A DNA stretch of 64,000 nt from Candidatus Omnitrophota bacterium (GTDB lineage: Bacteria > Omnitrophota > Gorgyraeia > Zapsychrales > JBAZNR01). A program made the position numbers and the translations under genes. The stretch lies in contig JBAZNR010000001.1 of the NCBI GenBank assembly GCA_041649175.1, positions 514,332-578,331 of the forward strand, in the 5' to 3' direction. The notes beneath the pieces were generated by a model that saw nothing but the letters and a program-made list of their open reading frames with translations, was not told the origin of the DNA and made no database searches. This document shows, one piece after another, positions 1-64,000 of this stretch (position 1 is its first letter; every line of letters starts with the position of its first letter).

Positions 1-1
1 C

Positions 2-934
2 GTGAGTGTTGTCAGCCTTCCCAGTGACGAAATGAAAGGGCGCATTATCGGCCGCGAAGGGCGCAATATCCGCGCACTAGAAATGGCCACGGGCGTTGAT
101 ATTATCATTGATGATACGCCGGAAGCGGTAACGATTTCCGGATTTGATATGGTTCGCCGAGAAATTGCCCGCATTGCCTTGGAAAGCCTTATTGCCGACG
201 GAAGAATTCATCCCGGCCGCATCGAAGAAGTCGTGGAAAAAGCCAAAAAAGAAATGGAAAACAAGATCAAAGAAGAAGGCGAGCGAGCAGCCTTTGATCT
301 TGGTATCCACGGCATGCATTTGGAATTATTGAAGCTGGTTGGAAAATTAAAATACCGAACAAGTTTCGGGCAAAATGCCCTTCAGCATACAAAAGAGGTG
401 TCACTTTTAATGGGGCTTATGGCCATGCAACTAGGATTAGATCCTAAGCTTGCCAAACGCGCCGGACTTTTGCATGATATCGGGAAAGTGGTCGGCCCGG
501 AAGTGGAAGGAACGCATGCTATCGTCGGAGGGAACTTAGCGCGTAAATACGGCGAATTAGAAGAAGTGGCCCGAGCGGTCGAATCACATCATGAAGAAAT
601 TGAGATGAGCACGATTTACGGCGTTTTAGTTTGTGCCGCTGATGCTATTAGCGCGGCGCGTCCCGGGGCGAGAGCCGAAACATTAGAAACGTATATTAAA
701 CGCTTGGAAAGCTTGGAGAAAATTTCTAGCGGTTTTAAAGGCGTTGAAAAAGCTTACGCGCTTCAAGCCGGCCGGGAGATCCGTATCATGGTCCAGCCGG
801 ATAAGATCACCGATGATCAGTCCATTGTGATGGCTCGAGATATTCGTAAAAAGATCGAAGAAACCATGGAATATCCCGGACAGATCAAGGTTATTGTGAT
901 TAGAGAAACGCGCGCCATTGAATACGCAAAATAA
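2..934 (+). CDS. rny: Ribonuclease Y, C-terminal part (5' partial at window edge)
   Basis: KH-domain motif [15 protein letters not shown] and HD-domain LLHDIGK/HH motifs. Architecture and the rny-ymdB gene order are typical of RNase Y. Confidence 0.85.
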
Positions 935-948
935 AAAGAAAGGTTTTA

Positions 949-1731
949 ATGAATATTCTTTGTATCGGCGATATCGTTGGACGGGCAGGGCGCAATGCCA
1001 TCATTGAATTATTGCCGTCTTTAAAGCAGGAACTTTCCGTTGATTTTACCGTTGTGAACGCGGAAAATTCTGCCGCAGGTTCTGGGATCACTCTGGATAT
1101 TGCCGAAGAACTTTTCAAAAGAGGCTGTGATGTTTTAACCAGCGGTGACCATATTTGGGATAAATCGGACATCAAAGATTATTTGAACCGCAATGAAAAA
1201 CTCCTGCGTCCCGCTAATTTTCCCGACGGAGTTCCTGGAAAAGGGTCTTGTGTTGTCACCGCACCTAACGGCGTTCGGGTGGGTGTTATCAATCTTTTGG
1301 GCCGTACTTTTATGCGGTATAATGTCACTTGTCCTTTTAAGAAACTCGAAGACCTTTCCCAAGAAATAAGAAAAGAAACGCCGGTGATCGTTGTGGATAT
1401 GCATGCCGAGGCTACCAGCGAAAAAGTTGCTTTAGGATTTTTTTCTGACGGGAAAGTTTCGATCGTGTTTGGAACACATACGCACATTCCCACCGCCGAT
1501 GAAACTGTTCTTTCCTCAGGAACAGCATATATCACTGACCTAGGAATGACCGGACCGTTTGATTCGGTGATCGGGCAAGTCAAAGAAAAGATCATTGAGC
1601 GATTTTTGACCAGTTTGCCGCATAAATTCGAAGTTGCCACCGGAGATATTCGCTTAAACGGCATTATCGTGGACGTCGATGAGAAAACGGGGAAAGCGCG
1701 CAGCATTAAACGTATTCAAAAAAAGTTATAA
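949..1731 (+). CDS. ymdB: YmdB-like metallophosphoesterase (2',3'-cyclic-nucleotide phosphodiesterase family, TIGR00282-like)
   Basis: N-terminus MNILCIGDIVGRAGR and metallophosphatase motifs (GDH, MHAEATSEK, GTHTHIPT). Located directly after rny as in Bacillus. Confidence 0.8.
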   Translation: MNILCIGDIVGRAGRNAIIELLPSLKQELSVDFTVVNAENSAAGSGITLDIAEELFKRGCDVLTSGDHIWDKSDIKDYLNRNEKLLRPANFPDGVPGKGSCVVTAPNGVRVGVINLLGRTFMRYNVTCPFKKLEDLSQEIRKETPVIVVDMHAEATSEKVALGFFSDGKVSIVFGTHTHIPTADETVLSSGTAYITDLGMTGPFDSVIGQVKEKIIERFLTSLPHKFEVATGDIRLNGIIVDVDEKTGKARSIKRIQKKL

Positions 1732-1796
1732 ACAAAAAATAAAGTGTGTGGTAGCATTGGTCGTAAGGCTATTTTGCTGACGAAAGGATTTGTGAC

Positions 1797-2186
1797 ATGA
1801 CAGGATGGGATGGTTTGAACCGGCGTAAATTTCCTCGAGCTAATTATCCGTGTTTGATCATCATTCGCCATAACCATGCCGGGCCGGAAGCGATGTTGAC
1901 CCATACGGAAAACCTAGGCATCGGCGGTGTGTGCGTTATTTTAAAGCGCAGCTTAAAACTTTTTACAACGGTTGAACTCGAATTAGACCTCTTAGACACT
2001 AATTTGCATATTAAATGTGAAGGAAAGGTTGTTTGGTCCGTCCAGCGGAAAAATCCCGAAGAAAAAAAGCCGTCCTTTTATGACACGGGAATAGAATTTT
2101 CCAGCATCAATGCGAAAGACGCGCAACGGATCATTGATGTGGTTGCCCGTTTAGTGAAATTAGGTTTTGAAACCCCGCCCACGTAA
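1797..2186 (+). CDS. PilZ-domain protein (putative c-di-GMP receptor)
   Basis: RRKFPR ... NLGIGG motif pair matching the PilZ RxxxR / (D/N)xSxxG signature. 129 aa. Confidence 0.55.
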   Translation: MTGWDGLNRRKFPRANYPCLIIIRHNHAGPEAMLTHTENLGIGGVCVILKRSLKLFTTVELELDLLDTNLHIKCEGKVVWSVQRKNPEEKKPSFYDTGIEFSSINAKDAQRIIDVVARLVKLGFETPPT

Positions 2187-2206
2187 ATCCCTATTCTTAA
2201 TCTACG

Positions 2207-3490
2207 ATGAACGAAATAAAAATGCGTGTTAGATTTGCCCCGAGCCCGACGGGGTTTTTGCATATCGGCGGCGCGCGTACGGCCCTTTTTAACTGGATGT
2301 ATGCCCGGTCGCAAGGCGGGCAGTTTATCTTACGCATTGAAGATACCGACCAGGCCCGTTCCAAAAAAGAATATGTCGATGAGATCTTAGACAGTATGAA
2401 ATGGTTGGGGCTTGATTGGGATGAGATCTATTTTCAAAGCCAGCGGTTTTCCATTTATAAAGAATATGCCGAAAGATTAGTCCAAGAAAATAAAGCCTAC
2501 CGTGAAGACAGTGCCATTATCTTGAAAATTATTCCCGCCGAAATTGTTTTTTATGACCTTATCCGCGGTGAAATCAAATTTGATACGGCCACCATCAAAG
2601 ACCAAGTCCTCATTAAATCCGACGGATCGCCGACGTATAGTTTTGCTTGCGTGGTGGATGATGCGCTGATGAATATTTCTTGCGTTGTCCGCGGAGAAGA
2701 CCATATTTCTAATACGCCGAAACAGATCGTTATTTATCAAGCGTTGGGATTGAAGATCCCTAAGTTTGCCCATTTGCCGCTTATTATGGATGAAGAAGGC
2801 GGACGGATGTCCAAGCGCTTCGGAGCGGTGGCGGTCACCGAATATCGCAATTTAGGATTTGTCCCGGAAGCCATTGTGAATTATTTGATGCTACTAGGCT
2901 GGTCGCCGGGAGAAAATCAAGAGATCGTTAAACTTTCCGACGCTGTTAAAAGATTTTCCATCAAAAAGATCAATAAAACAGCCGCGGTTTTTTCTATGGA
3001 TAAATTGCGCTGGATCAATTCTCAATATATCAAGAAAATGGAAACCGCCAAACTCGCAGAACTTTTAAAACCTTTTTTGACACAAAAAGGATATGCTTAT
3101 GGAAATACCTTAGAAAGTATTGTAAAATTATTTCAAGGTCGGCTTGCGACTTTGACGGATTTTTTGGATTGGGCGGATTTTATTTTTGTGGGTGATATCC
3201 AAATTTCTGAGGAGATAAAAGCAAAATTTTTTATCTCGGAGCGGAAAAAAGACCTTATAAGATTAATTGAGATCTTAGAAAATTTAGAGACATTTGATAT
3301 AAAGGCAACGGAAGAAGCGTTTCGTAAAGTTGTTGCCGAACAGGGGATCAATTCTTCCGAGCTGGTCCATCCGACGCGTGTGGCATTGACAGGAAAAGAG
3401 ATCGGCCCCGGGCTTTTTGATACGATGGTTGTTTTGGGAAAAGAAAAAACGATCGAACGGCTGAGGAAAGCAAAAGAATTTTTTAATTAA
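2207..3490 (+). CDS. gltX: Glutamate--tRNA ligase (GluRS). The true start may be the internal Met at 2222 (MRVRFAPSPTG).
   Basis: Class I aaRS motifs: RFAPSPTGFLHIGGARTA (HIGH region) and a KMSKR-type motif (RMSKRFG). At 427 aa it is relatively short. Confidence 0.9.
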   Translation: MNEIKMRVRFAPSPTGFLHIGGARTALFNWMYARSQGGQFILRIEDTDQARSKKEYVDEILDSMKWLGLDWDEIYFQSQRFSIYKEYAERLVQENKAYREDSAIILKIIPAEIVFYDLIRGEIKFDTATIKDQVLIKSDGSPTYSFACVVDDALMNISCVVRGEDHISNTPKQIVIYQALGLKIPKFAHLPLIMDEEGGRMSKRFGAVAVTEYRNLGFVPEAIVNYLMLLGWSPGENQEIVKLSDAVKRFSIKKINKTAAVFSMDKLRWINSQYIKKMETAKLAELLKPFLTQKGYAYGNTLESIVKLFQGRLATLTDFLDWADFIFVGDIQISEEIKAKFFISERKKDLIRLIEILENLETFDIKATEEAFRKVVAEQGINSSELVHPTRVALTGKEIGPGLFDTMVVLGKEKTIERLRKAKEFFN

Positions 3491-3510
3491 GGAAAGGGGG
3501 CAAGGACAAA

Positions 3511-3657
3511 GTGGCTTTTAGAAAAATTGTTCTTTGCGTGGTATTACTCTCATTCGTATACGGCTGCGAAACGGCAAAAGGGTTTCAAAAAGACGTTGTC
3601 AACGGTTGGGATAAAGCCAAACACGTCGATGAGTGGTTTAAAGAGAATATGTGGTAA
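3511..3657 (+). CDS. Small entericidin-like lipoprotein (48 aa, GTG start), absent from the ORF track
   Basis: Translation VAFRKIVLCVVLLSFVYGCETAKGFQKDVVNGWDKAKHVDEWFKENMW. It has a lipobox FVYGC followed by C-E-T-A-K-G-F-Q-K-D, resembling the EcnA/EcnB CNTxRGxGEDI core. Strong SD (aaggaaagggggcaagga) lies upstream. Confidence 0.55.
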   Translation: MAFRKIVLCVVLLSFVYGCETAKGFQKDVVNGWDKAKHVDEWFKENMW

Positions 3658-3730
3658 TCGTTGCTGTTTTCTCCGCCGGATTTCTCGCCATTTTTATTTG
3701 AAAGCCATTTGCTTTTCTCCTTTGATTTAC

Positions 3731-3802
3731 TGCCCTGTCGTCTAATGGTAGGACATGAGATTCTGGATCTCAGTGTCTAGGTTCGAGTCCTAGCGGGGCA
3801 AC
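3731..3802 (+). tRNA. tRNA-Gln (anticodon CTG)
   Basis: Cloverleaf with a 7-bp acceptor stem (tgccctg/cggggca), anticodon loop ttCTGga and T-loop ggttcgagtcc. No encoded CCA. Confidence 0.85.
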
Positions 3803-3817
3803 TTACGAAAGAATTTT

Positions 3818-4516
3818 ATGTCCCAAGAGAAGATATTGATCGTAGAAGACGAGAAAAATATTTCCAAACTTATTAAATATAATTTGGAAAAAGCCGATTA
3901 TGAATGCCAGACAGTCATTACCGGCGAAGACGCCTTAGACGCGCTTGAACAACAGGCGGTTGACTTGGTTATTCTTGATATTATGCTGCCTAAAATGGAC
4001 GGCTTGGAAGTGTGCCGCCGCCTTAAAAGCGATCCCCACCTTAAACAGATCCCCGTTATCATGCTTACCGCAAAAGGCGAAGAGATCGACCGTATTGTTG
4101 GCTTGGAGCTTGGCGCCGATGATTATATGGTCAAGCCCTTTAGCCCTCGCGAACTTGTCCTAAGAATAAAATCAGTCCTTAAAAGAGGAAAAACCGCAGA
4201 AGCAAAAAAAGACATCCTAAGGTCCGCGGATATCTTGCTCGATAATGCCCGTCATCAGGTCAGCGTCGGAGAAAAGAAAATAGACCTCACAGCCATGGAA
4301 TTTAAGTTGCTGGCTGTTTTGATGGAGCGCCAAGGACGGGTCCAAAGCCGGGATCAATTGTTATCTGATGTTTGGGGATTGGAATCAGATGTTTATACGC
4401 GCACGGTTGATACGCATATCAAACGGTTGCGGGAAAAGCTAGGAAAATCAGGAAAATCCATAGAAACTGTGATCGGTGTTGGATACCGCCTTAAACAACA
4501 AGACAATGACGATTAA
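3818..4516 (+). CDS. phoB: OmpR/PhoB-family response regulator
   Basis: REC domain (LIVEDE...DLVILDIMLPKMDG...MLTAKGEE) plus a winged-helix C-terminus (TRTVDTHIKRLREKLG). Sits next to phoR-like and pst genes. Confidence 0.85.
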   Translation: MSQEKILIVEDEKNISKLIKYNLEKADYECQTVITGEDALDALEQQAVDLVILDIMLPKMDGLEVCRRLKSDPHLKQIPVIMLTAKGEEIDRIVGLELGADDYMVKPFSPRELVLRIKSVLKRGKTAEAKKDILRSADILLDNARHQVSVGEKKIDLTAMEFKLLAVLMERQGRVQSRDQLLSDVWGLESDVYTRTVDTHIKRLREKLGKSGKSIETVIGVGYRLKQQDNDD

Positions 4517-6278
4517 GCTCCCTTGGAAGTTGACATTTATTTTCTGCCTGGCTGTTGCCGCCGGAGTTTTGGCGGGGTATTTTTATCTAGCCGATCATCT
4601 TAAAACTTATTTGGAAGATAATCTGAAAAAAAGTATTCAAAACGAACTTATTCTTGCCAGGGACATTATTGAATCTCATATTACCAGCAAAAAGAACTTC
4701 AGCGATGCCGACGTTTTAGCCGATCGAATAGGCAAGGAACTTAATTTAAGAGTCACCATTACTCTTAGAGACGGCACTGTGGTCGGTGATTCCAACCTAA
4801 GCGGCGATGAGTTTCAAACGGTTGAAAATCATATCAACCGTCCGGAAATCCAAGAGGCATTGACAAAAGGCCTTGGTATGGACCGGCGCTACAGCATGAC
4901 GGTAAAGAAATATCTTTTGTACATAGCTATGCCGTTTGAGAAAGAAAAAATATCCGGTGTTCTTAGGCTTGCTATGCCTTTGTCGCATGTTGAATTTCTG
5001 GAATCCAGCGTGAAAAAGATCATTGTTATCTCTCTTGTCTTGGTATTTGTTTTTAGCCTCGGATTTACTTTTCTGACATCCTTCTTTATTTCTAAACCTT
5101 TGGTTGAAATGGCCGGTATTGCCCGGGCTATGGCCCGAGGAGATTTCTCTCGGAAACCATCCGTCTATTCTCAAGATGAGATCGGAGAGCTGTCAAAGGC
5201 TTTAACGCACATGTCGGGTGAAATTAAAGAAAAAATAGAGATCATTGAACAGGAAAAGATAAAGCTCGATGCGGTTTTATCCAGCATGTTCGAAGGGATC
5301 ATGGTGGTTGATGAAAAGGGCAAGATCCTTATGATCAATCCTTCGCTTCAAAAACTTTTTTTTATTGATGCCAGCCCTGAGCATAAAAAACCTCTGGAAG
5401 TCATTCGCCATCGCGGAGTTCAAGAAACGGTGGATCAGATCCTTTCTTCGCAAAGCCCAATGATCAGCAAAGAGATCATCATTGAGCAACCGGAAGAGAT
5501 CGTCTTTAAGATCAACGCGGCGGCCATCATCAGAAATCATCAACTGCAAGGGGCGGTTTTAGTTTTTCACGACCTGACCGAGCTGCGCCGCTTAGAGAAG
5601 ATCAGGCAGGATTTTGTCGCCAATGTTTCTCACGAACTACGCACGCCCGTTGCCAGCATCAAAGGTTATGCCGAAACGCTTTTATCGGGCGCTTTAGATG
5701 ATCAAGAAAACCGCAAAGAGTTCGTCCACATCATTCATCAAGACAGTATTCGCTTGGCCAATCTTATTAACGACCTTCTGGACCTTTCCGGTATAGAATC
5801 AGGAAAAATGAATATGGTCTTTCTTTCCGTTGATATCCATCCGACCGTTAAGCTTTGCCTTAATGTATTAGAGAAGGCTATCAAGGCAAAGAATATTTCC
5901 GTACAAATCAATATCGCGAGTAGTTTACCCAAAGCCAAGGCGGATGAACAAAGACTTTCTCAAGTTTTCTTGAATCTTTTAGACAATGCCGTTAAATATA
6001 CGCCCCAAGACGGATCCATCCAGGTTAATGCTCAAGCTCAAGCAGGGCATATTCGCGTGGATATTATTGATAATGGCATTGGCATTGCCGAAAACGATCT
6101 TCCCCGTATCTTCGAACGGTTTTATCGCACCGACAAGGCGCGTTCCAGGGAACTTGGCGGTACCGGCTTAGGCTTGTCCATTGTTAAACATATCGTTTTG
6201 GCTCACGGCGGAGAAGTTTTTGTCCAATCTATGCCGGGGCAAGGTTCCACATTTAGCTTCACCATTCCGCAAGCGTAA
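4506..6278 (+). CDS. phoR: PhoR-like sensor histidine kinase (TM, PAS-like, HisKA, HATPase_c)
   Basis: H-box SHELRTP, N/G boxes (LLDNAVKYTP, GGTGLGLSIVKHIV) and two N-terminal hydrophobic segments. Probable start is the ATG at 4506, overlapping the end of phoB. Confidence 0.85.
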   Translation: MTIKLPWKLTFIFCLAVAAGVLAGYFYLADHLKTYLEDNLKKSIQNELILARDIIESHITSKKNFSDADVLADRIGKELNLRVTITLRDGTVVGDSNLSGDEFQTVENHINRPEIQEALTKGLGMDRRYSMTVKKYLLYIAMPFEKEKISGVLRLAMPLSHVEFLESSVKKIIVISLVLVFVFSLGFTFLTSFFISKPLVEMAGIARAMARGDFSRKPSVYSQDEIGELSKALTHMSGEIKEKIEIIEQEKIKLDAVLSSMFEGIMVVDEKGKILMINPSLQKLFFIDASPEHKKPLEVIRHRGVQETVDQILSSQSPMISKEIIIEQPEEIVFKINAAAIIRNHQLQGAVLVFHDLTELRRLEKIRQDFVANVSHELRTPVASIKGYAETLLSGALDDQENRKEFVHIIHQDSIRLANLINDLLDLSGIESGKMNMVFLSVDIHPTVKLCLNVLEKAIKAKNISVQINIASSLPKAKADEQRLSQVFLNLLDNAVKYTPQDGSIQVNAQAQAGHIRVDIIDNGIGIAENDLPRIFERFYRTDKARSRELGGTGLGLSIVKHIVLAHGGEVFVQSMPGQGSTFSFTIPQA

Positions 6279-6315
6279 TCTCCCACCAAAACCCTTCCAA
6301 ATCTTCTTTTTGAAG

Positions 6316-6343
6316 TTCACACAAAGTTCACATCCCCTTCATT
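6316..6343 (+). promoter_or_regulatory. Candidate Pho box: phased direct repeats TTCACA-N5-TTCACA-N5-TTCATT (11-bp periodicity), upstream of a TATACT -10
   Basis: agTTCACAcaaagTTCACAtccccTTCATT read directly from the sequence. Matches the PhoP/PhoB-type TT(A/T/C)ACA direct-repeat architecture. Confidence 0.45.
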
Positions 6344-6402
6344 TTCTTGGCACATCTCTTTTCTATACTTGAGGCAGTAAAAGGCGTGGAAGTTAATAAA
6401 AG

Positions 6403-6621
6403 ATGTTGGGCCTAAGAAAGATAGATATGTTTTTTACACGAGAATTATCGACGATACACAAAGAAATGATCGCCAACCAGTTACGTTTTCAATTGAGCAA
6501 GATCAACAAGGTCTTATACGTTCTTGAGGAAGATGAAGCGATGGATGTGGAATGCGTCAACGGAGAAATTAAAGAGATCGAGATCAATTTGCGGCGTATC
6601 AGAAAAACATTTCTTGATTAA
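6403..6621 (+). CDS. Hypothetical small protein (72 aa) downstream of the Pho-box-like repeats
   Basis: ORF only, with a weak RBS. Positioned between phoR and the porin gene. Confidence 0.25.
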   Translation: MLGLRKIDMFFTRELSTIHKEMIANQLRFQLSKINKVLYVLEEDEAMDVECVNGEIKEIEINLRRIRKTFLD

Positions 6622-6665
6622 GAACAAAAGTAAAAAGAAACAGTTAACGAAAGGAGAAGGGTAGG

Positions 6666-7991
6666 ATGAGACGAGTGATCAGTATTTTTATTTTAGGTGT
6701 TTTCTTGTTAGGGAACGCATCGCCAAGTTTTGCGGGGGCAACATCGGTTGATGCTTTGATCCGTAAATTAGTGGACAAAAAAATCTTAAGCAAAGAGGAA
6801 GCATTAGAGCTAAAAAGCGAGATTGCGGCCGACGAAAAAATGGTACGCGCGGAAGGTTTGAAAACCGATCTGCCGTCTTGGGTTAAAGATATGAAGCTCA
6901 AAGGGGATTTGCGCGTGCGTTATCAAAATGAACGGCGCGATTCGACTCAAAGCCGCAATAGAGGAAGAATCCGTATGCGCTTAGGGCTAGAAACAAAAGC
7001 CAATGATAAAGTTCAGCTTGGTGTTGGGATCGCGACAGGTTCCGGTGATCCTCGCTCCACTAATGAGACGAGTGAAAATTCTTTTGAGAAAATGGATCTT
7101 CGCCTCGATTATGCTTACGCTAAATATATGCCGACCACATGGGCGTCTATCACCGGTGGTAAAATGTTGAGCCCGTTCTGGACTCCAAAAGATTTGCTGG
7201 TCGACAGCGATATTTCTTATGACGGCGGTTCTGTAAATCTGACATCAAAAAAGTTTCTCAACGATCAGGTAGATTTCTTTCTTAATACAGGCTTTTTTAT
7301 TATGGATGAAGGTAATGGGGCGAGTACTTTAACAACAGAAAACTTCGATCCCTATTTATATGTTATCCAACCCGGCCTTAATATCAAGCCAACGGCAAAT
7401 ACAAAGCTTAAATTAGCTGCGACCTATTTTGGAATAGATAATATTAGAGGACAACGGCGTTTACAATATTCCGCCAGTACAAATACGACCAGGGCCTGTA
7501 CGGACGCTTCCGGCGCGGCACAAAGCTGTTATGCTCATGACTTTGAACCGGTCAGCGGAGGTATGGAGTTTACGATTGATAGCCCATTTGGGAATAATGG
7601 ATTTTTTAATGATATAGGATTTGACCAGATCGCTTTTCTGGGCGAATACGTAAAAAATGTGGCTGATATGGTTGATGAGCATAATGATGGTTATTTATTG
7701 GGAGCTAGAATTGGCGCTAAAAAAGTTTCTGGCCCTAGGCAATGGCAATTAGGTTATAATTTCCGTCGCTTAGAAAGAAACGCGTTTTTGGACAATTTAC
7801 CGGATTCTGACTTTTACGGTGGTGGAACGCATGTCCAAGGCCATGAAGTAGAATTTGCTTATGGTTTATCAAAGAATGTCAGCCTTAATCTTGATTATTA
7901 CCGCGCGGCGCCTATTGGCGGAGAAGAAATCGATACGCGCCAAGCAAAAGTTGAGAATATCATTCAGGCCGATCTTAACTTTAAATTCTAA
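6666..7991 (+). CDS. Outer-membrane porin, probably phosphate-selective (OprO/OprP-like)
   Basis: Signal peptide (ASPSFAGA) and a beta-barrel-like alternating pattern. C-terminal ...DLNFKF ends in Phe. Lies immediately upstream of pstS in the pho cluster. Confidence 0.6.
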   Translation: MRRVISIFILGVFLLGNASPSFAGATSVDALIRKLVDKKILSKEEALELKSEIAADEKMVRAEGLKTDLPSWVKDMKLKGDLRVRYQNERRDSTQSRNRGRIRMRLGLETKANDKVQLGVGIATGSGDPRSTNETSENSFEKMDLRLDYAYAKYMPTTWASITGGKMLSPFWTPKDLLVDSDISYDGGSVNLTSKKFLNDQVDFFLNTGFFIMDEGNGASTLTTENFDPYLYVIQPGLNIKPTANTKLKLAATYFGIDNIRGQRRLQYSASTNTTRACTDASGAAQSCYAHDFEPVSGGMEFTIDSPFGNNGFFNDIGFDQIAFLGEYVKNVADMVDEHNDGYLLGARIGAKKVSGPRQWQLGYNFRRLERNAFLDNLPDSDFYGGGTHVQGHEVEFAYGLSKNVSLNLDYYRAAPIGGEEIDTRQAKVENIIQADLNFKF

Positions 7992-8029
7992 AATAGAAAA
8001 TTTATTTATAAAAACATAAGGGAGGAAAT

Positions 8030-8941
8030 ATGAAAAACGTTTTAAAGATATTCTTATTATCTGTTGTGAGCTTCTTAAGTTGCCAAGCATTTGTTTTGGC
8101 CGCGGAGCCTATTAAAGCGGACGGTTCTAGCACAGTTTTCCCTATTACCGAAGCAGTCGCCGAAGAATTTGGTAAAAAAGGCGGTGCTAAAGCCATGGTG
8201 GGAATTTCGGGAACCGGAGGCGGATTTAAACGATTTTGCCGCGGTGAAACTGATATCAGCAATGCCTCGCGTCCTATCAAATCAAAAGAAGTGGATGCTT
8301 GTAAAGAAGGCGGAGTTTCCTATATTGAATTGGAAGTCGCCTATGACGGGTTAGCCGTTGTTGTTAATCCTCAAAATAATTGGGTTGATTACTTAACAGT
8401 GGCTGAACTTAAAACGATTTGGGAAACCTCAGCTCAGGGTATTGTTACGCGTTGGAGCCAAGTGCGTTCTAGTTTTCCGGACGAAGAAATACAGCTTTTT
8501 GGCCCCGGGACTGATTCAGGGACCTTTGATTATTTCACAGAAGTGATTAACGGAAAATCCGGCGCCAGCCGCGGCGATTATACGGCCAGCGAAGACGATA
8601 ATGTCTTAGTGGAAGGCGTTGCCAACAGCAAAGGCGGTTTAGGGTATTTTGGTGTTGCCTATTATGAAGCCAATAAAGATAAGATCAAGGTTGTTCCGGT
8701 CAAAGGGCCGAGTAATTCCAGCGGAGTTGTTCCCACAAAAGAAACTGTTTTAGACGGAACGTATGCGCCGCTATCGAGGCCGATATTTATTTATGTGAAC
8801 AAAGATTCTTTAGCGAAAAAACCAGCGGTCAAAGCATTTGTTGAATTTTATCTGCAAAATGCTTCCGTTTTGTCCGAGGAGGTCGGGTATATTCCTTTGG
8901 CACAGAGTAAATATGACGCGGATCTTATGAAAATAAAATAA
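8030..8941 (+). CDS. pstS: Phosphate ABC transporter substrate-binding protein
   Basis: Signal peptide and the PstS family motif [16 protein letters not shown]...GTGGGF. Confidence 0.9.
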
Positions 8942-8979
8942 TCCTTTTCTTTTTTAGGTTTATTTTTTAAACTGGATGC

Positions 8980-9876
8980 ATGTTGTTTAAGAAAAAAGTT
9001 AGTAAATTCAAGGAAGCTCTGGTCGAGAGGCTGCTATTTTGTTGCAGCCTCTTGTCCGTGTTAACGACCGCCGGGATTATTTATGTCCTTCTTTCGGAAT
9101 CCATCGGGTTTTTTAAAGAAGTTTCTCTTTTTAAATTTCTTACCGACACCCAATGGACACCGCTTTTTGTTGATAAGCACTTTGGAATTCTCTCATTATT
9201 ATGCGGAACGATCGTGACAACCGTCATCGCGATCGCTGTTGCCGTTCCTTTAGGGCTGATAAGTGCGGTTTACTTAAGCGAATATGCCTCACAAAAATCC
9301 AGAGTCATCATTAAGCCTATCTTGGAGATATTGGCGGCTGTTCCAACGGTTGTTTATGGATATTTCGCGCTTTTATTTGTAACACCGCTTTTACGAAAAT
9401 TAATTCCCGGATTACCGGGATTTAATGCTCTTTCTGCCGGGCTTGTTATGGGGATCATGATCATTCCGCTGGTTTCTTCGCTCAGTGAAGACGCCATGCA
9501 TGCGGTTCCTACGGGACTGCGCGAAGGCGCGTATGCGCTAGGATCGCATAAGATCCAAGTAGCATTTAAGATCGTTTTTCCTGCGGCGCTTTCGGGGATC
9601 AGCGCGGCGGTTATTTTAGCGATGTCGCGCGCTATTGGGGAAACCATGATCGTGGCGATTGCCGCCGGTCAGCAGCCCAGGCTAACACTTAATCCGTTGG
9701 TCCCTATTGAAACGATCACGGCGTATATCGTTCAGGTGAGTTTGGGTGATACGCCGCACGGGACTTTGGAATACAGGACGATCTTTGTTTGCGGGATGAC
9801 ACTTTTTCTTCTGACATTTTTCTTAAATGTGATCAGTTTTAAATTACGACGACGTTTTCAGGAAGTTTATGAATAA
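8980..9876 (+). CDS. pstC: Phosphate ABC transporter permease
   Basis: Multi-TM protein with an EAA-like loop ([24 protein letters not shown]). Confidence 0.9.
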
Positions 9877-10771
9877 AAAACAGTTTGATAAAAAAGTTGA
9901 TGCCAGCTTTAGCACGGTCGGGTTGATGGCGACTTTTTTTGGCTTGATCGTTTTAGCGGTTCTTGTTATCGATGTTTTTATGGACGGCTACAAGCGTTTG
10001 AGCTGGGATTTTTTTATGAATTATCCGTCGCGCAAACCTGAACAAGCCGGAATTCTTTCAGCTTGGGTAGGGACTCTTTGGATCATGGTCACTACCGCTC
10101 TTTTGGCGATTCCCTTAGGGGTTGGGTCTGGGATTTATTTGGAAGAATATGCCCGGCGTAACCGCTGGACAGATTTTATTGAGATCAATATTGCGAATTT
10201 AGCAGGCGTTCCCTCGGTTATTTACGGCATTTTAGGCCTAGGCCTTTTTGTGCGCATGATGCATTTAGACCGTAGTGTTTTAGCCGGGGGGCTTATTTTG
10301 GCCTTGCTTGTTTTACCGGTTATTATTTTATCAACACGTGAGGCCTTACGCAGTGTTCCTCATTCTATCAGAGAAGCTTCTTATGCCTTAGGAGCTACCA
10401 AATGGCAAACGGTGCGTTTTCAAGTTCTTCCGGCCGGATTTGGCAGTATTTTAACCGGAATTATTTTAGCGATGTCGCGCGCCATCGGAGAAACAGCGCC
10501 TCTGATCACCATAGGCGCCCTGACGTATATTCCATTTTTACCGTCGCCTCCGGTTTCTTTTTCAAAAGATCTTCCGTTTGTCAATGTGACGCTCAAAGGG
10601 TTCTTTGAGCCTTTTACGGTTTTACCGATCCAGATCTTTAATTGGGTTTCTCGTCCGCAAAAAGGATTTCTTATTAATGCCGCGGCGGGAATTATTGTTT
10701 TGCTGGCGATCACGCTGGCTATGAACGGATTCGCTATTTACCTTCGTTATAAAAATCAGAAAAGGTGGTAA
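9869..10771 (+). CDS. pstA: Phosphate ABC transporter permease
   Basis: Multi-TM protein with an EAA motif ([43 protein letters not shown]). Overlaps pstC by 8 nt. Confidence 0.9.
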
Positions 10772-10774
10772 GTT

Positions 10775-11533
10775 ATGTCGTCGATCGTTTTGCAAGTTAA
10801 AAATTTGGATTCTTATTACGGAAAGAAACAAGTTTTAAAAGATATTACGTTAGATATCCAGGAAAGATCCGTAACGGCCCTTATGGGGCCTTCGGGCTGC
10901 GGGAAAAGCACACTCATTCGCTGTTTTAACCGCATGAATGACCTGGTTTCTAAGTTCCATCTGAAAGGAAAGATCCTTTATAAAGGAGATGATCTTTATT
11001 CAAAAGATATTGATGTAACCGACCTAAGGCGAGAGATCGGCATGGTTTTTCAAAAACCTAATCCATTTCCGAAAAGTATTTTTGAGAATATTGTTTATGG
11101 GATGAAGATCCAGGGAGTTAGCGATCAAGAGTACATTCATTCTACCGTCGAAGAAGTTTTAAAGAAAGCCGCTTTGTGGGACGAGGTGAGCGACCGGCTG
11201 CATGAATCGGCGCTGTCACTTTCCGGCGGACAACAACAAAGGCTCTGCATCGCTCGGGCTTTAGCCGTTAAGCCGAAGGTCATTTTATTTGATGAGCCAT
11301 GTTCGGCGCTTGACCCTATTGCCACGGCAAAGATTGAAGAACTGATCGCGGAATTAAAAAAGAGCTACACCATCGTTGTGGTCACGCATAATACCGCTCA
11401 GGCGGCGCGTATTTCTGATTTTACGGCCTTTTTATACTTAGGGGAATTGATCGAATACGGTATTACCGATAAAATGTTTACCGCGCCCGATAATAAACGC
11501 ACCGAAGAATATTTAACCGGGAAATTTGGTTAA
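10775..11533 (+). CDS. pstB: Phosphate ABC transporter ATP-binding protein
   Basis: Walker [13 protein letters not shown] signature LSGGQQQRL and Walker B ILFDEP. Confidence 0.95.
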
Positions 11534-11573
11534 GTTGATAAAATAGCAGTTGTCATTTACGAAAGGGAAACCG

Positions 11574-12248
11574 ATGCAAAGACATTTCGATGAAGAATTA
11601 GCCGATCTCAAGCAAGATATTTTAAAGATGGGAACGATGGTCGAAGAGGCTATTTTCCAATCTGTGGAATCGCTCAAACAATTAAGCGTCGAGAATGCCA
11701 AGCGTGTTATCGCGGATGATCAATTGGTGGATGAATTAGAATTAAAAATAGAACAAAGATGCCTTGATCTCTTGGCTTTGCGCCAGCCAATGGCCTCCGA
11801 CTTAAGATTTATTACCATGGCCATGAAGATCACCAATGAGCTTGAGCGCATGGCGGATCTGGCGGTTGATATTGCTCAAAGAGTTTTAGGATTAACGGAT
11901 AAACCTCTTTTGAAGCCGTTAGTGGATATCCCTAAGTTAACAAAGATCGCCCAAAATATGACCCGGGATGTTATTAACGCATTCATTAATAAAGATATTG
12001 AGCTGGCCAAGCAAGTTATTTTTACCGATCCCGAAGCCGACAAGCTGCGTAATTTTGTTCAGGAAGAATTGATCAATGATTTTATGGCCAAAGACCCGGA
12101 AACGGCAACTAGGGCTGTTCCGCTTTTATTGATCGCGCGCCACTTGGAGCGTATTTGTGATCACGCGACGAATATCGCCGAGGATGTCATCTATATCACA
12201 TCAGCGAAAGTCGTAAAACATCATCCCGAAGAATTGCAAGGGCATTGA
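11574..12248 (+). CDS. phoU: Phosphate transport system regulator PhoU
   Basis: PhoU two-repeat helical protein (ALRQPMASDLRFI...ELERMADLAVDIA; RHLERICDHATNIAE). The likely start is the internal ATG with RBS gaaaggga; the longer ORF begins at 11550. Confidence 0.85.
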   Translation: MQRHFDEELADLKQDILKMGTMVEEAIFQSVESLKQLSVENAKRVIADDQLVDELELKIEQRCLDLLALRQPMASDLRFITMAMKITNELERMADLAVDIAQRVLGLTDKPLLKPLVDIPKLTKIAQNMTRDVINAFINKDIELAKQVIFTDPEADKLRNFVQEELINDFMAKDPETATRAVPLLLIARHLERICDHATNIAEDVIYITSAKVVKHHPEELQGH

Positions 12249-12322
12249 TTTTTTGAAGCGGGCTAATTCAAGCGGAAAAAACCGAATACGACGAGGCGAA
12301 GCGCAATAAATAAAATAATTAT

Positions 12323-12351
12323 TTGACAAAAAGGGCTAATTTAGTCATACT
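12323..12351 (+). promoter_or_regulatory. Sigma70-like promoter for cspA (TTGACA-N17-CATACT)
   Basis: Read directly: tTTGACAaaaagggctaatttagtCATACT. About 140-nt leader to the ATG. Confidence 0.5.
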
Positions 12352-12401
12352 TTCGTTAGGTGAGCAATAGTAGCAATAAGTCAAGACCGAAGAACATTTA
12401 T

Positions 12402-12441
12402 CCGCAAGATAGAAAATAATTCGTCTTGCGGTTTTTGTTTT
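12402..12441 (+). terminator. Intrinsic-terminator-like hairpin plus U-run inside the cspA 5' leader (possible attenuator)
   Basis: ccgcaag-N16-cttgcgg followed by tttttgtttt. Lies between the promoter and the cspA RBS. Confidence 0.4.
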
Positions 12442-12490
12442 GCAGACACCGGCTTATTGAAATCAACAAACAAGAAGGAGGAACAGACCA

Positions 12491-12691
12491 ATGGCTAAAG
12501 GTACAGTCAAATGGTTCAATAACCAAAAGGGTTATGGGTTTATCACGCCTGAATCAGGCAACGATGTCTTCGTGCATCACAGTGCTATTCAGGGAGAGGG
12601 TTACAAATCTCTCAATGAAGGTCAAAAAGTTGAATTCGAAATTCAAAACGGACCTAAAGGCGAACAAGCCGTTAATGTGGTGAAGCTGTAA
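12491..12691 (+). CDS. cspA: Cold-shock protein (CspA family)
   Basis: [18 protein letters not shown]...VFVHHSAI: RNP1/RNP2 motifs. 66 aa. RBS aaggagg. Confidence 0.95.
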
Positions 12692-12706
12692 TATATTGAA
12701 AAGTTA

Positions 12707-12760
12707 AAGGCTCCTTTGCTCCGCCTTTAGGCGGAGCAAAGGAGCCTTTTTCTTTTTCCC
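12707..12760 (+). terminator. Rho-independent terminator after cspA
   Basis: aaaggctcctttgctccgcc-ttta-ggcggagcaaaggagccttt followed by ttttcttttt. Confidence 0.85.
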
Positions 12761-12908
12761 GCCAAAGTTCTCTCTCAATATTCTTAAGAAATACGAAAAT
12801 TCTCTTGTTTCGCCTCTGAGACGACACTAAAATGATTTTATAGAATAGAAAAGCAGCGTTTTTATCTGAAAAATATTTTAGGATATTAAAACATAATTGC
12901 CCGCGGCT

Positions 12909-14387
12909 ATGACAAGAACCTTAAAGATCTTTCTTCTTTTTATTTTTGCATCATCCGGTTTCTGTCCCTTACTGTATGCTCAAGGGCAAGACAGCCTTTA
13001 TCTTCGCGCGCCTAAGATCAGCCAAGAAACAAAAACCGTAAAACAAAATTCCATCCAGAAAACTGATTCCGCCAATCCGCTTCAACCCGTTGAAACAAAA
13101 GAATATTATGATTCCGGAGAATTAAAAGCGAGTTATCTGTATCAAAACGGCAAGAAAAACGGCCCGGCCAAAACGTATTTTAAAAACGGCACTGTTAATG
13201 ATGAAGTCATTTATAAAAATGATAAACTCAACGGCAGTGCCCGCAAGTATTATGAAAACGGTATTCTTCATCAAGAGGCGTTTTTTAAAAATGGGGTCCT
13301 GGAAGGAAAAGGAAAGATTTATGACAGCAAAGGCCAATTAGCGGAAGAATATGTTTATAAAAAAGGAAAGCCAATTATTCCTCGAGGGAAACAAGAAGTT
13401 AAAAAAAGTGAGCCGCCAAAAGTAGTCGAAAAGAAAGAGCAGGAAAGATCCGATATGGATTCGGGCCTTTCCCCTGAAGAAGAAACAGCGCTTGTCTTAC
13501 GCGCTCCTCGGTCCGGAACGCAAAGTGAGCCGGAATTCTTTTATTTGCGTTCACCGGGATGGGCGGGAGCCCCGGGGTCAGAAAGCAAAAAAGAAGAAGA
13601 AACGGTGAAGAAAGAAGAAGCTTCGCCGTGGGAATTTGAAGCCGGATATGAAACCTCGCAAATCGTTTATAAAGAACCAACCGTTATGCGCCAATCCGGC
13701 TATATGCAGGGAGTATTTTTTTCTGTGACGCATCGCCCCAAATATCTTCAGATCAAAAGCTTGACGTATGAACCGTGGCTTAATATGTTCCGCTATGATT
13801 TTCGTTACGCGTTCGGCGAAATGTATTACAAGGGCCGGCTTTCCAACGGAACGCCTTATAATGTCGACGATATTCCGGATTATATGATAGAAACACGTCT
13901 GGTGGCTGGACATGAATTTGAGGAATTTGACCCAGCTAAATTAGCTTTATACTTTGGCTTGGGATATCGCTATCTTAATGATGATATGTCGATCGATCCT
14001 GCCGGCTATGAGCGTGAGTCGAATTATGTTTATATCCCGGTTGGTGTAGAGTATATGAAGCCTACAAAAGACGATTGGTGGTACGGAGGAATGTTGGAAT
14101 TTGACGGCCTTGTCGGCGGATGGCAGATCAGCCATGTCAGCAATGTGAACCCCGGTTACGGTGACTTAACAAATAATCAAACAAAGGGGTTTGGGGGAAA
14201 ATTTTCTCTTCGTCTGCAAAAAAAGGCTCAAGACCTGGATTTTCTTCTAGAACCTTATTATCGATATTGGTATATGGCTGATTCTGAATTAACACCCTGG
14301 CTTTTAAACGGCGTTTCGATCGGTTCCGGCCTGGAGCCTCGCAATCATTCCAATGAATACGGCGTAAGGTTCATTGCCCGCTTTTAA
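12909..14387 (+). CDS. Secreted MORN-repeat protein with a C-terminal beta-barrel-like domain
   Basis: Signal peptide (MTRTLKIFLLFIFASSGFCPLLYAQG). Three or four MORN/YwqK-type repeats (YYDSGELKASYLYQNGKKNG..., YFKNGTVNDEVIYKNDKLNG..., YYENGILHQEAFFKNGVLEG...). A Lys/Glu-rich linker, then a C-terminal region rich in aromatic-alternating strands ending ...RFIARF. Confidence 0.6.
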   Translation: MTRTLKIFLLFIFASSGFCPLLYAQGQDSLYLRAPKISQETKTVKQNSIQKTDSANPLQPVETKEYYDSGELKASYLYQNGKKNGPAKTYFKNGTVNDEVIYKNDKLNGSARKYYENGILHQEAFFKNGVLEGKGKIYDSKGQLAEEYVYKKGKPIIPRGKQEVKKSEPPKVVEKKEQERSDMDSGLSPEEETALVLRAPRSGTQSEPEFFYLRSPGWAGAPGSESKKEEETVKKEEASPWEFEAGYETSQIVYKEPTVMRQSGYMQGVFFSVTHRPKYLQIKSLTYEPWLNMFRYDFRYAFGEMYYKGRLSNGTPYNVDDIPDYMIETRLVAGHEFEEFDPAKLALYFGLGYRYLNDDMSIDPAGYERESNYVYIPVGVEYMKPTKDDWWYGGMLEFDGLVGGWQISHVSNVNPGYGDLTNNQTKGFGGKFSLRLQKKAQDLDFLLEPYYRYWYMADSELTPWLLNGVSIGSGLEPRNHSNEYGVRFIARF

Positions 14388-14510
14388 TTTCCACCCTATT
14401 TCTTAAAATAAACTCCCGTTGTTGACAAAGGCACCATTTCTTATAGAATACCTTTAATTTACCCTAGGTCTCAACAGGGTAAAAATGATACGAACAAAGG
14501 AGGTGAAAAT

Positions 14511-14975
14511 ATGAAAAAGACGATTTATATGATCCTAGCATTATGTCTCGTTGCCTCATTTGCTTTTGCGCAAGAAGAAGCGGTTATGGACGCTGATGTG
14601 AATGCGGTTGTGGCCGATCAACCTGTTGTTGACGAGGCGATGGCGGTAGACGAAGCAGTTGAAGAGGCGATGCCGACAGATGAGGGAGTTGTTGTCCTTC
14701 AGGGTTATGTTTTGGACAATATGTGCGCCCAGGCTCATCAGAACGACTTAGCCGAATTTGCACCGACACATCCGAAAACCTGTGCTTTAGAACCTGATTG
14801 CGCGGCTTCCGGATTTTCTATCTATGCGGATGGTAAGCTTTCTAAGTTTGACAAAGAAAGTTCAGCCAAAATAGAAGAATTCTTGAAAGCGGAAGGCAAT
14901 GAATCCAAGGTGGAAGTGACAGCCAAAGACGTCAACGGTGAATTAAGCCTCATATCCATTACCAACCAGTTATAA
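14511..14975 (+). CDS. Small secreted acidic protein with a 4-Cys C-terminal domain (hypothetical)
   Basis: Signal peptide MKKTIYMILALCLVASFAFAQ and an acidic V/A/D/E-rich repeat region. Perfect RBS aaaggaggtg. Confidence 0.55.
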   Translation: MKKTIYMILALCLVASFAFAQEEAVMDADVNAVVADQPVVDEAMAVDEAVEEAMPTDEGVVVLQGYVLDNMCAQAHQNDLAEFAPTHPKTCALEPDCAASGFSIYADGKLSKFDKESSAKIEEFLKAEGNESKVEVTAKDVNGELSLISITNQL

Positions 14976-15004
14976 TTCATCTTTTTTGATCAGAAATTAG
15001 AATA

Positions 15005-15047
15005 AGGGGCGGTTTTTCCTATAGGAAAAACCGCCCCTCCGTTTTTC
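15005..15047 (+). terminator. Rho-independent terminator
   Basis: aggggcggtttttcc-tata-ggaaaaaccgcccct followed by ccgttttt. Confidence 0.8.
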
Positions 15048-15269
15048 CGCTCATTTTTTCTTAAGAAAACTTTTTAAAAGACTTTAAGATCTTTAAATTC
15101 TAGCCCCCGCTTTGCGTTTTCTCCCATCGGCAAAAAAAACTTGACATTCTAATAAGGTGTGGTATTTTTGTAAAGCTTTAGTCTAGAAAACCGCTTTCTT
15201 TATAATGTCAAATTACCTAACCCATTCTAAATCTAGTACTTTTAACCCTCAAAAAAACATGGAGGATGC

Positions 15270-18200
15270 ATGCTTAGTTATATAGAACGCAGAAAAGACA
15301 ATATGTCTTTTAGGCTTATTTCTTTCTTTGTCTTGATCACTTTTGTCGCCAGCCTTGTTACTCCGCCCATGGGCTACGCACAAAGTTTTAATATCAACTT
15401 ACCCGTTCCGGGAACCATGCTTCTTCCCAGTCCTGTCTTTACGCCGCCTTTACTTCGTGGCATTGAAATTGACCCTGAAAATCCGCTTCATTTTGGTTTT
15501 ATTATGCACGGCGGCGACCAAAAGGTTAAAGGCGAAGAGCTGAAAAAAGAAGCTATGCAATCCATCAAGTACTTTTTAGCCGCCCTCACCATTCCAGAAA
15601 AAGACCTCTGGGTCAACCTTTCTCCATACGAAAAAGGGCGCATTGTTCCCGAAAAATTAGGTTTAACCGACTTAGGCCGCGACCTTTTAGGCCAAGATTA
15701 TCTTTTAAAACAACTGGCCGCGTCTCTTATATATCCCGAAAACGATCTAGGCAAGAAATTCTGGGATAAAGTCTACAAAAAAGCTTTCGATCTGTATGGC
15801 ACAACAGAAATCCCCATCAATACTTTCAACAAAGTCTGGATCGTTCCTGAGAAGGCAACTGTTCTTGAAACCAACGGCATGGCCATTGTCGCCGACAGCC
15901 ATTTAAAGGTTTTGTTGGAAGAAGATTATCTGGCGGTTAAAAACAATCTTTCCAACACCGAAAAAGGTACGGATATTTTAGAAGCCGCCAAAGTGAAAGA
16001 ATTAAGCCGCGTAACCTCACCGGTTGTGCGCGAAGTCATCATTCCGGCTATTGAAGAAGAAGTCAATGAAGGAAAAAACTTTGCTTTGTTGCGCCAAATC
16101 ACCAATGCCGTTATTTTGGCCACTTGGTACAAAAAAGCTTTAAAAGAAAGTTTATTAGGCAAAATCTATGTGGATAAAAGCAAGGTTTTAGGAATTAACC
16201 TTGAAGATACATCCGCTAAAGAAAAGATTTACGAGCAATATTTAGCCGCCTTCAAGCAAGGCGTCTACAACTATATTAAAGAAGACTATGACCCCAATAC
16301 TCAAGAAACCATTGAACGCAAATATATTTCCGGTGGGTACGGGACGGAATTAAATGGTATTCCTCTCTCTCAAAGGGTTGAGATTGCCGAAACAGTCTCC
16401 CAACTGCCCGCTGATGCCAGAAACGATGTGGCAAAACTTGTTTCCGAGCCAACCACTGTTACAAATTTTGATACTAATTTAACCGAACCTAATGAACCTC
16501 CTTCTCCTCTATCCAACAAAAAAGATGCAGGTATGGTCAGAAGCCTTTTGTCTGCCGTTACAGATTTTATGAATCAAAAAAGATTTGAACGTATTCGCCG
16601 TACTTGGTCAGCAAAAGATATTGCGGATCTATTGGGACGAGAAGTAGCTGTCGCAGAACCAAAATTTTCTAATTATTTAGCGGATAAGTTATTTGCAGCA
16701 ATGAAAATAGCCCAAGATAATAAATCGTTTATCGCGACCGGTGGTGTTATGGATGGCCCATCGGCAGCGGCGATGGCGGAAGCCGGACATACGGCGCTTT
16801 ATTTCAGCGGCTGGCAAGCTTCCAATCATTGGGGAGGGCCGGATTTAGCCAAGTACCCTTATGACGTTATTGCCAAGAATATAAAAGAAATCTATAAGTT
16901 CTTAGTAAATAAGGATCAAGATCAGCAAATTCGTATGCGTGCGATGTCAAATAAATTAGAAACACTTATGTCGAGGGTGTTCACAACTATACACGAAAAA
17001 GACAGTCTTGAAATAGAACAACAGAAAGATAAGTGGGTTGAAGAATTTATTAGTATTATTAAAAGCGATGACGCGATCTTTATCAACGATCTTCGCTATA
17101 ATCCTAAACTTATTTCTGAGTACGCGGAAGCTCTTATTACTGATGCGATCGCTCAAAAAGGAAAATTAGATCAAAAGATGAGGGATGGTATCCGCGATGG
17201 TATGTTTGGTTTCTTAAGCACGCACCTGGTAGATTATCTTATCCCTATTTTTGCCGATGGTGATACCGGACATCAAGCCGTTAAAGAAATGGTCAAGCTT
17301 TATGTTGAGGCTGGTGCTGCGGCTATTCACTTAGAAGATCAGGCGCATGGCTTAAAGAAATGTGGGCACATGGCAGGAAAAGTTTTGGTATCAACCCGTG
17401 AGCATCTCATGAGATTGCTTAATGCCAGGCAACAGGCCGATGAATTGTTCTCTAGAATTATGATCATTGCCCGTACCGACGCCGAAGCTGCCAATCTTTT
17501 AGCAACCAACGAAGACCCCGTTGACCATTATTTTATTACCGGAACGACCAACCAAAATCTTCCTTCTTTGTCCTATGTGATCCGCCTAGCTCGTCGAGAA
17601 GTGGCCGAATTTGATAAGAGAGCAAAAAATGATGATCTTATCGCTGAAATCCGAAAACTTATTCCCGGGATCAAGGACGGAGAATTGGAAGACATCCTTT
17701 CGCCTAAAACTCCGGAGCAATTGGTAGATGAATTATCTCAGAAATCTCCGGATATTGCTGCTGCCATACAAAAGGTATGGGCTTTACGCGGAGAAGTTAA
17801 CGGCCAACGATTAGAGCCAAACGATGAATTGTTTACCGAGCACGATAATTTTCCGATGACAGCTGGCTGGCTTTGGGATAATGCGGAATCGATTAGATTT
17901 AATGAAAACGATCTTATTAAGCTCAGCACAATTCTTAAGGCTCAAGACGGAAGCACAATGACCGTTGAAGAAGTTTTAAATCGTAAGCCCGCTAAAATTG
18001 CCGATGAAGTCAAAGCCATGGAAGCCTTAACCGAAACATGGGGCCAAAAAGCCGGCTTAAAGACGTATGGTGAAGCAGTCGTTGAATCTTTAAGTCAAAG
18101 TACGATTGAGAACAAGGAACAACTTATTGCGCAATGGAAAGAAGCAACAGATCCTCTTAAAAATACCCTTTCCCATGATCAATTAAAAGCTTTGGCTAAG

Positions 18201-21200
18201 AAATTCGGCGTTGAAATTAATTGGGATGCCGAAAAAGCCAGAACCTACGAAGGCTATTATCAATTGAACAAAAAATTGGGGGCAACGTTTGCCGCGGTCA
18301 GACAAAGGATCTTTGCTACCATTGCCGATAGTAGCTGGATGGAACAGGAAAAACCCGACGTCAAACAAGCAAAAATTTTTGTAGATAATGTTAATGCCGA
18401 TCCGAAGGCAAAAGGCGTTCTTTTTTCCATTAATCTTTCACCTTCTTTTAATTGGCTTAATCCGGATAACTGGAAATCGTCATTAACCGCGCAACAAATC
18501 GCCAATGTCAAAAAAGCCATGCAGTTTGGTAATTTTGATTGGAGCAATTGGGAGACATGGCGTGAATATCGTCCGGATGTTATGGCTATGCTTGACGCCA
18601 TTATGGAATTTAGCAGTGAAATGGGCAAGGCAGGTTTTAGTTTCCAATTTGTGACGATCTTTCAAGATCATATCAGCACACTGGCGATGTTTCAGGCTGG
18701 AAAAAGGCTTAAAGAATCCGGTGCCGGCGGTTTTGTTATGGTCGGGCAAGCTGAAGAGCAAAAACACCGTTCTCGTTTCTTAGAACATCAAGCGGCGGCC
18801 GGTGTCAAACGCGTTGGCGCTCAGGATAATTTAGTCGCGCGCGGTTCATCGGCAACGGGTGCGACCGGTAAGGGCGATACCATGGCGCAGTTTCAACCAG
18901 CTACTCCAAAAGCCGACAAAGGCCATGTGGTGACATTAACACCTCCGGAACAAGACAGATTGAACAAGCTTTCGGTTACATTTCCGGTTGACTTAGTCAA
19001 TAAAACAGCCGCGCAATTGACGGCTTTAGGATTACGCGGTGCCTTAAAGCGTGTTAATGATATTTTAAAGAAAGAAGGCGTTGACGCCGAACAAAAGCTT
19101 CTATCGCTTAATCTTCTTTTTTCTGATCTTTATCAAAGAACAGGTAAGGAAGAAATTGAAGCGGTTGTAGCGATGTTAGCCCAAAGACAAATTTCACCAA
19201 ACGCGTCAGAAATTCTCACCAAAGAAGAATTATCCAAGATCAGCCGCGCTATTAAAGATACCGCCGATGCCATGGCTAAACGCATCTTCCAGAAAATTTC
19301 GGAAGACGAAGGCATTATTTTAATGGTACGGGTGAGTGAAGGTTTTGGGCGCGATGAAGTCGCGGAAAGTTTTAAATCCAATGAAGTTATTGTGCCTTTG
19401 AATCTTAAAGGAGAGATCAATCGTATCTATGATGCGGTTGTGACTGGAAGCGATGTTTATCGCTCTGAAACCGACCAAAAAGTATATCCGATCGTTAATG
19501 CTGTTATCGATGTGATCGAAGGAACAAATATGTTCGTGACTAATTCTAACGATCATACGACATCCAGCATCAAGGATTCCGAATCGGGTTCTACCAGCGT
19601 GATCGTGACCGGGCCAGGCGTTGCCAGTTTAGGCAATGCGCCCGACGGTTACGTGGGACAATTTGAAACCAATTTGGGCGACAAGGCCGATGAATTCAAA
19701 CAAATTAAAGTCAGTGTCAAGGGCCAAGACTACGCGCTTTATGATCCCGAGCTTTATGCGGTGGCTCCGGAAATGGTCATTGAATACTTGAAATTTCTAG
19801 CTCGCAGCCGCAATCAATTGTTAAGCGATTTACAAGAAGAAATTGTGGTCATGGATCGTGTCCGCGAAGAAAAACTATTGCAGGCCTTGAAAAGCGCCAA
19901 AGAAACGTTCAATATTCAAGGTTTGAAAGTTACTACCATCAAGGATGGAACGGTGGCTCACGGCCTTAAGGCTTCTATGACGCCGGAAATGTTTAAACAA
20001 GCGACAGGGCAAGAGTATGGTGTTCATAAAACCATGATCACCATTGGCGGTTCGGCGGAAGGGTTTATGAATTTAGCCATCGCCGGTGGATTAAAGGCAA
20101 GCGGTGCTGTCGGAGCTTTACGCATTTATAGCGGTAAGATGAATAAAGACGACGATGGAGTGGAAGTTGATGACCACTCACTGCGTTATAGTTTTTGGTC
20201 TGATGAGATTGAAGATATTGTCATGTTGCGCGATGATGCTCAAGATGTTTTGGGTGGAGAGAAATTATTTACTCAAGCGGATGTTCAAGGTAGCGTGATG
20301 GGAGCTTTTTCGTTTATCAGCACCAACGGTGTTTTTGGCATAGAAGGCGCTACGTCTTCGGAAGAAGGAACAAGCGTCAAAACACTTATTATCAATGCGC
20401 TTGGGTCAACCCCGACTATTTCTATTACACAAACTGAAGTCACTCCCGCCGACCTCGCGATCTTCAGCGATAAAAAAGACGCGGGGCATGTGGTGATGCT
20501 GGAAACCGGAGACAAAACAGCCTTGGTTAGCCGTATTGATCCGGAATTAGGCAATGTTTTTGAAGCGTATGGAGACATTTTAACGCCGCAAGTGGTTCAG
20601 GTTTTAGAAAAAATTGCTCCACTAAGCGAAGAATTATCTGTTTTACGAGAGATCCGTGAAACACGTTATGTGGATCGCCAAATTAATCGTAAGAAAATCG
20701 ATTTCTTATCCGAAACAAATTCCGATGGATCAGATGCCGTTATTCCGGGAACAAATATTACGGTTAAAGATGCCAGAGCGGGAAAATTTGAAGGCGCTCC
20801 TATTCCGGCTGACCTACAGCGTCAATGGATCCAGCTAACCGGCCCCGCCGCTAAATCTCCGCAGGACAAGATCGGATTTTCAAAAGAACAATGGACTGAG
20901 GCTGATTTGCGCAATGTTGCCCATGCTCTTTTAAGCGGAGCGGACGGCATGATGTTCGACGGCGAAGATGCCTTAGGGCAATTGGGCACGATGTCTTTGG
21001 ACAATATTCGCGCTTTAACTTTGGCTTACAAGAAAGACCCGGTTTTCCTAAAAATAGCCGAAGAGGTTGCTAATGAATATATCAAAGCCGGAAAAAGGGA
21101 TGCGAGTTGGAATTGGAGAGAACTGATCGATAATAATTTCACAACCCGCATTTATCGTGTTCGCGGATTGCATTTAGATGACCGGCATACGCAGTTTAAG

Positions 21201-29953: not shown

Positions 29954-31633
29954 TCAAAGCGATTTTCTTTTCTGCAGTAAAACGGTTGTTCCTTCCAACA
30001 TCAAAAATAATGCCAAGAAAAGTAACAATAATCCTGTGATGCCTACTGGGTCGGTGGAGAATTTTTGTTCTACAAATATTTCCCTAAGCCAAGGCTGAAT
30101 AATAAGAATAAGAGAAATAACGGCTACCAGTGTCATAAAGATAGACGGGAGAAGCGTAAAGATATAATTTTTTCCTTTCTTGGAAAGCCATACGCTTAAT
30201 CCGAATAAAACCAAAGCCGCCAAGAGCTGATTACTGGAACCGAATGCCGTCCAAAATATTTTCCATCCTGGAACGATATTTCCTTGCGCGTCCGTTATCT
30301 TTTGAGTTAAAAAGATCACCGGTAAAATAAGCGTTACAAACGTTGCCGCGTAAGGGCTAAAACGCCCTTTCCATCCCGTGAGCTCTTGAAAAATGTATCG
30401 TCCTAATCTGGTGGCCACATCTAAGGTATCGTAAACAAAAGTGGCGAAGGCTAAAAGCGCGAAATTTAAAGCGAATTGTTTGTCGATGTGAAGGCTGCTT
30501 AAAAACGTTGCGATGCCATTGGCGTAAATTTGGCTTGGGTCTTGAAGGCTTTGAGTTTCAGAGACGCTTAAAATAACAACCGTAGAAAGCGCGATGACTG
30601 CGACAAAGCTTTCTAAAAGCATACTGCCGTAGCCGACGAGTTTGGCGTCGGTTTCTTTAGCTAGCTGTTTGGAAGTTGTTCCGGAAGCAATGAGGCAGTG
30701 AAATCCCGAACACGCTCCGCAGGCGACAGTGGTAAAAAGAATGGGTACTAAGGGCAAGCCCTGCGGGCTTGCCCAACCAGTAAATGCCGGATATTGAATG
30801 CTGTAATGTTGGGTAAAACTTCCTACGATAATACCAATAAAGCTTGCTCCGGCGGTAATTGCCAGGAAAAATCCTCCCAAATATCCGCGTGGCTGTAGCA
30901 ATATCCAAACCGGAATAACCGCGGCGATAAAGCAATACGCGATCAAAGCCATGTTCCAGGTTGTGCGTAAGTCCCATCCAAATAGGGTGTTTAGTTTGAG
31001 CGGAAAAATCGGCCCTAGAAAAATACAAACAAAAACAAACGGAAAAAAGATAAGTGTTGAGATTGATAAAGGCAAAGGCCATTTCCTTAAAATAATTCCC
31101 ATAATAAACGCTAATCCCAAATACATCATGGACGAAGAAGCAATGGCTGGCCCATTCGTTTCTTCGGCGAAAGTGCTGGCCGTAATATCGGTAAAAGCGG
31201 CAATGATGTAAACAAGAGAGAACCAAAGGAAAAATAAAAAGAGGATAAAGGCGCGCCGGCTCATTGTTTCTTTGATAACTTCGGCAATCGAACGTCCTTG
31301 ATGGCGTAAAGAGGCAACTAGTGAAGCCATATCATGAACACCGCCGACAAAAATACCGCCTAAAATGATCCAAAGGAAAGTCGGCAGCCAGCCAAACCAA
31401 AGTCCGGCTAAAATTGGGCCCACAATGGGGCCGGCCGCGGCGATCGCGGAGAGATGCTGGCCTAAAAGATAGAATTTTCCGGCTGGAACGAAATCGGTAT
31501 TGTTTTGAAATGTGACGGCAGGGGTTTGGGCGTTTTTTGCTAAGCTTAACCATCGGCTCAAAAAACGCCCATAAACAAAATATCCCGCTAAAAGGCAGAC
31601 GATTGATATAAGGATAAGAAATAAGATATTCAT
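29954..31633 (-). CDS. cstA: Carbon starvation protein CstA (peptide/pyruvate transporter family)
   Basis: Large polytopic membrane protein with CstA-typical blocks (FLSRWL, GPIVGPILAGLWFGWLP, GGFFLAITAGASFIG). The ATG at 31633 is preferred over the TTG at 31675. Convergent with the thiolase gene, 4 bp apart. Confidence 0.8.
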   Translation of the reverse strand: MNILFLILISIVCLLAGYFVYGRFLSRWLSLAKNAQTPAVTFQNNTDFVPAGKFYLLGQHLSAIAAAGPIVGPILAGLWFGWLPTFLWIILGGIFVGGVHDMASLVASLRHQGRSIAEVIKETMSRRAFILFLFFLWFSLVYIIAAFTDITASTFAEETNGPAIASSSMMYLGLAFIMGIILRKWPLPLSISTLIFFPFVFVCIFLGPIFPLKLNTLFGWDLRTTWNMALIAYCFIAAVIPVWILLQPRGYLGGFFLAITAGASFIGIIVGSFTQHYSIQYPAFTGWASPQGLPLVPILFTTVACGACSGFHCLIASGTTSKQLAKETDAKLVGYGSMLLESFVAVIALSTVVILSVSETQSLQDPSQIYANGIATFLSSLHIDKQFALNFALLAFATFVYDTLDVATRLGRYIFQELTGWKGRFSPYAATFVTLILPVIFLTQKITDAQGNIVPGWKIFWTAFGSSNQLLAALVLFGLSVWLSKKGKNYIFTLLPSIFMTLVAVISLILIIQPWLREIFVEQKFSTDPVGITGLLLLFLALFLMLEGTTVLLQKRKSL

Positions 31634-31808
31634 AATAATATTGTTTAATATAACGAACTTTTCCGTCGAGCACAATAGGAAAGTAGAAAAATATCTTAAG
31701 GGTGATTTTTACGTATTTTTGTCGATAAAAGCTCTTTTAAAAACAATCTTTTTAAAAATATTTTTTATGATAGAATGAAACCCATAATCATTAAAGGAAA
31801 AATGTTCT

Positions 31809-33038
31809 ATGCCCGCTGAAAAGAAAACAAAAAAACCTTCAATTAGCCAAGCAGACGAATTAAAACTCTTACGGCGCATTACCGAGATCACCAGCTCTGA
31901 ATTGGACGTCCACAAAGTCCTTGATGAGGTGGTCCGTTTGGTGACTGAAGCCATTGGCGCGGATTCTGTTTTCATTTATCTGATCGATGAAAAGATAAAA
32001 AGTCTCGTTTTAATGGCCTCTAAAACTCCGCACCAGAAAGAGTTAGGAAAGATCAATTTAAAGATCGGAGAAGGAATTGCCGGATGGGTTGCCAAAGAAA
32101 ATAAATTGGTCGCTATCAAGAAAAACGCCTATCAGGATCCTCGTTTCAAAAGTTTTGATATTTTACCGGAAGACCGCTATGAGGCGCTTCTATCGGTTCC
32201 CATTATCTATAAGGGAAAGACCATTGGCGTTATCAATGTTCAGCATCGAAAACCGCATGATTATTTTTTAGGTACGACAAGCTTAATTGAGATCATTGCC
32301 AAACAAGTCGGCGGGGTTATCGAAAATGCTCTCCTCTTTGAACAAACTAAACAAAAAGCCAGCCAATTTGACAGCCTTGCCAAGGTGAGCCGAACGATCA
32401 CCTCCGAACATTATTTGGATGAGATCTTAAACTTGATCGTGGTTGTGACGGCGGAAATGCTCAATTCTAAAATATGTTCCATTATGTTATTGGATAGCAA
32501 AGGCGAAGAATTGGCTATTAAAGCTACTCAAAGCCTCAGTGAAGAATATAAAAAGAAACCCAATATTAAAGTCAATAATAGCTTAAGTGGTGAAGTCATT
32601 AAATCTAAAAAACCGATGTTCTTTGACGATGTCCGCAGTGAAGAAAAATATGTTTATCGTGATCTGGCGGCCAAAGAGAATTTAACATCCATGATCTCGG
32701 TGCCGATGATCGTCAAAGATAAAGCCATCGGCATCATCAATGTGTATACCAAAACTCCGCACCAATTCACCCAGGAAGAAATTGATTGTTTGCAAATGAT
32801 CGCAAATCAAGCGGCTATTGCCGTCGAGAATACAAAATTGATGGAAGAATCTCTCAAGGCCAAAGAAGCCTTGGAAACGCGCAAACTGATCGAGCGCGCC
32901 AAAGGGATTTTAATGCGGATGAATAATTTAGGTGAAGAAGCCGCGCATCGATTGATCCATAAAAAGAGCATGGATTCTTGCCGCTCGATGAAAGAAATTG
33001 CGGAGTCGATCATTCTGGTTTCGGAGTTCAAGAATTAA
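31809..33038 (+). CDS. GAF-GAF-ANTAR RNA-binding antitermination regulator
   Basis: Two GAF domains. C-terminal ANTAR signature ETRKLIERAKGILMRMNNLGEEAAHRLIHKKSMDSCRSMKEIAESII. Confidence 0.8.
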   Translation: MPAEKKTKKPSISQADELKLLRRITEITSSELDVHKVLDEVVRLVTEAIGADSVFIYLIDEKIKSLVLMASKTPHQKELGKINLKIGEGIAGWVAKENKLVAIKKNAYQDPRFKSFDILPEDRYEALLSVPIIYKGKTIGVINVQHRKPHDYFLGTTSLIEIIAKQVGGVIENALLFEQTKQKASQFDSLAKVSRTITSEHYLDEILNLIVVVTAEMLNSKICSIMLLDSKGEELAIKATQSLSEEYKKKPNIKVNNSLSGEVIKSKKPMFFDDVRSEEKYVYRDLAAKENLTSMISVPMIVKDKAIGIINVYTKTPHQFTQEEIDCLQMIANQAAIAVENTKLMEESLKAKEALETRKLIERAKGILMRMNNLGEEAAHRLIHKKSMDSCRSMKEIAESIILVSEFKN

Positions 33039-33064
33039 AATTAAGAGTACCTCAAAAAAAGTTC

Positions 33065-33093
33065 TTGACAAAATCATCAGGCAATCATATACT
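33065..33093 (+). promoter_or_regulatory. Sigma70-like promoter for the amtB-glnK leader (TTGACA-N17-TATACT)
   Basis: Read directly from the sequence. Confidence 0.55.
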
Positions 33094-33123
33094 TCCATTG
33101 TAATTAAGTAGGGCAACGAAGTC

Positions 33124-33158
33124 CTCTTAAGATCGATGCTGGTCTTAAGAGTTTTTTT
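33124..33158 (+). terminator. Leader terminator/attenuator 1 upstream of amtB
   Basis: ctcttaaga-N10-tcttaagag followed by ttttttt. Confidence 0.6.
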
Positions 33159-33223
33159 ATGTGGGCAAAGACGTCCGACAGGTAAGTTTACTCGTCGGAT
33201 TATTTTTTTAAAATGGGCATTGA

Positions 33224-33271
33224 GGCCCTCTTAAAAACCAGCGCTGGTTTTCAAGAGGGCCTTTTTCTTTA
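33224..33271 (+). terminator. Leader terminator/attenuator 2 upstream of amtB
   Basis: ggccctcttaaaaacc-agcgct-ggtttttcaagagggcc followed by tttttcttt. Shares the cctcttaa motif with hairpin 1. Confidence 0.65.
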
Positions 33272-33340
33272 TCGAGACAACGACGTCTTTTTTAGGCCAC
33301 TGGCGGTTAATAGCAGTAAAAACAATTCAAGGAGGATGAA

Positions 33341-34576
33341 ATGGAAATGATCAATGCAGGTGATACAGCGTGGGTTTTGATTTCTTCTGCGCTAGTTATG
33401 TTAATGACACCCGGCCTAGCCTTTTTTTATGGCGGTATGGTCCGGCGCAAAAATGTTTTGAGTATTTTAATGCAGTGCTGTGTTATTTTAGGTTTGATCA
33501 GCGTGCAGTGGGTTTTGTTCGGCTATAGCCTTTCTTTTGCTCCGGGAAAAGGATTTTGGGGCGGTTTTGCATGGGCGGGGCTTAACGGTGTTGGTTTGGA
33601 ACCGTATGCGGATTATGCCGCCACCATTCCTCACCAAGCTTTTATGATCTTTCAAGCAATGTTTGCCATCATCACGCCAGCTCTTATTATCGGTGCTTTT
33701 GCCGAGCGGATGAAGTTCTCGGCGTTTCTCATCTTCATCTTATTGTGGGCTACCTTAGTATATGATCCTATTTGCCATTGGGTTTGGGGCATCGGCGGAT
33801 GGTTGAGAACCATGGGCGCATTGGATTTTGCAGGCGGAACCGTTGTTCATATTAGCGCCGGTATTGCCGCTTTAGCAACAGCCTTAGCTATTGGAAAACG
33901 AAAAGACTTAAACGGCCATGTTCCAGCGCCGCATAATCTTCCCTTTGTTGTTTTGGGAACCGGTTTACTGTGGTTTGGATGGTTTGGGTTTAACGCGGGC
34001 AGTGCTTTGGCGGCTAATGGTTTAGCGGTGAATGCTTTTGTGGTCACTAATACGGCTGCTGCTGCTGCGGGTTTAAGCTGGGCCTTAATTGAATGGATCC
34101 GCGTCGGAAAACCAACTATTTTTGGTTTTTGTTCTGGCGTTGTTGCCGGACTCGTTGCCATCACACCGGCAGCCGGATTTGTTAATGTTATCTCGGCCAT
34201 CATCATCGGCTTATTGGTGAGCGTATTTTGCTATACAGCCGTGGCGATTATCAAACCGAAATTGGGATACGATGATTCTCTAGACGCCTTCGGTGTTCAC
34301 TGCGTTGGCGGGATCTGGGGAGCCTTAGCAACGGGTTTATTTGCCACTAAGTCTATCAATGCGGCTGGGGCAGACGGGTTATTTTATGGTAACCCAGCCC
34401 AGTTTGTCATTCAGCTAAAAGCTGTTTTAATAACCGTTGTCTATAGCTTTGTGGTGAGTTTCGTGATCTACAAGGTTGTGGACTTGGTCGTTGGTATGCG
34501 CGTTAAAGAAGAAGACGAAAATGTCGGTCTTGATCTTACACAGCATCACGAACGGGCTTATACGGTTTTAGAATAA
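33341..34576 (+). CDS. amtB: Ammonium transporter (Amt family)
   Basis: MEMINAGDTAWVLISSALVMLMTPGLAFFYGG..., 11-12 TM. RBS aaggagg. Confidence 0.95.
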   Translation: MEMINAGDTAWVLISSALVMLMTPGLAFFYGGMVRRKNVLSILMQCCVILGLISVQWVLFGYSLSFAPGKGFWGGFAWAGLNGVGLEPYADYAATIPHQAFMIFQAMFAIITPALIIGAFAERMKFSAFLIFILLWATLVYDPICHWVWGIGGWLRTMGALDFAGGTVVHISAGIAALATALAIGKRKDLNGHVPAPHNLPFVVLGTGLLWFGWFGFNAGSALAANGLAVNAFVVTNTAAAAAGLSWALIEWIRVGKPTIFGFCSGVVAGLVAITPAAGFVNVISAIIIGLLVSVFCYTAVAIIKPKLGYDDSLDAFGVHCVGGIWGALATGLFATKSINAAGADGLFYGNPAQFVIQLKAVLITVVYSFVVSFVIYKVVDLVVGMRVKEEDENVGLDLTQHHERAYTVLE

Positions 34577-34658
34577 ATGACGGTGTGCTTTGCGCCGCAA
34601 AAATTGCGGCGCAAAGCACAGTTATTCCATAAATTGCGCACTCATTAAGGAGAAAACT

Positions 34659-35000
34659 ATGAAACTTGTCGTTGCAATTATACAACCACACAAATTAGAG
34701 TCGGTTAAAAAAGCCTTATACGCGGCCGATATTAATTTGATCACGGTTACTGAAGTTTTAGGCCACGGTCAGCAAAAAGGCGTCACCGAAGTTTACCGTG
34801 GTTCTAAAGAGACGGGAAATCTTTTACGAAAGATCCGTATCGAGATCGCCGTCAATGATAACTTTGTCGAACCGACGGTCAAAGCCATCATTAAGGGCGC
34901 TAAGTCGGGAAAGATAGGCGATGGAAAGATCTTTGTTACGTCATTAGAGCGCTGTATCCGTATTAGAACGGAAGAAGAAGGCTCTAAGGCCATCGGGTAA
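34659..35000 (+). CDS. glnK: Nitrogen regulatory protein P-II
   Basis: [20 protein letters not shown]...[10 protein letters not shown] (T-loop region). 113 aa. The ORF track extends further upstream, but the start at 34659 carries an RBS (aaggag). Confidence 0.9.
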
Positions 35001-35169
35001 GTATTTTTAAACCGCTTGGTTTTTCAGAAATCAGGCGGCAAGGGGCGAGGTTAATTCTATTGACGCTGTGCGAAAAGGTTGGTAAGATTTTAGCCTATTA
35101 TTTCGCCGGCGTTAATAGATTTAACTTTTTAACGATCACAAGGATTTTGTCAAAAGGAGGCCGGTTATT

Positions 35170-37353
35170 ATGGGAAAATCAACAAGGCTCCAGGAGATTC
35201 AGGCTTTAGCGAATCTTAACGGAGGAAATTCGTTGGAGGAAAAAATGATTAATGAATTATCTGAAGTAAAGAGTAACCATTCCGTCGCCGATCTTTACGG
35301 CAAAGATGTTTTTAGTCTTAAGGTGATGTGTAATTGTTTGTCAGAAAAGGCTTTTAAATCAATTAGTGCAACCATGAAAGAAGGCGGCCGCCTTGACCCT
35401 ACTATTGCCGATGAAGTTGCTGAGGCAATGAAAAATTGGGCTGTTTCAAAAGGGGCAACACATTTTACGCATTGGTTTCAGCCTTTGACCGGCACTACCG
35501 CCGAAAAACATGATGCCTTTATTGATCCAGATGGAGAAGGCGGAACTGTTCTGAAATTTTCTGGCAAAGAGTTGATCCAAGGTGAGCCCGACGCATCAAG
35601 CTTTCCCTCAGGTGGTTTACGCGCCACATTTGAAGCCCGCGGTTATACAGGCTGGGATCCAACGTCCCCCGCCTTTATTAAAAAAGGGCCGGAAGGTGCC
35701 ACACTTTGTATTCCAACTTTTTATATCGGCTACCATGGCGAAGCGTTAGACAAAAAAACACCTCTCCTTCGTTCCATGACAGCTCTTTCAAAACAAGTTT
35801 GTCGTCTGGCGAATTTGTTTGGCATTGAGATTAAAGGGAAACGTGCTTATTGCACGCTTGGCCCCGAACAGGAATATTTTCTAATCGATAAAAATCATTA
35901 TGAAGCTCGTATTGATTTAGTTCAGACCGGCCGCACACTTTTTGGTTCCAAACCGGCCAAACATCAACAACAAGAAGATCATTATTTTGGCGCCGTTAAA
36001 CCGCGCGTGATGGCTTTCATGGAAGACTTGGACCGCACATTATGGGGTTTAGGTATTCCTTCCAAAACACGCCACAACGAAGTTGCTCCCGCGCAATATG
36101 AAATGGCTCCGATCTTTGAAGATCTTAACGTCGGCGTTGATCACAATATGATTGCGATGGAAGTGATGCGCCAACTGGCTGACAAACACGGCTTGGTTTG
36201 TTTGTTGCACGAAAAACCTTTTGCCGGTATTAATGGCTCTGGAAAACATAATAACTGGTCTATTGTTGGCCCCGATGGAAAGAATTGGCTCTATCCTGGT
36301 AAAACACCGCACGATAATGCAAAATTTTTAACCCTGCTCTGTGCGGTTATTAAAGCTGTCGATACGTATGCTGATCTTTTGCGCGTCACGGTTGCTTCTG
36401 CCGGTAACGATCATCGTCTGGGTGCTAACGAAGCGCCGCCGGCGATTGTTTCAATTTTCTTAGGCGATCAATTGACGGATATCATTGAGCAGATCGAAAA
36501 GGGCGGCGCCAAAACATCCAAACAAGGAAGCGCTATTAACATCGGCGTTGATTCTATGCCAAACCTTGCCAAAGATACAACGGATCGTAATCGTACATCA
36601 CCTTTTGCATTTACGGGTGCGAAATTCGAATTCCGCGCGGTTGGTTCCAATATGAACCCTTCCGCCGCCAACATGGTTTTAAATACCATTGTGGCCGAAG
36701 CAATTAGTGATATCTGCAATGAACTCGAAACAGCCAAAAAATCCGGTAAGGATTTTAACGCTTCTTTGCAAAAAATTCTGCAAAGCATTATCAAAAATCA
36801 CAAACGTGTTCTCTATAATGGCGATAACTATGTTCCGGAATGGCATGCTGAAGCTAAAAAACGCGGGCTGCCGAATTTCAAATCGACCCCGGAAGCTCTG
36901 GAAGCCATCAAACTCAAAAAGAACATCGCGGTTTTGGTGAAGCATGGCGTTTTGAGCGAAAAAGAACTTGCGTCGCGTTATGAAATTAACAAACACGCTT
37001 ATGCAACGGTGATTGACCTCGAGGGAAATTGCGCGCTTTCAATGGCCCGTACGCAATTAATTCCTGCGGCGGTTGAATATCAAAAAGAGCTCTCCGAAAC
37101 GATTAAGACCGTCGGAGCAAGCGGCAAAACCACATCCCAGAAAAAGGTTTTAAAAACCATTTCCGGGTTGATTGACGAAGCCTTTGCAACTTGCGATACG
37201 TTGGAAGCGGCAATTCATAAACATGATTCTGCCAAAACCAACGCGGCGATGGTTGAGCTTCGTGAATCCATTGATGCGCTGGAAGGTTTTGTCCCGAGCA
37301 ATATCTGGCCGGTACCGTCCTACGCAGAAATGCTTCTGATGAATGCGCTTTAA
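35170..37353 (+). CDS. glnN: Glutamine synthetase type III
   Basis: At 727 aa the length and architecture are typical of GSIII. Catalytic-domain-like blocks are present (e.g. FGIEIKGKRAYCTLGPEQEYFLID). Confidence 0.8.
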   Translation: MGKSTRLQEIQALANLNGGNSLEEKMINELSEVKSNHSVADLYGKDVFSLKVMCNCLSEKAFKSISATMKEGGRLDPTIADEVAEAMKNWAVSKGATHFTHWFQPLTGTTAEKHDAFIDPDGEGGTVLKFSGKELIQGEPDASSFPSGGLRATFEARGYTGWDPTSPAFIKKGPEGATLCIPTFYIGYHGEALDKKTPLLRSMTALSKQVCRLANLFGIEIKGKRAYCTLGPEQEYFLIDKNHYEARIDLVQTGRTLFGSKPAKHQQQEDHYFGAVKPRVMAFMEDLDRTLWGLGIPSKTRHNEVAPAQYEMAPIFEDLNVGVDHNMIAMEVMRQLADKHGLVCLLHEKPFAGINGSGKHNNWSIVGPDGKNWLYPGKTPHDNAKFLTLLCAVIKAVDTYADLLRVTVASAGNDHRLGANEAPPAIVSIFLGDQLTDIIEQIEKGGAKTSKQGSAINIGVDSMPNLAKDTTDRNRTSPFAFTGAKFEFRAVGSNMNPSAANMVLNTIVAEAISDICNELETAKKSGKDFNASLQKILQSIIKNHKRVLYNGDNYVPEWHAEAKKRGLPNFKSTPEALEAIKLKKNIAVLVKHGVLSEKELASRYEINKHAYATVIDLEGNCALSMARTQLIPAAVEYQKELSETIKTVGASGKTTSQKKVLKTISGLIDEAFATCDTLEAAIHKHDSAKTNAAMVELRESIDALEGFVPSNIWPVPSYAEMLLMNAL

Positions 37354-37383
37354 TTAGCGCTTTACGCAGTTATTAAAAGCGAA

Positions 37384-37416
37384 GGGAAAAGGGGCGCGAA
37401 CCGCGCCCCTTTTCCC
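37384..37416 (+). terminator. Terminator-like hairpin after glnN
   Basis: gggaaaaggggcgcg-aacc-gcgccccttttccc. Confidence 0.55.
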
Positions 37417-37449
37417 TAGTCAATATTTACAATAGGTAGTATAATCCTT

Positions 37450-38139
37450 ATGATTTTGATCATTAAACATATTGCTGTGGAAGGGCCGGGGACCATTGCG
37501 TCGTTCTTTCAAAAGAAGAAAACACTAAAAACAATTGAGCTTAGCGCTGGCGATCCGTTACCTCGCGACCTAAAAGGCGTTGAGGCCGTGATCGTCATGG
37601 GCGGCCCGATGAATGTTGACGAAGAAGACAAATATCCGTTTCTTAGAGATGAAAATATTTTTATCCAGAACGTCTTAAAGAAAGAAATTCCGTATTTGGG
37701 TATTTGTTTGGGAAGTCAGCTTTTAGCCAAGGCCTCCGGAGCGAAAGTTGCCAAGTCACCGGTAGAAGAGATTGGCTGGTTTAAGGTTTCTTTAGAGAAA
37801 GATCCGATCTTTGAGAATTTAGAAAACAATATTGATGTTTTTCAGTGGCATGGGGATACATTCGATATTCCCAAGAGTGGAAAACTTTTAGCGACGGCCA
37901 CCGGATGCCATCATCAAGCGCTAAAAGTAGGAACAAATGCTTACGGACTTCAATTTCATGTTGAAGTAACGGGCAGGATCATTGATAGCTGGATAAAAGC
38001 ACATTTTAAAGGCGACACGCGAAAACAAAAATCAGAAGAAATGATAAGCACTTATTTAAAACTCAAAAGTGCTTTTAATAGAAATGCAGAAACTGTGTAC
38101 CAGAATTTTGAAAAGATTATTGAGCAAAGTAAGCAGTAA
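37450..38139 (+). CDS. Class I glutamine amidotransferase-like protein
   Basis: GATase1 triad context: GICLGSQLL (Cys nucleophile) and ...LQFHVEV (His). Confidence 0.7.
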   Translation: MILIIKHIAVEGPGTIASFFQKKKTLKTIELSAGDPLPRDLKGVEAVIVMGGPMNVDEEDKYPFLRDENIFIQNVLKKEIPYLGICLGSQLLAKASGAKVAKSPVEEIGWFKVSLEKDPIFENLENNIDVFQWHGDTFDIPKSGKLLATATGCHHQALKVGTNAYGLQFHVEVTGRIIDSWIKAHFKGDTRKQKSEEMISTYLKLKSAFNRNAETVYQNFEKIIEQSKQ

Positions 38140-38174
38140 GTAAAATTTTTTTAAATGAATCTGCCTAAAGATTA

Positions 38175-38228
38175 GGCAAATTCTTCTGCCTCTTTATATT
38201 CTTTCTTGACTCGCAGAAGAATTTGCCT
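38175..38228 (+). promoter_or_regulatory. 15-bp perfect inverted repeat (GGCAAATTCTTCTGC ... GCAGAAGAATTTGCC) upstream of nadE
   Basis: Seen directly. A 22-nt loop contains ttgact. Candidate operator or RNA element. Confidence 0.3.
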
Positions 38229-38278
38229 CGCTGTCACATTCTGGAAGAATGTAGCGGGGCATAATTAAGAAGAGTCCC

Positions 38279-39895
38279 ATGATACGCATCGCCTTAGCGC
38301 AAATCAATCCTACCGTCGGTGATCTTAAGGGAAATGCCTTAAAGATCATTGATTTTATCCGAAAGGCTCAAGCAGCTAACGCGGATATTGTCGCCTTTCC
38401 GGAATTAGCCGTTTGCGGTTATCCGCCGGAAGATCTGCTTTTAAAAGAACATTTCATCAGCGAAAATATCAAAACTCTTAAAGACATCGCTGCCCATGCA
38501 AAAAAAATTTCCGTGATCGTTGGTTTTGTAGATAGGGATAAAAAGAAGAATATTTATAATGCCGCGGCTTTACTTTCCGATAGGCGCATCAAAGGAATTT
38601 ATCATAAAGAACAGCTTCCCAATTACGGTGTTTTTGACGAAAAAAGATATTTTACGGCAGGCACAAAAAATCCTATTTTTAGCGTTAAGGGAATAAAATT
38701 TGCCGTCAATATTTGTGAGGATATTTGGCTTGAAACGGGGCCGCATAAAACTCAAGTTAAAAAAGGCGCTAAATTTCTTATCAATATCTCTTCATCACCG
38801 TATCACGCGGGAAAACTGCACGAGCGCCAGGCGCTTTTAAAAACCAGAGCCAATCAGGTGAAAGCGCCCATTTTTTATGTGAATATCGTTGGAGGGCAGG
38901 ACGAACTTGTCTTTGACGGCGCTAGCATGATCTTTGATAAAAAAGGAAAAACCATTGCCGCCGGAAAACAATTTGAAGAGGATATGATCTTTGCGGATAT
39001 TCCTTTGGACGCGCAAACTAAAAATAAATCACCACGGCCATTAGGGGAAATCGAAGAAATTTATAAAGCGCTAACTTTAGGTACGCGTGATTATATCCGT
39101 AAAAACGGATTTAAAAAGGTAACCATTGGTTTAAGCGGAGGCATTGATTCCGCGCTGGTCGCGGCGATTGCCGTTGATGCTGTTGGTCAAGAAAATGTCA
39201 CGGCTGTTTCCATGCCGTCGCAGTATTCGTCTTTAGAAACGATCAGTGACGCGCGTAAAATAGCCAAAAATCTGGGAATAAGATTCTTAGAAATTCCCAT
39301 CATGAAGGTTTTTTCTGTCTTTTTAGAAACATTGGATCATGAATTTAAGGGACAAGCCAAAGACATTACCGAAGAAAACCTTCAAGCGCGCATTCGCGGC
39401 AATATTTTAATGGCTTTCTCTAATAAATTCGGCTGGCTGGTTTTAACGACGGGCAATAAAAGCGAAATTGCCACGGGGTATTGCACGCTTTACGGCGATA
39501 TGGCGGGAGGTTTCGCGGTCATTAAAGATGTTCCTAAAACAACCGTGTACAAATTAGCCAAGTATCGTAATTCTTTGAATTCCAATGCCGTTATTATGCA
39601 AAGCATTATTGACCGCGCTCCGACGGCAGAATTGCGGGAAAATCAAAAAGACCAAGATACACTTCCCGAATATGATCTTTTGGATAAAATTTTAAGCGAT
39701 TATGTGGAAGCGGACAAAAGTTTAAGCGATATCAATAAAAAGATCAATAACGCAAAAGTCATTAAAGATGTGATGCGTTTAGTGGACCGAAGCGAGTATA
39801 AACGCCGCCAGGCTCCGCCGGGTGTTAAGATTACGCCAAGAGCTTTTGGCCGGGATCGGCGATTTCCTATCGTCAATCAATACCGTGAGTTTTAA
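38279..39895 (+). CDS. nadE: Glutamine-dependent NAD+ synthetase (nitrilase domain plus NAD synthetase domain)
   Basis: N-terminal CN-hydrolase domain (MIRIALAQINPTVGD...ICED) and a C-terminal PP-loop SGGIDSALVAA. Confidence 0.9.
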   Translation: MIRIALAQINPTVGDLKGNALKIIDFIRKAQAANADIVAFPELAVCGYPPEDLLLKEHFISENIKTLKDIAAHAKKISVIVGFVDRDKKKNIYNAAALLSDRRIKGIYHKEQLPNYGVFDEKRYFTAGTKNPIFSVKGIKFAVNICEDIWLETGPHKTQVKKGAKFLINISSSPYHAGKLHERQALLKTRANQVKAPIFYVNIVGGQDELVFDGASMIFDKKGKTIAAGKQFEEDMIFADIPLDAQTKNKSPRPLGEIEEIYKALTLGTRDYIRKNGFKKVTIGLSGGIDSALVAAIAVDAVGQENVTAVSMPSQYSSLETISDARKIAKNLGIRFLEIPIMKVFSVFLETLDHEFKGQAKDITEENLQARIRGNILMAFSNKFGWLVLTTGNKSEIATGYCTLYGDMAGGFAVIKDVPKTTVYKLAKYRNSLNSNAVIMQSIIDRAPTAELRENQKDQDTLPEYDLLDKILSDYVEADKSLSDINKKINNAKVIKDVMRLVDRSEYKRRQAPPGVKITPRAFGRDRRFPIVNQYREF

Positions 39896-39968
39896 GCATA
39901 TTTCTTAAACTCCGACGAGAGAAGAGATTTTTAGGCAGTTTATCCGACGAAAAAAATGTGATTTTCAG

Positions 39969-39996
39969 TTGAACAATCGCGAAAAATAGATACAAT
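39969..39996 (+). promoter_or_regulatory. Sigma70-like promoter (TTGAAC-N16-TACAAT) upstream of the fis-like gene and gltBD
   Basis: Read directly. Confidence 0.45.
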
Positions 39997-40012
39997 TGGA
40001 GAGATTATTCTT

Positions 40013-40231
40013 ATGACAACGGATACCATTAATCAATATTTCTCAACGGTGCAAAGCGGACAGATCTACCGTTGCGTTATCGAAACGACCGAAAAAATGC
40101 TGATCGAAAAAGCGTTGGCACAATCATCCGGTAATCAACTGATCGCGGCCAGGATCTTGGGGCTCAACCGTAATACATTACGTACCAAAATAAAAAAGCT
40201 TAAAATTGATTTTCGGGGATTCAAACTATGA
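40013..40231 (+). CDS. Stand-alone Fis-family (NtrC C-terminal-like) HTH DNA-binding protein, 72 aa
   Basis: ...IEKALAQSSGNQLIAARILGLNRNTLRTKIKKLKI matches the Fis/NtrC HTH_8 motif. The stop overlaps the gltB start (ATGA). Confidence 0.6.
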   Translation: MTTDTINQYFSTVQSGQIYRCVIETTEKMLIEKALAQSSGNQLIAARILGLNRNTLRTKIKKLKIDFRGFKL

Positions 40232-43200
40232 AAGCACAAGGCCTTTACGATCCTTTTTTTGAACACGACAGCTGCGGGGTAGGGTTTGTCGTGAATATGA
40301 AAGGAAAAAAATCTCATAAGATCATCCAAGATGCTCTTCAGATATTGGAGAATTTAGGGCATCGCGGAGCTTGCGGCTGTGATCCTAAAACCGGGGACGG
40401 GGCGGGTATCAACATTCAAATTTCCGACGCTTTCTTTCGAAAAGAATGTTCCAAAAATCACATCACCCTTCCTAAAGAAGGCGATTATGCCGTCGGGATG
40501 CATTTTATGCCCACCAATTCTACCGAACGGGATACCATCGAAAAATGGATGGGCAACATTATCCGCGATGAAGGGCAGAAATTTTTAGGCTGGAGAGGGG
40601 TTCCTCACGACGGTTCTGTTATTGGGGAAGTGGCGCGCTCAGGCAAACCGGAATTCAGACAGCTTTTTATCGGCCGCGGCGCGGATACGCCTGCCGAACG
40701 ATTTGATATTAAATTGCATGTTATCCGAAAAAGGCTTTATCAAAAGATCAGACAATCCGAGCTTGCCCAAAAAGGCTATTACTACCTTTGCAGTTTGTCG
40801 ACGAAAACCATCGTCTACAAAGGCCAGCTGATGGCAAATCAGTTAAAGCAATTTTTCCCTGACTTAAATGATCCCGCCATGGTCTCTGCGTTAGCCATGG
40901 TCCATTCGCGTTACAGCACTAATACGTTTCCGTCATGGGCCTTGGCTCATCCGTACCGTTTTATCTGTCACAACGGCGAAATTAATACATTGCGCGGTAA
41001 CATTAACTGGATGCATGCGCGTGAACATCAATTTTCTTCTAAGCTTTTAGGAAGTGACCTGCAGAAAATATTTCCGATCGTTATTCCTCTGCGTAGTGAT
41101 AGCGCCACGTTTGATAATGCGCTAGAAATGCTGGTCTTAGCCGGACGCTCTTTGCCGCATGCCGTTATGATGATGATCCCCGAGGCATGGAGCGGACATG
41201 AGTCTATGGATGAGGAAAAAAAAGCTTTTTATGAGTATCATTCCTGTTTGATGGAACCCTGGGACGGGCCGGCATCGATTGCTTTTACCGACGGGCGTTA
41301 CATCGGCGCTGTTTTGGATAGAAATGGGCTTCGTCCTTCCAGATATTTAGTCACCAAGGATGATGTTGTTATTATGGCTTCCGAAACGGGCGTGTTGCCT
41401 ATTGCTCCGGAAAATGTTTCCAGAAAAGGGCGTTTGCAACCGGGAAAAATGTTCCTTATTGATACTCAAGAAGGCCGCATCATTGACGATAAGGAACTCA
41501 AACATTTCTATGCTACCCGAAAACCTTACGGTCAATGGCTTAAAGAAAATTTAATTCATCTTAAAGAATTGCCGGAACCAAAAAAAGTTTTTGGCCTTGA
41601 TGAAAAAACGCTGGTGGAGCGCCAGAAGGTGTTCGGTTATACATTGGAAGATTTGAAAATGATCTTGCCTCCTATGGTGACCAACGGCGAAGAAGCGACG
41701 GGTTCTATGGGCGCGGATAATCCCTTGGCGGTTCTCTCAGACCGGTCTCAGCCTTTATTTAATTATTTTAAACAACTCTTTGCGCAGGTCACTAATCCGC
41801 CGATCGATGCTATCCGCGAAGAGATCGTCATGTCCGAAGATGTCTTTTTGGGCGCCGAAGGAAATCTTCTGGAAGAAACTTCCGAACATTGCCGACGGCT
41901 TAAATTATCACATCCGGTCGTGACCAATAGAGAGTTGGAAAAAATCCGTCAGGTCCACAAGCCCGGGCTTAAAGCGACGACATTGCCGATCCTTTTTAAA
42001 TCTGGTGATGGGACCGGCGGCCTTGAAAAATCCTTAAGCGAACTTTTTTCTGCTGCTGATGCGGCCATCAAAAAAGGTTTTACGATCCTTATCTTGTCCG
42101 ATCGTGGTGTTAATCGTGACAATGTTCCCATACCGTCTTTGCTGGCGTGCTCTGGGCTTCATCATCACTTAGTCCGTCAAGGAACGCGCACCAAGGTTAG
42201 CTTGGTTCTGGAAACCGGTGAGGCGCACGAGATGCACCATTTTGCGGTTTTGATCGGCTACGGCGCTAATGCCATCAATCCTTATCTTGTTTTAGAAACG
42301 ATCGCAAGCGAGATTAAAAAAGGTGTTTTACCATCTGATCTATCTTATGACCGGGCCGCCAAGAATTTTATTAAAAGTACGCGTAAAGGATTGTTCAAGA
42401 TCATTTCCAAGATGGGTATTTCTACCATTCAATCTTATTGCGGGGCGCAGATCTTTGAGGCGGTGGGTTTAGGGCAGGAATTGATCGATAAATATTTTAC
42501 CGCCACACCTTCACGGATCGGCGGCATTGACATCAAGATCATCGCCGAAGAAATGTTGCGCCGCCACGCCCAAGCCTATCCGGCTTTAGGCGATATGGAA
42601 AAGATCCTTGATCCCGGCGGAGATTATCAGTGGCGTCAAGACGGTGAATATCATCAATATAATCCGGAAACAATTCCTTTATTGCAATTTGCGGTTCGAA
42701 GCGGCCGGTATGAAACTTATAAACAATATGCCAAGATCATCAATGACCGAAATAAGAATTTAGCCAATATTCGCGGGCTTTTGAAATTTAAAAAAGGAAA
42801 CCCTATTCCCTTATCGGAAGTGGAACCGGCTTCTGAAATTGTAAAACGTTTTGCGACAGGTGCTATGTCGTATGGTTCTATTTCTAAAGAAACGCATGAG
42901 ACGCTGGCCATTGCCATGAACCGTTTAGGCGGATTTTCCAATACGGGAGAAGGCGGCGAAGATGCCGAACGTTTTAAACCCGATGCCAACGGAGATTTGC
43001 GCCGAAGCCGCATTAAACAAGTTGCGCAAGGCCGGTTCGGCGTTACCATTGAATATTTAGTGAACGGCGATCAGTTGCAGATCAAAATGGCGCAAGGCGC
43101 TAAACCCGGTGAGGGCGGACAACTTCCTGGACATAAAGTGAGCGAAGAGATCGCCCGCACCCGCTACACAATGCCCGGCGTGCAGCTCATTTCTCCGCCG

Positions 43201-44766
43201 CCGCATCATGATATTTATTCTATTGAAGATTTGGCGCAACTGATCCATGATCTGAAAAATGCAAACTCAAAAGCTGATATTAGCGTCAAGCTTGTCTCTG
43301 AAGTTGGCGTGGGAACAGTGGCGGCCGGTGTGGCCAAGGGTAAATCCGACCATGTTCTTATCAGTGGTTATGAGGGCGGAACGGGAGCGAGCCCGCAGAC
43401 GTCTATTAAACATGCCGGGCTTCCTATGGAATTAGGCATTGCCGAAACCCAGCAAGTTTTAGTCATGAATGATCTGCGCGGGCGTATCCGCGTTCAGACC
43501 GACGGCCAGCTTAAAACCGGCCGTGATGTGGCGGTGGTTGCTATGTTGGGTGCTGATGAATTTGGTTTTTCAACATTGGCACTCATTTCTTTAGGGTGCG
43601 TTATGCTTCGCAAATGCCATTTGAATACATGTTCCGTCGGTATCGCGACTCAAGATCCGGAACTTCGAAAGAATTTTACCGGAAAGCCTGAATACGTGAC
43701 CAATCTCTTTACCTTCATTGCCGAAGAATGCCGTGAGATCATGGCTGAGCTCGGGTTTAGAAAGTTCGATGATATGGTTGGGTGCGTGGACATGTTGGAA
43801 ACTAAAGAAGCCATCGATCATTGGAAAGCCAAAGGCCTCGATCTAACCTATGTGCTGCACAAGCCCGATGTGCCGGCGCATGTGGCGATTCGTCATACCA
43901 GCCGGCAAGATCATGATTTAGCGGGTGCTTTAGACCATGAGCTTATTAAACTTTGCAAAGACGCTATCGAACATAAAAAAGCGGTGAAATTAGAAATACC
44001 GATCAAAAATGTCAATCGTACCGTCGGGACGATGCTGTCCAGTGAAATCGCGCGGCGTTATAATCTGGCAGGGCTTGCGGATGATACGATCAAAATTAAA
44101 TTTACCGGTTCCGCCGGACAAAGTTTCGGCGCCTTTTTGGCTCATGGCGTTACGCTGACTTTGGAAGGTGACTCCAATGATTATATCGGAAAGGGTTTAT
44201 CCGGTGGAAAGATCATTGTTTATCCGTCCAAATCCGCCACGTTTATTCCGGAAGAAAATATTTTAGTCGGCAATGTGGTTTTGTATGGCGCGGTGATGGG
44301 TGAGGCTTATTTTCGCGGGCTGGCCGGAGAACGGTTTGCGGTTCGAAACAGCGGTGCGTGGGCTGTGGTGGAAGGCATGGGCGATCATGGATGTGAATAT
44401 ATGACCGGCGGACGTGTGGTGGTTTTAGGCCCGACGGGGCGAAATTTTGCCGCCGGGATGAGCGGAGGCATCGCCTATGTTTGGGATAAAGATAAAACGT
44501 TTAGGAATCGTTGTAATTTAAACATGGTGGAGCTTTTTCCGGTCCAGATAGAATCCGATATTGCTGAATTAAAGACATTGATAGAAAATCATGCGCGTTA
44601 TACGCAAAGCTCGGTTGCTGAATTTGTTTTAAAGAATTGGAATGCAGTTTTGCCGCAATTCGTCAAAGTGTATCCGAACGATTACCGTCGTGTTTTAGAA
44701 GAAGCCGCTAAAGTTTTGGAAGTCAAAGAGGAAGATTTGGAAAAAGAAGTAATGTCGGATATGTAA
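40228..44766 (+). CDS. gltB: Glutamate synthase large subunit
   Basis: Ntn amidotransferase N-terminus (Cys after Met: ...FEHDSCGVGFV), FMN-binding domain and C-terminal GXGXG domain. 1512 aa. Confidence 0.95.
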   Translation: MKAQGLYDPFFEHDSCGVGFVVNMKGKKSHKIIQDALQILENLGHRGACGCDPKTGDGAGINIQISDAFFRKECSKNHITLPKEGDYAVGMHFMPTNSTERDTIEKWMGNIIRDEGQKFLGWRGVPHDGSVIGEVARSGKPEFRQLFIGRGADTPAERFDIKLHVIRKRLYQKIRQSELAQKGYYYLCSLSTKTIVYKGQLMANQLKQFFPDLNDPAMVSALAMVHSRYSTNTFPSWALAHPYRFICHNGEINTLRGNINWMHAREHQFSSKLLGSDLQKIFPIVIPLRSDSATFDNALEMLVLAGRSLPHAVMMMIPEAWSGHESMDEEKKAFYEYHSCLMEPWDGPASIAFTDGRYIGAVLDRNGLRPSRYLVTKDDVVIMASETGVLPIAPENVSRKGRLQPGKMFLIDTQEGRIIDDKELKHFYATRKPYGQWLKENLIHLKELPEPKKVFGLDEKTLVERQKVFGYTLEDLKMILPPMVTNGEEATGSMGADNPLAVLSDRSQPLFNYFKQLFAQVTNPPIDAIREEIVMSEDVFLGAEGNLLEETSEHCRRLKLSHPVVTNRELEKIRQVHKPGLKATTLPILFKSGDGTGGLEKSLSELFSAADAAIKKGFTILILSDRGVNRDNVPIPSLLACSGLHHHLVRQGTRTKVSLVLETGEAHEMHHFAVLIGYGANAINPYLVLETIASEIKKGVLPSDLSYDRAAKNFIKSTRKGLFKIISKMGISTIQSYCGAQIFEAVGLGQELIDKYFTATPSRIGGIDIKIIAEEMLRRHAQAYPALGDMEKILDPGGDYQWRQDGEYHQYNPETIPLLQFAVRSGRYETYKQYAKIINDRNKNLANIRGLLKFKKGNPIPLSEVEPASEIVKRFATGAMSYGSISKETHETLAIAMNRLGGFSNTGEGGEDAERFKPDANGDLRRSRIKQVAQGRFGVTIEYLVNGDQLQIKMAQGAKPGEGGQLPGHKVSEEIARTRYTMPGVQLISPPPHHDIYSIEDLAQLIHDLKNANSKADISVKLVSEVGVGTVAAGVAKGKSDHVLISGYEGGTGASPQTSIKHAGLPMELGIAETQQVLVMNDLRGRIRVQTDGQLKTGRDVAVVAMLGADEFGFSTLALISLGCVMLRKCHLNTCSVGIATQDPELRKNFTGKPEYVTNLFTFIAEECREIMAELGFRKFDDMVGCVDMLETKEAIDHWKAKGLDLTYVLHKPDVPAHVAIRHTSRQDHDLAGALDHELIKLCKDAIEHKKAVKLEIPIKNVNRTVGTMLSSEIARRYNLAGLADDTIKIKFTGSAGQSFGAFLAHGVTLTLEGDSNDYIGKGLSGGKIIVYPSKSATFIPEENILVGNVVLYGAVMGEAYFRGLAGERFAVRNSGAWAVVEGMGDHGCEYMTGGRVVVLGPTGRNFAAGMSGGIAYVWDKDKTFRNRCNLNMVELFPVQIESDIAELKTLIENHARYTQSSVAEFVLKNWNAVLPQFVKVYPNDYRRVLEEAAKVLEVKEEDLEKEVMSDM

Positions 44767-44858
44767 AAGGGGAAGTATTTCGCCCCCATAGTTTTGTTTA
44801 AAGAAACAAACAAAACTAAGCATGGGGGTAATGCCAGATATTTAAGAGGGAAAGCATT

Positions 44859-46298
44859 ATGGGTGATATAAAAGGTTTTATGAAATATAATCGGCAGGAT
44901 TTTGATAAACAGCCTGCGGCTGAGCGCGTAAAGCATTGGAAGGAATTTACGGCTTCTCCTTCTGACGAAGATTTGCGCAAACAAGGCGGGCGCTGCATGG
45001 ATTGTGGTATTCCGTTTTGTCAACAAGGCTGTCCGATTGGAAACATTATTCCCGATTGGAATGATCTGGTCTATCGTGACCGCTGGTTAGAGGCCATCGA
45101 GCGGCTTCATAAAACGAATAATTTCCCGGAATTTACCGGCCGCGTCTGTCCGGCACCTTGCGAAAATTCTTGTACTTTGGCGATCAATCGCCCTCCTGTC
45201 ACCATTAAGAATATTGAACTTTCCATTATTGAAAAAGCGTATGAAAAAGGCTGGGTGAGGCCGCAACCGCCGAAATTCCGTACCGGAAAAAAAGTAGCAG
45301 TGATCGGCTCCGGCCCGGCGGGCTTAGCTTGCGCGGATCAACTTAACAAATCCGGACACAGTGTTACGGTCTATGAAAAAAATGAATATTTAGGCGGGCT
45401 TTTAGCGCTGGGCATTCCGGATTTTAAATTAGAAAAATGGGTCATAGACCGCCGAACTAACCGCATGCGTGATGAAGGTGTTGTTTTCAAAACAAAAGTC
45501 AACGTGGGGAAAGATATTAGCAGTAAAGAACTTGCTAAGAAATATGATGCGGTTGTTCTCTGCGGCGGCGCAGAAGCACCGCGCGACTTGCAGGTTGCGG
45601 GCCGTGAACTTCAAGGCGTTTATCAAGCGATGGAATATTTGCCTCAGCAAAACCGTATCAATCGCGGACAGAGCATTGACTCTAAAACGAAAATTAACGC
45701 GCAAGGTAAAAAGGTCATTGTCTTAGGCGGCGGTGATACCGGTTCAGATTGCGTCGGGACCGCTAATCGGCAAGGAGCTCTCTCGGTCAAACAATTTGAA
45801 CTTCTTCCCGAACCGCCCAAAGAGCGCGGCGCCAATAATCCTTGGCCGCAATGGGCGCTGATCAAAAGAAAATCGACGTCACACGAAGAGGGTGTTGAGC
45901 AGGATTATTGCATTATGACCAAACGTTTATCGGGTGAAGGCGGAAAGTTAAAGAAGCTTCATGCTGTGCGCCTGGAATTTGGAGCCAAAGATCCAAAAAC
46001 CGGACGCGCCGAGATGAAGGAAGTTTTGGGGTCAGAATTTACGGTTGATGCCGATCTTATTTTTCTGGCCATGGGATTTTTAGGCCCTGTTAAGTCGGGG
46101 ATGATCGAAGAATTGGGCGTTGCGTTAGATGAGCGTGGTAATGTTAAAACCAATGAACATAAGATGACTTCTGTTCCGGGTGTTTTTGCCGCCGGAGATA
46201 TGCGCCGAGGCCAATCGCTGGTCGTTTGGGCGATTAATGAAGGCCGCAGTGCCGCCGTCGGCGTTGACAGCTGGCTTTTAGCTCAAAAGAAGAAATAA
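44859..46298 (+). CDS. gltD: Glutamate synthase small subunit (NADPH-dependent)
   Basis: Fe-S cluster Cys pattern (CMDCGIPFCQQGCP ... CPAPCENSC) and a Rossmann GSGPAG motif. Confidence 0.9.
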   Translation: MGDIKGFMKYNRQDFDKQPAAERVKHWKEFTASPSDEDLRKQGGRCMDCGIPFCQQGCPIGNIIPDWNDLVYRDRWLEAIERLHKTNNFPEFTGRVCPAPCENSCTLAINRPPVTIKNIELSIIEKAYEKGWVRPQPPKFRTGKKVAVIGSGPAGLACADQLNKSGHSVTVYEKNEYLGGLLALGIPDFKLEKWVIDRRTNRMRDEGVVFKTKVNVGKDISSKELAKKYDAVVLCGGAEAPRDLQVAGRELQGVYQAMEYLPQQNRINRGQSIDSKTKINAQGKKVIVLGGGDTGSDCVGTANRQGALSVKQFELLPEPPKERGANNPWPQWALIKRKSTSHEEGVEQDYCIMTKRLSGEGGKLKKLHAVRLEFGAKDPKTGRAEMKEVLGSEFTVDADLIFLAMGFLGPVKSGMIEELGVALDERGNVKTNEHKMTSVPGVFAAGDMRRGQSLVVWAINEGRSAAVGVDSWLLAQKKK

Positions 46299-46320
46299 TA
46301 GAAAAGAAAAAGATTTTTAG

Positions 46321-46367
46321 AAGGCCCATCCGCCAAAATGTTTGGCGGATGGGCCTTATTATTTTCT
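46321..46367 (+). terminator. Rho-independent terminator after gltD
   Basis: aaggcccatccgccaaa-atg-tttggcggatgggcctt followed by attattttct. Confidence 0.8.
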
Positions 46368-46536
46368 GAACGGTTGACAAAAAATAATCGCAAGAGTATA
46401 TTGCCCTTTATTGGGGCAATGACGTCCCGGTAAGTTTTCTCTATTTATAGGGCAATGAAGTTCTATAAATTGTTTTGGTTTGGATAAAGGACAAAGAAGT
46501 TCTTTAGAAACAGCTCAATGATGAGGAGGATGTTCC

Positions 46537-48177
46537 ATGCTTGAATGGCCTAAGACTAACGATGCGATCGGGGCAGTTAATCGTGGTGATCCGGCGGAAT
46601 CCGGTTTGTGTACATTGTGCCGCGCGGATTGCAAGGGCAGATGTGAAACATGGCTTTCCAGTTTAAGAGGCAGAAGTCTTCTTTACCCCCGCGATTTTGG
46701 TGTTATTACCGCAGGAAGCAGAAATACATCTCACGTTGGCGTATCTTATAGTTCGCTAAGAATTCAAGGTTACAATTACGGAGCCCACGGCCTTCCCAAA
46801 GGTTTGTCGAATTCGGCAGACGATTGTATCTTCCCCAATGTTGACGTAGGAACAAAATTTGGCAGGGAAATCGAAACCAAGGTCCGTGTTCCTATTATGA
46901 CGGGCGCTTTAGGTTCTACCTTTATTGCCGCGAAATATTGGGATTCCTTTGCTATCGGTGCGGCTTTAGTAGGGATGCCGATCGTTGTCGGAGAAAATGT
47001 AGTTGGTGTAGACAAAGAATCAGAGATCAAAAAAGGAAAGATCATTAAAGCTCCGGAATTAGACAGGCGAATTGAAACCTATCTAAAGTTCTTTGATGGA
47101 TTTGGCGCTATCATTGTTCAGATGAACGTGGAAGATACTCGTAACGGTGTTGCCGAATATCTGATGAAAGAATATGGTGATAAAGTTATTATCGAGCTTA
47201 AATGGGGCCAAGGCGCAAAGGATATCGGCGGAGAGATCCAAGTCAGTAATCTTGATTATGCCATCTTCTTAAAGAAGCGCGGCTATATTGTTGATCCCGA
47301 TCCGACGGATCCGACGGTGCAAAAAGCTTTTGAGGAACGGGCGATCAAGACATTCGCACGTCATAGCCGTTTGGGAGGCACGGATGCCGCCAATCCGGAA
47401 GAAGTCCGTGAACAATTTATGAAGGAAGTGGAGTATTTACGTAAGATCGGCTACAAAAGAATTACATTAAAGACAGGTTCTTATGGGATGGAAGCACTAG
47501 CCATGGCCATCAAATACGCGTCGGAAGCCGAACTTGATCTATTGACCATTGATGGATCCGGTGGCGGAACAGGGATGAGCCCGTGGAATATGATGGAGAC
47601 TTGGGGTGTTCCGTCACTTTTACTTCATGCGAAGGCTCATGAATACGCGTCTGTTTTAGCCAGTAAAGGACATAAGGTTGTGGATATGGCTTTTGCCGGA
47701 GGCTTAGCGCGAGAAGATCATATTTTTAAAGCGCTGGCTTTAGGCGCGCCGTTTACGAAGCTGGTGTGTATGGGCCGCGCGGTGATGATCCCGGGATTTT
47801 TGGGGTCGAATATCGAAGGCGTTATTAATCCGGACCGAAAAGAAAAAGTGCACGGCAATTGGAGTGATCTGCCGGCAAATGTCACGCATTTTGGGGCTTC
47901 TCCGGAAGAGATCTTTTCCGGATATCATGATGTGCGCAAAAAAGTAGGGGCAAGCCATATGAAGGACATTCCTTATGGGGCGGTTGCCATGTGGACTTTG
48001 GTGGATAAGTTAACGGCTGGTTTACAACAACTTCTCGCCGGTGTGCGTAAATTCTCGGTCACACAGATCTCCCGAGATGATCTTTTAGCGGCTAATCGAG
48101 AGACAGCCCAAGAAACAGGAATTCCTTTTATTACCGAAGCGCTTGATGAAAGTGCTAAGAAAATATTAGGAGAGTAA
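46537..48177 (+). CDS. Archaeal-type glutamate-synthase-related FMN oxidoreductase (GltB central-domain-like stand-alone protein)
   Basis: N-terminal Cys cluster (CTLCRADCKGRCE) followed by a TIM-barrel FMN domain resembling GltS domain 2 (...GSGGGTGMSPW...). Confidence 0.7.
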   Translation: MLEWPKTNDAIGAVNRGDPAESGLCTLCRADCKGRCETWLSSLRGRSLLYPRDFGVITAGSRNTSHVGVSYSSLRIQGYNYGAHGLPKGLSNSADDCIFPNVDVGTKFGREIETKVRVPIMTGALGSTFIAAKYWDSFAIGAALVGMPIVVGENVVGVDKESEIKKGKIIKAPELDRRIETYLKFFDGFGAIIVQMNVEDTRNGVAEYLMKEYGDKVIIELKWGQGAKDIGGEIQVSNLDYAIFLKKRGYIVDPDPTDPTVQKAFEERAIKTFARHSRLGGTDAANPEEVREQFMKEVEYLRKIGYKRITLKTGSYGMEALAMAIKYASEAELDLLTIDGSGGGTGMSPWNMMETWGVPSLLLHAKAHEYASVLASKGHKVVDMAFAGGLAREDHIFKALALGAPFTKLVCMGRAVMIPGFLGSNIEGVINPDRKEKVHGNWSDLPANVTHFGASPEEIFSGYHDVRKKVGASHMKDIPYGAVAMWTLVDKLTAGLQQLLAGVRKFSVTQISRDDLLAANRETAQETGIPFITEALDESAKKILGE

Positions 48178-48203
48178 AGCTGTTAAGAAAAGAGGTTAAA
48201 GAA

Positions 48204-48246
48204 AGGCGCCCCGCCAAAAATTGGCGGGGCGCCTTTTTGATTTTTT
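48204..48246 (+). terminator. Rho-independent terminator
   Basis: aggcgccccgccaaaaattggcggggcgcct followed by ttttgatttttt. Confidence 0.85.
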
Positions 48247-48338
48247 AACAATTTTAACAAAGAGAATATGTTTTATCTTGCCGTAAACAGGCGCGGGCTG
48301 TAAAATAACGGCAAGCTTAAAAACCTAAAGGAGATTCT

Positions 48339-48536
48339 TTGATGACAAAGATCACGGATTTGATCGAGTGGGATTATCTCGGCGCTAAACATAGTATTTA
48401 TGTGAAACATTTCTTCGATGATGATCGACGCAAAGGAGCGACGATCATTTTTGAAGACCTGACAAGGGATACAGTGACTGAGATCGTTATTCCTTCCAGG
48501 GTATTTCCTAAATTTCTAAGGGCTATTAATGGTTAA
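48339..48536 (+). CDS. Hypothetical small protein (65 aa)
   Basis: ORF with a good RBS (aaaggag). Confidence 0.4.
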   Translation: MMTKITDLIEWDYLGAKHSIYVKHFFDDDRRKGATIIFEDLTRDTVTEIVIPSRVFPKFLRAING

Positions 48537-49005
48537 GGAAAGCATGCCTCTTTTCATCCAATGGATCATTAACGTTTTTGGGTTGATGGTCGTTGTTTGG
48601 GTTGTTCCCGGGATCCAATCCCAGCATTGGCTGATCACGGTGATCGCGGCTTTGGTCCTGGGAGTCTTTAATATCGGCTTAAAACCGGTGATCCTTTTAT
48701 TGACCTTGCCGATCAATTTTTCAACGCTGGGCATCTTCACGCTTTTTATTAACGGATTTATGCTTTATCTTGTTTCCAGATTAATTGACGGATTTTCTAT
48801 CGCTAATTTCTCAAGTGCTTTTTGGGGAGCGCTGTTGCTGAGCATGATCAGCTTTTTGTTGAACCTTTTTGTGAATCCATCCCATCAATTCAAGTTCTAT
48901 TTTTACGGAAATAAAAATATGCGCAGTTCACCTCATGATGATGTGATCGATGTGGAAGCGACGACGAAAGATGACGACGACAAACAGCGAATCAATTTCG
49001 ATTAA
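48529..49005 (+). CDS. YvlD-like small membrane protein (phage_holin_4_2 / PF04020-like)
   Basis: About three TM segments with the pattern LGIFTLFINGFMLYLVSRL...GFSIANFSSAFWGALLLSMISFLLN. Confidence 0.6.
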   Translation: MVKESMPLFIQWIINVFGLMVVVWVVPGIQSQHWLITVIAALVLGVFNIGLKPVILLLTLPINFSTLGIFTLFINGFMLYLVSRLIDGFSIANFSSAFWGALLLSMISFLLNLFVNPSHQFKFYFYGNKNMRSSPHDDVIDVEATTKDDDDKQRINFD

Positions 49006-49429
49006 AGCAAAAAAGATAACCGCGGATAACTTTCGGCCCTATGGCCGGGTTATTTTCTATCCCGGAAAGGCAAAAAAAAGCAAAAAAGTTAATTTATTTC
49101 GCATTGTTGTCAAAGAACCGGTTTATCGTGGCTGGAGGATCGCCTACCTTATTTTGCGCGATAAAATGATCAAGCGTTTAGAACAGCACCCGCATTCTTT
49201 TGAAAGCTTCGAACCTGTTACCGGCCAAACACTTCTTTATGTGGCCAGAAAACCACGTAAAAACCATATCAAATGTTTTTATTTGGATCGTCCCATCATC
49301 TTAAAGAAAGGTATTTGGCATGGGGTTGTAACACTTTCTAAGGAATCTGAAATAAAACTTACCGAAAATGCGAGCGTGCGCTGTGTTTATGCGCCTTTAG
49401 GGTGTTTGTTGGGGCCTTCGAAAAGATAA
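48971..49429 (+). CDS. Ureidoglycolate-lyase-like (AllA family) cupin protein. Start uncertain; overlaps the upstream gene.
   Basis: ITADNFRPYGRVI and HPHSFESFEPVTGQTLLYVA resemble AllA/PF04115 blocks. Confidence 0.45.
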   Translation: MTTTNSESISIKAKKITADNFRPYGRVIFYPGKAKKSKKVNLFRIVVKEPVYRGWRIAYLILRDKMIKRLEQHPHSFESFEPVTGQTLLYVARKPRKNHIKCFYLDRPIILKKGIWHGVVTLSKESEIKLTENASVRCVYAPLGCLLGPSKR

Positions 49430-49571
49430 AGTGATCTTTTTAAATTTTAGGGTTATTTTTAAGAAAGTGGCACGCTGATTATACTTGACTAACCGTTTTC
49501 AATGGATATAATGATGCTGTCTTAAAAAACGAATAACGACAATTTAGTTTTACAACAACAAGGAGGGGGAA

Positions 49572-49877
49572 ATGAAAAAAGTTGTTATTGGATTGGTTGC
49601 GTTGTTCGCGCTTGTATTTTTTGCATCGCCAAGTTTCGCGCTTTTAAGGAGAGATATACAGATCGCGCGCGGTGAAGTTGTCAGTACGGATATCATGAAC
49701 AGTCAAGTGACCATCAAAGACGGTGCCGGTGTTTTATCAACGTTCAATGTAGACGCTGGAACAGTCAGATCGCTTATGAAGGGGCAGCGTATCAATATTA
49801 TTCACAAGGCCGGCAGTAAAACAGCTCAAAATGTTTCTATCCAAGGTGCTGGCCGAGCCGGAAAAAAAGGATATTAG
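49572..49877 (+). CDS. Small secreted hypothetical protein (101 aa)
   Basis: Signal peptide MKKVVIGLVALFALVFFASPSFA. RBS aaggaggggg. Confidence 0.5.
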   Translation: MKKVVIGLVALFALVFFASPSFALLRRDIQIARGEVVSTDIMNSQVTIKDGAGVLSTFNVDAGTVRSLMKGQRINIIHKAGSKTAQNVSIQGAGRAGKKGY

Positions 49878-49916
49878 AGCGCTTAGGTTTTTAGTTTTGT
49901 AAGTTTCAAGCACTAA

Positions 49917-49957
49917 AAGATCCTCTACAGTCGATATGATGTTGTAGAGGATTTTTT
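49917..49957 (+). terminator. Rho-independent terminator
   Basis: aagatcctctaca-gtcgatatgatgt-tgtagaggat followed by ttttt. Confidence 0.75.
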
Positions 49958-50092
49958 AGGGAGTTTTTCCAAAAGAAATCTTTTTAAGAAGTACGGCAGC
50001 AGCGATCTTTCGTTTGACAGAGTAAGTTTATCTAATATATCGAAGGGCAGATTTTTCCCCATCGCATCAACGATTACGGCCTTTAGGATCAG

Positions 50093-51199
50093 ATGAAAAA
50101 AGCCATCCTATACCTTGAAGACGCAAAAACCTTTGAGGGCCGCTCTCTCCTCACGACAGGTGAATTCGCAGGTGAAGTTGTCTTTAATACCTCCCTTTGC
50201 GGCTATCAAGAAGTTTTGACCGATCCATCCTATGCCGGCCAGATCGTGGTGATGACTTATCCTTTGATCGGAAATTATGGCATCAATTTGGACGATATGG
50301 AGTCCAAAAAGATCTGGGTCAAAGGATTTATTGTCAAAGAATTCTGCCGCACTCCGTCCAATTTCCGCGCGACCAAATCACTCATTGATTATTTGAATGA
50401 AAATAATATCATGGCTGTTGAAGGCATTGATACGCGTGCCCTAACGCGTCATTTGCGCCTATTCGGAGCCATGAAGGCGATGATCTCAACCGAAGATTTT
50501 GATAAAAAAAGTTTAAGTAAGAAATTAAAAGCTGTTCCGTCCATGGAGGGCAGTGATTGGGTGCGAGAAGTTTCGTCAAAAGAAAAATATATTTGGGAAC
50601 CCGGGAAAAATTACCGCTTTCGTGTCGCGGCTATTGATTGCGGAATAAAATTCAATATTTTGCGCATCTTGGCAAACTTAGGATGTGAGACCCATGTTTT
50701 TCCGGCGACCGCTTCCGCTCAAGAGATAAGATCAATTAATCCCGACGGAATTTTCCTTTCCAACGGCCCCGGCGATCCGGCCGCGCTGCCATATATCATC
50801 AAAACCGTTCAGGAACTCATTGGCGTAGCGCCGATTTTTGGGATTTGCTTAGGGCATCAGATCTTAGGGTTGGCCCTAAAAGGGACAACGTATAAACTTA
50901 AATTCGGCCATCACGGTGCCAATCATCCCGTGAAAGACCTGAACTTAAATAAGATCGGTATTACATCGCAGAATCACGGATTTTGCGTAGACATTAACAG
51001 CCTTCCTAAAGAAGATGTTGAAATTACCCATATCAATCTTAACGATAATACTTTAGAGGGATTGCAGCATAAGAAATATCCGCTATTTTCCGTGCAATAT
51101 CATCCTGAAGCCGCTCCGGGCCCGCATGATGCTCAATATTTGTTTGAAAAATTTATCGGTTTAATGAATGAACATAAAAATAAGAAAGTTCCTGTGTAA
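50093..51199 (+). CDS. carA: Carbamoyl-phosphate synthase small (glutamine amidotransferase) subunit
   Basis: GATase triad region GICLGHQILGLA...HPE. Confidence 0.95.
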   Translation: MKKAILYLEDAKTFEGRSLLTTGEFAGEVVFNTSLCGYQEVLTDPSYAGQIVVMTYPLIGNYGINLDDMESKKIWVKGFIVKEFCRTPSNFRATKSLIDYLNENNIMAVEGIDTRALTRHLRLFGAMKAMISTEDFDKKSLSKKLKAVPSMEGSDWVREVSSKEKYIWEPGKNYRFRVAAIDCGIKFNILRILANLGCETHVFPATASAQEIRSINPDGIFLSNGPGDPAALPYIIKTVQELIGVAPIFGICLGHQILGLALKGTTYKLKFGHHGANHPVKDLNLNKIGITSQNHGFCVDINSLPKEDVEITHINLNDNTLEGLQHKKYPLFSVQYHPEAAPGPHDAQYLFEKFIGLMNEHKNKKVPV

Positions 51200-51202
51200 T
51201 TT

Positions 51203-54200
51203 ATGCCGCGCCGTAGTGATATAAAAAAGATTTTGCTCATTGGTTCAGGCCCCATTATTATCGGCCAAGCGTGCGAATTTGATTATTCGGGAACGCAAGC
51301 CTGTAAGGCGCTTCGGGAAGAAGGTTATGAAATTGTTCTGGTCAATTCCAACCCGGCCACCATTATGACGGATCCGGAAATTGCCGATCACACCTATATT
51401 GAGCCTTTAACAGCAGATTTTCTAGAACAGATCATCAAAAAAGAACGTCCCGATGCTGTTTTACCGACGCTGGGCGGACAAACCGGACTTAATTTAGCCG
51501 TTCAGCTTTATAAACGCGGTGTTTTTGAACAATACAATGTCAAGATGATCGGCGCCAATTATGAAGTTATTCAAAAGGCGGAAGACCGGGAATGTTTTAA
51601 GAAAGCCGTTCTTGAAGTCGGTTTAGATGTTCCCAAAAGCTGTTTTGCCCACACGCTGGAAGAAGCCAAAAAAGCGGTTGAGACAATCGGATTTCCTCTG
51701 ATCGTTCGCCCTAGCTATACCTTAGGCGGGACCGGCGGCGGCATTGTGCATGATATGGATGAACTGGAGCGCGTTGCTTCCTTAGGTTTAGAATCCAGCA
51801 TGATCGGCGAAGTTTTGATCGAAGAATCCATCGAAGGATGGAAAGAATATGAGCTGGAAGTTATGCGTGATTACAAAGACAATGTGGTCATTGTCTGCTC
51901 CATTGAAAATTTAGATCCGATGGGAATCCATACGGGTGATAGCATTACTGTGGCACCGGCGCAAACTTTGACCGATCGGGAATATCAGGAAATGCGTGAT
52001 GCCTCTATTCGCTTGATCCGGGAAATTGGCGTCGAGACGGGTGGTTCCAATATTCAATTCGCGGTTAATCCCCAAACCGGGCGTATGGTTGTTATCGAAG
52101 TTAATCCAAGAGTGTCGCGCTCATCGGCCTTGGCCAGTAAAGCAACGGGATTTCCTATCGCGAAATTTGCCGCGAAATTAGCAGTTGGGTATTCTTTGGA
52201 TGAAATTCGAAATGATATCACCAAAGAAACGCCTGCCTCGTTTGAACCGACCATTGATTATTGCGTTGTCAAAATTCCTCGGTTTACCTTTGAGAAATTT
52301 CCGGAAGCTAAAGATATTTTAGGTGTTTCCATGAAATCCGTCGGGGAAACGATGGCCATTGGGCGCACCTTTAAAGAAGCGTTGCAAAAAGGATTGCGCG
52401 GCCTGGAGATCGGCCATATCGGTTTGGACAATAAAATGGATTACCGCAACATTCCCGATGAGAAGATCGAATTAAAATTACGCCAACCGAATGCCTCGCG
52501 CATTTTTTATATTAAATATGCTCTGCAAAAAGGGATAAGCCAGAAAACGATTCATGAGTGGACCAAGATCGATCCTTGGTTTATCGCGCATATTGCCGAG
52601 ATCTTGGAATTTGAAAATACGCTCATCGAAACTTTCCAGAAAGAAAAGAATATTTCTGTGGAATTGTTACGACGGGCTAAAGAATTCGGGTTTAGTGATG
52701 CGCAGTTGGCGCAGATCATGGCCACCGATGAGCTAAAGGTGCGCCAACTGCGCAAGAAACTTGGGATAAAAGCGACCTTTAAATCGGTCGATACCTGTGC
52801 GGCAGAATTTGAAGCCTATACGCCGTATTATTATTCCACTTATGAAACAGAAGACGAAGCGGTTATCCAAGATGAAAAGCTCAATAAACTAAGCAAAGAA
52901 AAACGCAAAAAGATCATGATCTTAGGCGGCGGGCCTAATCGCATTGGACAAGGCATTGAGTTCGATTATTGCTGCTGCCATGCTTCGTTCGCTTTAAAAG
53001 AATTAGGTTATGAAACCATTATGGTCAATTCCAATCCCGAAACGGTTTCTACCGATTATGATACTTCCGACCGGTTATATTTTGAACCGCTCACCTTTGA
53101 AGATGTCATGAACATTGTGGATGTGGAAAAGCCAGATGGCATGATCGTACAATTCGGGGGACAAACACCGCTTAATTTAGCGCGCCGTTTACATAAAGCT
53201 GGAGTTCCCATTATCGGGACCAGTGTTGAGTCTATTGATCTGGCCGAAGACCGCAAGAAATTTTCGCAATTTATCGAGAAAATCGGATTGTCTCAACCCG
53301 CCAATGGTTCGGCAACGTCTGCCGAAAAGGCTATTGAGGTGGCATCTCGTATCGGCTATCCTGTTTTAGCCAGGCCTTCTTACGTTTTAGGCGGCCGGGC
53401 CATGCGCATTGTTTATGATAAAGAATCTTTATTGTCATTCATTGAAGAAGCAAAAGAAGTTTCTCAGGGGCATCCCATTCTCATTGATAAATTTATTGAA
53501 GACGCCATTGAAGTGGACGTTGACGGTATCTGCGACGGAGAAAAAACATTTGTCGCCGGAATTATGGAACATATTGAAAATGCCGGAATTCATTCGGGGG
53601 ATTCAGCCTGCGTTTTACCGCCGCATACTTTAAGCGAAGAGATCATTGCCGATATTAAGAAGTTTACTTGTTCCATCGCTCAAGGGTTAAAAGTGGTGGG
53701 GCTTTTAAATATTCAATTTGCCATCAAAGGAGAAACAATTTTCGTTTTGGAAGTTAATCCTAGGGCGTCGCGCACGGTTCCTTTTGTCAGCAAGGCCACA
53801 GGAACTCCGTTGGCAAAAATAGCCGCTCAAATCATGACCGGAAGAAAGGTGGACGACTTTAAATTTATTGATCCGCAAAGCTTGCTTCATGTCTCGGTCA
53901 AAGAATCGGTACTGCCGTTTTCGCGGTTTTCAGGTGTTGATATTGTTTTAGGGCCGGAAATGAAATCCACCGGGGAAGTGATGGGTATTGATATGACATT
54001 TGGCGCGGCCTTTGCCAAATCTCAGATCTGTGCCAACCAAGCACTGCCCAAAAAAGGAAAGATCTTCATCAGCGTCAATGACCAGGATAAACGTCACATC
54101 GTTTTTCTAGCAAAAAAGCTATTCGACCTAGGATTTAAACTGGTGGCAACCAAGGGAACGGTCAAAGTCTTACGTTCCAGCGGTGTGGACGTGGAAATGG

Positions 54201-54475
54201 TCGATAAATTTGGGGAAGGCAAAAACAATCTGTTGACATTAATTAAAAAAGGTGAGATAAATTTGATAATCAACACTCCTTCCGGTAAAAAAAGTCAATC
54301 GGATATGCGCGCTATTCGCGCAGCGGCAATTCTTTATAATATCCCGTGCATTACAACGCTTCAAGGGGCATGGGCGGCAGTGAATGGTATTGAGTCAAGT
54401 TTGCAAACAGATTTTTGCGTTCAATCCTTACAAGAATATTACAACCGAAGGAATGAGCAATGTGCGGTATCGTAG
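51203..54475 (+). CDS. carB: Carbamoyl-phosphate synthase large subunit
   Basis: Duplicated ATP-grasp domains (two [19 protein letters not shown] / [17 protein letters not shown] blocks) and a C-terminal MGS-like domain. 1090 aa. Confidence 0.95.
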
Positions 54476-55842
54476 GGGTTGCTAATCATAAACAAGCGGC
54501 AAAACTTGCCTTTTTAGGTTTGTACGCTCTGCAACATCGCGGCGAAGAAGCCTGTGGCATTGCCAGCTACGATGGCAAGAAAGTCCACCTCAGTAAAGCC
54601 TTAGGATTAGTCGCCGACCGGTTCAGCGAAGACATCCTCAAAGGCCTTAAAGGTAAAGTGGCTATCGGCCACTCCCGGTATTCAACGACCGGCTCCAGCA
54701 ATACGAAAAATATCCAGCCATTTTTAGTCACTCATAAAAATAAACCCGTTGCGATCTCTCACAACGGGAATCTAACCAATACTCAAACCCTTTATAAGAA
54801 ACTCGAAGAAGAAGGCTCTATTTTTCAGACCACGATGGATTCGGAGATCATTATCCATCTTTTGGCTAAAACAAAAAATGGAGACCTGAAAAGCTGGTTT
54901 ACGGCCGTATTTACGCAATTAGAAGGGGCTTATTCGGCTGTTTTTCTCGTCGGAGATTGTTTGGTCGGCGTGCGCGATCCGCAAGGCTTTAGGCCTTTAT
55001 GTCTAGGAAAAGTGGATGATGCTTATGTTTTAGCCAGCGAAACATGCGCCTTGGATTTGATTAAGGCAGAATTTATCCGCGAGATCGAACCCGGAGAAAT
55101 GGTCTTTATTAAAAATGGACAAATTGAGTCGCATTTCTTGCCGATGGTTGCCGGAAAAAACAAATCTTATTGTATTTTTGAGAATATCTATTTTGCCCGC
55201 CCGGACAGCAATATTTTTAATGACAATGTTTATGAAGTACGTAAGCGTTTAGGGATGCAGTTAGCTAAAGAAAGCCCGGTTGCGGGCGCTGATTTTGTGA
55301 TGGCTATTCCGGATTCAGGTAACTATGCCGCGGTAGGATATTCACAACAATTAAATATTCCCTTAGAGATCGGGATGATCCGCCATCATTATATTGGGCG
55401 TACCTTTATTCAGCCGTCGCAGTTTTTGCGTGATTTTAAAGTGCGGGTGAAGCTTAATCCTATCAATCATATTTTAAAAGATAAAAAGATCATTGTGGTG
55501 GAAGATTCTATTGTGCGCGGGACCACCAGCCGCAGCCGTATTGAAGAATTACGTAAAGCCGGCGCTAAAGAGATCCATATGCGCATCAGCTGTCCGCCGA
55601 TCAGGTTTCCTTGTTTCTTTGGCATCGATTTTCCTAACCGAAAAGAGTTGATCGCCGCCAATAAAACGGTCAAAGAGGTTGCTGATTTTATTCGGGTCGA
55701 TTCGCTGGAATATTTAAGCCTAGAGGGCATGTTAAGCGTTATGAAAGATTCAAAGAATTTTTGCCACGCGTGTTTTTCCGGAAAATATCCGGCTCCGATA
55801 CCTAAAAACAAAAGCAAATATTTATTAGAAGGGGCATTGTAA
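54460..55842 (+). CDS. purF: Amidophosphoribosyltransferase
   Basis: MCGIVGV N-terminal nucleophile Cys, a PRTase domain and a C-terminal Cys cluster. Overlaps carB by 16 nt. Confidence 0.95.
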
Positions 55843-55845
55843 AAA

Positions 55846-57504
55846 ATGAGTAAATTCATTTTTGTCACGGGTGGTGTTGTTTCTAGTTTAGGCAAAGGCA
55901 TTGCGGCGGCCTCCATTGGAAAACTCCTTGAGGCGCGCGGGCTTAAGGTAACTCTGATCAAGTGTGATCCTTATATCAATGTGGATCCCGGCACCATGAA
56001 CCCTTATCAGCACGGGGAAGTTTATGTTACTCAGGACGGCGCTGAAACAGACCTAGATCTAGGCCATTATGAGCGCTTCACTAACGCCCATCTTACCCAG
56101 GATAATAATATTACGACGGGAAAGATCTATTATTCGGTCATTACCAAAGAACGCCGCGGTGATTATTTAGGCAAAACCGTCCAGATCATTCCGCATATTA
56201 CCGATGAAATAAAAAAATGCATTAGAACGGTTTCGCATGAACGCGATGTTGATGTTACCATTGTTGAGATCGGCGGAACGGTTGGCGATATTGAAAGTTT
56301 GCCTTTTCTGGAAGCCATTCGTCAACTGCGCTGGGAATTGGGGATGTATTACGCGATCAATATTCATGTAACGCTTTTGCCGTTCATAAAGTCTGCCGGG
56401 GAACAAAAAACAAAACCGACGCAACACAGCGTCGGGAGGCTTCGAGAAATTGGTATTATTCCCGATATCTTGTTGTGCCGCACGGAGCGGACTATTCCCA
56501 AAGAACAAAAAGAAAAAATAGCCCTTTTTTGCAATGTGGAACGGGAAGCCGTTATTGAGGGGGTAGATGTAAAACATATTTACGAAGTTCCGCTGGCGCT
56601 GCGCAAAGAAAATTTAGATGACCTTATTTTAAAGAAATTAAATATTAAAAGTGAAGAGCGTGACTTAAAAGAGTGGCGGGAAATTGTTATTAAACGCGTC
56701 AAAACTCCTACCAAGGAAGTTAATATTTCGGTTGTCGGCAAATATATTGCCTTACCGGATGCCTATAAATCAATTTATGAAGCGTTAGTTCATGGGGGTA
56801 TTTATAATGACACAAGAGTTGTCATCAATAAAGTTGACTCAGAAGAGTTGACCGAGCATAACGCTCAAAAGAAATTAGGCGGGTCGGACGGCATTCTTAT
56901 TCCCGGCGGATTTGGGACCAGGGGGATCGAAGGAAAGATCCGGGCTGTGGAATATGCCCGTGTTAATAAGATCCCTTATTTTGGGATCTGTCTAGGTATG
57001 CAGGTGGCGACCATCGAATTTGCCCGTCATATTTGTGGACTTAAGGATGCTAACTCGACGGAATTCCATAAAGAAACGAAATATCCGGTCATTAGCCTTT
57101 TGGAAGAGCAAGCCCATGTCAAGAATATGGGTGCCACCATGCGCTTAGGCTCGTATCCATGTAAATTAATGAAACATACGTTAAGCGCTCAAGCCTATAA
57201 GAAAGAGAATATTACGGAACGGCATCGTCATCGTTATGAACTTAATAATCAATATCGGAAAATGTTCGAAAAAAAAGGCATGATCTTTGCCGGGTTAAAT
57301 ACGCGTAAAGATTTAGTGGAAATTGTTGAGCTTAAAAATCATCCGTGGTTTGTCGGCTGCCAGTTTCATCCGGAATTTCAGTCGAAGCCTGACCGGGCAC
57401 ATCCTTTGTTTGCACATTTTATTGCCGCGTCATTAGAAAAACGGTCCCAGTCGAACCGTAAACTGAAGAATACGGAAGAATCGATCTCTGAAGGGCAGCA
57501 GTAA
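55846..57504 (+). CDS. pyrG: CTP synthase
   Basis: [19 protein letters not shown]-terminus and the GATase domain GICLGMQ. Confidence 0.95.
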
Positions 57505-57640
57505 AAAAGATTTGGAGCAATTTCGCGCCCCGCGACAGCGGGGCGCTCAAGCTTGTTCTTTTAAGAAATCAAGAATGGTTTTCGCGTCCCCTAACGGGGA
57601 CTTTCAAACCTTTTCTAGAGTAGCATTATGGTAGGTTTTC

Positions 57641-57724
57641 GCGCGGGTGGCGGAATTGGTATACGCGCACGTTTGAGGGGCGTGTGGGGCAACCCGTGAG
57701 AGTTCAAGTCTCTCCCCGCGCATT
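57641..57724 (+). tRNA. tRNA-Leu (anticodon GAG) with long variable arm
   Basis: Acceptor gcgcggg/cccgcgc, anticodon loop ttGAGgg, a long extra arm and T-loop gttcaagtc. Confidence 0.8.
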
Positions 57725-57845
57725 GATTTGCGGCTTAGAGTTCTCCCGACGTTATCTAGAATTTCTTATTAAGGTCGTCGGGACCCCGACTACAATAAAA
57801 GATGTTAAGAAAACGTCGGGGAAGTCTCTCCCCGCGCATTGATTT
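57706..57845 (+). repeat. 24-bp perfect direct repeat (aagtctctccccgcgcattgattt) duplicating the tRNA-Leu 3' end 116 bp downstream. att-site-like scar.
   Basis: Copy 1 at 57706..57729 is the tRNA 3' end. Copy 2 at 57822..57845. The 92-bp spacer contains imperfect inverted repeats (ctcccgacg / cgtcgggga). Confidence 0.6.
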
Positions 57846-57947
57846 TCTTAAAGACGATCCTCTCAAGGCAAAACATATCGTCTCTTTTATATTCTGAATG
57901 TTTCTGCTTCTGTTCTATCCTCAAAGGAGGGCGCCTCATGCCTGATA

Positions 57948-58861
57948 ATAAAAAAAATTTAGGCCAGCTTTTAAGTAGCAGCTTGCCGCTTACAGTCGCG
58001 AGCCTGGGACGTCTTTTTGTTATTTTCCTTTTGACGGCCGTAACACTTCTAGTGATCTTTGCGGTATTTTGGATCTTGGCGTTGGTTTTAATGCGCGCCG
58101 ATAATCCTCAGTCATCTAGTGCTCTTCGAGAAGCCATGCGTAATCCCCAGATCATTGTTTTAGGTATTTTCTGTATTTTGGGATGGGTGATGTTAGCTTT
58201 TTTAAGCGGAATAGCAGCAATCAAGATCATTCAATCTGTTGATGAGCAAATACCGATAGGTCCTATCACGGCTATTCAAGAAGCGGCAGGGATTTTTAGC
58301 GCTTATTTGTGGGCTAGCATTTTAGTTTTTATCAGATTATTGTTTTGGTTCTTTCCTTTTTTGATCACGATCGGTTATGCGGTGATGCAAGCCCTTCGCT
58401 CTTTAAATCGTAATTCTCTCGACCCTAGTCCTTTTATGGGGATCATAGAAAACCTTCCGATCGGGGTGAAGGTTGCCTTTGGCATTGCAACGGTAACAAT
58501 GACGATCGCCGGCATTGTTTTTATGACTCTTTATGCTTATTCGGCCCTATCAGTTGTTTTAGATCAAAAAAGAGGGATTGAGGCGCTAGCGTATAGTAAG
58601 AAAATGATCAAGCCGAATTTCTGGCGATTTACCGGATATTGGGCGCTTCTTGTTATCTTGTTTCTGATCATCACTGCCATCGGAGAATTCATGGGGAAAT
58701 TGATCTTGCTCCAGATGCCGTCTACGCTCATCAGTGCTTTGCTAAAGTTGTTTTCACATCTTTTTAGCTTTTTAACGAGCTCTTATTTTGTAAGTTTTTC
58801 TTATCTGTTATACCGAGAATTTCAGAAAGAAAAAAGTTCTGTTGTTGAAGAAGCCAAATAA
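57948..58861 (+). CDS. Hypothetical polytopic membrane protein
   Basis: RBS aaaggaggg before the ATG at 57948, with multiple TM segments. The ORF track's longer form from 57839 is less likely. Confidence 0.55.
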
Positions 58862-58878
58862 TGCAAGGAATAAAGATA

Positions 58879-59586
58879 ATGCCTAAACCTATTCAAGTCA
58901 GCGCCAGCATCCTTTGTGCCAACTTTGCCAAACTTGGCGATGAGATCAAGCGCTGTGAAGACGCCGGGGTAGATGCTTTGCATGTGGATGTGATGGATGG
59001 ACATTTCGTTCCTAACATCACGATCGGCCCTTTGATCGTTGAAACCATTCGCCCTTTAACCAAGCTTCCTATTGAATCACATCTCATGATCGAAAATCCG
59101 TCGATGTATATCGATGATTTTTTAAACGCGGGAAGCGATATTATCTCAATTCAGGTTGAATGTTACGGGCCTTTAAAAGAGGCATCAAAGGGTTTGGGAA
59201 AATTCCCCAAGGAAATCGAATCGCTCAATGAAGACTTGATCCGCAAAGACATTGTGAAGATAAGAACAAAGGGTAAAAAAGTGTTTTTGGTGATCAATCC
59301 GGGAACACCTCTTTGCATTGAGAACCTTTTAAAAGATATCGATGGTGTTTTGTTGATGTCGGTCAATCCGGGATTTGCCAAGCAGAAATTTATGCCGGTA
59401 GCGCTTCCCAAGGCAGAAGCTTTACGCAAAGTATTCTCAAAAGATATCGCCATCGACGGCGGTATAAACGCCGAAACAGCTCCTTTAGCGGTTAAGGCGG
59501 GGGTCAATATCTTGGCGACAGCCAGCTATCTTTTCGGAGCGAAAGACCCGAAAGTGGCGGTCAAGTATCTTAAATCTCTAAAATAG
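58879..59586 (+). CDS. rpe: Ribulose-phosphate 3-epimerase (with an insertion of about 25 aa)
   Basis: SILCANFAKLGDE...DALHVDVMDGHFVPNITIGP, MSVNPGF and DGGIN blocks. Confidence 0.85.
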   Translation: MPKPIQVSASILCANFAKLGDEIKRCEDAGVDALHVDVMDGHFVPNITIGPLIVETIRPLTKLPIESHLMIENPSMYIDDFLNAGSDIISIQVECYGPLKEASKGLGKFPKEIESLNEDLIRKDIVKIRTKGKKVFLVINPGTPLCIENLLKDIDGVLLMSVNPGFAKQKFMPVALPKAEALRKVFSKDIAIDGGINAETAPLAVKAGVNILATASYLFGAKDPKVAVKYLKSLK

Positions 59587-59665
59587 ATCTTTAATTTGTA
59601 GTTTCGTAAACACTGGCCGGAAATTGAATTCCTCAGATGGGTATGTTATGATTTGAGTGAGGAGT

Positions 59666-59854
59666 ATGACGATGATGACAGCCGGAAAAATATCTCAAAA
59701 AGCACAAACCGCCATTGAATATCTCTTGATCTTTGCTTTAGTGGCGGTTATTGTTTTTGTGGGATTTAAAACGATCTTGCCGCGTACACAACAATCTGCC
59801 AATGTTTTCTTCAATAAGGTCACCGACGGTATTATGGGTGAACCGCCGCCTTAA
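59666..59854 (+). CDS. Flp/Fap-like pilin family small protein (class III signal peptide-like)
   Basis: AQTAIEYLLIFALVAVIVFVGF resembles the Flp motif G-x-T-A-I-E-Y-G-L-I, with Ala in place of the conserved Gly. RBS gagtgaggag. Confidence 0.4.
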   Translation: MTMMTAGKISQKAQTAIEYLLIFALVAVIVFVGFKTILPRTQQSANVFFNKVTDGIMGEPPP

Positions 59855-60780
59855 TTCTTCCTTTTATTTCTAACGTAAACACTGCCTTCAAGGCTTTTGG
59901 CGTATTTTTTTAATTCTGCTCCGATCTCACCGATCTGAGCAATGTGGGTTATTTTTTGGCTGGCACTGCTGACGATACCGACGGAGATAGATAAAAGGCC
60001 TATTCTCACCTCATTATTTTGCCGGTCCTTGGCTAGAATAAATCCATTTTTTCTATCTTCTTCATTGTAAAAGGTGGGAGAAATTTTATCAAATTCTTCG
60101 ATGATCTTTTGGCAAATGGCATCTGTTTTTTCATCATCCGCGACAAAAACAAAATCATCACCTCCGACATGCCCTAAGAAGGCATCCATGCCGCCCTTTT
60201 CTCGAACCGCTTTAATAAGAACGCGGGCCGTTTCTCTAATAACACTGTCTCCGTGCTCAAACCCGTATTTATCATTATAGGCTTTAAATTTGTCTAGATC
60301 GGCGTATCCGACGGCAAAATTGGTATTACTGTCAATGCGTTTTTGAAACTCTTCCATGATGGAAACATTTCCCGGAAGATGCGATAGAGGATTGGCGTCC
60401 AAGCTTCGCTCGGTGCGCCGTAATAGCATATGGATGCGCGCTAAGAGTTCTTCCGGCTCAAAGGGTTTGACCATATAATCATCGGCTCCGGCGTTAATAC
60501 CGCCAACTTTATCTTTCACTTCGCCTTTTCCGGTGAGCATGATGATAGGGATATGCTGCATGAGAATATCTTTTTTTAAACTCTGGCAGAATTGAAACCC
60601 GTCCATTATTGGCATTTTATAATCACAGATGACCAAGTTGGGAGATTTAGCGCGCGCCAGATCTAAGCCCTCTTGGCCGTTTTGGGCCTGAAAAACTTCA
60701 TAGCGCTCGGATAAAGTGAGTTTGAGAACGTCTAGAATATCCGGATCATCGTCAACCGTTAAAATTCTTGCTTTTCCCAT
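59851..60780 (-). CDS. Response regulator with REC plus a GGDEF-type domain carrying a GGDDF variant motif
   Basis: REC (ILTVDDDPDILD...ICDYKMPIMDG...MLTGKGE) and a GGDEF-like domain (...GHVGGDDFVFVADD...). Start taken at MGKARILTV; the ORF track extends to 60870. Confidence 0.75.
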   Translation of the reverse strand: MGKARILTVDDDPDILDVLKLTLSERYEVFQAQNGQEGLDLARAKSPNLVICDYKMPIMDGFQFCQSLKKDILMQHIPIIMLTGKGEVKDKVGGINAGADDYMVKPFEPEELLARIHMLLRRTERSLDANPLSHLPGNVSIMEEFQKRIDSNTNFAVGYADLDKFKAYNDKYGFEHGDSVIRETARVLIKAVREKGGMDAFLGHVGGDDFVFVADDEKTDAICQKIIEEFDKISPTFYNEEDRKNGFILAKDRQNNEVRIGLLSISVGIVSSASQKITHIAQIGEIGAELKKYAKSLEGSVYVRNKRKN

Positions 60781-60790
60781 ATGTTCTCTC

Positions 60791-62317
60791 TTAAGTGTTT
60801 TTGATCGGTAAGGTAAAATAAAATGTTGTTCCTTGGCTGGGTTTGCTGTTGAGCCATATTTTCCCGCCATGCGCTTCTACAATATTCTTAACCAACGTGA
60901 GGCCCAAGCCGGATCCTTTAACGTTTTGGTTGATCTCATTATCAACACGGTAAAATTCATCAAATAATCGCGGGGCATCAGCTTCTTTAATGCCAATGCC
61001 GGTATCGGTGATCTCAAAAAGAACTTCATTGTTTTGACGTGTTCCTCGCAGCGTTATAGAGCCATTGACTGGCGTGAATTTAACGGCATTACCTAATAAA
61101 TTGATAAAGACCCTTTCGATCTGACTTCCATCAATCAAGAGGATCGGGATCTGATCGGCGAGATTAACGGAAAATTGAATATTCTTTTCTTTCATTTGGG
61201 GGGCTAATAGATCTCGAATATTCTCAACTAAGGTAGCAATGTTATGTTTGTCAAAAGTCATTTGAACGCGTCCGGCTTCAATACGGGAAATGTCCAAAAG
61301 GTCATTGATAAAACGTACTAAATTATCTGAATGTTTGTTGATCTTTTCCAAGCGTTCTTTAACTTCTTGCGGAATATCGCCTAGTTTTCCGGCAAGCAAA
61401 ATGGACGCATAGCCTTTGATGGATGTAAGCGGTGTACGCAGTTCGTGCGAAACAGCCGAAATGAACTCTGATTTCATTTTGCTGATGCGTTTGACCTCTT
61501 CTAAAGCTAACTCCAGTTCTCGGGTCCGGTCTTGAATGTTAGATTCCAGGTCTTGGCGAGAGTTATAAACTTGCTCAAAAAGTTGGGCATTTTCTAAAGA
61601 TTGGCCGACCTGATTGGCTAGGATCGACAAGAGCTCCTCGTCGCCCTGGGTAATGGCGGCATCTAAAGAGGCATTACCGACAAAAAGAATGCCGACCATT
61701 CCGTCTTGAGACAGGATGGGACTTAAGATGAAATGCTCAACATCAAAGATCTGGATGATCTTCTCTTTTTTTTGTTTCGGCGCGTTAAACGAAGAGAAGA
61801 TGCGCCCTTCTTTAAGGATATTTTGCGCGGAATGATCTTCGCTTAAACGTAATATTTTTTGGACGGATTCTTTTGAGAAACCTGTTTCAATACGGCATTG
61901 GAACTTTTTCTCATTATCTAAGGCCAAGATCATGCATTTTTCAAAACCTAATTCATTGACTAAAGATTTGTTTAATCGGTTAAAGATCTCGTTGGCATCT
62001 AAGGTGGTGCTAATGAGCCTGGAAGTTCTCTGCAGGGCGTCTAAGCTGGATAATCTTTTATCGAGTTCTTCTTGGGCTTTGTTGAGTTCAAGATCTGTGC
62101 GGACGATCAATTTAGCCTGCTCGTCAAGATCGTTAAAAGAGCGATTTAATTTTTCGAAAGACTTTTTAAGCTCTCGTGTTTGTTCAAGTTTTCGTAAGAG
62201 GATAGCGGCCAAAACGACGACAGCGCTAAGGCTGATGACTCCGGCAACGATCAACAAAAGATCAAGGGGGGATTTGGTAAACAGTGTTTTAAATATTTCC
62301 ATATTAGGCGATGGCAA
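60791..62317 (-). CDS. Sensor histidine kinase: N-terminal TM, coiled-coil, GAF, HisKA, HATPase_c
   Basis: H-box SHELRTPLTSIKGY, N-box NLLGNAVKFT and G-boxes DTGIGI / GSGLGLTLVKNIVEAHGG. Confidence 0.85.
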   Translation of the reverse strand: MPSPNMEIFKTLFTKSPLDLLLIVAGVISLSAVVVLAAILLRKLEQTRELKKSFEKLNRSFNDLDEQAKLIVRTDLELNKAQEELDKRLSSLDALQRTSRLISTTLDANEIFNRLNKSLVNELGFEKCMILALDNEKKFQCRIETGFSKESVQKILRLSEDHSAQNILKEGRIFSSFNAPKQKKEKIIQIFDVEHFILSPILSQDGMVGILFVGNASLDAAITQGDEELLSILANQVGQSLENAQLFEQVYNSRQDLESNIQDRTRELELALEEVKRISKMKSEFISAVSHELRTPLTSIKGYASILLAGKLGDIPQEVKERLEKINKHSDNLVRFINDLLDISRIEAGRVQMTFDKHNIATLVENIRDLLAPQMKEKNIQFSVNLADQIPILLIDGSQIERVFINLLGNAVKFTPVNGSITLRGTRQNNEVLFEITDTGIGIKEADAPRLFDEFYRVDNEINQNVKGSGLGLTLVKNIVEAHGGKIWLNSKPSQGTTFYFTLPIKNT

Positions 62318-63524
62318 AAATGGTTATTGTTCCGTTTTGCAGCTGAGAGCCTTCATTGCTTTGTTCAGATTTCAGTAAAGAGATTTCACCGTAGCTATAC
62401 ATTCCCGCGACAGGGACGGATGGACCGAAGATCTCTTTAATGCTTTTGATCTCATCGGACGAATCCCGTCCGAGCAATTTATGGCGCGTTAATGATTCAA
62501 AGATCAAAATAAGTTTTGGCTGTTTATCCGCTAAGTTTCTTTTTACATCCCAAGCGGCTTCAATGCCAGAGGATTTGCAGAAATCTTTATTATTGATCAT
62601 GACATGGACTTCTGCGCCAGCGGGAATATCGCCCCGGCAAACAAGACTACCGTCTTCTGCAATATCGATGATATCACGCAAAAGGTATTCTTTGTGATGT
62701 TCTAGATAAATTCCTAAAGGATAAAGAGCCAGCTCATTGTTGGCATGCGCTTTTTTAAGATTCTTGAAATCTAAGCTAAGATAATCCTCATAGATAGCGC
62801 AGGCTTTTTTCCCGTCGATGGTTTTAATGACATGATTGTCCACTTTGTCGACGTATCGCGGTTTTCCTAAAGGCTTCCATCCGTGGCGGCTGGCGGTTGA
62901 CACGGTCAGCTGTCCGCCCAAAAGAAGGGCAACGACGGATCTTGTGAGAGGTTTATCCTGAAAATATTGATGTGTTTCTTTAAAATGGAAAAGGTCGCTG
63001 CTTCCAGCGCCGACAATAGGGAACATTCTCCCCAGCATTTCTTGGATACCGGTAATGAACGGAGAATAATTTGCGATCAATCCATCAGAAAAAAGCAGCA
63101 TAGATTGCCGCTTGCTTTGTTCCGGGCTGCCGACGATGTTTTTTGCGAGCATTGCCCCCAAGGGGCGCAGGTCATTTTGTGCGATATTTTCCATGACGGC
63201 TGCGCTGAATTTAATATCCTGCGAACTAATGGCAATAATGGTAATTCCGCGCATTTCCACGGCTGATGAAACGATAAGCCCGGCTGTTGAGCATCCTACT
63301 ATTTTTGCGGGATTAAGGGTTTGGCGGATCACGTGAAGCGTTTCTAGCGGGCTGTAGTGAGGTGTGCAAAAAACGATGGCAACGTCAACGCTTGACTGCC
63401 GGGTTTGCGCTTTAGCTTCCAGGGCAGCCTCACGAGCGGCCAAGAGGGTTGTTAATTCGCGGCTAAAACCGATCCCGATATGTGTTTTTTCGACGGAGGA
63501 AAGATTTAGATGGCTTGATGGCAT
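62304..63524 (-). CDS. FIST-domain sensory protein
   Basis: FIST_N/FIST_C-like architecture, about 400 aa. Overlaps the downstream HK by 14 nt, consistent with an operon. Confidence 0.6.
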   Translation of the reverse strand: MPSSHLNLSSVEKTHIGIGFSRELTTLLAAREAALEAKAQTRQSSVDVAIVFCTPHYSPLETLHVIRQTLNPAKIVGCSTAGLIVSSAVEMRGITIIAISSQDIKFSAAVMENIAQNDLRPLGAMLAKNIVGSPEQSKRQSMLLFSDGLIANYSPFITGIQEMLGRMFPIVGAGSSDLFHFKETHQYFQDKPLTRSVVALLLGGQLTVSTASRHGWKPLGKPRYVDKVDNHVIKTIDGKKACAIYEDYLSLDFKNLKKAHANNELALYPLGIYLEHHKEYLLRDIIDIAEDGSLVCRGDIPAGAEVHVMINNKDFCKSSGIEAAWDVKRNLADKQPKLILIFESLTRHKLLGRDSSDEIKSIKEIFGPSVPVAGMYSYGEISLLKSEQSNEGSQLQNGTITIFAIA

Positions 63525-63679
63525 TTTTATGGTTTTCTAGAATGAAGAATCCGGATAAGAATTAACGAAACGGTTTCATTCTATCCGTTGCCTTAGGGAG
63601 TGTCAATAATTTTTGTTGACCTCGAGGGGGAATGTGATAAGATTTTAATCCACATTTGCTTTTTTACCTTTTCAGATGA

Positions 63680-63757
63680 GGCCCCATCGTCTAGCCTGGT
63701 CCAGGACGTCTGCTTCTCAGGCAGAAAACACGAGTTCGAATCTCGTTGGGGCTACCA
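63680..63757 (+). tRNA. tRNA-Glu (anticodon CTC), CCA encoded
   Basis: ggccccatcgtctagcctggtccaggacg...ttCTCag anticodon loop...cgagttcgaatctcg T-arm...tggggctacca. Confidence 0.8.
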
Positions 63758-63783
63758 AATATAAAATAATCAGGAAAAAATCA

Positions 63784-64000
63784 ATGCGCTATCTGTTTTT
63801 TACGATATGTATTTTCTTATCAGCCAGCAATGTCTTTGCCGCCATTCATACGGAAACTGTGGAATACAAACAAGGTGATGTTCTTTTGGAAGGTTATTTG
63901 GCGTATGATGACGCGCTCGCAGGCAAGCGTCCCGGGGTTCTAGTTGTTCACGAGTGGAAAGGCATTGTTCCTTACACAAAAACGCGGGCTGAAAAACTGG
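63784..64000 (+). CDS. Dienelactone-hydrolase-family protein (3' partial at window edge)
   Basis: Signal peptide plus the ...GKRPGVLVVHEWKGI block typical of DLH-family carboxymethylenebutenolidases. Confidence 0.5.
   Translation, partial: MRYLFFTICIFLSASNVFAAIHTETVEYKQGDVLLEGYLAYDDALAGKRPGVLVVHEWKGIVPYTKTRAEKL

Follow-up and report, generated by a model that had tools for sequence, protein, structure and literature searches.

Members of the Omnitrophota encode giant proteins, described in two preprints as multi-enzyme metabolic clusters or Archaeovorins (West-Roberts et al., 2023, 10.1101/2023.11.21.568195; Nielsen and Lui, 2026, 10.64898/2026.06.07.730766). According to the available parts of these preprints, the giants carry domains of TPI, PGI, FBPase, PGM, aldolase, PPDK and glycogen synthase as well as receivers and methyltransferases, and both studies predict that the larger of these multi-enzyme proteins have an extracytoplasmic topology. 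The available text of Nielsen and Lui (10.64898/2026.06.07.730766) also reports that isocitrate lyase (ICL) and aceB, the glyoxylate shunt, are absent from 176/176 complete genomes. ICL and malate synthase (MS) are joined on one chain in Caenorhabditis elegans and in euglenids (PMC4880444, PMC8219788), where the fusion is a two-domain, intracellular (organellar) protein of a eukaryote. Here, an open reading frame for 2,950 amino acids is compared with these systems; it lies in a window of 64,000 nucleotides, the whole stretch of DNA that was analyzed, from contig JBAZNR010000001.1 (assembly GCA_041649175.1). Like the giants, as far as the preprints describe them, it comes from the Omnitrophota, consists of a single chain tiled with many central-metabolism enzyme domains, and has an N-terminal signal peptide (often predicted in the giants) with cytoplasmic-type enzymes that are predicted to be extracellular. 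On the other hand, the giants are defined by a minimum length of 10,000 aa (Nielsen and Lui) or 30,000 aa (West-Roberts et al.) and usually have many transmembrane helices, whereas the product described here has a signal peptide only. The earlier note on this DNA considered such a bacterial mega-protein undescribed; this holds for its exact composition, but not for multi-enzyme Omnitrophota mega-proteins as such, because those of at least 10,000 aa are reported in the two preprints.

The frame at 15270..24122 (forward strand, like all features below) is intact from its ATG to its TAA stop in the ORF listing, and the predicted mass of the full chain is 327 kDa. All ten motifs that had been quoted for it are present in the order stated: KKCGHMAGK (starting at aa 696), ARTDAEAA (734), SPSFNW (1057), DVIEGT (1414), DGTVAHGL (1559), IGGSAEG (1592), GRWDYI (2077), WVAHPG (2180), FSPGPAQLP (2454) and a motif of 12 residues (2808). 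The four enzyme modules claimed by the earlier note, namely ICL, GlpX-like, MS and SerC-like, are recognizable in that order. The claim that they form one gene with its own signals was also borne out. A sigma-70-type promoter-like site, a consensus match only, is situated at 15141..15168 (TTGACA, a 16-nt spacer, TATTTT, and TG preceding the -10 hexamer), downstream of the terminator of the previous gene (15005-15038). A Shine-Dalgarno sequence, GGAGG, can be read directly at 15261..15265, 4 nt upstream of the ATG, and an intrinsic-terminator-like hairpin with a 20-bp stem followed by a T-run is found at 24142..24186. Because stops make up ~5.8% of random codons at ~43% G+C, 2950 stop-free codons would arise by chance with a probability of ~e^-176.

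The source is a metagenome-assembled genome, and the ICL|GlpX-like and MS|SerC junctions are bridged by no protein of another genome, so that separate genes fused by misassembly, or stop codons erased by sequencing errors, had to be considered. However, an identical 2950-aa product with the same downstream genes is present on an independent Logan assembly contig (run SRR8542065), and the G+C content by codon position is even over the whole frame. In addition, the N|ICL junction is bridged by four other proteins, the junction at aa 1216 bears the genome's own junction motif, the modules at both ends match well over a hundred complete relatives, and the linkers contain no leftover ribosome-binding site, start or stop. 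An artefact is thus extremely improbable, and 15270..24122 is confirmed as one real Candidatus Omnitrophota gene in which four metabolic enzymes are joined.

The ICL module (aa 430-1212; 16557..18905) is of the long eukaryote-like type with two insertions. It scores 305.4 bits against PF00463 (cut-off 26) and 314.8 against TIGR01346 (cut-off 275.9), and its best PDB matches are fungal-type ICLs, with 7ebe at the top (E 3e-71). The ICL motifs SGWQ and ADGDTGH (aa 662) are retained, as are 23 further motif residues; ADGDTGH, KKCGHMAGK (696) and SPSFNW (1057) all align to 7ebe. Cys698, encoded at 17361..17363, is the catalytic cysteine of the KKCGH loop and the sole cysteine of the protein. The MS module (aa 1745-2435; 20502..22574) was assigned to the A type by HMM and PDB matches and by motifs. 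The Pfam TIM barrel of malate synthase (PF01274) matches with 163.2 bits (gathering 26.4), MS_C with 19.8 (gathering 23.1), and the equivalog TIGR01344 with 187.8 against a cut-off of 594.5; the E values to PDB 3cux and 3cuz are about 1e-35. RVRGLHL (aa 1963), GRWDYI (2077), WVAHPG (2180) and MEDMATGE (2283) are retained. Presumably R-x-R-G-x-H-L holds the catalytic Arg (R166 in E. coli MSA) and M-E-D-x-A-T the catalytic Asp (D447), and we take the Mg site to lie within G-R-W-D-Y.

The GlpX-like module (18930..20444) consists of a helical extension (aa 1221-1350) followed by a catalytic core (aa 1351-1725). The domain search proposed by the earlier note gave a divided result: ICL, the MS TIM barrel and Aminotran_5 were matched, but FBPase_glpX was not. 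The GlpX-like module has no direct match in Pfam (E<=10) or NCBIfam (E<=1), nor by phmmer against the PDB. The assignment was nevertheless upheld by other means. Structure prediction of the segment with AF2 gave the GlpX fold with high confidence (pLDDT 88), and in a Foldseek search of the PDB the top 18 matches of this model are without exception class II FBPases, with E values from 7e-16 to 4e-10, before a fall to E>0.2. The TM score is about 0.7 on the target, and the identity to solved GlpX structures is only 12-18%. A comparison with E. coli GlpX by hhalign gives a probability of 91.8% (E 7e-7), a sub-threshold profile match to PDB 3roj lies at the signature motifs, and relatives with 38-45% identity carry PF03320. 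The metal- and phosphate-binding residues of GlpX are, we assume, D85, E88, T90, Y119, K164, R166, D186, D188 and E213 in E. coli. Like class II FBPases GlpX of E. coli and M. tuberculosis and the cyanobacterial FBP/SBPase, the module has the fold and the aligned signature residues D85, E88, T90, Y119, R166, D186 and E213, which correspond to the conserved D1414, E1417, T1419, Y1461, R1532, D1559 and E1597. Unlike them, it has an extra 130-aa helical extension, lacks cysteine and escapes PF03320, and the K164 and D188 positions are occupied by arginine (R1530) and threonine (T1561) across the whole subfamily. Judging from alignment and model, the module appears to be a divergent GlpX-family phosphatase whose substrate may differ.

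The SerC-like class-V aminotransferase module (aa 2445-2840; 22602..23789) has an intact PLP core and a remodelled phosphate pocket. It is similar to SerC/PSAT over its full length (E 4e-72 to PDB 1w3u); Aminotran_5 gives 82 bits, and of the SerC equivalogs NF003764 exceeds its cut-off of 253 with 353.7, and TIGR01364, at 348.7, stays below its cut-off of 443.6. The PLP lysine K2672 (K198) is kept, as are D2645 (D174), W2549 (W102), N2713/T2714 (N239/T240) and R2811 (R335). In contrast to SerC/PSAT, the module has two insertions, sits inside a signal-peptide-bearing mega-protein, and shows the changes H41 to Y2488, R77 to S2524, H328 to Y2804 and R329 to P2805, with R2489 kept at the R42 position. 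H41/R42 and H328*/R329* are the ligands of the substrate phosphate (PMC6043687), so that three of the four direct ligands (H41, H328 and R329) are replaced; in the module of a relative, P0021, the same four positions are occupied by F, A, F and P. The caution expressed earlier about the substrate of the aminotransferase was therefore apt, and the pocket residues suggest that the substrate is probably not phosphorylated.

The four-enzyme account in the earlier note left ~500 residues unexplained, which comprise a signal peptide and two end modules. The Sec-type signal peptide (aa 1-37; 15270..15380), called heuristically, has a basic n-region, a hydrophobic core, TPP and the putative cleavage site GYA|QS, and no second strong hydrophobic segment is found beyond it in the ORF. 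F25, P32 and A37 hardly vary across the family described below, and the signal peptides of 275 members have a median net charge of +3, with an AxA-like site in 95%. It is followed by an N-module of about 320 aa (aa 38-356; 15381..16337; ending in ERKYISGG), which shows 71 invariant columns in alignment A2, has no match in Pfam, and is found in 8,362 protein clusters (E<=1e-3), N-terminal in every case. Its structure model is of medium confidence, with pLDDT <50 at aa 397-430. A linker (aa 357-418; 16338..16523), whose C-terminal part is Pro-rich and ends in a stretch of 13 residues, joins the N-module to the first junction motif. At the other end, a C-module of 60 aa (aa 2855-2914; 23832..24011) begins with GGINLD, includes a further stretch of 22 residues and has no Pfam, NCBIfam or PDB match; a charged tail (aa 2915-2950 with the TAA stop; 24012..24122; sequence reading) completes the chain, and in many relatives this tail ends in LSxLN. 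The N-module starts from about residue 1 in 119/120 relatives and the C-module is at the C-terminus in 117/120, a median of 22 aa from the end. The signal peptide and N-module (aa 1-356) together with the C-module place the protein in an N/C-framed family of the Omnitrophota. There are at least 593 family loci in species-representative genomes, several paralogues occur in each genome, and of the 78 loci listed, one is titled "bacterium" and the others belong to MAGs titled Omnitrophota or "uncultured Planctomycetales". The cargo of the relatives is diverse and includes, for example, glycolytic enzymes and response regulators. The protein is thus a member of a very large, Omnitrophota-specific and barely described family with interchangeable cargo; its conserved framing by N- and C-modules, like the junction motifs and the cysteine exclusion discussed below, does not appear in the available text of the two giant-protein preprints.

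The family context bears directly on a reading along the lines of the earlier note, a designed mega-enzyme, in which a purpose-built cytoplasmic protein would carry isocitrate and acetyl-CoA carbon via glyoxylate to malate, coupled to gluconeogenesis through the FBPase and to serine/glycine formation through the aminotransferase. Among relatives with ICL or MS, both are present in 19/21 by Pfam annotation, the housekeeping carbon-metabolism genes sucCD and thiolase lie just downstream, the remodelled SerC pocket could accept glyoxylate, hydroxypyruvate or another substrate without phosphate, and the nematode and euglenid fusions offer a precedent (PMC4880444, PMC8219788). The latter, however, lack a signal peptide, end modules and a GlpX-like or aminotransferase module, whereas the ICL-MS pair here is cargo of a shuffling family in which either enzyme may come first. 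The GlpX-like and SerC-like modules are found elsewhere beside unrelated partners, no other protein among 5.8 billion searched has the same four-enzyme set, and ICL, MS or SerC cargo is present in 0/216 members sampled via the N-module alone, ICL/MS cargo being rare within the family. A family-conserved signal peptide, with a ~50-fold drop in cysteine exactly past it, also argues against a cytoplasmic location. These comparisons count against a designed carbon-channelling enzyme; a bespoke cytoplasmic enzyme seems improbable, and less likely than an exported string of enzymes. The ICL-MS pairing looks like the only combination that has been functionally selected, and the complete set of four appears to be one of the products of module shuffling. 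The sucCD and thiolase neighbours would also suit a protein that serves the metabolism of the cell itself.

The mature part of the protein shows an extreme exclusion of cysteine: a single residue, the catalytic Cys698 of ICL, remains in 2,913 residues. From the cytoplasmic proteins of the window, ~35 cysteines would be expected in the ORF, and one is observed (Poisson P = 2e-14). Across the family, cysteine accounts for 1.77% of the first 38 residues and for 0.035-0.057% thereafter. The signal peptide and the near-total exclusion of cysteine together argue that the mature protein resides outside the cytoplasm. What counts against export is that such cargo is normally cytoplasmic: that of the ORF requires acetyl-CoA and PLP, and the cargo of relatives includes enzymes dependent on ATP, NAD, CoA, B12 or SAM, plus receiver and DnaJ domains. 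We know of no extracytoplasmic source of such cofactors.

If the protein is exported, catalysis might be irrelevant, and the enzyme folds might be shown on a surface coat or adhesin for binding or structure. Surface glycolytic and glyoxylate-cycle enzymes serve as adhesins in some pathogens, according to the accessible part of a published account (PMC4271699), and a coat or adhesin role was earlier proposed for Omnitrophota giant proteins. This is hard to reconcile with the retention of catalytic motifs in all four modules, with the catalytic nature of the sole cysteine kept in 2,950 residues, and with the pattern of recurrent surviving cysteines in the family, which are catalytic: that of KKCGH, and the nucleophile in SCTTN of GAPDH modules, in which the neighbouring second Cys is removed. 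A non-catalytic role is therefore quite unlikely.

The architecture and the intact catalytic motifs are direct observations; the best reading of them, which we consider reasonably probable, is an exported, catalytically competent enzyme string that is possibly processed at its junctions. The Sec pathway would export the protein, the signal peptide would be cut after Ala37, and the mature chain would sit outside the reducing cytoplasm, be it in the periplasm, on the cell surface or where the cell meets a host cell, with the N- and C-modules used for anchoring, sorting or assembly. The ICL module would convert isocitrate to succinate and glyoxylate, the MS module would combine glyoxylate with acetyl-CoA to give malate, the GlpX-like module would dephosphorylate a sugar bisphosphate, and the SerC-like module would transaminate a substrate that probably lacks phosphate.

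The module boundaries are marked by a short peptide. DAGMV (aa 419-423; 16524..16538) is situated at the N-module|ICL boundary, DKGHV (aa 1216-1220; 18915..18929) at ICL|GlpX-like, and DAGHV (aa 1737-1741; 20478..20492) at GlpX-like|MS, giving the consensus D(A/K)G(H/M)V at three boundaries; the MS|SerC and SerC|C boundaries have no clear copy. No DNA-level repeat was found at these junctions, the motif being kept as peptide only. In the family, D.AM[VLIA] and SSP[VI] are enriched 14-fold and 24-fold over shuffles, directly precede domain starts, and never occur together in one protein. Such a junction "dialect" is genome-specific and common to the paralogues of a genome despite their unrelated cargo; a paralogue on the same contig, P0057, shares the rare dialect of the ORF, and many genomes have neither of the two enriched dialects. 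A genome-specific junction motif thus marks module boundaries. In the proposed mechanism, the motifs would be recognition sites for a factor that the genome itself encodes, the most plausible candidate being a processing protease.

Taken further, the protein could be a polyprotein precursor, in which cuts at the junctions release N-module, ICL, GlpX-like and MS(-SerC-C) products that act independently. The position of the motifs exactly at module boundaries, their conservation as peptide and not as DNA, and their sharing by paralogues with unrelated cargo are in line with this, and proteolytic processing of giant proteins is proposed in the available text of West-Roberts et al. (10.1101/2023.11.21.568195). 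Against it, the ORF product contains no protease domain by Pfam, no protease is conserved beside family members, neither common dialect is found in many genomes, the last two boundaries carry no clear motif, and concerted evolution of linkers inside a genome could mimic the pattern. Release of separate products is possible, though less likely than not. This reading is compatible with the exported enzyme string and touches its processing alone.

MARTX toxins are very long; their conserved N- and C-terminal regions enclose interchangeable inner modules that vary between strains, and they are processed at defined inter-module sites. The present protein resembles them in architecture only. It has an N-terminal Sec signal where MARTX toxins have a C-terminal type I signal, its cargo consists of metabolic enzymes and not of toxins, and its processing is putative; the MARTX hallmarks, RTX/glycine-rich repeats and the cysteine-protease domain, have no Pfam match on the full ORF product. 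Type IX secretion cargo combines an N-terminal Sec signal with a C-terminal sorting domain on large multidomain proteins. The cleavable N-terminal signal and the small conserved domain near the very end of the chain recall that arrangement, but the phylum is another one, a large conserved N-module is added here, and the C-module lacks an NCBIfam or Pfam match. In a scan of 30 C-modules, no NCBIfam/Pfam match was found to known C-terminal sorting signals (T9SS CTD, PEP-CTERM, GlyGly-CTERM, LPXTG), models of which these libraries are assumed to include.

The protein might also, once exported, pass into a host or prey cell as an effector and, with the cofactors available there, redirect host central metabolism through its enzymes; by analogy with modular toxins, the N- and C-modules would be the translocation apparatus. 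Conserved ends around shuffled cargo with marked junctions follow a MARTX-like logic, the cargo of relatives requires cytoplasmic cofactors and partners, cysteine exclusion suits the transit of an oxidising compartment, and many Omnitrophota are inferred in the literature to be host-dependent. Nevertheless, no homology to translocation domains of known type was found, no secretion system is conserved near family members, and housekeeping-type enzymes would be odd effectors. The genome region, which encodes GS-GOGAT, CarAB, NadE and Pst, suggests a metabolically fairly complete organism. We consider host delivery of this kind improbable.

On a broader scale, the exported enzyme string leads to a speculative proposal that we would rate as doubtful at present: that Omnitrophota keep a substantial part of central metabolism extracytoplasmic, by means of Sec-exported, cysteine-free strings shuffled on an N/C chassis and cut or modified at genome-specific junctions, and that some lineages maintain a glyoxylate shunt in this way, acting in the periplasm, at the surface or in host contact on metabolites taken from a host. 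The family, which spans more than 8,000 clusters and combines a signal peptide and near-zero cysteine with cofactor-dependent enzymes, sharpens the puzzle posed by the preprints, namely where and how Omnitrophota mega-proteins work. At 2,950 aa, the protein could be cloned and assayed in segments, unlike giants of 40,000-147,000 aa, and the genome-specific junction motif and the step in cysteine content past the signal peptide provide testable handles for the entire class. The locus also has a consequence for annotation: in the SerC-like module most of the phosphate pocket is gone, MS falls below the equivalog threshold and the GlpX-like module is invisible to Pfam. With names given after one enzyme and HMM matches weak or missed, metabolic reconstructions from Omnitrophota MAGs could miss enzymes and misplace compartments; the GenBank product name of this protein is phosphoserine transaminase, which names one of its four enzymes.

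The stretch at 15270-24122 on the + strand is a single open reading frame (ORF) of 2950 amino acids in the ORF listing of the window, and its translation contains, in the order stated, all ten enzyme motifs quoted in the earlier note. G+C content by codon position is flat over the whole ORF. The promoter-like region, ribosome-binding site and terminator ascribed to the gene are all present on the + strand: TTGACA, a 16-nt spacer and TATTTT, with TG preceding the second hexamer (15141-15168), a Shine-Dalgarno sequence GGAGG four bases 5' of the ATG, and a terminator with a 20-bp stem (24142-24186). The upstream gene has its own strong terminator (15005-15038), and no riboswitch or other RNA was found in the 5' leader, Rfam at gathering thresholds reporting only tRNAs in the window. 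Public collections list the exact protein for a Candidatus Omnitrophota MAG, encoded on a contig of 1.23 Mb. Its contiguity, for which a check had been proposed, is borne out by an independent Logan assembly of run SRR8542065, which contains the exact protein and the same downstream genes. Because the ORF is intact, with flat codon G+C, its own signals and an independent assembly, it is very unlikely to be a product of misassembly or lost stop codons, and the observation of a single four-enzyme ORF is confirmed.

Pfam and NCBIfam searches of this mega-protein matched three of the enzymes predicted by the earlier note, isocitrate lyase (ICL), the TIM barrel of malate synthase (MS) and a class-V aminotransferase; the C-terminal domain of malate synthase (MS_C) scored just under the gathering threshold, and the aminotransferase module is above the cut-off of the SerC equivalog NF003764. 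All three modules retain catalytic signature motifs and align over their full length with characterised enzymes, the best PDB matches being 7ebe for ICL (fungal-type, E 3e-71), 3cux and 3cuz for MS (type A, E ~1e-35) and 1w3u for the aminotransferase (PSAT, E 4e-72). In an alignment of the SerC-like module (22602-23789) with E. coli SerC, the lysine that binds PLP and the ligands of the cofactor and of the carboxylate are all retained, and H41, R77, H328 and R329 are changed to Y2488, S2524, Y2804 and P2805, respectively. The structure of Arabidopsis PSAT with phosphoserine shows that the equivalents of H41, R42, H328 and R329 directly bind the phosphate (PMC6043687). Three of these four ligands are lost in the SerC-like module, and the homologous module of P0021, a relative, has none of them. 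The label "SerC-like" is right, but with three of the four phosphate ligands replaced, the residue pattern makes phosphoserine specificity doubtful. GenBank names the entire 2,950-aa protein phosphoserine transaminase, despite the lost ligands.

The fourth enzyme, called a GlpX-type FBPase, had no GlpX match by Pfam, NCBIfam or phmmer against the PDB; the standard models miss the module, but other evidence supports the call. A profile of aa 1216-1750 and eleven relatives having the same stretch gave a class II FBPase/SBPase as its best PDB match, sub-threshold and aligned at the signature motifs. When a confident AlphaFold model of the module (pLDDT 88, pTM 0.89) was used for a PDB fold search, the top 18 matches were all of the GlpX family (E 7e-16 to 4e-10), and the next had an E-value of 0.28. 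Comparison by hhalign with the E. coli GlpX annotated in the genome of MG1655 gave a probability of 91.8% (E 7e-7) and paired the motifs D-x-x-E-G-T, NAPD-Y, (K/R)-x-R, D-G-x-V and G-G-x-x-E-G. When 5.8 billion proteins were searched with a profile, relatives at 38-45% identity were recovered that Pfam calls FBPase_glpX, among them a stand-alone Patescibacteria enzyme and aldolase-GlpX fusions. The fold match, the hhalign result and these bridging relatives show that the earlier note was right about GlpX; the module represents a divergent subfamily, which has a helical extension of 130 aa and a threonine replacing Asp188 of GlpX. The idea that the helical part is a separate adaptor, also present after ICL in the relative P0003, was not confirmed, the extension being seen only together with a GlpX-like core.

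Residues 1-37 resemble a classical Sec signal peptide: a basic n-region is followed by a hydrophobic core, a Pro-Pro break and GYA|QS. Besides ICL/MS proteins, a search with the whole protein found more than 100 Omnitrophota proteins of 1,600-5,000 aa; these match the query over only about 12% of its length (55-60% identity), and the enzymes in them are quite different. Of 120 hits, 119 have residues 1-356, comprising the signal peptide and the N-module (aa 38-356), at their N-terminus, and 117 have the C-module (aa 2855-2914) a median of 22 residues before the C-terminus; the mapped relatives yield a 56-letter consensus for the C-module. With an N-module profile, 8,362 clusters were found among 1.84 billion representatives, N-terminal in all, and species-representative genomes hold at least 593 loci. 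The 78 loci listed come from MAGs titled 'uncultured Planctomycetales' or Omnitrophota, apart from one titled 'bacterium', with several paralogues per genome. These 78 loci contain 106 N-module ORFs, family members often being clustered; the JBFMEN01 MAG has 12 in four loci (L052, L059, L072 and L073), and the representatives P0192 and P0195 each have two N-module stretches in one protein. Searched family-wide, the N- and C-modules matched nothing in Pfam, NCBIfam or solved structures, the sole recurrent hit, DUF896, being below significance (E≥0.007; 7 of 26 members). The idea that the two modules form one domain split by the cargo (YFSGG...GGIDL) gained no support; the short "minimal" candidates P0121, P0220, P0139, P0128 and P0125 turned out to be truncated and to lack a C-module. 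After the C-module comes a charged spacer of variable length, and many relatives end in ...LSSLN, ...LSLLNYN or ...LSYLK; the tail of the mega-protein (24012-24119) ends in ...NLVLAGN. The conserved short tail may be a second C-terminal signal.

The mega-protein has a single cysteine in 2,950 residues, Cys698 in the catalytic KKCGH loop. Seventeen plainly cytoplasmic proteins of the window average 1.2% Cys, a rate that predicts about 35 (Poisson P(≤1) = 2e-14); in ordinary exported proteins of the window, 0 or 2 Cys follow the signal peptide. Across 230 family members, Cys makes up 1.77% of the first 38 residues, 0.035% of the N-module and 0.057% of everything after it; 97 of 200 long members have none past residue 45. 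A step as large as this, falling precisely where the signal peptide ends, would be expected if the proteins mature outside the reducing cytoplasm. The most recurrent surviving Cys contexts are catalytic, namely KKCGH and the GAPDH nucleophile in SCTTN. The GAPDH modules of five relatives (P0009, P0033, P0060, P0157 and P0158) have SCTTN[S/A/N] where the canonical motif is SCTTNC; they retain the nucleophile and have the dispensable second Cys replaced, a clean example of the family-wide purge. Stand-alone GlpX relatives have 2-7 Cys each, and the GlpX-like module has none. Because only catalytic Cys is retained, the sequences argue that catalysis is under selection. Compared with the cytoplasmic proteins of the window, His is halved in the mega-protein (1.08% vs. 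2.13%) and Trp is raised (1.25% vs. 0.76%).

The cargo of the relatives includes PGM, PGI, both aldolase classes, TPI, GAPDH, PGK, PEPCK, PPDK and hexokinase, as well as UDP-glucose pyrophosphorylase, glycogen synthase, acyl-CoA enzymes, response-regulator receivers, methyltransferases and DnaJ. The modules are shuffled: both orders of ICL and MS are found; the GlpX-like module elsewhere adjoins PGM, aldolase/TPI, PEPCK or PGK, and the SerC-like module of P0021 adjoins UDP-glucose pyrophosphorylase. The search for homologous architectures proposed earlier found the four-enzyme set in no other protein, the closest being P0002 (N-module, ICL, MS, C-module). ICL, MS or SerC cargo is rare, since none of the 216 members in two samples gathered via the N-module alone has any. 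Of 21 relatives with either ICL or MS, 19 have both, and the pair therefore does look functionally coupled.

Three module boundaries of the mega-protein (aa 419, 1216 and 1737) carry the motif D(A/K)G(M/H)V. Unbiased 5-mer counting in 120 relatives, with the end modules left out, placed ASSPV/ASSPI and DAAML/ADAAM among the most widespread peptides; D.AM[VLIA] is enriched 14-fold and SSP[VI] 24-fold over shuffles, and these sites directly precede domain starts. The two types are almost mutually exclusive, 51 proteins having one, 36 the other and 3 both, and which of them is used depends on the genome: DxAM and SSPx sites number 22 and 1 in the 12 paralogues of JBFMEN01, 32 and 2 in the six of DATDQB01, and 0 and 9 in the three of CAYIQK01. 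Another family member on the window's 1.23-Mb contig, P0057 (1,714 aa, outside the window), has no Pfam domain, and its cargo is entirely unannotated and unrelated to that of the mega-protein. Its junctions, PDKGHVTEL and PKDAGHVTML (aa 556 and 1225), have the same rare D(K/A)GHV motif, and among 240 proteins compared only these two have at least two D.G[MH]V sites. The junctions were also considered as scars of DNA recombination; since the DNA around the three is alike at only 17-22 of 51 nt, about chance, the conservation is at the peptide level. The possibility that the junction Met is an internal translation start was rejected, as the SSPV and DxGHV dialects are without Met and no properly spaced Shine-Dalgarno sequence precedes it. 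We take the motifs to be recognised by a factor that the genome itself encodes, the simplest candidate being a processing protease; alternatively, concerted evolution of the linkers could have produced the pattern.

The earlier note had proposed that the mega-protein channels acetyl-CoA/isocitrate carbon through glyoxylate to malate, and this interpretation is partly supported. As the best explanation, we consider it reasonably likely that the protein is a string of catalytically competent enzymes that is exported and built on the chassis common to the family, in which the ICL-MS pair has been selected and the junctions may be sites of processing. The main weakness of this explanation is biochemical: no source outside the cytoplasm is known for acetyl-CoA, PLP and the cofactors of the relatives' cargo. 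The conflict between export and cofactor need is the interesting point, and the mega-protein is small enough for testing.

In one preprint, TPI, PGI, FBPase, PGM, aldolase and PPDK domains were noted in Omnitrophota proteins of at least 30,000 aa; the proteins were predicted to be extracellular, a localisation that the authors doubted (West-Roberts et al., 2023; 10.1101/2023.11.21.568195). A second sets apart, for proteins of 10,000 aa or more, a class termed "multi-enzyme metabolic cluster", gives 94% as having TM helices or a signal peptide, and scores ICL and aceB as absent from 176 of 176 complete genomes (Nielsen and Lui, 2026; 10.64898/2026.06.07.730766). The mid-size N/C-framed family, its junction motifs and its Cys exclusion are not described in the accessible text of either preprint, and no earlier account of the family was found in the open-access literature.

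The window is an ordinary chromosomal stretch. Almost all of its real genes lie on the + strand and cumulative GC skew climbs monotonically (1-64000), consistent with the one-strand-per-replichore organisation reported for Omnitrophota genomes by West-Roberts et al. (2023). Its genes include phoBR, a porin, pstSCAB-phoU, sucCD, thiolase, cstA, amtB, GS-III, GOGAT, nadE and carAB; the 64 kb show no sign of a mobile element or of a locus dedicated to secretion. Clustering of flanking ORFs at the 78 loci, with conserved neighbours such as a secretion system, protease or chaperone in view, gave no family in more than five. The immediate neighbours of the ORF are small envelope-type proteins: a MORN-repeat protein with a signal-peptide-like N-terminus (12897-14387), a 154-aa signal-peptide ORF of no family (14511-14975) and a 178-aa protein with two PG_binding_1 domains and a putative lipoprotein signal (24245-24781). 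None of them is conserved beside other family members. Between sucCD and thiolase lies a stand-alone AAA_26 and DRTGG protein (27650-28747), a pair that we take to resemble the N-terminal part of phosphotransacetylases. Downstream of gltB and gltD is another glutamate-synthase-like ORF, shorter at 546 aa and with a partial Glu_synthase domain (46537-48177). Three tRNA genes, of which Rfam at the gathering threshold reports only two, are present in the window: Gln-CTG (3731-3802), Leu-GAG (57641-57722) and Glu-CTC (63680-63757).

Follow-up and report, generated by a model that had tools for sequence, protein, structure and literature searches.

The 2,950-residue protein encoded at positions 15270..24122 (+ strand, stop codon included) of the 64-kb stretch of DNA analyzed here, referred to below as the window, opens with a conserved signal peptide and carries its enzyme domains between two conserved end modules, and on balance we lean toward the view that it is exported through Sec and carried by an undescribed N- and C-terminal export or sorting bracket. 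Its parts follow in the order signal peptide, N-module, linker, isocitrate lyase, unassigned domain, malate synthase, phosphoserine aminotransferase (SerC), C-module and acidic tail. The signal peptide and the two modules are real and conserved, in a large family with diverse cargo. As judged by sequence comparison, the two constant end modules mark an undescribed, Omnitrophota-specific "bracket" family of more than 8,000 proteins, and the window protein has the parts that define it, namely a signal peptide and N-module, then a GGI..PVIINI..LLG module and a tail. Omnitrophota are widespread, uncultured nanobacteria that are thought to be predators or parasites.

Results

Between the upstream stop and the ATG at 15270 there is no other start codon, a GGAGGA ribosome-binding site (15261..15266, +) lies 3 nt ahead of it, and the n-region that it opens, M-x-S-Y-I-E-R/K-R.., is conserved in homologues at the protein level. 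These three features place the start at M1 rather than at M12. A reading made earlier from the sequence alone had set the signal peptide at residues 12–38 and had allowed that the upstream Met might go unused; the signal peptide itself stands, while its extent becomes aa 1–37, with M1 as the start. An intrinsic-terminator-like hairpin (15005..15038, +; 15 pairs, 9 of them G-C, then a T-run) closes the gene upstream, which sets the giant gene apart as a transcription unit of its own. About 100 nt upstream of its start codon is a candidate sigma-70-like promoter (15141..15168, +), a consensus match only, with TTGACA, a 16 nt spacer, TATTTT, and a TG ahead of the second hexamer. The protein is of unusual size and has an unusual mix of domains, as might be expected of a chimeric or mis-assembled ORF or of a decaying pseudogene. 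We consider such an artefact extremely improbable, as the 8.85 kb reading frame is uninterrupted and the motifs needed for catalysis are still present; the end modules common to thousands of homologues and the identical 2,950-aa protein called in other, independent assemblies already refute it.

The signal peptide (aa 1–37; 15270..15380, +) comprises an n-region with RRK (aa 1–13), an h-region (aa 14–32) and the c-region PMGYA, with a predicted signal-peptidase-I cut between A37 and Q38. Residues 12–30, flanked by RRK before and PPMGYA|QS after, are the sole strongly hydrophobic 19-residue stretch in the entire protein (Kyte-Doolittle mean 2.12), and form one helix in the AF2 model. Inspection of motifs and hydropathy thus finds what Sec and signal peptidase I call for, a charged n-region, an h-region, G at −3 and A at −1. 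Conservation of the cut-site cassette, PP-x-[VSAG]-[YF]-A|Q, is strong in the family: of the 59 aligned sequences, 47 have Pro at −6, 51 have a small residue at −3, 53 have Ala at −1 and 52 have Gln at +1. Among the 18 family sequences that could be parsed, the signal peptide has a median length of 37 aa and an n-region net charge of at least +1, and the h+c region stays uncharged over a median of 22 residues; all family sequences that could be scored carry their positive charge on the N-side of the helix. The basic n-region, the core at aa 12–30 and the conserved cassette bear out the Sec-type signal or N-in anchor proposed in the sequence-only reading, and nothing found here points to the internal hydrophobic helix of a soluble enzyme that it had named as the alternative. 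Two other signal types were rejected. In place of a Tat signal, the window protein has its RR at aa 7–8, six residues ahead of the h-region, where homologues have KR, RK, KH or QR; a lipoprotein (signal peptidase II) signal is at odds with the Gln that predominates at +1, and the window signal peptide has no Cys.

The mature chain is nearly devoid of cysteine. The window protein has 1 Cys in 2,950 aa, whereas the other 42 ORFs of the window together have 191 in 16,502 aa (1.16%; binomial P = 4e-14). Across 92 complete family members the mean Cys content is 0.094%, with 0.043% in the cargo and 0.02% in the N-module, versus 0.957% in neighboring ORFs at the family loci (Mann-Whitney P = 3e-31). 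The signal peptides, at ~1.8% Cys, hold 68 of the 144 Cys residues counted in the family. The loss is confined to the mature chain, where it starts right after the signal peptide and amounts to 10- to 20-fold. Cargo is Cys-free in 68 of the 92 members, the others having a single Cys or, in several cases, pairs 1–5 residues apart, and seven family tails carry C-x6-16-C pairs. In autotransporters, only disulfides of closely spaced Cys are compatible with passage through the outer membrane (PMC3546941). Solved SerC homologues are naturally low in Cys, so that their Cys count is uninformative as a control. The Cys-loss signature argues, without recourse to topology predictors, for extracytoplasmic enzyme cargo, and together with the conserved signal peptide and cut site, the Cys-poor mature chain supports the earlier inference that the bulk of the protein lies outside the cytoplasm.

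The conserved N-module (aa 42–356; 15393..16337, +) runs from NLPxPGTM through WVNLSPYE, QDYLLKQ, TFNKVWIVP and a further 13-residue element to RKY(F/I)SGG, and is 45–60% identical to the aligned family members. A non-conserved linker of ~90 aa (aa 357–444; 16338..16601, +) follows and contains the first junction motif, K-K-D-A-G-M-V (aa 416–422). The domain of about 400 aa that the sequence-only reading could not assign is still unassigned, its size being reduced to a conserved module of ~315 aa followed by the linker. Searches with the N-module gave no match in Pfam at E ≤ 10, one chance-level match in NCBIfam (E 0.14), chance-level matches in PHROGs (E ~0.015), and nothing in the PDB at E ≤ 10 by sequence-profile search; aa 1–445 as a whole have no sequence or profile match in Pfam-A, NCBIfam, PHROGs or solved structures. 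The predicted fold of the N-module is mixed alpha/beta, in a 445-aa model with a pTM of 0.71 over its whole length and a mean pLDDT of 86–95 in many 10-residue blocks. Foldseek comparison of the N-module model with the PDB or BFVD returned nothing at E ≤ 0.001, the best matches having E 0.04–0.5 and TM 0.1–0.26. The remote-homology and Foldseek check that had been suggested earlier thus leaves the N-terminal domain without a match to a known family or structure. ClyA-family alpha pore-forming toxins are among the top Foldseek matches for both models, yet with E 0.27–4, probability ≤ 0.06 and TM ≤ 0.14, and were rejected.

The N-module region matches 1,362 proteins at E ≤ 1e-3 among 8,000 candidates scored, the top matches being 50–60% identical. 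A profile search returned 8,391 cluster representatives, of which 6,761 reach E ≤ 1e-30, and the matched proteins are uncharacterized. Among the 150 listed matches, the start of the module falls within the first ~65 residues, and 146 have only one matched stretch; their proteins are 420 to 5,312 aa long. Named sources are nearly all Omnitrophota, and at least 600 matches are in GTDB genomes. The 78 related loci that we kept come from Omnitrophota MAGs, from MAGs labelled "uncultured Planctomycetales", or from one unlabelled MAG; at least five derive from one MAG, and about a dozen hold tandem pairs. No paralogue turned up in the window when all its six-frame ORFs were compared by BLASTP with the N- and C-parts; the other long ORF of the window (40228–44766) is an ordinary glutamate synthase large subunit. 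The literature searched yielded no motif or description of either module.

At the other end of the protein, the conserved 56-residue C-module (aa 2856–2911; 23835..24002, +) has the family consensus GGI[DN]L..LQIKRDG..GF.PVIINI.P..LP.LLG and is C-terminal in nearly all complete family members. It is followed by a low-complexity tail (aa 2912–2950; 24003..24119, +) that is acidic; across the family, the median tail is 28 aa long, and the net charge of the tail is negative in 78% of members, against 10% in which it is positive. A strict pattern places the C-module 20–100 aa from the protein end in 92 of 250 members, and is found in 26 of the 55 ORFs that end inside their related locus. Most of the 29 others carry a variant C-module on inspection, the exceptions being mostly fragments or ORFs with masked stretches. 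When the C-module was searched against a 5.8-billion-protein index, almost only short contig-end fragments were recovered. Its first hairpin gains a confident model (mean pLDDT of up to 93 per 10-residue block) only within a full-length member, and divergence in one module correlates weakly with that in the other (Mantel r = 0.18, p = 0.005). Exosortase- and sortase-type signals (PEP-CTERM, LPXTG, GlyGly-CTERM) were rejected, the hydrophobic stretch being proline-rich (Kyte-Doolittle 1.48), the tail mostly negative, and NCBIfam without a match.

Between the modules the cargo varies. In the window protein it begins with a long-form isocitrate lyase (~aa 445–1205; 16602..18884, +; PF00463 E 9e-91; TIGR01346 314.8 bits, above the cut-off). 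This domain holds the only cysteine of the protein, Cys698 (codon 17361..17363, +), within KKCGH, which we take to be the isocitrate lyase active-site signature. The middle domain (aa 1216–1736; 18915..20477, +) has no match in Pfam, the PDB or PHROGs; a homologous stretch occurs in an ORF of the related locus L009, upstream of and separate from the N-module genes of that locus. A malate synthase A-type domain (aa 1737–2420; 20478..22529, +; PF01274 E 7e-48) and SerC (aa 2449–2838; 22614..23783, +; NF003764 353.7 bits against a cut-off of 253), in which the AGAQKN motif is conserved, complete the array. With the KKCGH Cys and the AGAQKN motif both retained, the cargo looks intact. Other members carry PGK, hexokinase, PPDK, GGDEF or SNF2 helicases.

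The sequence-only reading had drawn on flanking envelope genes. This context is coincidental, as the envelope neighbors do not recur in the 78 related loci, and the genes downstream of the peptidoglycan-binding gene are of cytoplasmic type (sucC, sucD, a Pta-N-like gene and a thiolase). When the ORFs within ±6 kb of the family genes at the 78 loci were clustered, no transporter or sorting enzyme recurred, nor did an Omp85-type TpsB partner; the neighbor clusters contain only housekeeping genes and a REC-EAL regulator, the latter in 11 loci.

Discussion

In the model toward which we lean, the signal peptide (aa 1–37) would be cut after G-Y-A, and the protein would leave the cytoplasm as an unfolded, essentially Cys-free chain. 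The N-module (aa 42–356) and C-module (aa 2856–2911) would form the constant ends of a bracket around interchangeable enzyme cargo and would act after Sec translocation, perhaps as an export, sorting or anchoring device that is recognized by machinery encoded elsewhere in the genome. Alternatively, the two may be one carrier domain that is split by insertion of the cargo between the YFSGG and GGI boundaries. Isocitrate lyase, malate synthase and SerC would then be active beyond the cytoplasmic membrane, whether in the periplasm, on the surface of the cell, or at or inside a cell of the host or prey. As neither module has a recognizable fold or family, their role is read from architecture alone; that role, like cleavage, outer-membrane passage and final location, is something that we infer.

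Several observations argue against this model. The cargo needs acetyl-CoA and PLP, and elsewhere ATP or GTP, cofactors that one would not expect to find in the classical periplasm or in the medium, so the paradox of exporting CoA- and PLP-dependent enzymes that was raised earlier stands. The sucCD, Pta-N-like and thiolase genes downstream are metabolically related and of cytoplasmic type, and the loci offer no recurring transporter or sorting gene. Furthermore, an h+c run with a median of 22 residues is long enough for an uncleaved membrane anchor, which weighs against a cleaved signal. Such a signal anchor would keep the helix in the membrane in the N-in orientation and tether the enzyme array on the periplasmic side, with the N-module as a membrane-proximal stalk. 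The length of that run and the AF2 helix agree with this, as does a recent preprint in which membrane anchoring is predicted for most long Omnitrophota proteins, and a periplasmic location fits the Cys loss equally well. We nonetheless consider an uncleaved anchor unlikely, since it has no need of the strongly conserved cassette with its PP helix breaker, small −3, Ala −1 and Gln +1, since Cys is tolerated in the signal region and not in the mature chain, as expected of a part that is discarded, and since the cofactor paradox persists.

That paradox would disappear if the helix lay on the inner face of the membrane and tethered a cytoplasmic metabolon, with the N-module as scaffold and with sucCD and thiolase as fitting neighbors. 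We judge this very improbable: the N-side positive charge predicts N-in, C-out, the conserved signal-peptidase site would have no role, and the abrupt Cys loss after the signal peptide would be unexplained for a cytoplasmic protein. A further possibility, compatible with the export model rather than opposed to it, is that the modules are removable pro-domains, serving as intramolecular chaperones or targeting pieces that are cut at Gly-Gly (YFSGG| and |GGI) to free the enzymes. Indeed, the Y-x-S-G-G at the end of the N-module and the G-I of the GGI motif that opens the C-module are invariant, each next to a non-conserved linker; giant Omnitrophota proteins are reported to have C39 and S8 peptidase domains close to their N-termini, which have been proposed to cut them up; and the junction motif K-x-D-x-G-(H/M)-V occurs three times in the window protein, at about aa 419, 1216 and 1737. 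Against this, K-x-D-x-G-H-V is not enriched family-wide (2 matches versus 2.1 expected) and was rejected as a general processing site, Gly-Gly is common at domain edges, and no protease was linked to the family here. We regard this pro-domain role as rather doubtful.

Known export systems resemble the bracket family in part. TpsA exoproteins likewise have a Sec signal followed by a conserved N-terminal domain of ~250–300 aa at the head of very long, variable proteins, are Cys-poor exported chains, and use a partner transporter that need not be unique to its substrate. The bracket family differs in its alpha/beta model instead of a beta-helix, in having no Pfam TPS or haemagglutination-activity match (E ≤ 10) and no adjacent TpsB-like gene, in its obligatory C-terminal module, and in carrying cytoplasmic-type enzymes rather than adhesins or toxins; a TPS domain was rejected on the Pfam result and the modelled fold. 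Type IX cargo shares the Sec signal, a conserved C-terminal module, many large and diverse cargos per genome, and machinery located elsewhere. It has no shared N-terminal domain, unlike the bracket family, whose C-module is only ~56 aa and precedes an acidic tail. NCBIfam sorting-domain models do not match, and a scan of the last 140 aa gives only the SerC end, so that a type A or B CTD was rejected. To our knowledge, the T9SS is characteristic of the Bacteroidota group. Autotransporter (type Va) passengers also have almost no Cys, and those that remain tend to occur in closely spaced pairs, which agrees with the rule for chains that pass the outer membrane in the unfolded state, whereas the bracket family has no C-terminal beta-barrel domain and its conserved N-terminal module has no autotransporter counterpart; with no Pfam or NCBIfam match to the 12-stranded beta-barrel translocator and a C-module of this size, an autotransporter was rejected. 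S-layer-associated proteins with SLH or CWB2 domains form similarly large paralogous families per genome with constant end modules and variable domains, but their modules are unrelated in sequence, and the bracket family occurs in diderm organisms and carries central-metabolic enzymes.

A further comparison is with the giant proteins of the same phylum. In two preprints (bioRxiv 10.1101/2023.11.21.568195 and 10.64898/2026.06.07.730766), "archaeovorins" and other long Omnitrophota proteins have signal peptides or TM helices, and they share with the bracket family an unexpected cargo repertoire that includes HEAT, PPDK_N, NUDIX, GGDEF, HAD, hexokinase, PGM and ROK. A term search of these papers found no mention of a shared N-module, C-module, cysteine or disulfides. 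Bracket members are smaller (those listed have 0.4–5.3 kaa), and in most of them one hydrophobic segment, at the N-terminus, is all there is.

A bolder reading, which we place on the unlikely side, is that a dedicated, phylum-wide Omnitrophota route exports ATP-, CoA- and PLP-dependent housekeeping-type enzymes, each framed by the N- and C-modules, and that these act where cytoplasmic metabolites are to be had outside the predator, within a host or prey cell or at the place where its surface is breached. Predator metabolism would then be partly external and would run on prey cytosol. The cargo counted in this reading comprises glyoxylate-shunt enzymes, PGK, hexokinase, PPDK, helicases and c-di-GMP enzymes. 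The two modules might also join head to tail into an enzyme-carrying coat. The two end modules and the Cys-loss signature provide a sequence-searchable handle on very large Omnitrophota proteins, and metabolic reconstructions from MAGs are affected, as an isocitrate lyase, malate synthase, PGK or hexokinase that is counted as central metabolism may not be cytoplasmic.

The Giant Gene and Its Domains

The giant protein is encoded by one uninterrupted ORF of 2,950 aa in the translated window (15270..24122, + strand). Other assemblies carry the identical protein, in some cases on contigs >1 Mb, which rules out an assembly artefact. Sequence features on the same strand include an intrinsic-terminator-like hairpin at the end of the upstream gene (15005-15038), a promoter-like site with TTGACA, a 16 nt spacer and TATTTT (15141-15168), and GGAGGA 3 nt ahead of the ATG. 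Pfam and NCBIfam place isocitrate lyase (ICL) at ~aa 445-1205, malate synthase A at ~aa 1737-2420 and phosphoserine aminotransferase (SerC) at aa 2449-2838, and leave aa 1-444, aa 1216-1736 and the last 112 aa without an assignment.

Searches of Pfam, PDB and PHROGs gave no match for the middle cargo domain (~520 aa; aa 1216-1736, window 18915-20477), which separates ICL from malate synthase. An ORF in the related locus L009 contains a homologous stretch, 38.7% identical over 908 aa that also cover the end of ICL; this ORF is truncated by the locus start, so that its N-terminus lies outside the locus. Three copies of the motif K-(K/A)-D-(A/K)-G-(H/M)-V are present in the giant protein, at aa 416-422, 1213-1219 and 1734-1740 (window 16515-16535, 18906-18926 and 20469-20489), closely preceding, in order, the cargo units ICL, middle domain and malate synthase. 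Across the family the motif is not enriched, with 2 observed against 2.1 expected.

A Conserved Signal Peptide

The sequence-only reading proposed a signal peptide or anchor at the N-terminus, and this is borne out. Residues 12-30 form the sole strongly hydrophobic 19-residue stretch of the giant protein (Kyte-Doolittle mean 2.12), with RRK on its N-side and PP-M-G-Y-A|Q-S after it. Across 59 aligned family sequences the cut-site cassette is conserved, with Pro at position -6 in 47, V, S, A, G or T at -3 in 51, Ala at -1 in 53 and Gln at +1 in 52. In the 18 parsable sequences the signal peptide has a median length of 37 aa and the net charge of the n-region is never below +1. The signal region contains no lipobox, and a Tat signal was rejected because the twin arginine is not conserved in the family. 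That reading had also left room for a start downstream of the hydrophobic segment. The residues ahead of the core, M-x-S-Y-I-E-R/K-R..L-x-Y-R, are kept at the protein level in the family, which indicates that M1, not M12, is the true start. By its length, the hydrophobic core could also serve as an uncleaved anchor, and the assignment as a signal peptide draws on classical rules and conservation.

The N-Terminal Module Defines a Large Family

The unassigned N-terminal region, described earlier as ~400 aa that match nothing, indeed has no Pfam match at E<=10, a single chance-level match in NCBIfam (E 0.14), only chance-level matches in PHROGs (E ~0.015) and no real match in a profile search of PDB sequences. 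Its extent was overstated, as the family alignment confines conservation to aa 42-356, from NLPxPGTM to RKY(F/I)SGG (the N-module), with a variable linker beyond. AF2 with 59 sequences predicts a mixed alpha/beta structure with reasonable confidence (pTM 0.71; many 10-residue blocks with mean pLDDT 86-95). The Foldseek comparison that had been suggested, run with family models against PDB and BFVD, returned nothing significant. ClyA-family alpha pore-forming toxins were among the top PDB matches and were discarded as noise (E>=0.27, TM<=0.14); NheA, MakA/B/E, AhlB, SmhA/B and ClyA recur for two different members (models m22f82c35e048 and m29446207ad48).

A word-indexed search with the N-terminal region gave 1,362 proteins at E<=1e-3 among 8,000 candidates scored; identity among the top matches is 50-60%, and nearly all named sources are Candidatus Omnitrophica/Omnitrophota. 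When 1.84 billion cluster representatives were searched exhaustively with a profile, 8,391 proteins matched (6,761 at E<=1e-30), and GTDB species genomes hold at least 600 family matches. In the 150 listed profile matches, the module begins no later than residue ~65, a single stretch is matched in 146, and protein lengths range from 420 to 5,312 aa. These searches identify the N-terminal domain as a family module and not a one-off. We kept 78 related loci, from Omnitrophota MAGs, MAGs labelled 'uncultured Planctomycetales' and one unlabelled MAG; one MAG alone supplies at least 5 of the 78, and same-strand tandem pairs occur in about a dozen (L007, L009, L013, L015, L018, L034, L039, L052, L060, L062, L067 and L078). 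Several MAGs, such as DATDQB01, JBFMEN01 and JAJDCA01, give 3-5 loci each among the best 80.

A C-Terminal Module Completes the Bracket

A second conserved module lies at the opposite end, at aa 2856-2911 of the window protein ([56 protein letters not shown]). A strict pattern places this C-module 20-100 aa before the C-terminus of 92 among 250 family proteins, and it matches 26 of the 55 family ORFs that end inside their own locus; on inspection, variants are present in most of the remaining 29, the exceptions being mostly fragments or ORFs with masked stretches. In 78% of members the tail that follows (median 28 aa) is acidic overall, and in 10% it is basic overall, which excludes a sortase- or exosortase-type signal. 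Since C-module and tail recur opposite the N-module, the family is defined by a bracket of signal peptide plus N-module and C-module plus tail, framing variable cargo.

The two modules may act jointly, and are possibly one domain split by the cargo. This is suggested by a weak correlation of their divergence (Mantel r=0.18, p=0.005), by the first hairpin of the C-module, which is modelled confidently in a full-length member (10-residue block mean pLDDT up to 93), and by the invariant residues at their edges, Y-x-S-G-G ending the N-module and the G-I of a GGI motif beginning the C-module.

The last 8 residues of complete members follow a loose pattern, E-(E/Q)-L-S-x-L-N (e.g., ..VSSLN, ..LSSI; ..[13 protein letters not shown] in the window protein), which could be a recognition tag. 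The tails of P0153, P0154, P0160, P0184, P0193, P0246 and P0257, otherwise almost Cys-free proteins, hold one close pair, C-x6-16-C, which suggests a small disulfide loop and an oxidising location. Five short ORFs of 73-115 aa on 40-132 kb contigs (P0125, P0307, P0308, P0330 and P0338) consist of little beyond the C-module and could be ends of frameshift-split family genes or free-standing C-modules.

Cysteine Is Depleted from the Mature Chain

The giant protein contains 1 Cys in 2,950 residues (0.03%), Cys698, within the KKCGH motif of ICL, which we regard as the active-site signature. Elsewhere in the window, 42 other ORFs hold 191 Cys in 16,502 residues (1.16%), and at that rate the binomial probability of at most one Cys is 4e-14. 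Across 92 complete family members the content is 0.094% for the whole chain, 0.043% for the cargo and 0.02% for the N-modules, compared with 0.957% in 252 neighbouring ORFs of the related loci (Mann-Whitney P=3e-31, family vs neighbours). The signal peptides hold 68 of the 144 Cys in these members, an estimated ~1.8% at ~40 residues per signal peptide. Cargo is devoid of Cys in 68 of the 92, and the leftover residues are single or, in several members, paired 1-5 residues apart. These counts by region indicate that selection strips Cys from the mature chain only, sparing an active-site-motif Cys and close pairs. This is the pattern expected for a chain that leaves the cytoplasm and has to remain unfolded as it crosses an outer membrane; autotransporters tolerate disulfides only between closely spaced Cys (PMC3546941). 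A cytoplasmic, membrane-tethered enzyme array would offer no reason for it. The loss of Cys is thus family-wide evidence for an extracytoplasmic fate, independent of the signal peptide, and it supports the export interpretation first drawn from the N-terminus.

The upstream 496-aa protein (12897-14387) combines a signal peptide with MORN repeats and, like an outer-membrane protein, ends in Phe; its sole Cys lies in the signal peptide, echoing the Cys pattern of the giant protein. A 177-aa hydrophobic ORF without a Pfam match (27009-27542), between sucD and a Pta-N-like gene, contains 8 Cys (4.5%).

Cargo, Neighbours and the Case for Export

The cargo argues the other way. In 30 randomly chosen complete members it includes GGDEF, HEAT repeats, UDP-glucose pyrophosphorylase, phosphoglycerate kinase, pyruvate phosphate dikinase, hexokinase, SNF2/DEAD helicase, ABC1 kinase, ROK, phosphoglucomutase, metallophosphatase and M48 peptidase, and other family matches have NUDIX, HAD, PGI or kinase domains. 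Malate synthase requires acetyl-CoA and SerC requires PLP, and other members need ATP or GTP, which counts against export. The paradox noted for the CoA- and PLP-dependent enzymes of the giant protein therefore holds and extends to the whole family, because the cargo is of cytoplasmic type and depends on nucleotides or CoA. Also counting against export, the giant gene and a PG-binding gene are followed (24911-29949) by sucC, sucD, a Pta-N-terminal-like gene (AAA_26 + DRTGG) and thiolase, a cytoplasmic-type central-carbon cluster metabolically related to the ICL-malate synthase fusion. The envelope genes to which the sequence-only reading pointed are real (the MORN protein and a PG-binding lipoprotein), but they are not evidence, since they do not recur in the related loci. 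No recurrent transporter is found near family genes in the 78 loci; the sole recurrent non-housekeeping neighbour is a REC-EAL regulator (c-di-GMP phosphodiesterase), within 6 kb in 11 of the 78 (e.g., L030:1630-2811).

We consider it likely that the mature giant protein is extracytoplasmic; for the complete export scheme, with a role for the modules, we put the balance only slightly in favor. In this export scheme, the conserved family-specific signal peptide would target the chain to Sec, and cleavage after Ala37 would expose an N-terminal Gln. The Cys-free chain would then pass the envelope, with the N- and C-modules serving as constant parts for recognition, sorting or anchoring by machinery encoded elsewhere, or else forming a single carrier domain with the cargo held in a loop. 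The enzymes would work where substrates exist outside the cytoplasm. As Omnitrophota are considered predators or parasites (PMC10066038; PMC12583861), the most economical idea is that the enzymes act inside a host or prey cell or in the zone of contact with it.

Three known systems are alike in part. The arrangement would work like a TPS domain, the conserved N-terminal secretion domain of long exoproteins, joined to a C-terminal sorting domain of the kind found in T9SS cargo, and the Cys rule is shared with autotransporter passengers. The sequence and fold tests fail for all three, and the family is therefore a member of none. Two preprints on giant Omnitrophota proteins note that metabolic Pfam domains occur together with signal peptides or TM helices, and they debate the topology (10.1101/2023.11.21.568195; 10.64898/2026.06.07.730766); in term searches of both, neither a shared N-module or C-module nor any reference to cysteine or disulfides turned up, and the module motif strings occur in no searchable paper. 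The bracket is an undescribed, phylum-wide protein architecture, one that would amount to signal-plus-sorting-domain export with very unusual cargo.

What the first reader, a model, noticed from the sequence alone, without database searches (positions are those of the whole stretch)
19170..20640. GlpX-like bisphosphatase domain inserted between ICL and malate synthase
Collinear blocks matching E. coli GlpX sit between the two glyoxylate-shunt domains: AVDIAVDPIEGT ~ [11 protein letters not shown]; FAIPDGDVA ~ TTIKDGTVA; GIGGAPEG ~ TIGGSAEG; FSATGITKGDLLEG ~ [14 protein letters not shown]. Several insertions are present, including a DDDGVEVDD acidic loop. A class II FBPase embedded in a glyoxylate-cycle fusion suggests a hard-wired gluconeogenic module, or a repurposed phosphatase.
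Basis: partly seen in the sequence, partly recalled or inferred. Interest (0 to 1): 0.6.

Follow-up and report, generated by a model that had tools for sequence, protein, structure and literature searches.

The report
Divergent GlpX-type phosphatase in Omnitrophota multi-enzyme protein
The flagged stretch is a real but very divergent relative of the GlpX sugar-bisphosphate phosphatase, one of four metabolic enzymes strung together in a 2950-residue protein of an uncultured Omnitrophota bacterium, and hundreds of such enzyme strings share the same unexplained head and tail modules.

Summary
Window 18996-20435 (aa 1243-1722 of one 2950-aa ORF, 15270-24122, + strand) encodes a domain homologous to class II fructose-1,6-bisphosphatase (GlpX). 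Direct family models barely detect it: PF03320 gives E 2e-4, below the curated cut-off, on a core fragment only. Relatives 38-46% identical do pass PF03320. A profile-profile comparison with GlpX gives 98.7% probability, E 2e-16, over 258 columns. The top 17 structural matches in the PDB are all class II FBPases.

All metal ligands, the Thr nucleophile and the R-x-R phosphate clamp are kept. The conserved IxDGD motif reads IxDGT throughout this small clade. The clade is repeatedly fused to FBP aldolase, TPI, PEPCK and PPDK, so FBPase activity is the likeliest function, though untested.

The domain order is signal/anchor helix + N-module, ICL, GlpX-like, malate synthase, SerC, C-tail. More than 1000 Omnitrophota proteins share this N-module, and 116 of the 120 long relatives checked also carry the tail, with shuffled central-metabolism cassettes in between. 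Multi-enzyme long proteins in Omnitrophota, including FBPase domains, are already reported.

Verdict: a new variant of a known kind, of moderate interest.

The parts
15270..24122 (+). Single 2950-aa ORF encoding the multi-enzyme protein. It is identical to NCBI MFA5059370.1, which is annotated only as a phosphoserine transaminase from a Candidatus Omnitrophota MAG.
15303..15359 (+). The only hydrophobic segment of the protein (aa 12-30, [19 protein letters not shown]). It is followed by PPMGYA|Q, which looks like a Sec signal peptide or an N-terminal membrane anchor.
   Evidence: Kyte-Doolittle scan, single peak; cleavage site inferred from sequence
15270..16589 (+). Omnitrophota-specific N-module (aa 1-440). 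Conserved motifs: [23 protein letters not shown], RKYxSGG. No Pfam, NCBIfam or PDB relative was found.
16518..16538 (+). Junction motif KKDAGMV at the N-module|ICL border.
16590..18989 (+). Isocitrate lyase domain (aa 441-1240). It is long, with insertions, and carries the KKCGH catalytic motif at nt 17355-17369.
18909..18932 (+). Junction motif KADKGHVV at the ICL|GlpX-like border.
18996..20435 (+). GlpX-like (class II FBPase-type) domain, aa 1243-1722. This is the subject of the finding.
19251..19268 (+). IKDTAD: K1329 and D1333 align with E. coli GlpX K29 and D33.
19332..19355 (+). VSEGFGRD: E1357 aligns with E57, the M1 metal ligand in the GEGE loop.
   Evidence: PMC10289334
19509..19526 (+). 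DVIEGT: D1414 and E1417 align with the M1 ligands D85 and E88. T1419 aligns with the T90 nucleophile.
   Evidence: PMC10289334
19635..19652 (+). NAPDGY: D1459 aligns with the M2 ligand D117 (D116 in F. tularensis). Y1461 aligns with Y119, which contacts the 6-phosphate.
   Evidence: PMC10289334
19854..19868 (+). DRVRE: R1530-x-R1532 aligns with the (R/K)-P-R clamp for the 6-phosphate.
   Evidence: PMC10289334
19938..19952 (+). IKDGT: D1559 aligns with D186. T1561 replaces D188 of the 'strictly conserved' IxDGD motif. The Thr is invariant across the clade.
   Evidence: PMC10289334
20046..20063 (+). GGSAEG: E1597 aligns with the M2 ligand E213.
20472..20495 (+). Junction motif KKDAGHVV at the GlpX-like|MS border.
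20547..22529 (+). Malate synthase A-type domain (aa 1760-2420). RGLHL, GRWDY and MEDMAT motifs are present.
22587..23789 (+). Phosphoserine aminotransferase (SerC) domain (aa 2440-2840). The AQKNFG motif around the PLP-binding lysine is present.
23802..24119 (+). Conserved C-tail (aa 2845-2950): [53 protein letters not shown], followed by an acidic end.

Best explanation
Window 18996-20435 encodes a genuine but strongly diverged class-II-FBPase (GlpX-fold) domain. It is one cassette of a 2950-aa Omnitrophota multi-enzyme protein with the order: signal/anchor + N-module, isocitrate lyase, GlpX-like, malate synthase, SerC, C-tail.

Shown:
- Homology to GlpX.
- Retention of both metal sites (E1357, D1414, E1417; D1459, E1597).
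- Retention of the Thr nucleophile (T1419) and the R-x-R 6-phosphate clamp (R1530, R1532).
- Membership of a small clade (about 110 representatives among 1.84 billion) that has clade-specific insertions, reads IxDGT instead of IxDGD, and is nearly always fused to other central-carbon enzymes, most often class II FBP aldolase.

Inferred: the domain is an active metal-dependent sugar-1,6-bisphosphate 1-phosphatase, most likely FBP to F6P. It would supply the irreversible gluconeogenic step. In this protein it sits alongside the two glyoxylate-shunt enzymes (C2 to C4) and SerC (3-PG to serine branch).

The juxtaposition arose by cassette shuffling at short junction motifs (K[KA]D[AK]G[MH]V here; DAAML or GDNALLG in relatives), between a phylum-specific N-module and C-tail. 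The roles of those two modules (export, anchoring, assembly or processing) are unknown.
For: Homology:
- Relatives at 38-55% identity, E 1e-57 to 1e-133; eight of the ten returned carry PF03320.
- 9 of the 11 aligned sequences hit PF03320, best E 2.9e-13.
- The clade profile hits PDB class II FBPases 3roj, 5a5l, 7js3, 3d1r and 6ayy at E 3e-7 to 7e-4.
- hhalign against E. coli GlpX alone gives 95% probability, E 3e-8. Against three canonical GlpX sequences it gives 98.7%, E 2.2e-16, 258 columns covering GlpX residues 29-289.
- Direct PF03320 hit on the core fragment, E 2.1e-4.
- Foldseek top 17 PDB hits are all class II FBPases, followed by a sharp drop to E > 0.1.

Catalytic residues: mapped against the roles given in PMC10289334. 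They are invariant or nearly so across 17 clade members.

Functional association:
- 7 of 8 mid-length clade members tested carry class II FBP aldolase; at least 15 representatives do.
- Fusions with FBA-II+TPI, PEPCK, PPDK+FBA-I, PGM, PGK and GAPDH.
- Stand-alone P0005 lies in a GAPDH...PPDK-DeoC-type aldolase-GlpX-like cluster.
- ICL/MS/GlpX-like co-occur again in P0143 and P0286, in other orders.

Neighbouring domains look intact: KKCGH, RGLHL/GRWDY/MEDMAT, AQKNFG.

Cassette system: the N-module has more than 1345 protein hits and at least 572 genomic loci. 116 of 120 long relatives carry both the N-module and the tail at their termini. Junction motifs lie at every border around the GlpX-like cassette.
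Against: - No enzymology exists for any member of this clade.
- The whole domain gives no Pfam or NCBIfam hit, and the core fragment scores below Pfam's gathering cut-off.
- The second Asp of IxDGD, described as strictly conserved and as binding the furanose hydroxyls (PMC10289334), is Thr in the whole clade. Sugar specificity could therefore differ.
- The AF2 model is of low confidence (pLDDT 53), so the fold match is only supportive.
- The only hydrophobic segment looks like a Sec signal peptide. If the protein is exported, a gluconeogenic role in the cytoplasm makes no sense.
It is validated only indirectly: 42% identity to P0351, which hits PF03320 at E 6e-103, plus agreement with independent PDB hits.
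Confidence: 0.7

Rival explanations
1. Repurposed phosphatase. The domain is catalytically active but works on a substrate other than FBP, for example sedoheptulose-1,7-bisphosphate, another sugar bisphosphate, or a phosphorylated intermediate unrelated to gluconeogenesis. The cause would be remodelling of the sugar-binding site (D188 to T, plus several clade-specific insertions).
For: IxDGT replaces IxDGD in every clade member. The best PDB profile hits are the dual FBP/SBPases 3roj and 5a5l. The domain is about 150 residues longer than GlpX through conserved insertions. Canonical GlpX is only marginally reached by the clade profile in a library-wide search (P0351, E 6.7e-4).
Against: The R-x-R clamp and the Tyr for the distal phosphate are kept, as are both metal sites and the Thr nucleophile. 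The recurrent fusion partner is FBP aldolase, whose product is FBP. Thr can still hydrogen-bond a sugar hydroxyl (inference).
Confidence: 0.2
2. Non-catalytic domain. The GlpX-like fold is retained as a structural, oligomerising or ligand-sensing (FBP-binding regulatory) spacer within the multi-enzyme chain.
For: The sequence is very divergent. It is embedded in proteins that also carry scaffolding content such as HEAT repeats and receiver domains. One clade member (P0152) reads IKAGT, having lost the first Asp.
Against: Twelve of 13 mapped catalytic or ligand positions are conserved, and are invariant or at least 90% conserved across 17 members at about 48% mean identity. That pattern points to selection on catalysis.
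Confidence: 0.06
3. Artefact. The giant ORF would be a mis-assembly or a run-together of adjacent genes, so that 'insertion between ICL and MS' is not a real protein architecture.
For: The sequence comes from a MAG. Four normally separate enzymes lie in one frame.
Against: The reading frame is uninterrupted for 8.85 kb with even base composition. The identical protein appears in the protein collection under NCBI, JGI/IMG, ENA and Logan, on a 1.23-Mb contig. The N-module occurs only at the N-terminus and the tail only at the C-terminus in 116 of 120 long relatives from many assemblies. Junction motifs lie at the domain borders.
Confidence: 0.02
4. Chance similarity. The motif blocks are coincidental and the region is not homologous to GlpX.
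For: Pairwise BLASTP against E. coli GlpX gives only E 0.024. phmmer against PDB finds nothing. There is no whole-domain Pfam hit.
Against: hhalign E 2.2e-16, transitive PF03320 hits, and Foldseek top 17 hits all class II FBPases.
Confidence: 0.01

Closest known systems
Class II fructose-1,6-bisphosphatases (GlpX of E. coli, M. tuberculosis and F. tularensis; PF03320; PDB 3d1r, 6ayy, 7js3)
   Same: Homologous fold. Same M1 site (E57, D85, E88), M2 site (D117, E213), Thr90 nucleophile in the D-x-I-E-G-T helix cap, and Tyr119 plus the basic-x-Arg clamp for the 6-phosphate. The motifs are collinear (PMC10289334).
   Different: About 480 aa instead of about 320-345, through at least five clade-specific insertions. 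IxDGT replaces the strictly conserved IxDGD, and P165 is replaced by V. It scores below the Pfam gathering cut-off. It is never seen here as a plain stand-alone 330-aa enzyme; it is usually embedded in multi-enzyme chains. Activity is untested.
Cyanobacterial dual FBP/SBPase (class II; Synechocystis 3roj/3rpl, Thermosynechococcus 5a5l)
   Same: These are the best-scoring solved relatives by sequence profile and by Foldseek. They show that the class II scaffold can accept both FBP and SBP.
   Different: No Calvin-cycle context here. Sequence identity is only about 13-16% in structural alignments.
Bifunctional FBP aldolase/phosphatase (class V FBPase of archaea and deep-branching bacteria; recalled from own knowledge, Say and Fuchs 2010)
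   Same: Functional logic only. Aldolase and FBP phosphatase activities are tied together in one polypeptide to make gluconeogenesis unidirectional. The GlpX-like clade is recurrently fused to class II FBP aldolase.
   Different: Class V uses one active site and an unrelated fold. Here two separate homologous domains (PF01116 and GlpX-like) are fused. In the window protein no aldolase domain is present.
Bifunctional glyoxylate-cycle protein ICL-MS of nematodes and Euglena (recalled from own knowledge)
   Same: Isocitrate lyase and malate synthase in one polypeptide.
   Different: The fusions are independent. In Omnitrophota both orders occur (ICL-MS and MS-ICL), extra cassettes can sit between or beside them, and the chain is bracketed by the N-module and tail.
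Omnitrophota long 'multi-enzyme metabolic cluster' proteins and Archaeovorins (West-Roberts et al., bioRxiv 10.1101/2023.11.21.568195; bioRxiv 10.64898/2026.06.07.730766)
   Same: Same phylum and same phenomenon: TPI, PGI, FBPase, PGM, FBA and PPDK domains inside long proteins that carry signal peptides or TM helices, with localisation unresolved.
   Different: Those studies focus on much longer proteins (a 916-protein long-protein catalogue with a ≥10,000-aa class, and giants of ≥30,000 aa). In the passages I read they do not describe the shared N-module, the C-tail or the junction motifs. The 2026 preprint reports ICL and malate synthase as absent from all 176 of its complete genomes, whereas this MAG and at least 19 related proteins carry them as fusion cassettes.

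Membership tests
Class II FBPase (GlpX, PF03320) | Scores above the curated family-model threshold (Pfam gathering score 27 bits; NCBIfam equivalents) | tested here: not met
   The whole protein and the whole domain give no PF03320 or NCBIfam hit. The 217-aa core gives 20.7 bits, E 2.1e-4, below the cut-off.
Class II FBPase (GlpX, PF03320) | Demonstrable homology to the family by profile-profile or transitive search | tested here: met
   hhalign 98.7%, E 2.2e-16, 258 columns. 9 of the 11 aligned sequences pass PF03320. The PDB profile search hits only class II FBPases at E ≤ 0.001.
Class II FBPase (GlpX, PF03320) | High-affinity metal site M1: Glu of the GEGE loop plus Asp and Glu/Asp of DP[IL][ED]GT | tested here: met
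   E1357, D1414 and E1417 align with E57, D85 and E88. They are invariant in the clade. Roles are from PMC10289334.
Class II FBPase (GlpX, PF03320) | Catalytic Thr (T90 in E. coli, T84 in M. tuberculosis, T89 in F. tularensis) at the start of the helix after DPxEG | tested here: met
   T1419 in DVIEGT is invariant in the clade.
Class II FBPase (GlpX, PF03320) | Second metal site M2 (Asp of APDxY plus Glu of GGAPEG) and the Tyr that contacts the 6-phosphate | tested here: met
   D1459, Y1461 and E1597 are invariant in the clade (PMC10289334).
Class II FBPase (GlpX, PF03320) | (Arg/Lys)-Pro-Arg clamp for the 6-phosphate | tested here: met
   R1530-V-R1532 is present and both Arg are invariant. 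The Pro is replaced.
Class II FBPase (GlpX, PF03320) | Strictly conserved IxDGD motif that binds the furanose hydroxyls | tested here: not met
   The motif reads IKDGT (D1559 kept, D188 equivalent is T1561). The Thr is invariant in all 17 clade members (motif definition in PMC10289334).
Class II FBPase (GlpX, PF03320) | GlpX two-domain alpha/beta fold | tested here: inconclusive
   The AF2 model has mean pLDDT 53. Even so, the top 17 Foldseek PDB hits are all class II FBPases (E 3.7e-6 to 5e-3, TM to target about 0.45-0.49), with the next hit at E > 0.1.
Class II FBPase (GlpX, PF03320) | Mn2+/Mg2+-dependent hydrolysis of FBP at C1; Li+ sensitivity | not testable with these tools
   Needs enzymology. 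The only indirect support is fusion and neighbourhood with FBA, TPI, PEPCK and PPDK.
Omnitrophota N-module/C-tail-bracketed multi-enzyme proteins (defined here) | Conserved N-module of about 350-400 aa, immediately after an N-terminal hydrophobic helix | tested here: met
   aa 1-440 are 50-63% identical to more than 1345 proteins. The N-module starts at median residue 4 in 119 of 120 long relatives.
Omnitrophota N-module/C-tail-bracketed multi-enzyme proteins (defined here) | C-terminal GGI[DN][LF]...IKRDG.G.PLP...GF.P[IV]I tail within about 50 residues of the C-terminus | tested here: met
   aa 2845-2950. The tail is present in 116 of 120 long relatives, ending at a median of 21 residues from the C-terminus.
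Omnitrophota N-module/C-tail-bracketed multi-enzyme proteins (defined here) | Variable central-metabolism enzyme cassettes between the two modules, separated by D-x-A-hydrophobic-hydrophobic junction motifs | tested here: met
   The four cassettes are ICL, GlpX-like, MS and Ser[16 protein letters not shown] and KKDAGHVV lie at three of the borders.
Isocitrate lyase / malate synthase A (flanking domains) | Family HMM hit plus catalytic signatures (ICL: KKCGH; MS: Arg of RGxHL, Asp of GRWDY, Asp of MEDxAT) | tested here: met
   PF00463 at E 9e-91, TIGR01346 above its cut-off, PF01274 at E 7e-48. The motifs were located. Motif roles are recalled from own knowledge.

The most novel reading that the evidence does not exclude
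The GlpX-like domain would be one cargo of a previously undescribed, phylum-specific protein-organising system. In this reading, a Sec-type signal or anchor helix, a roughly 350-aa N-module with no PDB or BFVD fold match in the two libraries available, and a roughly 65-aa C-tail bracket strings of otherwise cytoplasmic central-metabolic enzymes. The enzymes are separated by conserved D-x-A-hydrophobic-hydrophobic junction motifs.

The brackets would direct one or more of the following:
- export of the chain;
- tethering to the membrane;
- head-to-tail assembly, with the tail docking on the N-module;
- polyprotein-like processing at the junctions.

The consequence would be that Omnitrophota run glyoxylate-shunt and gluconeogenic chemistry in a tethered, possibly extracytoplasmic, metabolon rather than as free cytosolic enzymes.
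Probability: 0.3. Interest if true: 0.85.

Novelty: new variant of a known kind. Interest (0 to 1): 0.5.

Why it matters
1. Annotation. Standard family models miss this FBPase-type clade. The protein is named only 'phosphoserine transaminase' at NCBI. A 2026 survey scored ICL and malate synthase as absent from 176 complete Omnitrophota genomes. Metabolic reconstructions of this uncultured, host-dependent phylum may therefore undercount gluconeogenesis and the glyoxylate shunt when the enzymes are hidden inside fusion proteins.

2. Enzymology. A natural class II FBPase lineage with IxDGT in place of the 'strictly conserved' IxDGD, habitually fused to FBP aldolase, is a ready-made test of how that motif sets sugar specificity. 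It also offers a test of aldolase-to-phosphatase channelling.

3. Cell biology. Over a thousand proteins share the same signal/anchor + N-module, and the long relatives checked also share the tail, around shuffled cytoplasmic-type enzymes. That raises a directly testable question about where central metabolism takes place in these nanobacteria, and whether the chains are processed.

Tried and rejected
- Direct Pfam and NCBIfam scans of the whole protein and of the flagged segment gave no GlpX hit. Only a trimmed core gave a sub-threshold hit.
- Pairwise BLASTP against E. coli GlpX was marginal, E 0.024.
- phmmer of the segment against PDB sequences found only a spurious CodY match, E 0.23.
- AF2 with an 11-sequence alignment gave a poor model, pLDDT 53. 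It was used only as supporting evidence.
- The N-module + tail model (P0084, pLDDT 75.7) found no fold relative in PDB (best E 0.22) or BFVD (best E 0.97). The N-module profile found nothing meaningful in PDB sequences. The function of the brackets therefore remains open.
- A search of the window for a second N-module or tail protein found none.
- Literature searches for a prior description of the N-module/tail bracket or of ICL-FBPase-MS fusions in Omnitrophota found only general reports of multi-enzyme long proteins. The SpeD-fusion paper was irrelevant.
- I considered and rejected chance similarity, an assembly artefact, and a dead pseudo-enzyme as the main explanation (see the rival explanations).
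Full report
**1. What is at the coordinates**

The flagged interval 19170-20640 lies inside one uninterrupted + strand ORF, 15270-24122, encoding 2950 aa. Base composition is even across the ORF. Family scans of the whole protein find three enzymes:
- isocitrate lyase: PF00463 at E 9e-91, and TIGR01346 above its cut-off;
- malate synthase A-type: PF01274 at E 7e-48;
- phosphoserine aminotransferase: NF003764 at E 9e-106.

Nothing is found for aa 1-440, for about 1240-1760, or for the last 105 residues.

**2. Is the GlpX resemblance real?**

Direct tests are weak:
- no PF03320 or NCBIfam hit for the segment;
- BLASTP against E. coli GlpX gives E 0.024;
- phmmer against PDB finds nothing relevant.

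Indirect and profile tests are decisive:
- A search of 5.8 billion proteins returned ten relatives at 38-55% identity (E 1e-57 to 1e-133). Eight of them carry precomputed PF03320, and some are named 'fructose-bisphosphatase class II' by NCBI.
- 9 of the 11 aligned sequences hit PF03320, best E 2.9e-13.
- A profile of the alignment hits only class II FBPases in the PDB at E ≤ 0.001: 3roj, 5a5l, 7js3, 3d1r, 6ayy, at E 3e-7 to 7e-4.
- A 17-member domain alignment (A2) compared with E. coli GlpX gives 95% probability, E 3e-8.
- The same alignment compared with three canonical GlpX sequences gives 98.7%, E 2.2e-16, over 258 columns covering GlpX residues 29-289.
- Trimmed to its 217-aa core, the window sequence gives a direct PF03320 hit at E 2.1e-4. 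The score of 20.7 bits is below the 27-bit gathering score.
- The AF2 model is poor (pLDDT 53). Even so, its top 17 Foldseek PDB hits are all class II FBPases, followed by a drop to E > 0.1.

By HMM the domain is aa 1243-1722, which is window 18996-20435.

One caveat applies. It is 42% identical to P0351, a canonical GlpX that hits PF03320 at E 6e-103. Its numbering reproduces the published T90, Y119, R166 and E213.

**3. Catalytic residues**

Roles are taken from the F. tularensis, M. tuberculosis and E. coli structures (PMC10289334). The alignment maps the window protein onto E. coli GlpX as follows:

| Window residue(s) | GlpX equivalent | Role |
|---|---|---|
| K1329, D1333 | K29, D33 | conserved N-terminal helix residues |
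| E1357 | E57 | M1 metal site |
| D1414, E1417 | D85, E88 | M1 metal site |
| T1419 | T90 | nucleophile |
| D1459 | D117 | M2 metal site |
| Y1461 | Y119 | contact with the 6-phosphate |
| R1530-V-R1532 | K164-P-R166 | 6-phosphate clamp |
| D1559 | D186 | furanose hydroxyls (IxDGD motif) |
| T1561 | D188 | furanose hydroxyls; the only change |
| E1597 | E213 | M2 metal site |

All of these positions are invariant or at least 90% conserved across 17 clade members, whose mean column identity is about 48%. The only departure is the second Asp of the 'strictly conserved' IxDGD motif. It is Thr in every clade member. The pattern points to a working phosphatase with a slightly remodelled sugar pocket.

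**4. What the clade is and what it associates with**

A full HMMER pass with the clade profile over 1.84 billion representatives finds only 110 proteins at E ≤ 1e-3, and 69 at E ≤ 1e-30. Most are 1000-5600 aa long. Canonical GlpX appears only at the margin (P0351, E 6.7e-4).

Association with gluconeogenic enzymes is consistent:
- Seven of eight mid-length members scanned carry class II FBP aldolase next to the GlpX-like domain, in either order. At least 15 representatives do.
- In the long Omnitrophota proteins the domain co-occurs with FBA-II+TPI (P0147-9), PEPCK (P0150), PPDK+FBA-I (P0146), PGM (P0144), PGK (P0152), and TPI+FBA-I+GAPDH (P0155).
- The stand-alone member P0005, from a MAG labelled Patescibacteria, sits in a GAPDH...PPDK, DeoC-type aldolase, GlpX-like cluster.
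- ICL, MS and GlpX-like co-occur in at least two further proteins with different domain orders (P0143, P0286).

This guilt by association favours FBP as the substrate. It is the main reason I prefer 'FBPase' over 'repurposed phosphatase'.

**5. The larger object**

The whole protein is identical to NCBI MFA5059370.1, from a Candidatus Omnitrophota MAG contig of 1.23 Mb. NCBI names it only as a phosphoserine transaminase.

- *N-module.* Its first 440 residues match more than 1345 proteins at 48-63% identity. Those that carry a source name are labelled almost entirely Omnitrophota/Omnitrophica. Their downstream content varies widely.
- *Long relatives.* A whole-protein search returns more than 1500 relatives. 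The best 120 are 1600-5000 aa long and share the N-module. They carry shuffled sets of central-carbon enzymes: ICL+MS in both orders, with or without FBA, PEPCK, GAPDH, TPI, PPDK, PGM, UGPase, PGK and PGI. Receiver domains, HEAT repeats and others also occur.
- *Tail.* 116 of 120 also carry the tail GGI[DN][LF]..L.LQIKRDG.G.PLP..Q....I.GF.P[IV]I. It ends a median of 21 residues from the C-terminus, and the N-module starts at median residue 4.
- *Minimal members.* Some proteins consist of little more than N-module plus tail (P0084).
- *Genomic spread.* The N-module occurs in at least 572 loci of GTDB species representatives, several per genome.
- *Fold.* An AF2 model of P0084 is confident for both the N-module and the tail (pLDDT 75.7, pTM 0.75). 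It has no fold relative in PDB or BFVD.
- *Topology.* The window protein has a single hydrophobic segment, aa 12-30, followed by PPMGYA|Q. It reads as a Sec signal peptide or an N-terminal anchor.
- *Junction motifs.* KKDAGMV (aa 417-423), KADKGHVV (aa 1214-1221) and KKDAGHVV (aa 1735-1742) sit exactly at the N-module|ICL, ICL|GlpX-like and GlpX-like|MS borders. Relatives have DAAM[LTVA] (23-fold enriched), GDNA[FL]LG, D[KS]AML or [AS]SSPV at equivalent borders, often just before the tail.
- *Cassette insertion.* The closest ICL-MS relative, P0132, has ICL and MS joined by a single such motif. The GlpX-like cassette in the window therefore looks inserted at that junction, with the motif present on both sides (inference).

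**6. Mechanism**

Shown: a GlpX-fold domain with intact catalytic machinery, flanked by ICL, MS and SerC domains that appear intact (KKCGH, RGLHL/GRWDY/MEDMAT, AQKNFG).

Inferred: a metal-dependent FBP 1-phosphatase supplies the committed gluconeogenic step. It shares a chain with the two glyoxylate-shunt enzymes and with the aminotransferase of the serine branch.

The gene neighbourhood fits C2/C4 metabolism. Downstream lie sucC and sucD (24911-26913), a Pta-N-like protein and a thiolase. The pstSCAB-phoU genes lie upstream. The neighbouring enzymes are ordinary in size. That argues weakly for the giant protein's cassettes acting where acetyl-CoA and isocitrate are, namely on the cytoplasmic side.

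The signal-like N-terminus points the other way. The same conflict is noted in the literature for longer Omnitrophota proteins. I cannot resolve it with these tools.

**7. Comparison with what is known**

The domain works like a class II FBPase. It fails two membership tests: the curated HMM threshold and the IxDGD motif. I therefore file it as a divergent GlpX-like sister clade rather than as a plain GlpX.

Multi-enzyme long proteins in Omnitrophota that contain TPI, PGI, FBPase, PGM, FBA and PPDK domains have been reported (bioRxiv 10.1101/2023.11.21.568195). 'Multi-enzyme metabolic clusters' is a named class in bioRxiv 10.64898/2026.06.07.730766.

In the text I searched, neither preprint describes the shared N-module, the tail or the junction motifs. 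The second one reports ICL and aceB in 0 of 176 complete genomes. ICL and MS cassettes are clearly present in this MAG, and ICL matches 19 and MS 14 of the 250 proteins fetched up.

ICL-MS fusions in nematodes and Euglena, and the class V FBP aldolase/phosphatase, are functional analogies recalled from my own knowledge. They are not relatives.

**8. Verdict**

- The domain is a new variant of a known enzyme kind, embedded in a known but poorly understood kind of Omnitrophota multi-enzyme protein.
- Interest is moderate (0.5). The residue-level result is solid, but the function is untested.
- The more intriguing feature is the N-module/tail/junction bracket, which lies outside the original finding and remains unexplained.

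Noticed in passing
window 15270-16589 and 23802-24119: An N-module of about 400 aa (after a single hydrophobic helix) and a C-tail of about 65 aa (GGINLD...[11 protein letters not shown]...GFLPVII) bracket the enzyme cassettes. The N-module matches more than 1345 proteins, and 116 of 120 long relatives also carry the tail. There are several per genome. Neither module is in Pfam or NCBIfam, and the fold has no PDB or BFVD match. In an AF2 model of a minimal member (P0084), both the N-module and the tail are predicted confidently, which suggests they may dock on each other.
   Followed up: partly
window 16518-16538, 18909-18932, 20472-20495: Near-identical short motifs ([23 protein letters not shown]) sit exactly at three domain borders. 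Relatives use DAAM[LTVA], GDNA[FL]LG, D[KS]AML or [AS]SSPV at equivalent borders and just before the tail. They could be recombination scars of cassette shuffling, linker signatures, or polyprotein cleavage sites.
   Followed up: partly
window 22587-23789: A complete SerC (phosphoserine aminotransferase) domain is fused after malate synthase. The NCBI record names the whole 2950-aa protein after this domain alone, which hides the ICL, the malate synthase and the GlpX-like domain.
   Followed up: partly
window 16590-18989 and 20547-22529: ICL and malate synthase occur in this Omnitrophota MAG and in a good number of related fusion proteins (ICL in 19 and MS in 14 of the 250 proteins mapped). 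A 2026 preprint scored both as absent from all 176 of its complete Omnitrophota genomes. Either the two differ by lineage or KO-based calling misses the fused forms.
   Followed up: partly
window 16590-18989: The ICL domain is about 800 aa long and matches the 526-position Pfam model in four separate stretches. It therefore carries large insertions, reminiscent of long ICL isoforms.
   Followed up: no
window 24245-29949: The genes downstream are a small peptidoglycan-binding protein, sucC, sucD, an AAA_26+DRTGG (Pta N-terminal-like) protein and a thiolase. This is an acetyl-CoA/succinate neighbourhood that fits a glyoxylate-shunt role. These are ordinary-sized, unfused proteins.
   Followed up: partly
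window 6666-12248: Upstream lie a putative porin (Porin_5) and a pstS-pstC-pstA-pstB-phoU phosphate-uptake operon. A MORN-repeat protein is at 12897-14387.
   Followed up: no
window 35170-54475: Further downstream is a run of nitrogen and carbon assimilation genes: glutamine synthetase type III, glutamate synthase large subunit (1512 aa), a second Glu_synthase-domain protein, and carbamoyl-phosphate synthase large subunit. All are unfused and of normal size.
   Followed up: no
L001 2639-7290 (GCA_024239015.1, MAG labelled Patescibacteria): A stand-alone GlpX-like clade member lies directly after PPDK and a DeoC-type aldolase, with GAPDH nearby. Clade members outside the bracketed family are often fused to class II FBP aldolase (P0003, P0255-P0275).
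   Followed up: partly

Follow-up and report, generated by a model that had tools for sequence, protein, structure and literature searches.

Directly upstream of amtB-glnK in this Omnitrophota genome lies a gene for a protein with two GAF domains and an ANTAR domain, and the leader between them is rich in hairpins followed by U tracts. Does this protein control the operon by antitermination within the leader, and which signal would it read? We favour a one-component switch in which an ANTAR protein controls nitrogen assimilation by transcription attenuation, and assign this reading a probability of roughly 0.78. An ANTAR antitermination layout for amtB-glnK had been suggested in a preliminary description; it is now supported by fusions of hexaloop hairpins with terminators, by a covariance model (R1) and by recurrence of the arrangement in relatives. 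In the following, the window is the whole 64-kb stretch of DNA that was analysed. Coordinates are compiled in Table 1.

Table 1. Positions of the regulator gene, leader elements and downstream genes in the window.
Feature	Position	Strand	Properties
Regulator gene	31809-33038	+	GAF-GAF-ANTAR, 409 aa; ORF and Pfam domains
GAF1	~31857-32330	+	residues 17-174; Pfam GAF_2/GAF/GAF_3
GAF2	~32415-32828	+	residues 203-340; Pfam GAF_2/GAF/GAF_3
ANTAR domain	32859-33014	+	residues 351-402; Pfam PF03861
Sigma-70-type promoter	33065-33093	+	TTGACA-17-TATACT; 11/12 consensus positions; predicted start ~33100
H1	33110-33125	+	AGGGC-AACGAA-GUCCU; -5.0 kcal/mol; R1 23.8 bits, E=0.0012, top match in window
T1	33124-33151, U7 to 33158	+	terminator, 12 bp; -13.4 kcal/mol, z -6.2
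T1 apex hairpin	33130-33145	+	AGAUC-GAUGCU-GGUCU; hexaloop G1, G4, departs from A1
H2	33162-33177	+	UGGGC-AAAGAC-GUCCG; -4.9 kcal/mol; R1 E=0.055
T2	33173-33200, UUAUUUUUUU to 33209	+	terminator, GUCCGAC...GUCGGAU; -12.8 kcal/mol, z -4.0
H3	33215-33228	+	GGGC-AUUGAG-GCCC; -6.0 kcal/mol; R1 E=0.002
T3	33223-33262, UUUUUCUU to 33269	+	terminator, 20-nt arms; -25.7 kcal/mol, z -5.7
T3 apex hairpin	33235-33250	+	AAACC-AGCGCU-GGUUU; hexaloop A1, G4
H4	33274-33289, U run to 33294	+	GAGAC-AACGAC-GUCUU; -4.2 kcal/mol; R1 E=0.3
Possible fifth hairpin (weak)	33295-33308	+	GGCC-ACUGGC-GGUU; two G-C and two G-U pairs
Shine-Dalgarno of amtB	33330-33335	+	AGGAGG
amtB	33341-34576	+	Pfam Ammonium_transp E=1e-133
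glnK (P-II gene)	34662-35000	+	Pfam P-II E=1e-25
Second putative target leader	46376-46536	+	promoter TTGACA-17-TATATT; upstream of ORF 46537-48177
Second-leader hairpin	46411-46430	+	hexaloop AAUGAC
Second-leader hairpin	46444-46471	+	hexaloop AAUGAA
Second-leader hairpin	46484-46505	+	hexaloop AAAGAA

The regulator combines two GAF domains with an ANTAR domain

Pfam matched two GAF domains and an ANTAR domain in the gene ending at 33038, in agreement with the architecture read from its translation beforehand. The ANTAR match scored 72.2 bits against a cut-off of 27.3, with residues 351-402 covering profile positions 3-54 of 54 (PF03861). The protein is 100% identical to a protein of an NCBI Omnitrophota MAG. 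Pfam detected no Response_reg (REC) domain in it; GAF domains are present instead. According to reviews of 2020 and 2025, no GAF-ANTAR protein has been characterised.

A phmmer search of PDB sequences aligned the ANTAR domain with EutV (6wsh), Rv1626 (1s8n) and NasR (4akk; E=2e-7). We compared the residues that contact RNA in EutV, with roles and positions taken from PMC8934654. The regulator has the same residues as EutV at R142, K143, K149, E160 and the Met172 'plug', and a conservative Arg in place of K147. Tyr164, which stacks on G4 of the hexaloop, is His, and this position is Tyr or His in 120 homologues. Further replacements are R168 by His, N173 by Asp, R175 by Cys and R177 by Ser. The base-specific core of the ANTAR domain is kept, and the backbone contacts are variable here just as in Rv1626 and NasR. 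We count the changes at the backbone-contact residues R168, R175 and R177 against an ANTAR switch.

GAF1 aligned end to end with the PtsP GAF structures 3ci6 and 3trc in a PDB search (E=2e-23 to 5e-24). The NCBIfam PtsP model matched it with E=4e-39 over profile positions 3-168 of 748 only (134 bits, cut-off 583), and the NifA model matched GAF2 with E=5e-27 over positions 2-214 of 534 only (95 bits, cut-off 529). Both scores are far below the whole-protein cut-offs; the regulator is kin to PtsP and NifA at the domain level only. It has no PEP-utilising phosphotransferase domain and lies below the PtsP/EI-Ntr equivalog cut-off; Pfam found no AAA+ sigma-54 domain in it, which sets it apart from NifA and enhancer-binding proteins. 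GAF2 also resembles cyclic-nucleotide GAF domains (5w10, E=5e-10). The N-terminal GAF domains of PtsP (EI-Ntr) and NifA are readers of nitrogen status, and judged by likeness the 'GAF sensing' of the preliminary description can be narrowed to a PtsP/EI-Ntr-like GAF1 and a NifA-like GAF2. The NifA GAF domain binds 2-oxoglutarate. Glutamine is the ligand that the GAF domain in EI-Ntr binds (PMC4848567). From these similarities we infer candidate ligands for the GAF domains of the regulator, whose activity would probably be set by nitrogen status through them.

Three terminators in series precede amtB

The promoter noted earlier at 33065 is the best match within 3.8 kb, and a cTTGACAaa...TATAcT box is found upstream of the leaders of relatives as well. 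The leader, previously put at about 250 nt, spans about 240 nt from ~33100 to the amtB ATG at 33341. Pfam confirmed the downstream genes as an ammonium transporter and a P-II gene, and a GSIII gene lies downstream, too (Pfam).

Two strong terminators (33124..33158 and 33224..33271) and two weaker hairpins with U runs had been described in this leader. The strong ones correspond to T1 and T3 and stand out by folding energy: none of 200 shuffles folded as stably as T1, and the same held for T3. The arms of the T3 inverted repeat (I1) are 95% complementary. The cctcttaa motif said to be common to both terminators was found at 33123-33130 and 33227-33234. Among the weaker structures, the one at 33174-33210 is a real terminator, T2, although 'weak' does not describe it, its energy being about that of T1. 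The structure at 33285-33304 is not a terminator; it consists of the 3' arm of the 5-bp hairpin H4 followed by a T run. The leader hence contains three intrinsic terminators in series, not four, and their energies agree with a leader that terminates by default.

A simple terminator scan was not enriched in hits (5 found, 4.5 expected); internal mismatches made it overlook T2 and T3. The significance of the terminators therefore derives from their energies, their clustering and their association with the hexaloop motif. A looser scan returned 78 terminator-like hairpins on both strands of the window and was discarded as too permissive a background. Tandem Repeats Finder reported no tandem array, and the 52/52/60-nt spacing of H1-H4 was visible only in a gap-free repeat finder.

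Hexaloop hairpins share their 3' arms with the terminators

H1 to H4 each present a hexaloop with A1 and G4 on a stem of 4-5 bp, so that the motif occurs four times in the leader. Overlap of such hairpins with the 5' arms of the terminators, the feature to be looked for in an ANTAR target, was indeed found, as the 3' arms of H1-H3 are common to the bases of T1-T3. H2 and T2 share 5 nt (33173-33177), the whole 3' arm of H2, and T2 was picked up as a fused terminator; H3 and T3 share 6 nt (33223-33228). H1 and T1 share just 2 nt (33124-33125), and stabilisation of H1 alone may fall short of defeating T1.

Structural work has cut the minimal ANTAR site down to one hexaloop (Walshe 2022, PMC8934654), and the linkers of the dual hexaloops recognised by EutV range from 5 to 12 nt. 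The linker between H1 and the T1 apex hairpin measures 4 nt and that between H3 and the T3 apex hairpin 6 nt, and both pairs fit a dual arrangement. H4 and the weak fifth hairpin, which received no R1 score, are separated by 5 nt and form a doubtful pair. For H2, a partner within the EutV range was not found. This gap, the short overlap of H1 with T1 and the G1 of the T1 apex loop count against the switch.

The pattern GRCANNGANGYY matched 13 times where 2.48 matches were expected, and none of 100 shuffles reached 13. Seven of the 13 matches lie in two leaders, the one described here and a second one further downstream. The match at 12557, inside the ORF of a cold-shock protein, was dismissed as chance, and the remaining matches outside the leaders are within ORFs or antisense. 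R1, a covariance model trained exclusively on 42 hairpins from other genomes, placed seven of its eight top matches in 128 kb of sequence in the same two leaders.

The overlap extends to other genomes. Among 91 motif matches, 30 were fused to a terminator starting inside the 3' arm of the hairpin, compared with 62 of 3000 random positions (33% versus 2%), which points to antitermination in cis. All 14 intergenic regions between regulator and amtB that were inspected contained hexaloop hairpins, and at least two fused terminators were detected automatically in six of them. The terminator bodies diverge among orthologues and the overlap logic is retained. Apical ANNGNN hexaloops occurred in 7 of 30 fused terminators and in 9 of 300 control hairpins; T1, T3 and approximately one quarter to one half of the modules of relatives carry a second hexaloop as the terminator apex. 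In one orthologous leader (L002), T1 has a canonical AAUGAC apex, and all changes in its stem are pair-preserving. The last 'orphan' hairpin before amtB is found in L002 and L003, too.

The short terminated leaders of about 55, 105 and 165 nt, with two to five hexaloops, might instead serve mainly as decoys that titrate the regulator, like EutX/Rli55 acting on EutV, and provide feedback or a buffer in place of or besides a serial gate. Hexaloops (6-7) outnumber terminators (3), some hairpins (H4 and the orphans of L002 and L003) have no terminator, a strong constitutive promoter would yield plentiful short RNAs, and sequestration by single-hexaloop sRNAs has been discussed (PMC8934654). We nevertheless consider a mainly decoy role improbable, because arm sharing at the above frequency favours antitermination in cis and the layout is explained without decoy action.

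The modules recur beside homologous regulators

About 20 Omnitrophota MAGs have hexaloop modules next to homologues of the regulator, as does one Clostridia MAG, where the regulator is 51% identical; of 38 genome loci, about 20 show the regulator gene immediately followed by a leader with the motif. An RNA-first metagenome scan with GGGCANNGANGTCCTCTT recovered two canonical modules among the matches listed (at least 120), both located just downstream of regulator homologues of 66-67% identity; nearly all of the listed matches were coincidences in coding sequence and were rejected. The genes preceded by modules comprise amtB-glnK, GSIII, GSI, NirB-type nitrite reductase, NadE and glutamate-synthase-like genes. 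At three loci (L007, L010 and L031) the module stands before GS genes, away from the regulator. In a search of 1.84 billion representative proteins, giant multi-GAF proteins dominated the matches; besides these there are a few clusters of full-length proteins (about 400 aa) with 42-52% identity.

The modules could be real and yet be run by another ANTAR protein, for instance a REC-ANTAR protein such as GnfR or NasT, with the adjacent regulator having other targets. The contig measures at least 1.2 Mb, of which the window takes in 64 kb, the Geobacter hairpins are read by a distantly encoded REC-ANTAR protein (PMC2995071), and ANTAR domains are reported to be unspecialised across architectures (PMC7496416). 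Against this, the regulator adjoins the motif leader in the loci counted above and in both genuine RNA-first matches, this adjacency holds across Omnitrophota and in a Clostridia MAG, and the 64-kb window contains no ANTAR gene besides that of the regulator. We therefore hold control by a different ANTAR protein to be very improbable.

Base pairs left free by the search pattern covary. At one stem pair we counted AU 20, CG 5, GC 3 and UA 2, at a second GC 26 and AU 7; the comparative hairpins had been chosen by a pattern that already fixed three stem pairs, and the covariation score of the unconstrained outer pairs was equalled by none of 500 shuffles. These data bear on a further idea, namely that hairpins and terminators are constitutive insulators which end the regulator transcript, the likeness to hexaloops being incidental. 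T1-T3 do follow the regulator stop codon by 86-230 nt with no intervening terminator, and the generic terminator scan was unenriched. However, a near-consensus promoter kept in relatives separates the stop codon from T1, the motif exceeds shuffles about five-fold, the stems covary and are recovered by the independent R1 model, and the module also precedes nitrogen genes distant from the regulator (46405-46510; L007, L010, L031). An insulator function is thus strongly disfavoured.

An Rfam search over 32900-35300 with E up to 10 returned no family at threshold and no ANTAR-target model among the matches. Its match to rli56 is noise (22.9 bits, cut-off 47; E=0.95), as are those to freshwater-2 and to lncRNA fragments. 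Attenuation independent of any protein has next to no probability: a metabolite riboswitch, for which glutamine riboswitches upstream of nitrogen genes in other phyla would speak, finds no Rfam match beyond noise, and the small ORFs that can be drawn for a translated leader peptide (ATG 33159, 8 codons; ATG 33213, 45 codons) were dropped, since they lack a Shine-Dalgarno sequence and conservation in L002 and other relatives.

A proposed model for serial antitermination

For the favoured attenuation switch we propose the following course of events. The constitutive sigma-70 promoter at 33065 would give rise to a leader RNA that stops by default at T1, T2 or T3. 5' of each terminator, a weak ANNGAN mini-hairpin (-5 to -6 kcal/mol) would form, whose 3' arm (GUCC/GCCC) is at the same time the first strand of the terminator. 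When active, the regulator would bind the hexaloop as an ANTAR dimer and stabilise the mini-hairpin; in modules 1 and 3, the second hexaloop at the terminator apex may be bound as well. The stabilised mini-hairpin would withhold the bottom pairs beside the U tract, and polymerase would read through. Transcription of amtB-glnK would require override of all three modules, resulting in very low leak and a steep response. Nitrogen status would be sensed by GAF1, of the glutamine-binding PtsP/EI-Ntr type, and by the NifA-like GAF2. RNA binding and antitermination by the regulator are what we infer from sequence and predicted structure, and both a cooperative effect of the three modules and activity under nitrogen limitation are presumed.

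A wider role is a tentative suggestion. GAF-GAF-ANTAR proteins could possibly be the master nitrogen regulator of Omnitrophota and some Clostridia, reading glutamine and/or 2-oxoglutarate directly and controlling, after initiation, a regulon of amtB-glnK, GS, GOGAT-like genes, NirB and NadE through nested-apex terminators and up to three switch-like gates. If this is true, the apex-nested second hexaloop combined with competition by the first hairpin, and likewise the up to three serial gates, would be undescribed in the ANTAR literature cited here.

Comparison with known ANTAR systems

Geobacter GnfR binds CAGGCAANGGCGCC, a GGC-AANGGC-GCC hairpin, before terminators in the nifH, glnK and amtB leaders (PMC2995071). 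Both systems have amtB and glnK as targets, and the GnfR site is of the same kind as the modules found here, a hexaloop hairpin upstream of and overlapping a terminator made of a hairpin plus U tract. Read-through occurs under nitrogen limitation in Geobacter, and the same logic is proposed here. In contrast, GnfR belongs to the phosphorylated response regulators, has a separate kinase, depends on sigma-54 and is encoded at a distance from its targets; here, the two sensor GAF domains and the ANTAR domain are parts of one polypeptide, the gene adjoins its target and the promoter resembles those of sigma-70. The three modules in series also differ from the GnfR system.

The Enterococcus faecalis eut leaders recognised by EutV resemble the present hairpins in their A1/G4 hexaloops, short stems and conserved closing pair (PMC3369931, PMC8934654). 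Further common features are a hairpin that would compete with the terminator and an ANTAR domain, presumably dimeric here as in EutV, in which the Met 'plug' and basic core contacts are kept. The upstream hairpin of eut leaders, P1, is free and serves 'recruitment', and the terminator excludes P2 at its 5' base. Here, it is the 5' hairpin that is excluded, and the second hexaloop, if there is one, occupies the apex of the terminator, with which it can coexist. The EutV signal is ethanolamine, transmitted via a kinase; that of the regulator is presumably a nitrogen metabolite perceived by the GAF domains.

Klebsiella NasR is, like the protein described here, a one-component sensor with an ANTAR domain, encoded beside its target operon and acting on a hexaloop hairpin before a terminator. 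Its sensor is a NIT domain for nitrate, and Pseudomonas AmiR has a pseudo-receiver working with AmiC, in place of the two GAF domains. NasR and AmiR act on single attenuators, not three, and control genes for nitrate assimilation or amidase in place of amtB-glnK and GS/GOGAT.

ANTAR RNAs have been predicted before P-II, ammonium transporter, GS, glutamate synthase and nitrite reductase genes (Ramesh 2012, PMC3369931), including 13 attenuators in six transcription units of D. acetoxidans. The Desulfotomaculum and Pelobacter regulons of that study likewise show several attenuators per organism at nitrogen genes. They were computed for Firmicutes and Deltaproteobacteria, with Omnitrophota outside their coverage, and cognate regulators or sensor domains were not assigned. 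In Geobacter, amtB/glnK are known to be under ANTAR control, and such control was predicted broadly in 2012. The present locus is a new example with some variant features and not a new mechanism; the general picture of nitrogen genes, amtB and glnK among them, under ANTAR control has been known or predicted from 2010-2012 on and is unchanged.

To Omnitrophota, a candidate phylum without genetics, the locus brings a concrete, testable assignment of regulator, RNA and signal in the control of nitrogen, and it does so equally for the GAF-ANTAR class. The likeness of GAF1 to the EI-Ntr GAF domain raises the question whether glutamine or 2-oxoglutarate would switch RNA binding. Nested-hexaloop terminators and three gates could serve as a test bed for the 'successive binding' model and for the dose-response of serial attenuators, and the R1 hairpin model is usable for annotating nitrogen regulons in MAGs.

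A second putative target leader precedes a glutamate-synthase-like gene

The second putative target leader of the window stands upstream of an ORF with a Glu_synthase domain (Pfam). Its hairpins (46405-46510) were matched by R1 with E values of 0.0018, 0.0046 and 0.0082. The hexaloops cap long stems, and competition between hairpin and terminator is not evident; for these reasons the simple attenuator model leaves this region unexplained. In one of the related loci (L038), a homologue of the Glu_synthase-domain gene directly follows the regulator.

Hexaloop hairpins and terminators in the amtB leader

Substrates of NasR, AmiR and EutV have been defined by a hexaloop signature, A at position 1 with G at position 4 (PMC3369931), and the window was scanned for it. 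The ANTAR target motif sought in the preliminary description is present, as the amtB leader carries four such hairpins (H1 to H4), which are spaced by 52, 52 and 60 nt and were detected as a diverged direct repeat. The pattern GRCANNGANGYY matched 13 times in the window compared with 2.48 expected matches, and none of 100 shuffles reached 13. Seven of the 13 matches fall in two leaders, that of amtB and a second one at 46405-46510; the others lie within ORFs or on the antisense strand.

The amtB promoter is located 26 bases 3′ of the stop codon of the regulator gene (31809-33038), which encodes a GAF-GAF-ANTAR protein. Three hairpins followed by U runs (T1 to T3) resemble intrinsic terminators, and 0 of 200 shuffles folded as well as any of them. 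The leader coordinates described earlier were correct, and the shared cctcttaa motif was confirmed at 33123-33130 and 33227-33234. In contrast to the earlier assignment, the proposed fourth element (33285-33304) is no separate terminator: all it contains is a T run preceded by a small hairpin's 3′ arm. Since other genes of the window end in similar hairpin-plus-U terminators (e.g. 12709-12746, 37391-37409 and 48205-48233), the organism appears to use intrinsic termination.

Features of the two hexaloop-bearing leaders and neighboring genes
Feature	Position	Details
Promoter, sigma-70-like	33065-33093	TTGACA-17-TATACT; 11/12 positions match; best of region
H1	33110-33125	AGGGC-AACGAA-GUCCU
T1	33124-33151	-13.4 kcal/mol; U run directly after
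H2	33162-33177	UGGGC-AAAGAC-GUCCG
T2	33173-33200	-12.8 kcal/mol; U run directly after
H3	33215-33228	GGGC-AUUGAG-GCCC
T3	33223-33262	-25.7 kcal/mol; U run directly after
H4	33274-33289	GAGAC-AACGAC-GUCUU
amtB start	33341	ATG
glnK	34662-35000	P-II gene, 3′ of amtB
GSIII	35170-37353	type III glutamine synthetase, after glnK
Glutamine amidotransferase	37450-38139	class I
NAD synthetase	38279-39895	glutamine-dependent
Small ORF	40013-40228	Fis-like HTH
gltB	40228-44766	
gltD	44859-46298	
Second leader	46376-46536	TTGACA-17-TATATT promoter; three A1/G4 hexaloop hairpins (AAUGAC, AAUGAA, AAAGAA) within 46405-46510
Glu_synthase-domain ORF	46537-48177	546 aa, behind second leader

Terminator bases in the window and in relatives (e.g. 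33121-33130 and 33225-33234) show a recurrent GUCCUCUU...AAGAGGA(C)UUUU following the hexaloop hairpin. It is conserved as sequence, beyond structure, and the terminator 3′ arm thereby resembles a Shine-Dalgarno sequence. Common descent of duplicated modules and an additional recognition element are candidate causes. Between the regulator stop codon and the promoter, TTAAGAGTACCTC (33041-33053) is 85% complementary to GAAGTCCTCTTAA (33118-33130), which comprises the 3′ half of H1 and the 5′ arm of T1. It could mask T1 in read-through transcripts from the regulator gene; equally, the match may be due to chance in AT-rich sequence.

Overlap of mini-hairpins and terminators

The 3′ arms of H1, H2 and H3 double as the first strand of the next terminator, with overlaps of 2 nt (H1/T1), 5 nt (H2/T2) and 6 nt (H3/T3); the H1/T1 overlap is small. 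Fusion, defined as a hairpin beginning inside the 3′ arm and ending at most 2 nt from a U run, was found for 30 of 91 pattern matches across all loci compared with 62 of 3000 random positions. Orthologous modules maintained this overlap logic with a wholly changed terminator body, as in T3 of the window and GCCCCGACAAUAAAUGUCGGGGC of the related locus L002, while T1 of the same two loci displayed pair-preserving substitutions only. Weak mini-hairpins (-4 to -6 kcal/mol) face strong terminators, so termination is the expected default state. The regulator would stabilize the mini-hairpin and so withhold the base of the terminator stem beside the U tract. Such stabilization against a terminator is established ANTAR logic, and the sequence suggests that it operates here.

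The apex of T1 and that of T3 each form a second hexaloop (GAUGCU and AGCGCU, respectively), 4-6 nt past the first hairpin. The T1 loop departs from the motif at position 1, and H2 is without a partner hexaloop. Apical ANNGNN hexaloops were enriched in fused terminators of relatives (7/30 versus 9/300 control hairpins). As the minimal ANTAR site in the 2022 EutV-RNA structure is a single hexaloop (PMC8934654), single-hairpin modules such as H2/T2 are plausible. Serial arrays of two or three fused terminators were detected in 6 of 14 regulator-to-amtB intergenic regions; the window and the loci L003 and L115 have three. We infer that serial gates would lower leak and sharpen the response.

Conservation of the hairpins in related loci

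The comparison set consisted of 38 loci coding for relatives of the regulator, from Omnitrophota MAGs (66-77% identical, some recorded as Planctomycetales), one Clostridia MAG (51%) and the divergent Omnitrophota locus L038 (53%). In about 20 of the 38, a TTGACA...TATAcT promoter comes after the regulator gene, and the leader behind it shares the hairpins described above. Downstream genes are amtB-glnK(-GSIII), GSIII, GSI, NirB-type nitrite reductase, NadE or glutamate-synthase-related. In four loci (L007, L010, L017 and L031), the stretch from the last terminator to amtB contains a small hydrophobic ORF (approx. 35-45 codons) that has a Shine-Dalgarno sequence of its own; the window lacks this ORF.

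Forty-two hairpins from the relatives' loci were aligned, leaving out those of the window. They had been picked with a pattern fixing three stem pairs, and only the outer pairs and an independent model search serve as tests. Both unconstrained outer pairs covary (AU 20, CG 5, GC 3, UA 2 and GC 26, AU 7, CG 1, UA 1, respectively). The covariation score was 0.40 compared with 0.24 in shuffles; 0 of 500 shuffles reached it, and shifting the partner column made it collapse. A covariance model (R1) built from this alignment was run across the window with filters off. The best matches were H1 (E=0.0012), 46446 (E=0.0018), H3 (E=0.002), 46410 (E=0.0046), 46485 (E=0.008), H2 (E=0.055), a coincidence in coding sequence (E=0.11) and H4 (E=0.3). 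Hence, approx. 350 nt of leader hold seven of the eight best matches from 128 kb (both strands).

A metagenome scan starting from the RNA pattern GGGCANNGANGTCCTCTT gave at least 120 matches. Among the matches listed, nearly all were coincidences in coding sequence and only L051 and L115 had canonical fused terminators. Both modules lie just 3′ of a regulator homologue (66-67% identical), upstream of GSIII-NadE-GltB in L051 and, as three modules, upstream of amtB-glnK in L115.

The second leader

Hairpins A and B of the second leader have 10-11-bp stems and U-rich tails, and the hexaloop caps a terminator-like stem rather than competing with it; no obvious competing structure was found in 46405-46510. 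In the minimum-free-energy fold, UCUCU (46437-46441) pairs with the Shine-Dalgarno sequence. The region 35170-48177 forms a nitrogen-assimilation cluster 3′ of amtB-glnK, in which hexaloop hairpins occur only at the glutamate-synthase-like gene; several relatives have the module directly before GSIII or GSI.

The regulator protein

The ANTAR domain of the regulator aligns with EutV, Rv1626 and NasR. Identical to RNA-contacting residues of EutV are R142, K143, K149, E160 and the Met172 'plug'. K147 is conservatively replaced by Arg, and Tyr164, which stacks on G4, by His (Tyr or His throughout 120 homologues), while the backbone contacts R168, R175 and R177 are unconserved. No second ANTAR gene was found within the 64-kb window.

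GAF1 (residues 17-174) matches the PtsP/EI-Ntr GAF domain end to end (3ci6, E=5e-24; 3trc, E=7e-17; E. coli PtsP model, E=4e-39) and GAF2 plus linker the NifA N-terminus (E=5e-27), the PtsP and NifA matches being domain-level only and far under family cut-offs. The NifA GAF domain has 2-oxoglutarate as ligand. Glutamine is bound by EI-Ntr's GAF domain (PMC4848567). GAF2 also resembles 5w10 (E=5e-10), and its ligand may alternatively be a cyclic nucleotide. From the PtsP-like and NifA-like domains and the ligands of their counterparts, we infer that the regulator senses nitrogen status directly and is active under nitrogen limitation.

Comparison with known ANTAR systems

That ANTAR proteins act as antiterminators of nitrogen genes is already established. 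In Geobacter, the REC-ANTAR protein GnfR binds a hairpin of the type seen here, CAGGCAANGGCGCC, before terminators of the nifH, glnK and amtB leaders (PMC2995071). In the predictions of Ramesh et al., ANTAR RNAs precede genes for P-II, the ammonium transporter, GS, glutamate synthase and nitrite reductase; the attenuators of one organism numbered as many as 13, spread over six transcription units (PMC3369931). NasR is a one-component ANTAR protein with a gene adjoining its target. In the eut paradigm, P1, a 'recruitment' hairpin located upstream, stays free, and the excluded hairpin is P2 at the terminator 5′ base. In contrast, the excluded hairpin comes first in the amtB leader and a second hexaloop is found at the apex of T1 and T3, whereas five relatives (L007, L010, L013, L017 and L031) display a classical upstream P1 as in eut. 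GAF-ANTAR proteins have been catalogued; the 2020 and 2025 papers contain no characterized one, and a full-text literature search for 'GAF-ANTAR' returned a single passing mention. The predicted variant features, namely the GAF-GAF sensor (PtsP-like plus NifA-like), the nested-hexaloop terminators and the triple gate, are worth testing.

Other features of the window

The 85-nt amtB-glnK spacer contains a perfect 16-bp GC-rich hairpin, GTGCTTTGCGCCGCAA-AAA-TTGCGGCGCAAAGCAC (34584-34620). Neither strand has a U tract, and the hairpin may serve in mRNA processing or stability. Rfam gave a weak 'freshwater-2' match at this hairpin (E=3.2), which is noise. The 3′ end of tRNA-Leu(GAG) (57641-57722), GTCTCTCCCCGCGCATTGATTT, recurs approx. 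110 nt downstream at 57823-57845; the repeat resembles the att-site duplication that an integrating element leaves behind. A single ORF of 2950 aa occupies 15270-24122.
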